Shown: piece by piece, positions 1 through 20,884 of the stretch | Layout: each line of letters opens with the position of its first letter | Numbering within the stretch: the first letter of the stretch is position 1 | Source of the DNA: an uncultured Deferribacteres bacterium | GTDB taxonomy: Bacteria > Zhuqueibacterota > Zhuqueibacteria > Zhuqueibacterales > Geothermadaptataceae | Length of the DNA: 20,884 nt | Reading direction: 5' to 3' | Assembly (NCBI GenBank): GCA_964014485.1 | Contig: CAXHAT010000143.1 | Location: 1-20,884 of the forward strand | Translations under genes and position numbers: made by a program | Notes under the pieces: model-generated | Seen by the model: the letters and a program-made list of their open reading frames with translations, nothing else | Databases searched by the model: none | Told to the model about the DNA's origin: nothing

Positions 1-20
1 CAGTCAATCGCGCACAGCCC

Positions 21-47
21 CTGGATTCCCGCCTGCGCGGGAATGAC
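21..47. repeat. dRS3/RPE-like palindromic repeat arm (CTGGATTCCCGCCTGCGCGGGAATGAC)
   Basis: ATTCCC-N8-GGGAAT at 25-44, flanked by CTGG and GAC. Matches the widespread GTCATTCCCGCGNAGGCGGGAATCCAG palindrome family. The partner arm probably lies left of the window. Confidence 0.8.
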
Positions 48-169
48 GTAAAAGTAGCGTTTCTCAGGTGCTGTTTGGGAAATTTTCAAGAGTGCGCAAC
101 ATCAGTTCATAAATGATGTTTATCTTTTCGGAAATTCCGCTGACCGGGGCGACGCCATCGATCCGACAG

Positions 170-1675
170 CTATTTCCAGCCGCGCTGCCGCCAGGCTGAC
201 GTTCGCTCTGTTGCCGGCGATTGCGTCGGGGCGGTTTTTCTCTGGTTTTGAAGCGTACCCAAAACTGCGGCCAGCGCCAGGGCGTGTTCTTCCGATTCGC
301 CCAAATCTCCGTTAAGCCCTGCGTTTTTTGCAAAATACTCATCTTCAACAAAATGAGTATCAAACATGCCCGAGCGAAATTTTTCATGATTCACCGCCCA
401 GCGGCAAAAAGGGATCGTCGTATGCACCCCCCCGACGCGGTATTCTTCCAGCGCCCGCACCATCCTTTCAATAGCCAGTTCGCGGTTTTCAGCACAAACC
501 GCCAATTTCGCGATCATAGGATCATAAAAAACAGAAATTTCATCCCCGGCGGTAACTCCGGAATCGTCCCGCACTCCCGGGCCGTCCGGCTTTTCAAGAT
601 AGACGACGTCGCCAATCGACGGCAAAAAATTATTGGCCGGGTCTTCCGCGTAAATGCGAGCTTCGACGGCGTGTCCGTTTAAACGAACGTCTTTCTGCTC
701 GACAGGTAAAGACAGCCCTCGCGCAACGTCGATTTGCCAGCGCACCAGGTCAAATCCCGTCACCATTTCCGTCACCGGATGTTCGACTTGCAGCCGGGTG
801 TTCATTTCCAGGAAATAAAAGTCGCGGTTTTTGTCGACCAAAAATTCGATCGTTCCAGCATTTACATAGCCGCAAGCCTTGGCGGCCAACACCGCGGCGG
901 CGCCCATTTTTTCTCTCATCGCTTCATCCAAGAGCGAGGACGGCGCTTCTTCAATCACTTTCTGATGTCGCCGCTGAATCGAACATTCCCGTTCCCCAAG
1001 ATGAATCACGTTGCCGCGAGAATCCGCAAAAACCTGAAATTCAATATGTCTCGGTTGCTCAAGGTATTTTTCGATGTAGACGCGACCATCCCCGAAAGCC
1101 GAATTAGCCTCGGAAGAGGCGTTGCGAAAACTCGCTTCAATCGCAGTGACGTCTTTAACGACTCGCATACCTTTTCCGCCCCCGCCGGCAGCGGCTTTTA
1201 ATAAAACAGGGAATCCGGTTTTCCGCGCAACTTCACGCGCTTCTTCAGCGGATTTTAGCGGTTCCGCCGTGCCTGGAACAATAGGCACGCCCGCCGCTTC
1301 CATGGCCTGTCTTGCAGCGGTTTTATCGCCCATCGTCCGCATCGATTCGGCGCTAGGCCCGATAAAAATGAGGCCCGTCGCAACGGTTTTTTCAGCAAAT
1401 TGCGGATTTTCGGAAAGGAATCCATACCCCGGATGAATGGCGTCAGCGCCGGACTCAATCGCAACTTTCAGAATTTTGTCCTGGTTCAAATAACTCTCGG
1501 AAACTTGCGACGCTCCAATATGATAAGCTTCGTCCGCTTGGCGAACATGCAGCGCAGATTGATCAGCATCAGAATAAACGGCGACGGTCGGAATCCCCAT
1601 TTCACGACAAGTTCGCATGATGCGAACCGCAATTTCCCCGCGATTGGCGACGAGAATCTTCGTAATCTTTTTCAT
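170..1675 (-). CDS. accC: Biotin carboxylase subunit of an acetyl/propionyl-CoA-type carboxylase
   Basis: 501 aa with KILVANRGEIA, HPGYGFLSEN, GGGGKGMR, ERECSIQRRHQK, EMNTRLQVEHPVTE and YDPMIAKL motifs. No biotinyl domain is fused. Confidence 0.95.
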   Translation of the reverse strand: MKKITKILVANRGEIAVRIMRTCREMGIPTVAVYSDADQSALHVRQADEAYHIGASQVSESYLNQDKILKVAIESGADAIHPGYGFLSENPQFAEKTVATGLIFIGPSAESMRTMGDKTAARQAMEAAGVPIVPGTAEPLKSAEEAREVARKTGFPVLLKAAAGGGGKGMRVVKDVTAIEASFRNASSEANSAFGDGRVYIEKYLEQPRHIEFQVFADSRGNVIHLGERECSIQRRHQKVIEEAPSSLLDEAMREKMGAAAVLAAKACGYVNAGTIEFLVDKNRDFYFLEMNTRLQVEHPVTEMVTGFDLVRWQIDVARGLSLPVEQKDVRLNGHAVEARIYAEDPANNFLPSIGDVVYLEKPDGPGVRDDSGVTAGDEISVFYDPMIAKLAVCAENRELAIERMVRALEEYRVGGVHTTIPFCRWAVNHEKFRSGMFDTHFVEDEYFAKNAGLNGDLGESEEHALALAAVLGTLQNQRKTAPTQSPATERTSAWRQRGWK

Positions 1676-1749
1676 CGAATTTTGGATTTCAGAGTTCGCT
1701 AGAGTTTAAGTGGCGACTGTAAATGCGGCTTTCCGCTCGATTTCCGGCG

Positions 1750-1777
1750 AATATAGCGCAAATGACGGAATCGGCAA
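1750..1777 (-). promoter_or_regulatory. Putative sigma70 promoter for the biotin carboxylase gene
   Basis: Minus strand reads TTGCCG-16 bp-TATATT, about 75 bp upstream of the ATG at 1675. Confidence 0.45.
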
Positions 1778-1826
1778 ATTGTTTTTCGCGCAGTGCAGGC
1801 GTCAAATCCCTCGCGTCACGTCTCCC

Positions 1827-1863
1827 TTGACTTGTTCACCAATCATGTTTTTATTGCAATAAA
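1827..1863 (+). promoter_or_regulatory. Putative promoter and overlapping palindromic operator for the DUF11/PorV operon
   Basis: TTGACT (1827-1832), 17-bp spacer, TTTATT (1850-1855). The perfect 14-bp palindrome TTTATTGCAATAAA at 1850-1863 covers the -10. Confidence 0.35.
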
Positions 1864-1890
1864 TTCATATCAAACCTGGGACTTGCGCGA

Positions 1891-4800
1891 ATGTGCCGTT
1901 TTTCTGACTTGTTCGGAAAGCTGCGCCTCCTCCCGATTTTCACCACGATCGCTTGCTTTCTCACTTCACCGCTTTTTGCTCAAACTTCGCCGGAATGCGA
2001 CTCGATTCAGGTCGAGGCGTTTAGCCTGCGCGATAATGACGCCGGGCTCATCGTTTTGGCCACCGACCGTCCCGGCAGGGATACGCTCGTCGATTCGCTC
2101 GCGATAACCGTTCCCCAGGGGAAGGCCGGACTTTATGAAATTTTCAGTTTAATCGGCTACAACAGCGGCAACGAGCAGCTCAACGAAACTTTTTACATGA
2201 TTGTCGTGCATCCGGACGGGCGGAGAAGCTACCCTATTTTCGCCAATATTCCCAAAGAAGAAGTCGGGAAAGTCGACGCTAACGGCGATTCGATCAGCTA
2301 CAACGTTATTCTGGACGACGGCCTGGAGGATAACCACACCAATGAACGCCAAGCCGGGATTTTCTATTTCGAAGAAGGCCGCAATATTGTTGAGCTGCAT
2401 CATTACAACGACATTGCGCTTGAATTTCCCCAATTCGTTAATTGCCCGGACAGCGCCACCACAGGACGAAACTGCATCATGGGCGATCCCGATATTATCC
2501 AGGGCCCGCAGAGCGTTCGTGTGAGCATTTTTACAATTGTAGAATTATGCGCCGATCTCGAATTAACGCAGTCGGCGTTTACCGGTGCGACCGCAATCGT
2601 GAACGGCGATACGGCTTTGGCGGAGTTTGAAGAGCGTCAATTTGAGTACCTCCTGACCGTCAAAAACAACGGCCCGGCCACGGCTCAAGATTTTACGTTG
2701 ACCGACACCATTCCTTCCTTACTCACGCCGGATTTTGGCCTGCGCCCCCCGGACGCCGAAGTTGATGACGGGCAAAATCGCATTGTCACCTGGAATTACA
2801 CCGGAGCCGATTCCTTACCTGTCGGGGCTGAAGATTCCATACGTTTCAATGTTACCGTTCCCATTGTCGCCGAACCGCTGCCTTTTCCATTGTTCAGCGC
2901 CGCAAGAACCGAGATTGCGCGCGACCCCGTCCCCGAAAACGATTATGATTCAACGACGGTTTTCGTTGTCGATTCATCGCTGGCCTTTTTCCCGAATTTC
3001 GATCTTGGGATAGACTATACCGCCGACCAAGACACGGTTTTTTCCGGCGAAAGCTATTCCTACACGCTCACGGTGACGAACTTTGGGCCTGGAGACGCGG
3101 GCGCGTTTACGGTCACCGACACACTGCCTGCTCAAGTCACTCTTATCGATCCACCGCCGGATTTTGGCGGTCAGGCGACCGTGACTTTCATCAATAATAT
3201 TCTTGTCTGGCAATTCAACAGCTTGCCGCGCGACAGCGCCGTCTCCGTTTCATTCGGCGTCACGGCGGCGGAAGTGCAGACCCCGACAAATCTACCAAGT
3301 ACTGCCGTCATTGAGGCCCAGGGAGACCTTAGCCCAGGAAATAATCAGGCCAGCGTCGACGTTGTCGCAATTCCAAAAGCTGCGCAGGTAAAGTTTGACC
3401 TGGCGCACACTCACACAGCGGGTCGCGACTCTGTTTTGTCCGGCGAGAAATATTTCTACACGCTTGAGATTGACAATAACGGCCCCGCCGCCGCTTATGA
3501 TTTCACTTTGCGCGACATTTTGCCCAACGTGATTACGGTCGCTGGGGCCCTGCCTGATTTTGGCGGCAAAGCCCAAGTTTCACAAAACAACAATGTTATC
3601 ACCTGGCAAATTGATTCGCTCTTGGCCGGACAGTCTTTGGTTGGTTCTTTTGAAGTTCTGGCAGGCGGCGTTCTCGATACAGTCAGCTTGCTCAATTCGT
3701 CGTTCATTCAAGCTGAAAACGATACGACGCCGAATAACAATTTCGCTCAAACAACCATTGTCGTCAGTCCGCTCCCGACAGCACTGTTGAACTACGATTT
3801 GGCGCACACGCAGACAGTCAGCCGTGATTCCGTTATGTCCGGCGAGACGTTTTTTTACACTTTGACCATTGAAAACAACGGGCTGGCGAACGCATTCGAT
3901 TTTATGCTTCGCGACACGCTGCCAGCGGAAGTGAATGTTAGCGGAGCTCTGCCAGATTTCGGCGGCAAGGCGCAGGCTTCGCAAAACGGTGGGGTTGTCT
4001 CCTGGCAAATTGATTCACTTGCGGCGGGACAAACTTTGGTCGATTCTTTTCAAGTCCAGGTCGTCGGCCAATTTGCAGATTTCACGGACTTGATCAACTC
4101 ATCGATTGTTGAAGCCGTAAACGACACCACGCTGGGCAATAATTTCGATTTAACGACCGTCGTTGTCTTGCCGAACGTTCCGGCGTCAGCGAATTACGAT
4201 CTGGCGCATTCGCAGACGGCCAGCCGCGATTCCGTCATGTCCGGTGAAGCATATTTTTATACGCTCCAAATCGACAACAACGGCTTGTCGACGGCATTCG
4301 ATTTTGCTTTGCGCGACACGCTGCCTGCAGAAGTGAATGTTAGCGGAGCTCTGCCAGATTTCGGCGGCAAGGCGCAGGCTTCCCAAAACGGCGGGGTCGT
4401 GTCTTGGCAAATTGATTCTCTCACCGCAGGGCAAACTTTGGTCGATTCTTTTCAAGTCCAGGTCGTCGGGCAATTTGCAGATTTCACGGACTTGATCAAC
4501 TCATCGATTGTTGAAGCCGCGAACGACACCACGCCGGGCAATAATTTTGACCAAACAACCGTTGTTGTTTTACCGGACGTTCCGGCATCAGCGAATTACG
4601 ATCTGGCACACACACAGACAGCCAGCCGTGACTCCATCATGTCCGGTGAAGCATATTTTTATACGCTCCAAATCGACAACAACGGGCCGCTAACGGCATT
4701 CGATTTTGCTTTGCGCGACACGCTGCCTGCACAAGTGAATGTTAGCGGAGCCCTGCCAGATTTCGGCGGCAAAGCACAGCCTTCGCAAAACGGCGGGGTT

Positions 4801-6867
4801 GTTTCCTGGCAAATTGATTCTCTCGCGGCGGGACAAACGTTGGTCGATTCTTTTCAAGTTCAGGTCGTCGGTCAATTTGCGGACTTCACAAATTTGATCA
4901 ACTCATCGATTGTCGAGGCAGCAAACGACACCACTCCGGACAATAATTTTGACCAAACGACCGTCGTTGTTTTGCCGGACGTTCCGGCGTCAGCAAATTA
5001 CGATCTGGCGCATTTTCAAACCGCCAGCAGTGATTCCGTTTTGTCCGGCGAATCGTTTTTCTACACCTTGACCATTGAAAACAACGGCCCAACGACCGCG
5101 TTTGATTTTGCACTTAGTGACACACTGCCGAATGAAGTCGCCGTCGCTGGGAGCTTGCCCGATTTCAACAGCAAAGCGCAGGCTTCGCAAAACGGCGCCG
5201 TCATCTCCTGGCAAATTGATTCTCTCGCGGCGGGACAAACGTTGATCGATTCTTTTCAAGTCCAGGTCGTCGGCCAATTTGCAGATTTCACCGATTTGAT
5301 GAACTCATCAATTGTTGAAGCCCCAAACGACACCACTCCGGACAATAATTTTGACCAAACGACCGTCGTTGTTTTGCCGGATGCTCCGGCGTCAGCGAAT
5401 TACGATCTGGCGCATTTCCAATCCGCGAGCAAGGATTCCGTGATCTCCGGCGAGACGTTTTTGTACACCCTGACCATCGAAAACAACGGCTTGGCAACGG
5501 CCCTTGATTTCACAATGCGAGATACGCTTCCGGAAAATGTCACGCCCGTCGGCGCGCCTCCGGATTTTGGCGGCAAGGCGCAAGTTACGGCGATGAACAA
5601 CATCCTGCACTGGCAATTCGATTCTTTAGCGGCGGGACAGACGCTCACGGATTCATTTCTGGCTCACGCCGTTGGTGAGTTCCAGAATTTTACCGACTTG
5701 ATCAATTCGTCAATCGTTGAAGCTGCAAACGACACGACTCCGGACAATAATTTTGCACAAACCACGGTCGTCGTAACGCCGGACGCGTCAACATCCGCGA
5801 ATTACGATTTGGCGCATTCACAAACCGCCAGCCGCGATTCCGTTTTGTCTGGGGAAACGATTTTTTACACGCTTCAAATCGACAACAATGGCCTGATGAC
5901 CGCGTTTGATTTTACCCTTCGCGATACGTTGCCGGACGAAGTCAGCGTCAGCGGCGCGCTGCCTGATTTCAACGGACAAGCGCAAGTTTCTCAATTTGGC
6001 AGCGTGATTTCGTGGCGGTTTGATTCCTTGCGCGTCGGGAAAAGCGCCGCCGACGTGTTGGAAGTTCGCGTCGGCGAGATTTTGGTTGAGAAAGACCTGA
6101 TTAATTTCTCAAGAGTCGAAGCGGCGAACGACACGACGCCGGACAATAACGCAGCGCAAACTTCGGTGCGAGCGCTTTTAAAAGATGTCGGAAACCCTCG
6201 GAATTTCACTCTGACTCACGCCCAACTCGCTGACGTCGACACAGTGAGAAGCGGGGAATCATTCAGCTACACGCTGATCGTCGAAAACCTCGGCCCGGAT
6301 TCTTCGCTGGCATTTACGATGACGGACACGTTGCCTGATCTTGTAGAAACTTCCGGAACGATACCGTTGCTGGATTCACGCGACGGCAAAACGTTGCGAT
6401 GGCGTTTTGAGCCTTTGGCGCCGGACGAAATGCTCAGCCTGACATTTCCTGTCGTCGCCGGAGATTTTCCAGACGACAGCGTGACGCCATTGCTCAACAA
6501 AAGCGCAGTGAGCGACGGCGATACGACGCTGTTTGCGGAAACCCTCGTTTGGGGCGTAAGGCAAATCACGCCGACAGGATTGCCGATTGACTGCTTCCTG
6601 GATCGCAATATTTTTATCCCGGAGGCCGAGCAAGTTTTGGGCATTAATTTCGATCTCGATTCGCCGACGCGGGTGCGCATCGACGTGCACGATATGGCCG
6701 GCGTTCACATCGTCCAGTTAGCGGATGAAATCTTCCAGCCGGGCAGAAATCGTTACGAGTGGAACGGCGTTGACAAGCACGGCATACCGGCGGGAAGCGG
6801 TCTGTACATTATCACTTTTCGCGCAGACACTTTCTCGGATTGGAAAAAAGTGATGGTGGTGCGATGA
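1891..6867 (+). CDS. Giant secreted DUF11-repeat surface protein with C-terminal FlgD-Ig/T9SS-like sorting domain
   Basis: 1658 aa. Signal peptide ending PLFA-Q, a unique ~190-aa N-domain, ten DL..YTL.I.N.G...A..F.L.DTLP..W.IDSL..N.S.V....D..P.NN repeats, and a C-terminus DRNIFIP..I.VHDMAG..WNG.D..G....SGLYII..KKVMVVR. Confidence 0.9.
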   Translation: MCRFSDLFGKLRLLPIFTTIACFLTSPLFAQTSPECDSIQVEAFSLRDNDAGLIVLATDRPGRDTLVDSLAITVPQGKAGLYEIFSLIGYNSGNEQLNETFYMIVVHPDGRRSYPIFANIPKEEVGKVDANGDSISYNVILDDGLEDNHTNERQAGIFYFEEGRNIVELHHYNDIALEFPQFVNCPDSATTGRNCIMGDPDIIQGPQSVRVSIFTIVELCADLELTQSAFTGATAIVNGDTALAEFEERQFEYLLTVKNNGPATAQDFTLTDTIPSLLTPDFGLRPPDAEVDDGQNRIVTWNYTGADSLPVGAEDSIRFNVTVPIVAEPLPFPLFSAARTEIARDPVPENDYDSTTVFVVDSSLAFFPNFDLGIDYTADQDTVFSGESYSYTLTVTNFGPGDAGAFTVTDTLPAQVTLIDPPPDFGGQATVTFINNILVWQFNSLPRDSAVSVSFGVTAAEVQTPTNLPSTAVIEAQGDLSPGNNQASVDVVAIPKAAQVKFDLAHTHTAGRDSVLSGEKYFYTLEIDNNGPAAAYDFTLRDILPNVITVAGALPDFGGKAQVSQNNNVITWQIDSLLAGQSLVGSFEVLAGGVLDTVSLLNSSFIQAENDTTPNNNFAQTTIVVSPLPTALLNYDLAHTQTVSRDSVMSGETFFYTLTIENNGLANAFDFMLRDTLPAEVNVSGALPDFGGKAQASQNGGVVSWQIDSLAAGQTLVDSFQVQVVGQFADFTDLINSSIVEAVNDTTLGNNFDLTTVVVLPNVPASANYDLAHSQTASRDSVMSGEAYFYTLQIDNNGLSTAFDFALRDTLPAEVNVSGALPDFGGKAQASQNGGVVSWQIDSLTAGQTLVDSFQVQVVGQFADFTDLINSSIVEAANDTTPGNNFDQTTVVVLPDVPASANYDLAHTQTASRDSIMSGEAYFYTLQIDNNGPLTAFDFALRDTLPAQVNVSGALPDFGGKAQPSQNGGVVSWQIDSLAAGQTLVDSFQVQVVGQFADFTNLINSSIVEAANDTTPDNNFDQTTVVVLPDVPASANYDLAHFQTASSDSVLSGESFFYTLTIENNGPTTAFDFALSDTLPNEVAVAGSLPDFNSKAQASQNGAVISWQIDSLAAGQTLIDSFQVQVVGQFADFTDLMNSSIVEAPNDTTPDNNFDQTTVVVLPDAPASANYDLAHFQSASKDSVISGETFLYTLTIENNGLATALDFTMRDTLPENVTPVGAPPDFGGKAQVTAMNNILHWQFDSLAAGQTLTDSFLAHAVGEFQNFTDLINSSIVEAANDTTPDNNFAQTTVVVTPDASTSANYDLAHSQTASRDSVLSGETIFYTLQIDNNGLMTAFDFTLRDTLPDEVSVSGALPDFNGQAQVSQFGSVISWRFDSLRVGKSAADVLEVRVGEILVEKDLINFSRVEAANDTTPDNNAAQTSVRALLKDVGNPRNFTLTHAQLADVDTVRSGESFSYTLIVENLGPDSSLAFTMTDTLPDLVETSGTIPLLDSRDGKTLRWRFEPLAPDEMLSLTFPVVAGDFPDDSVTPLLNKSAVSDGDTTLFAETLVWGVRQITPTGLPIDCFLDRNIFIPEAEQVLGINFDLDSPTRVRIDVHDMAGVHIVQLADEIFQPGRNRYEWNGVDKHGIPAGSGLYIITFRADTFSDWKKVMVVR
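3793..6204 (+). repeat. Intragenic tandem repeat, six 402-bp (134-aa) units
   Basis: YDLAH codons start at 3793, 4195, 4597, 4999, 5401 and 5803, and the next domain starts at 6205. The central units are nearly identical at DNA level. Confidence 0.95.
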
Positions 6868-9800
6868 CAAACAAAAGAGCCTCAAAGCATCCGGTTTGTC
6901 ATTCTGAAAGAATCTTCGTTCGCGACCGGCAAAAATGGCGCTCAAGGTTCAAGAGTTGGAGCAAAAAAGATGCTTCCAGCATGACAATTTCGGGCTTTTG
7001 GGGGAGCGTCGGGCAGCGCAACGATAGGTGTCAATTAGTCAATTCCTTCGTTCCACTGATGGCCGTCGTCATCGTTTTTATATTTTTTTCAATTCCCGCC
7101 AACGCCCAGTTTCGCGCGGGAGGGGCGTTTTTAAAACTTATCCCCGGCGCACGTCAACAGGCCTTGGCCGGAAGCTTGACCGGCTCGCTGGACAACGTTT
7201 CCGCAATTTACGCCAACCCCGGCGCCGTCGGATTTTTGCGTGAGTGGGGCTGGAACGTCGCCTACACAAGTTGGGTGCCGGGAATCTACCACACCTCGGC
7301 TTTTTTCGGGAAAAATATTGCGACCCCCTGGAGTCGGCAAACGCGGTTCGCGTTAAGCGCATCTTACCTCGGAGTGAAAGAATTCGACAGTTCCGGCGGA
7401 AGAGCTCCGGCGGTCAGCGGCGGCGATTTTTGGGTGGCGGCGAGCATCGGCCAGCCTTTCCGAAAAGCGCTGAGCGGGTTTGCTCTTGGGGCGAATGTCA
7501 AATATTTGCGCAGCCGCCTCGACAATTTTGATGCGGGCGCCTTCGTACTGGATTTGGGCGGGATGTATCGAACGAAGCAAATTCGATTGATGCAAGGGGG
7601 GCTCCTGGAGCACGGCGTTTTTTCCCTGGGCGCCGGCGTCACCCACATTGGCTCCTCGTTAAATTTCATGAATTTTAACACGCCTCTGCCGTTTACTTAT
7701 CGCTTTGGTGCAGCTTTTCACGCCGGTACGCATGATGGGCTGCAGGCGACGGTTTCGATTGACTATCGCAGCACGCGGGACGAGGAAGATTTTACGTCGC
7801 TGGGTTTTGAATTCTCATGGGCAAGCTTGCTGACATTTCGTTTTGGCTACAATCTCGAAGACCTCAACCTTTTCAATCGCGCCGGGGCGGGGATGAGCAT
7901 TGGCTTGACGGATTTGCGGCTCAGTCCAAAAAACCTCATTCCGGGCCGCAACAAAGCCGTCCGGTTTGATTTCGCCGCCCTCAACAATTCCGATTTTTTT
8001 GGCGAACCGTACCACGGCGCTATCAACCATTACGCCATTCGTCCAGAGCGTTTCGATTTCGCCTCGCCGCCAAACGACGCGCTGATCAATTCCGAAAATA
8101 TTGTGCTGAATTGGTCGCACTCGCGCGATCCGGATTTGTTGGATGACGTCACCTACTGGCTGCTCGTCGATCCAAGCAGAGATCGAATTTCAGAGGCGCT
8201 TGAAAAATTTGAGAACGGCGCTCCATTCTGGAATTTGCTCGCCGATGAATCTTTTTTTCGCAATGATACGCTCAAACAAACGGAAATGAGGCTTGACCTC
8301 GACGCGACGGTTTGCGAAGAATATTTCTGGACGGTGGTCGCAGTTGACAAAGACCGCCATTTTCGCGTCATCGGCGGCGAGAAAAAGCGCATCGCCAATT
8401 TCCGTGTAGCGTTGCCTGATTTACAAGTGACCGACATCCGCGTTTTGCCCGACACGACTTTGCAAGGTCCGCGACAGGGTGCTGAAATTATGCTGTTTAT
8501 CACCAACGTCGGGGAGAGCGCCGCTGAAAATTTTTCTGTCGAATTTGCCGATTCGAGCGATTCATCTCCAACCCTGACAGAGTTTGAAACTCTGTCAGGG
8601 TTAACTCTATTGCCCGGAGCACTAGACTCCGTCGCCGTTTCCTGGCGCGCGGAAGGTTTTGCGCAACACTATGTAACGGCAATGCTTGACCCCGCCAACA
8701 CGGTTCCGGAATGCAACGATAGCGACAACCGCCTGATTTTTGACCTGCCGAAACCGCCGCCGATGGGTCATGATCTTGCAATCGTCAAAACCGCGAATCG
8801 CGATACCGTTTTTGCTGAAGAAACTTATGCTTATACGTTGACCGTGTGGAACAACGGTCCGATCACCGCCAAAAATTTCACCGTCGAAGACGTCCTGCCA
8901 GATCATTTGACGCTCAAAAACGCCTCGCGCCCGACGGAGTCTGAAATCGCGGAAGAGCGCAAAATGATTTGGCGTTTCGATTCTCTGGCAGTCGGCGATT
9001 CGCTAACGATTCAATACGAAGTAGAAACGGAACCCTTGTTGTTCTCGCCGGGAGCGCCGCTGGATTTGGAAGGCGTCACCTTTGAATTCAACAAGGATAT
9101 TTTGACCGCAAGCGCCAAAATCAAGTTGCAAGAATTTGGCAGAGCGATGAAGCAGGTTTTGGAGCTGAATCCTGGGCTATCATTTGAAATCGGCGGGCAC
9201 ACGGATGATATTGGGACGCACGCTTATAACGACCGGCTTTCTGACGCTCGCGCCAAAAGCGTGCAAGCCTACTTGGCCTCGCTTGACCCGATTCATGAGC
9301 GTCTCACAGCAAGAGGTTATGGCGAACGTCAGCCGATTGCGCCTAACCACACGCCCGAATGCCGCGAGAAAAACCGCCGCGTTGAAATCAAAATTCCTGC
9401 GGATACAAGAATCCCGCAACGGACTTTTGTAAACAAGAGTTTTGTCAGCACCGGCAATGATCCGGACACGACGAATAATTTTGCCGAGGCGACGGTGCAA
9501 TTCAAGCATGTCAAAACGCCGCCGCCGGGAGTTATCGTTGTAAATTTTGGCTTTGACAGCTCGAACCTGGGCGATGAAGCGAAACAAGCGCTCGACAATG
9601 TTTTGCCGGCTATTGTGACTGAATTAAGAAAAGACGCCGAGCTCTACGTCGAGATTTCAGGACACACGGACAGCCGCGGCTCCGATCAATACAATCAGCC
9701 GCTTTCTGAACGCCGCGCCAAGTCCGTACTTGAATACTTTTACGCCAATTGTATTCGCCGGGAGCGCATGAAGGCGCTAGGCTATGGAGAGAGTCGCCCC

Positions 9801-9869
9801 ATCGCCGACAACGTAACGGAAGAAGGCATGCTCAAGAACCGCCGCGTAGAGTTCCGTTTTCGAAAATAG
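6864..9869 (+). CDS. PorV/PorQ-family beta-barrel fused to FN3-like, CARDB, DUF11 and two OmpA C-terminal domains
   Basis: The ATG at 6864 overlaps the upstream TGA (ATGA); alternative starts are 6981 and 7059. Signal ends PANA-Q. PorV-like motifs AFLKLIPGARQQALAG, AIYANPGA, GANVKYL, DLGGMY, PLPFTYRFG, FRFGY. OmpA motifs GHTD..G...YN..LS..RA.SV and GYGE..PI..N.T..NRRVE occur twice. Confidence 0.88.
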   Translation: MTNKRASKHPVCHSERIFVRDRQKWRSRFKSWSKKDASSMTISGFWGSVGQRNDRCQLVNSFVPLMAVVIVFIFFSIPANAQFRAGGAFLKLIPGARQQALAGSLTGSLDNVSAIYANPGAVGFLREWGWNVAYTSWVPGIYHTSAFFGKNIATPWSRQTRFALSASYLGVKEFDSSGGRAPAVSGGDFWVAASIGQPFRKALSGFALGANVKYLRSRLDNFDAGAFVLDLGGMYRTKQIRLMQGGLLEHGVFSLGAGVTHIGSSLNFMNFNTPLPFTYRFGAAFHAGTHDGLQATVSIDYRSTRDEEDFTSLGFEFSWASLLTFRFGYNLEDLNLFNRAGAGMSIGLTDLRLSPKNLIPGRNKAVRFDFAALNNSDFFGEPYHGAINHYAIRPERFDFASPPNDALINSENIVLNWSHSRDPDLLDDVTYWLLVDPSRDRISEALEKFENGAPFWNLLADESFFRNDTLKQTEMRLDLDATVCEEYFWTVVAVDKDRHFRVIGGEKKRIANFRVALPDLQVTDIRVLPDTTLQGPRQGAEIMLFITNVGESAAENFSVEFADSSDSSPTLTEFETLSGLTLLPGALDSVAVSWRAEGFAQHYVTAMLDPANTVPECNDSDNRLIFDLPKPPPMGHDLAIVKTANRDTVFAEETYAYTLTVWNNGPITAKNFTVEDVLPDHLTLKNASRPTESEIAEERKMIWRFDSLAVGDSLTIQYEVETEPLLFSPGAPLDLEGVTFEFNKDILTASAKIKLQEFGRAMKQVLELNPGLSFEIGGHTDDIGTHAYNDRLSDARAKSVQAYLASLDPIHERLTARGYGERQPIAPNHTPECREKNRRVEIKIPADTRIPQRTFVNKSFVSTGNDPDTTNNFAEATVQFKHVKTPPPGVIVVNFGFDSSNLGDEAKQALDNVLPAIVTELRKDAELYVEISGHTDSRGSDQYNQPLSERRAKSVLEYFYANCIRRERMKALGYGESRPIADNVTEEGMLKNRRVEFRFRK
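6896..6987. repeat. REP/RPE-like palindromic element inside the 5' end of the PorV-fusion ORF
   Basis: Arms TTGTCATTCTGAAAGAATCTT (6896-6916) and AAGATGCTTCCAGCATGACAA (6967-6987) are complementary at 18 of 21 positions. GTCAT...ATGAC termini are typical of this repeat class. Confidence 0.75.
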
Positions 9870-9969
9870 GCCGCTAAATATATCCGAAATCTGTTTGAAT
9901 TCCAGAAGTCGTTTTTATTTTGCTCATCGCACTTAATTTGGCAATGAATCTGACTTCCGGAGTTAAAAC

Positions 9970-10359
9970 ATGCGTCTGCGTTACATCAAATATGGAATTT
10001 TATTGTCTGCGGCATACTTCTATTCTTCTGGTTGCGGGACTGATTCAGAAGGCGCTCCCGCAGATCCCGGGCTTGTAAAAATCGGCCAGGAGGCCTACAA
10101 AACCGCGGCTTGCATTACCTGCCACACCATTGACGGTCGCCCGTTTACAGCACCGACGTTCAAGGGGCTTTACGGCAAGGAAGAAGAGCTTGCCGACGGA
10201 TCAAAAATTATCGTCGATGACGCCTACCTTCGCGAGTCTATTCTCGACGGCGCCGCCAAAGTCGTCAAAGGCTACAACCCGCTACACCCGCCGTTTAAAT
10301 CAATGCTCACACCGGAGCAAGTTGACGGTTTAATCGCTTACATCAAGAGTTTGAAATGA
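9970..10359 (+). CDS. Monoheme cytochrome c lipoprotein (resembles the cytochrome c domain of caa3 oxidase subunit II)
   Basis: RBS GGAG, lipobox-like SSGC, CITCH heme motif at 10111-10125, and PTFKGLYG..DDAYLRESI..LIAYIKSL. Confidence 0.9.
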   Translation: MRLRYIKYGILLSAAYFYSSGCGTDSEGAPADPGLVKIGQEAYKTAACITCHTIDGRPFTAPTFKGLYGKEEELADGSKIIVDDAYLRESILDGAAKVVKGYNPLHPPFKSMLTPEQVDGLIAYIKSLK

Positions 10360-11219
10360 AGAACGTGCTGGTCGCCGGAGCAAGCGGCAATTTAGGCAAG
10401 TATGTCGTCACAGCTTTGAAAGAACGCGGTTTTTGCGTTACCGCCTTGACGCGAAAGAAGAATCGCTTACAAGAAATCGAACCTTATTATGAGCGTGCGT
10501 TCGTCGCAGACGCTACGGACGCTAATGCATTGCGCGGTGCATGCACAGAAATCGACGTCGCTGTTTCATGCTTGGGCGGCAGCGTTAATCCTTCGCTCAG
10601 CGGCGGTCGTCAATCGTTTCAGGACGTCGATTTTCACGCGAACATGAATCTTCTCAAGGAAGCCGCTTCGCAATCAGTTAAAAAGTTCATTTATGTCGGC
10701 GTTTACGGGCACGAAGTCTATGGTGAGCTTAACTATGTTAAAGCGCATGAGTTGTTTGCAAAGGAACTAACGGCGTCAAACATACCGTCCACAATAGTCC
10801 GTCCAACCGGCTTTTTTAGCAGTTTTGGCGAATTGTTCAAGATGGCGAAGATGGGACGCGCAATTGTTTTTGGCGACGGAGAGGTCAGAACAAATCCTAT
10901 TCACGAGGACGATCTGGCGCACGTTTGCGTTGACGCCATCAATCAAGACGTTCGAGAAATCAACGTCGGCGGGCCGGAAATCTTTACGCGCCGACAAGCC
11001 GTTGAACTTGCATTTAAAGCCTTAGACAAGACCCCGCGCATCTCTCATTTGCCGATTGGCCTTTTGCAGACTTTTTCAAAAATTGCAAAACCGTTCAATA
11101 AACGTATTTCTGAAATTCTGGCTTTCTTTGCGAAAATTTCTGAGGTCGATGTTGTAGCGCCGAAACAGGGAGAACGCACGTTACGCGCTTATTTCCAGCA
11201 GCTCGCCGAACAAGCATAA
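10356..11219 (+). CDS. Atypical SDR / NAD(P)H-binding protein (NmrA-like)
   Basis: VLVAGASGNLG Rossmann motif, TIVRPTGFF, NPIHEDDLA, VGGPE. ATGA overlap with the cytochrome c gene. Confidence 0.9.
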   Translation: MKNVLVAGASGNLGKYVVTALKERGFCVTALTRKKNRLQEIEPYYERAFVADATDANALRGACTEIDVAVSCLGGSVNPSLSGGRQSFQDVDFHANMNLLKEAASQSVKKFIYVGVYGHEVYGELNYVKAHELFAKELTASNIPSTIVRPTGFFSSFGELFKMAKMGRAIVFGDGEVRTNPIHEDDLAHVCVDAINQDVREINVGGPEIFTRRQAVELAFKALDKTPRISHLPIGLLQTFSKIAKPFNKRISEILAFFAKISEVDVVAPKQGERTLRAYFQQLAEQA

Positions 11220-11232
11220 CGACGGAGAGATC

Positions 11233-11565
11233 ATGCTCATTTATGAAGTAAATATCGCGGTTGATGCGGACGTTTTTGACGAATATCTGCTGTGGATGGG
11301 TTCGCATATCCAGGAAATGCTCAAAATCGAAGGCTTTGAGCAGGCGGCGATGTTTCAGGCAGAGGACGATGATAAAAGCGGCAAGCGCGTCAAATTGAGC
11401 GTGCATTACGGCGTTAAGGACGACAAAAGCCTACAAAGATATTTTAAGCAGGACGCTGCACGAATGCGCGCGGACGGGGTCGGGCGTTTCGGAAACAAAT
11501 TTCAAGCGTCCCGCAGGATTTTGAAACAAAAGGGCGTGTTCAGAAATGAGCTTTCAAAAAGTTAA
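11233..11565 (+). CDS. DUF4286-family protein
   Basis: RBS GGAG. Pattern IYEVNI..YLLWM..HI.EML...GF..Y...L..YF...A.RMR.DG..RFG..F.A.RRIL. Confidence 0.8.
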   Translation: MLIYEVNIAVDADVFDEYLLWMGSHIQEMLKIEGFEQAAMFQAEDDDKSGKRVKLSVHYGVKDDKSLQRYFKQDAARMRADGVGRFGNKFQASRRILKQKGVFRNELSKS

Positions 11566-12766
11566 GTTTGAAAATGCGCAGGGCGAGCTGCTCGCCGCGC
11601 GCATAGATTTTCCGCCGGATAATCAGCCGGAAGCTTATGCGCTTTTTGCTCACTGCTTCACTTGTACAAAAAATTTAAGAGCGGTTGGGCACATCAGCAG
11701 CGCATTAACGCAAGCGGGATGCGCCGTGCTGCGTTTCGATTTTACTGGCCTGGGCGAGAGTGAAGGCGATTTTGCCGACGCCAATTTTTCGTCAAACGTC
11801 GACGATCTCGTTGTGGCCGCCAATTTTCTGGCGCAAAACTACAAAGCGCCGAAAATCCTGGTCGGGCATTCCCTTGGCGGCGCTGCGGTTTTACAGGCGG
11901 CGGCGAAAATTTCGTCATCCGTTGCCGTGGCGACCATCGGCGCTCCATACGACCCGCAACATGTGACGCAGCTTTTAGAAAGCAGTTTGGAGGAAATTGC
12001 CGCCAAGGGCGAAGCGGTCGTCAATCTTGCCGGGCGTTCCTTTAAAATCAAAAAACAATTTCTGGACGACCTTGAAATGACAAGCGTTTTTGAGCGGATT
12101 CGAAAGCTCGACCGGGCGCTCCTGGTTTGCCACTCGCCGATTGACGAAACCGTCGGTGTGGAAAACGCGGCACAAATTTTCAAAGCGGCCAAGCATCCTA
12201 AAAGTTATCTCTCCCTTGACCGCGCTGACCATTTACTGTCCGATTCGAGCGACTCATTCTACGTCGGGGCTATGATTGCGGCATGGGCCGCCAAGTATTT
12301 GGACGCTCCGCCAGCGCAGGATTCTTTGGAGCCGCAAGTTCCCAAGGGCGTTTTTGTGCGCACTGGAACTGAACATTGGCGCACGGAAATCCGCGCGAAT
12401 CGGCACGCGCTCATTGCGGACGAACCGATTGCAGCAGGCGGCGCAGACCTGGGCCCGACGCCCTACGACTTGCTGGTCGCCGGACTTGGCGCTTGCACCT
12501 CAATGACTTTGCGGATGTACGCCGAGCATAAAAAATGGCCTTTACAGGACGTCGAAGTTGAATTGCACCATCGAAAAATTCATGCAAAGGATTGCAGCGA
12601 CTGTGAAACCAAGACGGGAAAAATCGACAAAATCGAACGCAAAATTACCTTGCACGGCCCGCTGGACGACCAGCAGCGCCAGAGACTTTTGCAAATAGCG
12701 GATCGCTGCCCCGTGCATCGAACGTTGCATTCGGAAATAAAAGTTGAAACGACCTTGAAATCGTGA
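11546..12766 (+). CDS. Bifunctional alpha/beta hydrolase-OsmC family protein
   Basis: [14 protein letters not shown], nucleophile GHSLGG, AKHPKS, ADHLL. C-terminal OsmC domain with [19 protein letters not shown] and RCPVHRTL. Confidence 0.93.
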
Positions 12767-12805
12767 TTGAAGATAGGATCGTTTCTTGTTGCGTAAAGAT
12801 CTTTG

Positions 12806-12834
12806 TTTGACGGGATATACATGATTAACAAGAT
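12806..12834. repeat. Left arm of a degenerate 9-bp-periodic (ACAGGATTT-like) inverted repeat
   Basis: Units ACGGGATAT/ACATGATTA/ACAAGATT. 19 of 29 positions match the reverse complement of 14866-14894. Confidence 0.55.
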
Positions 12835-12888
12835 TGATTTGAATTAAGACTTGATTGTATCATCTGATTAATGCGGCATAAAAATCTG

Positions 12889-14863
12889 TTAGCAATCAAT
12901 GATGACCAATGGAATATGGGAGCTTAAAAATGAAAATTACCCGACTGCCTTATCTGCAGATTTCTTCTGTGCCGCCTCTTCTGATATTTGTGAGTATTTC
13001 ACTTTTCAATCTTCAATTGCTTGCTGCCCAAACCGGAACGCTTAAACTCACTGTTCTTGATAGCACAACTAATCAGATAGTACCTGCTCGGGTTGAAATT
13101 CAAGGATCTGATGGGGAGTATTACGTCGCCGAGGACGCTTTGCTCGTGGGGGGAGATTGTGACATGAGCGATCACGGTGCTGGGCTTCATGACCTTGAAA
13201 CCACACTAGCCAGCTTTCACCGCGAAGTCGGGAATCCATACACTCGATCAACTCAGTTTTATAGCAACGGTAAATCGTCAATCTACCTACCATCGGGTAC
13301 CGCGGCTATAAGAGTGTATAAGGGCCCTGAGTATGAACTACATGTCGAAAAGGTGGATATTCAGGCCGGCAAAACCACTCAACACGAAATAAGAATATCC
13401 CGATGGGTCAACATGCCTGAGAAAGGATGGTACAGCGCAGATGATCACTTGCATATTCCAAGGCCATCTAAAGAACTTAATCCCTATATCATGAAAATGA
13501 TGCAGGCAGAAGACATCCATGTTGGCAACCTTCTCCAAATGGGTAAAGTTGTAAACTTCAATATTGCCCCACAATACTCTCATGGTGAAGAAAGCTATTA
13601 TCAGGAAGGTGGATATATTCTGGCAGCAGGTCAGGAAAATCCGAGGACACATTTTTTAGGTCACACAATCACGCTCGGCGCCAAGACAGCTCTCCATTCT
13701 CCAGAGGAATATCTGATTTATCGATTGCTTTGGCAAGAAGCATCTAAGCAAGGGGCAATTAACGGCTACGCTCATTATGGAAGTATGTTCAGTGGTCAAT
13801 CCGGTCTGCCGTTGGTATTACACCACAATTTAATGCACTTCATAGAGGTCTTACAATTCAATCGAAGTGACTATGAAGCGTGGTATGAAGTTCTCAATTT
13901 AGGATTTCGCGTAACTCCGACAGCTGGTACAGATTATCCTTGTGGCAGTAACCTGCCAGGGCATGAACGTTTTTACACGAAAGTTGATGGTGATTTCACC
14001 TATAATAATTGGCTGGATGGTGTCCGACGTGGGAAAACTTTTGTCACAACTGGACCTATTTTGGAATTCCGGGTCAATGGCCATGATATTGGCGAAGAAG
14101 TTATGTTAGAAGGCCCTGATTCGCTACGTATAGAAGGGAAGGTCATATTTGACAACCAATTGGATGATTTGCAGAGAATCGAACTCATTGAAAATGGTCA
14201 GGTGGTCGGAAGTTTTCCTCGCACGAATATGGAAGGCAACATTAGCTTTAGTATTAATCATCCCATGAAGGAGACTTCTTGGTTGACCCTTCGAGGATAT
14301 GGAAACAAACTAAAACAAAGTATGTCCGTGAGGCCATGGCACTTTAGAAGTTTTAAGCCGATGAGTACAGTCCACTCAGCCCCTATATACGTGACAATCA
14401 AAAATGCTTCACCGTTTACCTCACATTCCCGCACAAAGGTGCTAGCGCGAAAATGGTTGGCACATTTAGAAGACTTGGAAACAATGCTGGAAGAAGACAA
14501 TATCGAATATTTGGCTCAGAAACTTTTAGACCCCGAATTTGATGCGGTACCAAAAGACATCCTTATCAAAAATCGATTGGCTCTTTTCGATGAAATCCGA
14601 GATGCCAAGGATTTCTTTATTCAACTTTCGGAGTAGTGCATTATATTCTTGAATGTGGTCAATTATCTTCAGAGTTCTTCGGTCGATGCAAGGGGGGGGT
14701 TTGAGACGACTTTTTGTCGCAGTTTCCGAAGGCTAACATTTGGGTCAACTTGACGCCGAAAAGCTGGGCGCGCGTTTCAGATTTTGAAGCATATACGCCG
14801 TTAGGATTAGGAGTACGTCAAAATTATGCGTTTCGAGTGCTTCGGCATAAGTTACACTTACCG
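12889..14863 (+). mobile_element. Putative solo integron gene cassette (~1.97 kb)
   Basis: The 5' core G|TTAGCA (12888-12894) complements R'' GGCTAAC at 6 of 7 positions. One gene, then an attC at 14731-14869. The segment is visibly AT-richer than its flanks. Confidence 0.72.
12930..14636 (+). CDS. Secreted CehA/McbA-family (PHP-like) metallohydrolase
   Basis: Start chosen at ATG 12930 after GGGAG (the ORF is open from 12909). Signal peptide, VPARV and KGPEY N-domain, GWYSADDHLH, GHT, GYAH, TAGTDY, GKTFVTTGP and HSAPIYV. Confidence 0.82.
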   Translation: MKITRLPYLQISSVPPLLIFVSISLFNLQLLAAQTGTLKLTVLDSTTNQIVPARVEIQGSDGEYYVAEDALLVGGDCDMSDHGAGLHDLETTLASFHREVGNPYTRSTQFYSNGKSSIYLPSGTAAIRVYKGPEYELHVEKVDIQAGKTTQHEIRISRWVNMPEKGWYSADDHLHIPRPSKELNPYIMKMMQAEDIHVGNLLQMGKVVNFNIAPQYSHGEESYYQEGGYILAAGQENPRTHFLGHTITLGAKTALHSPEEYLIYRLLWQEASKQGAINGYAHYGSMFSGQSGLPLVLHHNLMHFIEVLQFNRSDYEAWYEVLNLGFRVTPTAGTDYPCGSNLPGHERFYTKVDGDFTYNNWLDGVRRGKTFVTTGPILEFRVNGHDIGEEVMLEGPDSLRIEGKVIFDNQLDDLQRIELIENGQVVGSFPRTNMEGNISFSINHPMKETSWLTLRGYGNKLKQSMSVRPWHFRSFKPMSTVHSAPIYVTIKNASPFTSHSRTKVLARKWLAHLEDLETMLEEDNIEYLAQKLLDPEFDAVPKDILIKNRLALFDEIRDAKDFFIQLSE

Positions 14864-14869
14864 TTATCC
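14731..14869 (+). mobile_element. Integron attC site (139 bp)
   Basis: R'' GGCTAAC, 5-nt spacer ATTTG, L'' GGT[C]AACTTG[A]CGCCGAA, imperfect stem, L' TTCGGCATAAGTTACA, 6-nt spacer CTTACC, R' GTTATCC. The 5/6 spacers and the extra C and A bases are as in canonical attC sites. Confidence 0.8.
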
Positions 14870-14894
14870 GATCGATCCTGTAAATCTTGTCGAA
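14866..14894. repeat. Right arm of the 9-bp-periodic inverted repeat
   Basis: ATCCGATCG/ATCCTGTAA/ATCTTGTCGAA, the inverted counterpart of 12806-12834. Confidence 0.55.
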
Positions 14895-14953
14895 GAATGA
14901 ATTGTCCAAAATAATCGATATTTTATTTCAATCAGGGATAGGGAGCAGGAAGC

Positions 14954-15724
14954 ATGAAAACGATTGCTGTTACGCACACGGTTTCGCCTCATATTAATGA
15001 ATGCGAATTGACTTACATGGAGCGTGAAGAAATTGATTATCCCAACGCCTTAAAGCAGCACGGCGCTTACAGCGAAACTTTGCGGCGCTGCGGAGCGGAA
15101 GTTTTCAACCTGGAGGAAAACACCGACCATCCGGACAGCATTTTTGTGGAAGATAACGCCGTTGTCGTCGACGAAATAGCGGTCATCACCCACATGGGCG
15201 CCGAGTCGCGCCGGGCGGAAGTGGATACAATGGCTGACTATCTGGCGCAATACCGGGAGGTCGTCCGAATTGAAGCGCCGGCAACGATTGAGGGCGGCGA
15301 CGTGATGCGCGTTGGAAAAAAAGTCTTTGTCGGTTTAAGCACGCGTACAAATCAAGCAGGCGTTGACGCATTGCGTGATAAATTAGCGCCGTATGGCTAC
15401 ACTGTGACCGGTGTTGCGACGCCGGGATGTCTCCATTTAAAAACCGGCATTACCGTCCTCAATGACGAGACGCTGATCGGCAACACGGGCTGGGTCGACA
15501 TGTCGGCGTTTAAAGACTTTCGCGTTATCGCCGCCGCTCCGGACGAGCCGTGGGCCGGCAACGCGCTGCGGGTGAACGACAAGGTCATTATGCACGAAGG
15601 GCACGTTCGCGCCATCGAAGAAGCGGAAAAATTGGGAATTTCCGTTGAGCGAACCAACATCTCCGAATTCATGAAGGCCGAGGCGGGTTTGACGTGTATG
15701 AGCATAGTTTTTCAAAAAAAATAG
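14954..15724 (+). CDS. Dimethylarginine dimethylaminohydrolase (amidinotransferase superfamily)
   Basis: PDSIFVED, SRRAE, EGGDV, GLSTRTN, LHLKTG and the catalytic Cys in GLTCMS. A purine-rich RBS lies upstream. Confidence 0.92.
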   Translation: MKTIAVTHTVSPHINECELTYMEREEIDYPNALKQHGAYSETLRRCGAEVFNLEENTDHPDSIFVEDNAVVVDEIAVITHMGAESRRAEVDTMADYLAQYREVVRIEAPATIEGGDVMRVGKKVFVGLSTRTNQAGVDALRDKLAPYGYTVTGVATPGCLHLKTGITVLNDETLIGNTGWVDMSAFKDFRVIAAAPDEPWAGNALRVNDKVIMHEGHVRAIEEAEKLGISVERTNISEFMKAEAGLTCMSIVFQKK

Positions 15725-15729
15725 AACTT

Positions 15730-15757
15730 GTAGAGACGCGATGCATCGCGTCTCTAC
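15730..15757. repeat. GTAG-type REP-like perfect palindrome, copy 1
   Basis: GTAGAGACGCGATGCATCGCGTCTCTAC, a 28-bp perfect palindrome 5 bp after the stop codon. Confidence 0.9.
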
Positions 15758-15789
15758 CTGATGCATAGAAATTTATTGGAGCCTCATTT

Positions 15790-17094
15790 ATGAAGCAAAT
15801 CACAGTACTTTTCCTAATCGCCGCAACGGCAAGTTCGGCGTTTTCATGGAACGGAAAACTGAAAACGCAAGCCGACAAAGCGGCGGACGGCATTGAAGCA
15901 AAAGTCATCGAATGGCGGCGGCATTTCCACCAATATCCGGAGCTTTCGAACCGCGAATTCAAGACGGCGGAAAAGGTTGCGGAACACTTGCGCGCTCTCG
16001 GCATTAAGGTGCAAACCGGCGTGGCGCACACCGGCGTTGTCGGCGTTTTAAAAGGCGGCAAATCCGGCCCCGTCGTGGGGTTGCGCGCGGACATGGACGC
16101 CTTGCCCGTTACGGAGCGTACGGACGTGCCGTTCAAATCTGAAGTTCGGACGGAGTACAACGGCTTTGACGTCGGCGTGATGCACGCTTGCGGTCACGAC
16201 ACGCACATCGCCATTTTAATGGGTGTGGCGGAGGTGCTCTCCGGCATGAAGGCGCAGTTGCGCGGCACGGTTAAATTCATTTTTCAACCAGCGGAAGAAG
16301 GCGCACCGGCAGGCGAGGAAGGCGGCGCGCGTTTGATGGTAAAAGAAGGCGTTTTGGCAAATCCTGCGGTCGATGTTGTCTTCGGTTTGCACATTTCGGC
16401 GCAAACCGAGGCGGGTACGATCACTTACCGTCCAGAGGGCATTATGGCGGCTTCGGACGGATTTCGCATCAAAGTCCTTGGCAAACAGACGCACGGCTCA
16501 ACGCCCTGGACAGGGGTCGATCCGATCACAGTCTCGGCGCAAATAATCATGGGCTTGCAAACGGTGATCAGTCGCCAGACCGCGCTGACGCAAGAAGCGG
16601 CGGTGATTTCGGTTGGCGCGATTCACAGCGGCGTGCGCGGCAATATCATTCCTGAAGAGGCTGAAATGATCGGCACGATCCGCACGCTGGATACGGAAAT
16701 GCAGGACATTATTCATGAAAAGATCAAACTCACTGCTGAAAAGATCGCCGAGAGCGCCGGCGCTACGGTTGAAGTCAACATTGGCAAGGGCTACCCGGTG
16801 ACTTATAACGATCCTAAGCTCACGGCGCAAATGCTGCCAACATTGCAAGCGGTCGCGGGAGACGAGAACGTGAAGTTGATCAAGGCGATCACCGGCGCTG
16901 AGGATTTTTCATTTTTTCAGCAAAAAGTGCCGGGGTTGTACTTTTTCCTCGGCGGGATGCCCAAAGGCAAAGACCCGTCGGAAGCGGCGCCGCACCACAC
17001 GCCGGATTTTTTTATCGACGAGAGCGGATTGGTTCTGGGCGTGAAAGCGTTGACGCATTTGGCGCTGGATTACATGGATTCCGGTAAAAATTAG
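15790..17094 (+). CDS. Secreted M20D-family amidohydrolase
   Basis: RBS GGAG, signal peptide, RRHFHQYPELS, LRADMDALP, MHACGHD, FQPAEEG, GAEDFSF and PHH. Confidence 0.94.
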   Translation: MKQITVLFLIAATASSAFSWNGKLKTQADKAADGIEAKVIEWRRHFHQYPELSNREFKTAEKVAEHLRALGIKVQTGVAHTGVVGVLKGGKSGPVVGLRADMDALPVTERTDVPFKSEVRTEYNGFDVGVMHACGHDTHIAILMGVAEVLSGMKAQLRGTVKFIFQPAEEGAPAGEEGGARLMVKEGVLANPAVDVVFGLHISAQTEAGTITYRPEGIMAASDGFRIKVLGKQTHGSTPWTGVDPITVSAQIIMGLQTVISRQTALTQEAAVISVGAIHSGVRGNIIPEEAEMIGTIRTLDTEMQDIIHEKIKLTAEKIAESAGATVEVNIGKGYPVTYNDPKLTAQMLPTLQAVAGDENVKLIKAITGAEDFSFFQQKVPGLYFFLGGMPKGKDPSEAAPHHTPDFFIDESGLVLGVKALTHLALDYMDSGKN

Positions 17095-17101
17095 TTCGTG
17101 C

Positions 17102-17129
17102 GTAGAGACGCGATGCATCGCGTCTCTAC
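17102..17129. repeat. GTAG-type REP-like perfect palindrome, copy 2
   Basis: Identical 28-mer to 15730-15757, 7 bp after the stop codon. It extends to 30 bp (17101-17130). Confidence 0.9.
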
Positions 17130-17199
17130 GAGCTGAGGAGAATAGACAGAGAGCGCGATTTTGAAAAATTTTGCACTGCACGGAGGGAAAGATTGGCGG

Positions 17200-18519
17200 A
17201 TGAACCAGAAGCCCTCGCATCGGAATTCTGCAAAAAATCGCGCCTTTTGTAGACGCAGTCAAAATGGATTCTTCCAGAATGACATTCGCACTAAATTTGA
17301 GCAAAGTCGAAGCAGTTTTTTTTCGTTAATTTCCCTAACCGTCGCTTTGACTTTCGCTTGCTCCGAGCCTGAGCAGTCTGCGGTTCGCGGGGTTTCGGAA
17401 ACGGAAATCGTGATTGGAGCCTATGGTCCGCAGACAGGACCCGCAGCGCCGTACGGAGCCGTTGTTCGCGGCGTTGAATGCGCCTTCAAAATGGTCAACG
17501 AAGACGGGGGAATCGCCGGGCGCAAAGTGCGCGTCATCCTCCGCGATGACGGCTACCAACCTGCGCGGACAAAAGCCGTCGTCAAGGAAATGGTAGAGCG
17601 CGACGGGGTTTTCATGGTCATGGGCGGAGTTGGCACGGCCTGCGGCATGGCGGTCAAAGATTACTTGATCGAGCAAAAAACGCCGTTTCTTTTCCCTTCG
17701 TCCGGCTCGCCAATGTTTGCATTTCCTCCAAATCGCTACGTCTTTTCCGGCGTGCCTCCCTACTGTGACGAGGCCGCGATTTTGACGCAACACGCCGTAG
17801 AGACGCTTGGCAAAACAAAGGTCGGCATTATTTACCAAAACGACGATTTTGGCAAGACCGGACTTGTCGGCGCGCAATTGGAGCTTGAGCAACATGGCGC
17901 GGAGCTTGTCGAGGCTGTATCCGTCGAAGTGATGGACAGCGATTTAAGCTCGCACGCACTTAAATTGAAAGACGCCGGGGCGGAGGCCGTCTTGTTGTAC
18001 GTCATCAATAAACACGCCGCCATTTTGTTAAGCGAATCGGCTAAAATCGGTTTCTCGCCGACCTGGCTGGCCTCGGTTCCCTTGAGCAATATGCCGCTAA
18101 TGCACGAAATTACCTCCGGACGCTGGGAGGACGTTATTTTCGCGACGTACTACGAATTGCCCGACTCGAAGCATCCGCGCGTTCAAAAATACCGCACCGC
18201 CCGCGACAAATTCATGCCCGAGGAGCGCTGGGATTCGATGTTCATGGCCGGATTTGTGTTCACGAACATTATCGTTGACGCCATCGAACAATGCGGGGAA
18301 GAATTGACGCAAGAGCGCTTTGTTGATGCACTGGAAACGGTGAAAAACAAAGAGGCTTTGGGGGTGAAAGTCACTTTCAACGGAGCGCAAAGGCAAGGGC
18401 ATCGATCCGTCAAATTAATTAAATGCACTTCGCGAGAAGGCTATGAACAATTGACCGATTTCGTCACTTCGGACATCGACATCAATGAAGCCATGCGACG
18501 ACTGCGGGGTAGAGATTAA
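17200..18519 (+). CDS. LivK/LivJ-like (type 1 periplasmic) substrate-binding lipoprotein; start uncertain
   Basis: Lipobox TFAC (Cys codon 17359), GVSETEIVIG, PQTGPAA, GGIAGRK, DDGYQP, YQNDDFG. The ORF is open from TTG 17161; the first ATG is at 17200. Confidence 0.85.
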   Translation: MNQKPSHRNSAKNRAFCRRSQNGFFQNDIRTKFEQSRSSFFSLISLTVALTFACSEPEQSAVRGVSETEIVIGAYGPQTGPAAPYGAVVRGVECAFKMVNEDGGIAGRKVRVILRDDGYQPARTKAVVKEMVERDGVFMVMGGVGTACGMAVKDYLIEQKTPFLFPSSGSPMFAFPPNRYVFSGVPPYCDEAAILTQHAVETLGKTKVGIIYQNDDFGKTGLVGAQLELEQHGAELVEAVSVEVMDSDLSSHALKLKDAGAEAVLLYVINKHAAILLSESAKIGFSPTWLASVPLSNMPLMHEITSGRWEDVIFATYYELPDSKHPRVQKYRTARDKFMPEERWDSMFMAGFVFTNIIVDAIEQCGEELTQERFVDALETVKNKEALGVKVTFNGAQRQGHRSVKLIKCTSREGYEQLTDFVTSDIDINEAMRRLRGRD

Positions 18520-18546
18520 CGTCTTTTTGTGAGAGCGGGGATTGGA

Positions 18547-19470
18547 TTACACGTGAACGCGAACGGCATTGGGGATGATTTCGAAACGCGCGGGAAGTTT
18601 GCCGGGGGCCTCGCCGTCCATGTCGATCAAGACTTCTTCGTCAGACCGCGCAACCAGCTTTTTTCCTTTCAAATAAACGACTTTTGGGTGTTGGAAAAGC
18701 TTGCCGTTGTAGAGCTTGGGCAAATTACGCAGAACGTCCAGTTTTCCGACATTTCCAACCAGTGCAAATTCAAACAAACCGTCGTCCAACTTCGCTTCGG
18801 GCGCGACCCACATGCCGCCGCCAAAGTATTGCCCATTCGCCGCCAAAACCGCCAGATGCCTGCCGTCGACTTCCTCGCCGTCATCGATTTGAAAAACGAC
18901 CTTTGGGTTTTTGTGCGTAAAAAGCGTGACGACCAATCCGGAAATATAAGCGAGAAAGTTGCCGAGATAGCGCGGAAAGCCGTTAATATTCTTCGCGATT
19001 AAACCGCCGAATCCGAAGTCGGAAATATTGACGAAATAATTCTCGGTTTCTGAATTGTCAAACCGGCGGTACGACAGTTTTCCAACATCGATATTTTGCA
19101 GGCGCATCTTGATGATGCTTTCGGCCAAGTCTTCGGGCCGGTTCGGAACTTTCAGCGTGCGCGCCAAATCTTGCCCCGTTCCCGCTGCAACGACGGCAAG
19201 CGACGCAGTGCGCGCAAAAACGCCTTTTTCATTGCCAAATCCGTTGACGACTTCATTGACCGTCCCGTCGCCGCCGACGGCGATGACAATTTGAGTCCCC
19301 CTTTGAATCGTCTGGCGTGTCAAATCGGCGGCGTGCCCAGGTTTCTCGGAAAAAACTTCTGAAATTTCAATCCCGTTTTTTGCGAGGGTCGAACGATATT
19401 TGGGCCAGATTTTTCGCGCTTTTCCTTTACCGGCAAAAGGGTTTATAATTGCTGCGGCTTTGTTCGCCAT
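18547..19470 (-). CDS. Diacylglycerol kinase family lipid kinase (YegS/BmrU-like)
   Basis: IINPFAGKG, GGDGTVNEV, GTGQDLAR, NGQYFGGGM, DDGLF and DGE motifs. Confidence 0.94.
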   Translation of the reverse strand: MANKAAAIINPFAGKGKARKIWPKYRSTLAKNGIEISEVFSEKPGHAADLTRQTIQRGTQIVIAVGGDGTVNEVVNGFGNEKGVFARTASLAVVAAGTGQDLARTLKVPNRPEDLAESIIKMRLQNIDVGKLSYRRFDNSETENYFVNISDFGFGGLIAKNINGFPRYLGNFLAYISGLVVTLFTHKNPKVVFQIDDGEEVDGRHLAVLAANGQYFGGGMWVAPEAKLDDGLFEFALVGNVGKLDVLRNLPKLYNGKLFQHPKVVYLKGKKLVARSDEEVLIDMDGEAPGKLPARFEIIPNAVRVHV

Positions 19471-19506
19471 TGAGTTGACTCTTTTGTCTTTGAAATTTCA
19501 TACACG

Positions 19507-19950
19507 TCATGCTTCGTAGCCGCTCGCGTCGCCGCCGCCGAGGCGAATTTGCTCAATTTCCGGCGGTGAAAACTTGCCGCCCTGGTCAATTCCGGGGCAG
19601 AAGTCTTTTTCCAGCAGCCAGGTAAAATCGTTCGCGAGAATTTCGTCCCAAAACGGGTACGTCCGGCATTGCGTCGGGCGAACGTCATAAACCATGCACT
19701 GGTCGTTTTCCCCCAACATGACGCACGGCCCGCCCTTTTTCTCTTCCAGCAAAAGCTCGCCGTTTTCAACTTTTACAAACCGTTTCCGAAATTCCGTTTC
19801 AGACATGTTGAGCGCTTCAGCCATGCGTACAACGTCGCCGTCCGCGATTTCTACGCGACCGGAGATTTTGCAACATTTGGCGCAGTTTGGCTGGCATTCG
19901 AAACAGAGTCCGCCTTCACTTTCATAAAACGGCGTAGATTCTTGACCCAT
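19507..19950 (-). CDS. YkgJ/UPF0153 cysteine-cluster (putative Fe-S or Zn) protein
   Basis: CQPNCAKCC, C.ML....C.VY.VRPTQCRTYPFW and CPGI. Start placed at ATG 19950 (AAGG upstream) rather than 20088. Confidence 0.88.
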   Translation of the reverse strand: MGQESTPFYESEGGLCFECQPNCAKCCKISGRVEIADGDVVRMAEALNMSETEFRKRFVKVENGELLLEEKKGGPCVMLGENDQCMVYDVRPTQCRTYPFWDEILANDFTWLLEKDFCPGIDQGGKFSPPEIEQIRLGGGDASGYEA

Positions 19951-20151
19951 AATTTGCCTTAAAATTAAGTTTTCAAAAAGGTAACGCGCAGTTACAGGAA
20001 ACGCAAGCCTTCTCGGCATTGAACAAGCGCGAACGCCTTCATTTATCTGGAATATGGCAAAGCCAGACAACCCCAAATTGAATGCCAAACACCACCGGTC
20101 ATTTGATTTATTCAGGGAACATTTCTGAAATTTTTATACTACAAGAATATA

Positions 20152-20212
20152 CCTCAGTGTGACGGCAAGCCATGAATAAGGTTGGCTGGCGGATCGTTCC
20201 CGCCCGCTGGGG
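20152..20212 (+). ncRNA. Candidate small structured RNA with a tRNA-like T-arm
   Basis: 8-bp outer stem CCUCAGUG/CGCUGGGG, hairpin AGCCA/UGGCU, and 5-bp arm GGCGG-AUCGUUC-CCGCC with a 7-nt loop. TATACT at 20135-20140 upstream and a terminator downstream. Confidence 0.4.
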
Positions 20213-20237
20213 CTCTTCAAAATATTTATCTCAACTT

Positions 20238-20271
20238 AACGCTCGGCTCCTTTCCCGGGCGTTTTCTTTTT
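20238..20271 (+). terminator. Rho-independent terminator
   Basis: Stem AACGCTCGG/CCGGGCGTT (one G-U pair), 8-nt loop, followed by TTCTTTTT. Confidence 0.65.
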
Positions 20272-20411
20272 CACGCCGACTCACTTGATTTTCCCGCACG
20301 GCTTTAATAGGTTCCCGCCCGCCTGCAGCTGCAGGAATGCAAAGCTTGCTTTGCGATTCAATCGAACAAAAACATAAATCATTCGCATTTTCTTTTGAAG
20401 AGGTATTGAAA

Positions 20412-20884
20412 ATGGATTTAGGACTGCAGGGAAAAGTCGCGCTGATAACTGGAGCCAGTAGAGGAATAGGGAAAGGAATCGCCGAAGGTTTGGCCAAGGA
20501 AGGATGCAATCTCGTGATTTGCGCGCGTAACCTGGAACCTCTGCAAAAGACGGCGGGCGAATTGGCGCGACACAATGTGAAAATTCTCGCCGTCGAAGCT
20601 GACATTACGGTTGAAGCGGATCGCTCACGCCTCATTTCGGACGTCCAAAACGAATTTCGCCGCTTGGACGTCTTGGTCAACAACGCCGGAGGCAATCGCC
20701 GCAAACCGTTTGTTGAAACGACGGACGACGACTGGGACGCCCTGCTTGAGCTCAATTTCAAATCGCACGCCCAAGTGACCAGGTTGGCTATTCCGCTGAT
20801 GCGCCGTAACAATTCCGGCTCGGTCATTTTTATTTCTTCGATTTTTGGTCGCGAGTTCGGCGGGGTCGGGCTTTCCATTTACAA
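20412..20884 (+). CDS. Classical SDR oxidoreductase, truncated by the window end (absent from the ORF track)
   Basis: Manual translation MDLGLQGKVALITGASRGIGKGIA...LDVLVNNAGG...VIFISSIFG...SIY. RBS GAGG upstream. Confidence 0.93.
   Translation, partial: MDLGLQGKVALITGASRGIGKGIAEGLAKEGCNLVICARNLEPLQKTAGELARHNVKILAVEADITVEADRSRLISDVQNEFRRLDVLVNNAGGNRRKPFVETTDDDWDALLELNFKSHAQVTRLAIPLMRRNNSGSVIFISSIFGREFGGVGLSIY

What the first reader, a model, noticed from the sequence alone, without database searches (positions are those of the whole stretch)
1891..9869. Two-gene 'private' T9SS-like surface-display system: giant Ig-repeat cargo coupled to its own barrel-peptidoglycan-anchor fusion
Seen: the two ORFs overlap by ATGA. 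The first has a signal peptide, ten DUF11 repeats and a CTD beginning DRNIFIP. The second joins a PorV-like barrel to Ig-like spacers and two OmpA domains. Known: in Bacteroidota, PorV shuttles type A CTD cargo, type B CTD adhesins such as SprB rely on an adjacent PorP/SprF barrel, and PorE is a separate OmpA-domain protein linked to PorP. Inference: here a dedicated barrel and the cell-wall tether are one polypeptide serving one cognate adhesin, giving a compact, envelope-spanning anchoring module, probably outside Bacteroidota.
Basis: partly seen in the sequence, partly recalled or inferred. Interest (0 to 1): 0.82.

Follow-up and report, generated by a model that had tools for sequence, protein, structure and literature searches.

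The report
Surface protein with wall-tethered partner barrel
Most genomes of an uncultured bacterial phylum (KSB1) carry a tightly linked gene pair, a long surface protein ending in a type IX secretion tag and an outer-membrane barrel fused to cell-wall-binding domains, which probably fastens the surface protein to the cell wall through one partner protein instead of the two used in Bacteroidota.

Summary
ORF1 (1891-6867) has a signal peptide, a CBM-like tip, ten DUF11 repeats and a type-A/FlgD-like CTD. ORF2 (6864-9869) is a 14-strand PorV-family barrel (Z 31 to PorV) followed by Ig-like spacers and two OmpA domains with canonical motifs. The genome is KSB1/Zhuqueibacterota by relatives' names. 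It has SprA, PorU and PorV; GldK/L/M/N and PorE were not detected (no positive control). The pair is not a one-off: there is a second copy in this genome, 135 of 167 phylum genomes have both genes, 25 have neither, and 146 of 148 barrel loci with upstream DNA directly follow the same CTD subtype. Best reading (0.7): a cognate carrier/anchor working like PG1035-PorP-PorE, with barrel and wall tether in one chain. No paper on it was found in eight literature searches, but this scan noted similar pairs before on other DNA (Elusimicrobia, Eisenbacteria). Verdict: new variant of a known kind.

The parts
1891..6867 (+). Cargo gene, 1658 aa: signal peptide, CBM-like tip, 10 DUF11 repeats, C-terminal sorting domain
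1891..1980 (+). Predicted type I signal peptide (ends LFA, mature Q)
   Evidence: read from the sequence; no predictor was run
2029..2547 (+). N-terminal jelly-roll domain resembling CBM6/CBM35; no Pfam family; in 32 ORFs of the 62 regions scanned
   Evidence: AF2 pLDDT 84.9; best Z 8.8, rmsd 2.3-2.9 A over 101-114 residues, a middling score; Foldseek no hit at E<=0.001
2554..6570 (+). Stalk of ten DUF11 (CLIPPER) Ig-like repeats; none of the ten has the lysine at the isopeptide-forming position
6580..6864 (+). Cognate-type CTD (consensus LDRNVFxP ... GxxVGSGVY ... WKKxIIVR), type A/FlgD-like
6864..9869 (+). Barrel-tether fusion gene (1001 aa from the ATGA overlap)
6891..7000 (.). REP-like inverted-repeat element inserted in frame in the leader of ORF2
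   Evidence: the hairpin is imperfect here (z -0.98 for 6868-7060)
7107..8039 (+). PorV/PorQ-family 14-strand outer-membrane barrel with N-terminal plug
8040..8732 (+). Two beta-sandwich spacers: one without a Pfam hit, then CARDB
8772..9506 (+). DUF11 domain with OmpA domain 1 (about 9066-9407) inserted; motif GHTD...LS..RA
9525..9866 (+). OmpA C-terminal-like peptidoglycan-binding domain 2; motif GHTD...LS..RA

Best explanation
The pair is a cognate type IX-type cargo and carrier/anchor. Both proteins cross the inner membrane by Sec. ORF2's barrel inserts in the outer membrane and its Ig-like spacers carry two OmpA domains into the periplasm, where they bind peptidoglycan. ORF1 enters the SprA translocon by its CTD, is taken up by the outer loops of its own barrel rather than by the general PorV, keeps its CTD and stays bound. 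A glycan-binding-like tip on a variable-length DUF11 stalk is thus displayed at a fixed, wall-tethered point. Shown: domains, modelled topology, linkage, co-inheritance, CTD subtype, presence of SprA. Inferred: secretion through SprA, CTD-barrel binding, CTD retention, peptidoglycan binding, adhesion.
For: Barrel: PorV is the best structural match (Z 31.3 and 31.0; FadL 26.9) and the only significant PDB sequence match (E 8e-13); 62 of 62 aligned members hit PorV_fam. The 14 modelled strands put the C-terminal domains on the plug side, which is periplasmic in this fold (established knowledge). Tether: two OmpA-like domains in 58 of 63 proteins, one in 4, none in 1. Linkage: 146 of 148 distinct barrel loci with 500 nt or more upstream follow a CTD gene, median gap 92 nt; 51 of 54 loci fetched after the profile was built; an in-frame open ATGA/GTGA overlap in 65 of 148 pairs. 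Co-inheritance: of 167 phylum genomes, 135 have both, 3 barrel only, 4 CTD only, 25 neither (searches compared), including 95-100% complete genomes lacking both (G047, G072, G079, G102, G152, G154, G166). Specificity: among 239 CTD-bearing ORFs of this genome the subtype profile scores the two barrel-adjacent cargos at E about 1e-32 and the next at 5e-18. The 14 barrel-adjacent CTDs fit the common CTD type poorly (median 45 bits against 107 for 112 held-out others). SprA is over the cut-off in 112 of 113 genomes. Precedent: PG1035-PorP-PorE (PMC9143113) and static PorE-linked pairs (PMC12618676).
Against: No direct evidence of contact. Covariation was inconclusive: top z 6.6 against 5.8-6.5 in shuffled pairings; 13 of the top 25 pairs fall in outer loops against 2 and 2 for two control domains, but shuffles gave 2-10. 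The CTD scores below the curated type A cut-off and is FlgD-like; PorV-bound type A cargo is normally handed on and cleaved, and this genome has a PorU over the cut-off. No GldK/L/M/N was detected, although energy is needed to extract carrier-cargo complexes in F. johnsoniae (PMC10994853). A wall-fixed barrel may have trouble reaching SprA. In most relatives the second OmpA-like domain reads GHAC in place of GHTD. The tip domain was found in only about half of the cargos. Kin are not independent, and adjacent genes are lost together in incomplete assemblies.
Confidence: 0.7

Rival explanations
1. The barrel-OmpA fusion is mainly an outer-membrane-to-wall rivet (like OmpA or Pal) or a transient private shuttle. 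The cargo is a cap for it, or is passed to PorU for cleavage and lipid attachment or release, so there is no lasting cargo-wall link.
For: PorU is over the cut-off. The CTD is type-A-like. This genome has three more barrel-OmpA fusions (C1, C8, C185), none preceded by a CTD gene. PG1035 was proposed to be a protective cap for PorP (PMC9143113).
Against: A distinct CTD subtype is gained and lost with the barrel and the genes are tightly coupled, which fits a one-to-one complex. A stalk of up to about 20 repeats with a lectin-like tip is more than a cap needs.
Confidence: 0.16
2. The barrel is a FadL-like uptake channel or sensor and the cargo is its surface capture protein for a glycan or hydrophobic ligand.
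For: FadL, TodX and TbuX match at Z 23-27. In this genome other PorV-like barrels lie in TonB-receptor operons. The tip is CBM-like.
Against: PorV scores higher by structure and is the only sequence match. There is no Toluene_X/FadL Pfam hit. No transporter gene flanks the pair in this window, and flanking ORFs vary among relatives.
Confidence: 0.07
3. ORF1 is not exported across the outer membrane. Its terminal FlgD-like Ig domain binds ORF2's periplasmic domains and the pair forms a periplasmic scaffold.
For: FlgD_ig also occurs in OmpA-containing proteins of Spirochaetota-dominated clusters (leads only). The motor and ring genes were not detected.
Against: 237 of 239 such domains in the genome are at the extreme C-terminus, as expected of a sorting signal. 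SprA, PorU and a canonical PorV are present. A stalk of ten Ig repeats is longer than a periplasm needs (inference).
Confidence: 0.05

Closest known systems
PG1035-PorP-PorE complex of Porphyromonas gingivalis, and Fjoh_3952-Fjoh_3951-Fjoh_3950 of Flavobacterium johnsoniae (PMC9143113, PMC12618676)
   Same: CTD cargo gene directly upstream of a cognate 14-strand barrel; wall tethering by an OmpA-like domain; static surface display
   Different: The barrel is PorV/PorQ-family, not PorP/SprF (TIGR03519 hits 8 of 62 members weakly). The CTD is type A/FlgD-like (TIGR04131 in 1 of 62). The tether is fused, with Ig-like spacers and two OmpA domains, not a separate TPR/propeller lipoprotein; no PorE over the cut-off. 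No GldKLMN detected.
PorZ-PorQ and PorU-PorV of the attachment complex (PMC10202324)
   Same: A PorV-family barrel holding a partner by an uncleaved type-A-like CTD
   Different: Not PorQ (56.9 bits, cut-off 220) or PorV (35.3 bits, cut-off 250) by equivalog models. The partner is a fibrillar DUF11 protein. The barrel carries a periplasmic wall anchor.
DUF11/CLIPPER fibrillar adhesins (PMC12617251)
   Same: Signal peptide, tip domain, tandem DUF11 stalk, C-terminal sorting or anchoring domain
   Different: The ten repeats here lack the isopeptide lysine; the anchor is supplied by a second protein.
BamG-BamH (PMC12578637)
   Same: FadL/PorV-like 14-strand barrel binding a surface protein by its outer loops (Z 24)
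   Different: BamH is a lipoprotein without a CTD; no OmpA fusion

Membership tests
PorV/PorQ family (NF033709) | Score above the curated cut-off | tested here: met
   95.6 and 98.9 bits against 90
PorV/PorQ family (NF033709) | 14-strand FadL-like barrel with N-terminal plug | tested here: met
   AF2 model; Z 31.3 to 6h3i_F, rmsd 4.0 over 292 residues
PorV equivalog (general shuttle) | NF033710 cut-off | tested here: not met
   35.3 bits against 250. A separate stand-alone barrel on C78 is the best PorV_fam match and hits Pfam PorV.
PorP/SprF carrier | TIGR03519 / PF11751 match | tested here: not met
   No hit for this barrel; other genes of the genome do hit
Type B CTD cargo | TIGR04131 / CHU_C match | tested here: not met
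   Window CTD has no hit. TIGR04131 in 1 of 62 and CHU_C in 38 of 62 members, only at E>=5e-4.
Type A CTD cargo | TIGR04183 above the cut-off at the extreme C-terminus | tested here: inconclusive
   C-terminal; 20.5 bits against 23; 60 of 62 members hit at E<=0.1, best 2e-8; profile hits the PorU CTD region at E 3e-4
PorE | Lipoprotein with TPR, beta-propeller, CRD and OmpA domains (NF052230) | tested here: not met
   Only the OmpA parts match, 130 bits against 600
OmpA C-like peptidoglycan-binding domain | Fold and the Asp/Arg mDAP-binding pair (motif recalled) | tested here: met
   Pfam OmpA twice; GHTD...R in both domains; Z 18 to TagL and OmpA domains. Binding itself was not assayed.
Canonical T9SS host | SprA translocon, PorV, PorU | tested here: met
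Canonical T9SS host | GldL/GldM motor and GldK/GldN ring | tested here: inconclusive
   GldM 0 of 167, GldN 0 of 113, GldL 0 of 113 over the cut-off with one weak hit, GldK 0 of 74 at E<=1e-40. No genome known to carry them was available as a positive control.
Cognate cargo-carrier pair | Physical CTD-barrel contact and retention of the CTD | not testable with these tools

The most novel reading that the evidence does not exclude
KSB1 runs a type IX-type export system with no GldKLMN motor or ring. Its SprA hands cargo to more than 30 paralogous PorV-like barrels that read a CTD 'address code', and in this phylum-wide pair the carrier is itself riveted to the wall, so capture by the tethered barrel, or a different energiser, replaces motor-driven extraction. 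This would be a simpler, possibly older form of type IX secretion.
Probability: 0.3. Interest if true: 0.85.

Novelty: new variant of a known kind. Interest (0 to 1): 0.62.

Why it matters
It extends cognate CTD-barrel pairing from PorP/SprF to the PorV branch and to a phylum where no paper found here mentions type IX secretion. It shows the barrel and the wall tether as one natural fusion, which independently supports the proposed cargo-PorP-PorE anchoring logic. About 150 natural CTD-barrel pairs give a ready set for asking how a CTD picks its carrier, a question left open in PMC12618676. SprA in 112 of 113 genomes with no detectable motor raises a testable question about what powers export. 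A two-gene wall-tethered display module could also be useful for engineering.

Tried and rejected
Inter-protein covariation (MI-APC; 98 pairs, 136 pairs with effective number 108): outer-loop positions were enriched among top pairs but the top score did not clear the shuffles, so it is not counted as evidence. Barrel and CTD identity matrices correlate (Mantel r 0.65), but shared ancestry explains this; among 8 genomes with two pairs the difference profiles correlated from -0.05 to 0.70; only the quick barrel tree finished and no CTD tree was built. A locus scan with the single barrel found nothing; a 10-row alignment found 63 loci. Foldseek on the whole 962-aa model was dominated by integrins with TM about 0.1, rejected as noise. 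The tip domain has no Pfam family and no Foldseek hit at E<=0.001. The idea that the ATGA overlap is an artefact of the repeat element was rejected: 65 of 148 pairs have an open in-frame overlap, and 6 of 7 long-spacer loci with ATGA keep the frame open. Not fetched: the 17 unlisted matches (some may be among the loci). The homologue search covered only 514-1638 aa, so it cannot show unfused forms. Kulkarni 2017 and 2019 (PMC5446621, PMC6755757) were not held, so their statements on PorP/PorE-like genes and on T9SS genes outside Bacteroidota could not be checked; supplements were not read.

Full report
Observation. The window is contig C143 of an 8.4-Mb genome, 97% complete. ORF1 (1891-6867, 1658 aa) and ORF2 (ATG 6864 to 9869, 1001 aa) overlap by ATGA. 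ORF1 has ten DUF11 repeats and a terminal domain with weak FlgD_ig and TIGR04183 matches; ORF2 matches PorV_fam above its cut-off, then CARDB, DUF11 and two OmpA domains. The AF2 model of ORF2 (41 sequences, pLDDT 77.8, pTM 0.53) shows a plug, 14 barrel strands, beta-sandwich spacers and two OmpA folds. Its best structural match is PorV (Z 31.3; FadL 26.9), and PorV is the only significant PDB sequence hit of the barrel profile. An even strand count places the C-terminal domains on the plug side, the periplasm in this fold. The low pTM means the relative arrangement of the domains is not determined.

The junction. A ~110-bp repeated inverted-repeat element (about 6891-7000; 151 hits of 80 bp or more in the genome) lies in frame between the ATGA and the signal peptide core. 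The paralogue on C129 has a different element at the same place (10 such hits). Across 148 pairs the median spacer is 92 nt; 72 have ATGA/GTGA at the stop and 65 of these are in frame and open; of 15 spacers over 150 nt, 7 start with ATGA and 6 of those stay open. The overlap is therefore ancestral, and insertions are tolerated in the leader.

Host. Source names of homologues and record titles of the 63 loci point to KSB1/Zhuqueibacterota; many titles carry other or no labels, so the assignment rests on those names plus the phylum grouping of the genome search. The genome has SprA and PorU over their cut-offs, 33 PorV_fam matches including a canonical stand-alone PorV, PorP-like barrels and 239 CTD-bearing ORFs, 237 with the domain at the C-terminus. 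SprA is over the cut-off in 112 of 113 genomes at least 90% complete. GldM (0 of 167), GldN (0 of 113), GldL (0 of 113 over the cut-off), GldK (0 of 74; 11 sub-threshold partial matches in this genome) and PorE were not detected. These negatives lack a positive control.

Conservation and linkage. The barrel has a close homologue (E<=1e-35) in 138 of 167 phylum genomes, mostly single-copy, in frames of about 850-1200 aa. Of 152 distinct barrel loci, 148 directly follow a CTD gene; of the 148 with 500 nt or more of upstream DNA, 146 do. In L066 the cognate gene is one gene further upstream, L174 is unpaired, and two loci have no upstream DNA. The first 60 regions were picked for having upstream room; the 54 fetched after the CTD profile was built gave 51 pairs, and the independent scan gave 59 of 59 with room. 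Two OmpA-like domains occur in 58 of 63 proteins, one in 4, none in 1; 39 of 41 database homologues carry PF00691 (limited to 514-1638 aa). The profile of barrel-adjacent CTDs hits 139 of 167 genomes at E<=1e-22. Comparing the two lists gives 135 with both, 3 barrel only, 4 CTD only, 25 with neither; the profile was trained on about 54 of these genomes. In the phylum of a record titled Calditrichia, 6 of 86 genomes have the barrel, and the six loci fetched all show the pair, with one OmpA-like domain. Atlas clusters suggest similar barrel-OmpA architectures in Zixibacteria, Goldiibacteriota and others (scores under 0.9, leads only).

Cargo. The tip (residues 47-219) folds confidently as a jelly roll resembling CBM6/35 (Z 8.8, middling) and occurs in 32 ORFs of the regions scanned. 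Stalk length varies from none to about 20 repeats. The CTD is a conserved subtype: FlgD_ig in 62 of 62, TIGR04183 in 60 of 62, type B TIGR04131 in 1 of 62. Within this genome the subtype profile singles out the two cognate cargos. More generally, 14 of 32 PorV-like barrels with an upstream ORF follow a CTD gene (background 235 of 6379 ORFs), and those CTDs fit the common type poorly, which suggests a genome-wide system of private pairs.

Mechanism. Best reading (0.7): Sec export of both proteins; the cargo leaves SprA on the outer loops of its own barrel, keeps its CTD and is held at a point tethered to peptidoglycan by the fused OmpA domains. This mirrors PG1035-PorP-PorE (PMC9143113, passages) and the static PorE-linked pairs proposed for F. 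johnsoniae (PMC12618676, abstract, passages and section 10). It also fits the published hypothesis that cognate PorV-like barrels protect CTDs from cleavage (PMC10202324, passages). Contact, retention, wall binding and adhesion are inferred. The complex could not be folded, and covariation was inconclusive. Against the reading: PorU is present, the CTD is type-A-like, most relatives have GHAC in the second OmpA domain, three other barrel-OmpA fusions here have no upstream cargo, and extraction from SprA needs a motor in F. johnsoniae (PMC10994853, passages; PMC12635249, abstract and passages) that was not found here. Rivals: rivet or transient shuttle (0.16), FadL-like uptake (0.07), periplasmic scaffold (0.05).

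Literature and novelty. Eight full-text searches listed no paper on a PorV-OmpA fusion or on this pair; 'KSB1' with 'type IX secretion' gave 0 papers. Term look-ups in two KSB1 genome papers (PMC11683472, PMC9012183) and the Caldithrix paper (PMC5317091) found no mention of T9SS; PMC7031533 and PMC8542988 had it only in references. That T9SS parts may exist in other FCB phyla is already in print (PMC11285876, PMC5837995, passages). DUF11 stalks are described in PMC12617251 (passages) and BamG in PMC12578637 (passages). Two Kulkarni papers were not held, and subscription journals are mostly outside the library. NCBI already labels these proteins 'PorV/PorQ family protein'. This scan noted similar cargo plus barrel-OmpA pairs in Elusimicrobia and Eisenbacteria, and a TonB-receptor triad in this genome; those notes are unchecked and are not counted as support. 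Verdict: a real, conserved, apparently undescribed variant of cognate type IX anchoring; interest 0.62.

Noticed in passing
G000 C110, C20, C37, C136, C32, C64, C1 (L158-L164): Seven triads of a TonB-dependent-receptor-like gene, a 690-1190 aa CTD protein mostly without Pfam hits, and a stand-alone PorV-like barrel; possibly a SusD substitute.
   Followed up: partly
G000 C185:6004-8394, C8:5219-7465, C1:95382-98258 (L014, L010, L013): Three more barrel-OmpA fusions: PorP/SprF plus two OmpA, PorV-like plus one OmpA, and a distant paralogue with two OmpA and a weak CARDB; none has a CTD gene directly upstream.
   Followed up: partly
G000 C38:17810-36031, C10:12697-22406 (L008, L009): CTD proteins of 5300 and 2535 aa directly followed by PorV-like barrel-TPR fusions; on C10 a SpoIIE/HATPase/TPR signalling gene follows. 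Other barrels carry SH3 domains (C6, C168).
   Followed up: no
window 6891-7000; L007, L027, L031, L044, L085: Different REP-like inverted-repeat elements are inserted in frame into the signal-peptide leader of the barrel gene in several genomes; 6 of 7 long-spacer loci with an ATGA overlap keep the frame open.
   Followed up: partly
phylum-wide: SprA in 112 of 113 genomes with no detectable GldK/L/M/N.
   Followed up: partly
G000 C16:24184-28160, C48:14220-19635 (L016, L017): Classic type B-like pairs (CHU_C cargo followed by a PorP/SprF barrel with a C-terminal extension) coexist with the PorV-type pairs.
   Followed up: no
L028, L076, L078: The cargo's tip domain and CTD lie in two or three consecutive ORFs (split genes or assembly frameshifts). 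L028 holds two divergently oriented copies of the pair.
   Followed up: no
L149 (G238): The barrel fusion has one OmpA-like domain and a C-terminal stretch that looks like LysM (recognised from memory, not scanned), suggesting an alternative wall anchor.
   Followed up: no
window 12909-14636: 575-aa secreted-looking protein with no Pfam hit, in a lower-GC stretch (42-45% against about 52%).
   Followed up: no
window 170-1675 and 9970-20882: Flanking genes are ordinary: biotin carboxylase, cytochrome c, NAD(P)-binding protein, DUF4286, OsmC-hydrolase, DDAH-like, M20 peptidase, periplasmic binding protein, YegS kinase, CxxCxxCC, SDR.
   Followed up: yes

Follow-up and report, generated by a model that had tools for sequence, protein, structure and literature searches.

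Sedentary chromosomal integrons, e.g., the Vibrio superintegron, are characterized by homogeneous attC repeats, and taxon-specific attC types have reportedly been the subject of an earlier study. The available part of the work of Loot et al. (10.1101/2022.09.11.507474) already describes single cassettes located outside any integron (SALINs, single attC sites lacking an integron integrase), together with attG sites that follow a GWT consensus; two or more SALINs are recorded there for 622 genomes, and the same work reports a CRGM motif at +6 to +9 of the attG hotspots of E. coli. The attC sites themselves are defined, in the accessible part of PMC5027507, by their boxes, an unpaired spacer, an L-box helix and extrahelical bases.

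The window analyzed here (the whole stretch of 20,884 nucleotides) comes from an uncultured marine bacterium and contains a 1975-bp cassette (positions 12889-14863, plus strand), a lone integron-type unit among ordinary genes. This unit is very probably a SALIN inserted at a secondary G↓TT site (the arrow marks the crossover).

Boundaries and cargo of the cassette

The GC content of the cassette is 0.436, and that of its 2-kb flanks is 0.503 on the upstream side and 0.537 on the downstream side. This difference agrees with the original prediction, made from the bare sequence, that the gene is AT-richer than its neighbors. The composition step matches the G↓TT junctions at the resolution of the spacer; with the cassette removed, this spacer between the two host genes is 212 nt long. 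The flanking genes had been described as ordinary, and their Pfam and NCBIfam matches and normal GC content (Table 1) confirm this description. The downstream gene scores 207 bits with NF045660, under the cut-off of 340, and is followed by M20 peptidase and binding protein genes. No transposase or terminal inverted repeat was found to accompany the cassette.

Table 1. Coordinates of the cassette, its parts and the surrounding host features in the window
Feature	Position	Strand	Evidence and remarks
Upstream host gene, alpha/beta-hydrolase fused to OsmC-like domain, outside the cassette	11546..12766	+	Pfam OsmC, Hydrolase_4, Abhydrolase_6; normal GC
REP-like left-arm core	12809..12826	+	left-arm pattern with 3 mismatches; 0.002 chance matches expected in 110 nt
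Left junction heptamer GTTAGCA	12888..12894	+	crossover between G12888 and T12889
Gene cassette	12889..14863	+	junction mapping and GC step
CehA/McbA-family metallohydrolase gene, 568 aa	12930..14636	+	NCBIfam NF038032
attC, 139 nt	14731..14869	+	covariance model R1, 114.4 bits; family alignment and structure
REP-like right-arm core GATCCTGTAAATCTTGTC	14874..14891	+	exact pattern match, the sole one in the window; 0.02 expected
Downstream host gene, dimethylargininase-like, amidinotransferase fold	14954..15724	+	NCBIfam NF045660, Pfam ADI, DDAH_eukar; normal GC

Both junctions read G↓TT, with the right crossover between G14863 and T14864. The left heptamer is identical to the reverse complement of the R'' box (GTTAGCC) in 6 of the 7 positions, i.e., the match is not exact, and the R' box (GTTATCC) also matches GTTAGCC in 6 of 7 positions but with the mismatch inside the first six bases. 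The observation that had drawn attention to this locus, namely that the upstream G↓TTAGCA shares the hexamer GTTAGC with the R'' complement whereas R' mismatches within it, is accordingly correct, as are the predicted coordinates, apart from small corrections. In the 4 kb upstream, two heptamers match the R'' complement with at most one mismatch, and GTTAGCA is the sole intergenic one; by our own arithmetic, the chance of a 6/7 left-end match over the 91 nt open to the junction is approximately 7%. Among the contig pieces from public runs that were listed, one (12593-13543) bridges the left junction. The pieces listed around the right junction include no more than 14 nt on its left side, and a span of 31 nt on both sides is unbridged there, so that the right join is supported by the assembly and by the argument from the REP-like arms discussed below.

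A scan for sigma-70-type promoters yields 7 sites, compared to an expectation of 5.3; terminator-like sites were not found. One of the promoter-like sites (12834-12863), immediately 5' of the left junction, does not rise above chance.

The CehA/McbA family, to which the cassette gene product belongs, takes its name from carbaryl hydrolases. The profile NF038032 matches residues 166-488 with 183 bits (cut-off 80) and is covered from position 1 to 314 of its 315 positions. All of the more than 100 invariant columns of 22 homologs are retained, including D171, D172, H173, H175, H245, H282 and D335, and inspection of the translation by eye points to an N-terminal segment resembling a signal peptide; an alternative ATG of the reading frame is present at 12909. 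Judging from these features, the cargo is an intact, predicted secreted, PHP-like metal-dependent hydrolase, in agreement with its initial description as a secreted metallohydrolase. Like other members of the family, the protein possesses the full-length domain with the conserved Asp and His positions but, in addition, it contains a domain of about 140 amino acids at the N-terminus and a helical tail of about 80 amino acids at the C-terminus, both of which are common to 972 homologs of about 570 amino acids. A sequence search of the PDB with this protein gave no match.

The nearest relatives of the hydrolase show 60-67% identity and are scattered over unrelated phyla. A search for attC of the type present here, confined to this type and to the surroundings of 15 homologs from other phyla, detected none. 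A home-made scan for AAC...GTT hairpins downstream of the homologs was also tried and was dropped because the window attC was not its top candidate.

The attC site and its family in the genome

The 139-nt element at the right end of the cassette is an attC site that starts 94 nt past the stop codon of the hydrolase gene, close to the approximately 95 bp given in the original prediction of a canonical-architecture attC. Its R'' box is GGCTAAC (14731-14737) and its R' box is GTTATCC (14863-14869); these boxes keep the invariant AAC and GTT and depart from the consensus RYYYAAC/GTTRRRY at one R'' position and at two R' positions. In place of the attC models that had been proposed for checking this site, a covariance model (R1) built from the genome's own attC copies was used, and the window site was recovered with an E-value of 1e-28 (score in Table 1). 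With the filters off, nothing else on the 20.9-kb contig exceeds the next best score of 9.7 bits, i.e., there is no second attC detectable with R1. The integron integrase profile TIGR02249 likewise has no match on this contig, all its matches being located on other contigs, so that the claim that no integrase lies nearby stands. The contig accordingly contains one CDS with one attC, and neither a further att site nor an integron integrase, which is the arrangement that defines a SALIN.

A genome-wide search for related sites, as suggested at the outset, was performed with nhmmer and the covariance model and identified 11 full-length attC copies at 10 loci, 130-139 nt in length and scoring 102-137 bits. 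Given that it is one of at least 10 such loci in this genome, the window case is less singular than originally implied. Conservation in the family starts at TAAC and stops at GTTA, and these ends are paired in 9 to 11 of the 11 copies. The consensus structure consists of an R-box helix, an unpaired spacer (columns 8-11 and 129-133) and an L-box helix; on the R''-L'' arm, column 16 is invariably an unpaired C, and column 23, within an asymmetric loop, is invariably an A. Compensatory changes occur in 11 of the 27 consensus pairs. For the consensus structure, which was derived from the same alignment in which it was evaluated, 90.8% of the cells are paired; shifting the partners by 1-3 columns lowers this share to 28-44%, and none of 500 shuffles reaches the observed values.

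These features bear on the possibility that the element is an attC look-alike: a structured repeat of some other kind (a REP or MITE, for instance), a terminator, or one end of some other mobile element. When folded alone, the window copy does not exceed shuffled sequences in stability (z of -0.44 for the top strand and -0.10 for the bottom strand), and an Rfam scan of positions 12000-15500 with E-values up to 10 gave no attC match and only two matches at the chance level. Furthermore, helix 3 of the consensus includes G-U pairs that are valid on the top strand only, and palindromic repeats abound in this genome; all these observations would be compatible with a look-alike. Such an element, however, would not be expected to combine TAAC and GTTA ends with unpaired bases on the arm where attC sites have them, nor to form the 3' terminus of a block of co-oriented, low-GC genes, as every copy does here, with transposase and terminal inverted repeats both absent.

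The left ends of the cassettes are also informative. Of 9 copies, 6 have an exact reverse complement of R'' in the 2.1 kb upstream of them, whereas among 68 mismatched controls, 4 do. On contig C45, where two cassettes form a cluster, the R' that follows the first attC and the R'' of the second are complements of each other. The cassettes on contigs C312 and C355 break the left-end rule, with C and A, respectively, at position -1. These two share a block of 570-577 bp with 94.6% identity that extends from TTAG to the G of attC and is embedded in unrelated flanks. The end of contig C129 carries two shorter attC-like sites. The seven mapped cassettes have a GC content of 0.39-0.46, mostly under that of their 2-kb flanks (0.44-0.54).

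The only integron integrase gene of the genome, the target of another search proposed initially, is located on contig C46 and is a decayed copy: its reading frame is disrupted by a frameshift and by an in-frame TGA, and the position of the catalytic Tyr of VchIntIA (2A3V) is occupied by Leu. Since this intI is decayed, the cassette is probably fixed in place now. No intI copy beyond that on C46 was found in the assembly, which is 97% complete; the assembly consists of 465 contigs and may have missed a cassette array or an undamaged copy of intI.

Among 60 relatives, 26 encode an intI above the cut-off and 15 contain weaker attC matches of the R1 type. In a member of the same family (G008), four R1 matches (57, 31, 27 and 19 bits) follow each other in a row, each 3' of a co-oriented ORF, at a distance of 7.4-11.4 kb from an intact intI (434.7 bits, cut-off 265); in another relative (G056), one R1 match lies 2 kb from an intI. 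This arrayed occurrence next to an intact integrase and the left-end rule also speak against the look-alike reading, which is extremely improbable.

A REP-like palindrome split by the cassette

The cassette parts the two arms of a single REP-like palindrome (Table 1), which provides an internal control for the empty site. The arm cores are 2047 nt apart, and subtraction of the 1975 nt of the cassette leaves 72 nt, a value within the range of 14-128 nt observed for the 21 intact pairs in the genome. The REP-like family comprises 48 cores in this genome, which is rich in other palindromic repeats as well. Because the cassette splits a repeated host element, insertion can be argued from one genome, even without a sister strain. 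No convincing REP-like arms were detected beside the other six mapped cassettes, so that the idea of REP as a landing pad comes from the window case.

The direct search for the empty site, which had been recommended as a check, produced no such joint. Neither this joint nor that of an excised form was seen in the contigs of three public runs from one marine-metagenome study, in which the stretch is represented by short contigs only. Among 40 relatives, a DNA search recovered the upstream gene at just 66-67% identity and without synteny; a protein search of 9 other genomes of the same family found the downstream gene at no more than 39% identity; and in metagenome contigs, the upstream gene was identified at 27 loci with at most 65% identity, with neither the cassette gene nor the downstream gene beside it. 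The empty site was not found because no close relative was at hand.

This distance to the relatives, which is too great to date the event, along with the occurrence of hydrolase homologs in unrelated phyla, would be compatible with a history in which the low-GC block, with attC already attached, was brought in by ordinary horizontal transfer and homologous recombination, so that the insertion did not occur in this lineage. Such a scenario appears very unlikely, given that the GC step and the G↓TT junctions coincide at the resolution of the spacer, that the attC type, represented by 11 strong copies in the genome studied and by weaker ones in some relatives, is specific to this genome and its class, and that the split repeat belongs to a family of the host.

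The decayed intI, the two-cassette cluster on C45, the attC-like sites on C129 and the splitting of the assembly into many contigs could also be taken to suggest that a larger array, a CALIN, once stood here and that decay or rearrangement has left only this cassette of it, with no direct insertion at a secondary site. Such an origin is difficult to reconcile with the host genes of normal GC content on both flanks, with the lack of any attC-like match 5' of the left junction, and with the normal spacing of the REP-like arms after subtraction of the exact cassette length. Moreover, a separate history of decay would be needed at each of the ten loci. All told, the derivation from an array is quite improbable.

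The original prediction, off-platform capture of a solo cassette at a G↓TT, is supported by the attC family, the array in G008, the left-end rule, the block shared by C312 and C355, the split REP-like repeat, and the lack of an integrase and of a second attC on the contig. We infer a circular intermediate and catalysis by IntI. The starting form would be a circular cassette consisting of one promoterless hydrolase gene and the 139-nt attC. The integron integrase would join the folded attC to a secondary G↓TT site, located in the 212 nt that separate the host genes, with the loop region of the REP-like palindrome serving as the target. After single-strand exchange and replication, the left junction would read G↓TTAGCA and the right one attC...G↓TTATCC. 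The empty site predicted by this mechanism is ...AAAAATCTG directly joined to TTATCCGATCG.... Presumably, transcription of the cassette gene starts in the host DNA that precedes the junction.

Comparison with known systems

A broader proposal is that the genome harbors a 'scattered integron', with at least 11 homogeneous attC at no fewer than 10 host loci, several of them with defense-type genes, and a dead integrase; insertion at secondary sites would then be the main mode of cassette storage in this clade, and hairpin-forming REP-like palindromes, as split in the window, would be preferred landing pads of the integrase. This proposal is rather doubtful and is put forward only tentatively. 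The case described here leaves the current understanding of integrons unchanged; the mode of capture is already described. What it appears to offer is an instance, in a little-known uncultured marine lineage, of the route between attC and a genomic site that has been shown experimentally in E. coli, and one in which a large (2-kb) enzyme-coding cassette would have been taken by that route. The combination of ten loci with one attC type, a duplicated cassette, defense-like cargo and a dead integrase may help the study of how integrons seed accessory and defense genes.

With respect to sedentary chromosomal integrons, the similarity consists in the many cassettes with closely related attC, a type that is found class-wide at lower similarity. 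The arrangement is different in that, here, the attC are single or paired and distributed over 10 loci, with no array by an intI and with the intI dead.

Compared to the canonical attC (aadA7 and the VCRs) in the accessible part of PMC5027507, the family shares the AAC and GTT boxes, the unpaired central spacer, the L-box helix and a variable central part, as well as the unpaired R''-L'' bases, with C and A of the top strand corresponding to G and T of the bottom strand. The sites of the present family differ in their length of 130-139 nt, which is at the long end of the size range, in the partial retention of RYYYAAC/GTTRRRY, and in the central 55 nt, which are fairly conserved within the genome.

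The closest correspondence is with the SALINs as characterized in the available part of 10.1101/2022.09.11.507474. As in those elements, one CDS is combined with one attC, with neither an att site nor an integrase nearby; the G↓TT fits 5'-GWT-3'; and the cassette lies between genes of the host, at a place where its own gene could be expressed from a host promoter. The locus differs from these SALINs, as presented there, in belonging to an uncultured marine host with at least 10 loci of one attC type, in the replacement of the CRGM motif by CGAT, in the position of the target within a REP-like palindrome, in the pseudogene state of intI, and in being known from sequence alone.

The attC family and the integrase genes

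The window is an entire contig (20,884 bases) of a genome assembly of 8.4 Mb in 465 contigs, estimated to be about 97% complete. The three motifs named in the original prediction, namely the two R boxes and the upstream GTTAGCA, are all present, with slightly corrected coordinates (see the table). An Rfam search of the window site yields no match and, when this attC is folded singly, neither strand beats shuffled sequence (z of -0.44 and -0.10); judged on the single copy alone, the site is unconvincing. When the genome that contains the window is searched at the DNA level, precisely the attC stretch is matched at further places, and BLAST and nhmmer identify 11 full-length copies of the 130-139-nt element on 10 contigs. 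Between copies, the similarity starts at TAAC and ends at GTTA, with no relatedness in the flanks. The consensus fold of the 11 copies (RNAalifold) consists of a TAAC/GTTA terminal helix, followed by an unpaired spacer, a long helix and a 55-nt central part. In the 5' arm, an invariant unpaired C (column 16) interrupts the long helix, and an invariant A (column 23) is located in an asymmetric loop; the bottom strand, the one that is recombined, has G and T in place of this top-strand C and A. The innermost consensus helix (alignment columns 34-41 with 98-105) relies on G-U pairs (in 10 of 11 and 7 of 11 copies); the top strand or a transcript can form these, but the bottom strand used in recombination cannot. 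Compensatory changes occur in 11 of the 27 consensus pairs, and 90.8% of the cells are paired on the consensus; sliding the partners by 1-3 columns lowers this to 28-44%. In 500 column shuffles, the observed values are never reached on any of five measures, for a structure that was itself derived from the same alignment. According to PMC5027507, attC sites are defined by R boxes, a central spacer that stays unpaired, extrahelical bases close to L'' and a terminal structure that varies, the same features that are found in the 11-copy consensus. The predicted attC downstream of the hydrolase stop codon is borne out by a covariance model built from the 11 copies (hereafter R1), with a score of 114.4 bits for the window copy and 9.7 bits for the runner-up on the contig (filters off).

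The prediction that no integrase is encoded near the cassette also holds: the sole integron-integrase-like gene (intI) detected in this genome with the TIGR02249 profile is on another contig, C46, where it is split into two pieces (234.8 and 93 bits) and broken in three ways. It has a frameshift near C46:6594-6631, an in-frame TGA, and a Leu aligned to the catalytic Tyr of VchIntIA (2A3V; TMILHNVL versus TQIYTHVL). This pseudogene adjoins the gene for a 916-aa caspase (EACC1-type) fusion protein, and an R1 search of the first 20 kb of C46 finds no match. The attC-like pair on C129 is 360 nt from the contig end and may be a small array running on past the assembly. Because the assembly is fragmented and this pair is so located, the window genome may contain an array missing from the assembly, or an intact intI.

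Of 60 relatives from this class, 26 possess an intI above the cut-off and 15 contain R1 matches (1 to 3 each, 20 in total, 29-57 bits); two of these 20 matches share a contig with an intI. In a relative from the same family (G008), four R1 matches (57, 31, 27 and 19 bits) are on the gene strand, each directly 3' of an ORF, 7.4-11.4 kb past the 3' end of an intact intI (434.7 bits). Given this array next to an intact intI, the element is the attC type belonging to the integrons of this clade. At this locus (L081, G008 C56:416000-434000), the intI and the cassettes are co-oriented, with the array past the intI 3' end, unlike the divergent layout of the classical integron.

Features of the window and of other loci in its genome (G000)
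Feature	Location	Strand	Remarks
Window cassette	12889-14863	+	1975 bp
Left-arm core of REP-like repeat	12809-12826		3 mismatches; 0.002 chance matches expected per 110 nt
Left-end motif	12888-12894		GTTAGCA
Cassette ORF	12930-14636	+	in-frame ATG at 12909 would give 7 extra codons
R''	14731-14737		GGCTAAC
R'	14863-14869		GTTATCC
Right-arm core of REP-like repeat	14874-14891		exact; the window's only match
intI pseudogene (L009)	C46:6307-7291		frameshift, in-frame TGA, Tyr-to-Leu at catalytic position
Lone cassette (L026)	C3:33819-35325		pentapeptide-repeat + TIR protein (405 aa), defence-type; same attC family
Lone cassette (L022)	C260:2947-4998		SMODS + AGS_C nucleotidyltransferase (499 aa) and 172-aa partner, defence-type; same attC family
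Two shorter (100-nt) attC-like matches (L083)	C129:21555-21654 and 22896-22995	-	1.3 kb apart

Cassettes and their cargo

The element forms the end of a 1-2 kb low-GC block of co-oriented ORFs at most of the 11 loci, with GC rising again directly after it. If a cassette derives from a circle opened at G|TT, it is expected to start with the complement of its own R''. Among the TAAC-box copies (the two with a TAAT box, on C2 and C60, were left out), the exact heptamer is present within 2.1 kb upstream in 6 of 9, compared to 4 of 68 cases in a control where another copy's heptamer was assigned. On C45, where two attC sites are 870 bp apart, the R' that follows the first one (GTTATGA) exactly complements the R'' of the second. 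The seven cassettes mapped by the heptamer are 869-2052 bp long, with GC of 0.39-0.46 against 0.44-0.54 in the 2-kb flanks, and five of them have an ORF beginning within 20-52 nt of the left end. The cassettes on C312 (L023) and C355 (L025) deviate from this rule. These loci share a 570-577-bp block (94.6% identity) that carries a DUF3817 protein gene, starts with TTAG and ends at the attC G, between unrelated flanks, and is thus one and the same cassette at two loci, stronger evidence of cassette behaviour than the heptamer. The bases preceding TTAG are C and A, not G. The cargo of the other cassettes, which includes pentapeptide-TIR, SMODS/AGS_C nucleotidyltransferase, 8xMP membrane, TPR and DUF3817 proteins, is typical of integron cassettes.

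In the window, GC drops to 0.41-0.46 at 12501-15000 compared to 0.47-0.59 elsewhere, in agreement with the earlier claim that the cassette gene is AT-richer than its neighbours. An alpha/beta-hydrolase-OsmC fusion gene is located upstream. Genes for a dimethylargininase-like protein, an M20 peptidase and a periplasmic binding protein follow downstream, all on the same strand. Between the dimethylargininase-like and M20 genes, there is a perfect 30-nt palindrome (GTAGAGACGCGATGCATCGCGTCTCTAC core, 15728-15757), at which the summed contig depth in one public metagenome run (X1) is 171 compared to about 4-10 nearby, with many loose ends, so that within that community the palindrome must be a repeat of high copy number.

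The cassette protein belongs to NCBIfam NF038032, the CehA/McbA metallohydrolases (183 bits, cut-off 80, residues 166-488), a family named after carbaryl hydrolases. A Pfam scan of the protein matches no model, and a sequence search detects no relative of solved structure. On visual inspection, the N-terminus resembles a signal peptide. Among 8000 candidates scored, there are 972 homologues at E <= 1e-20, nearly all of about 570 aa, the best non-self match showing 67% identity. The closest hydrolases in named genomes (MAGs and isolates, 60-47% identity) come from Lysobacterales, Binatia, Poribacteria, Flavobacteriia, Saprospiraceae and Terriglobia, a patchy spread that is consistent with horizontal transfer. 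The gene is intact given that all columns invariant in an alignment with 21 homologues are retained by the cassette protein, among them D171, D172, H173, H175, H245, H282 and D335.

The insertion site and comparison with SALINs

The suggested correspondence between the left end and the R'' complement stands for 6 of 7 positions, not for the complete heptamer; no other stretch of the spacer matches with one mismatch or fewer. The 30 nt immediately to the right of the crossover are part of a REP-like palindromic family (TTTTGACnGGATnnACnGGATC ... GATCCnGTwAATCCnGTCAAAA), usually intergenic in this genome. Its 18-nt degenerate core has 48 genomic matches, 21 of them with an inverted partner 14-128 nt upstream. 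The distance between the arms in the window is 2047 nt, which becomes 72 nt without the 1975-bp cassette, within the normal range, so that the cassette interrupts a host repeat, splitting it between its arms. A split repeat is the outcome predicted by insertion and provides independent support for it. By contrast, a decayed array of which the cassette is the leftover, or a chimeric join, is hard to reconcile with REP-like arms that bracket the cassette and show normal spacing once the 1975 bp are removed.

The collections searched contain no close relative of the window genome: DNA matches in relatives show 66-67% identity without synteny, and the best same-family match of the downstream gene has 39% identity. 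The upstream gene is found at 27 metagenome loci, at 65% identity or less, none flanked by the window's neighbouring genes. The stretch itself is found in three runs of one marine-metagenome study, as short low-depth contigs in which no empty-site or excision joints are seen. The left junction is bridged by one run contig (12593-13543); the right junction is not spanned, with 31 nt to either side, by any of the run contig pieces that were listed. In X1, the mean word depth, a per-contig depth and not a copy number, is 8.8-9.9 for the cassette contigs (12593-14644) and 3.9-5.9 for the contigs of both flanks.

Taken together, the attC family, the cassette rule and the split REP-like repeat support the original prediction of a solo cassette captured off-platform at G|TT. 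In the sections of the preprint 10.1101/2022.09.11.507474 that describe SALINs (single attC sites lacking integron integrase), these are isolated cassettes whose origin by IntI-mediated recombination of attC with a genomic attG (5'-GWT-3') is demonstrated in E. coli; 3400 SALINs are reported in 2469 of 21,105 genomes, with more than one in 622 genomes. The cassette in the window fits this description. SALIN formation is already known, and this cassette is a further case; what it adds is a host lineage new to the phenomenon, an attC type of long size, the presence of many loci in one genome and an interrupted host repeat.
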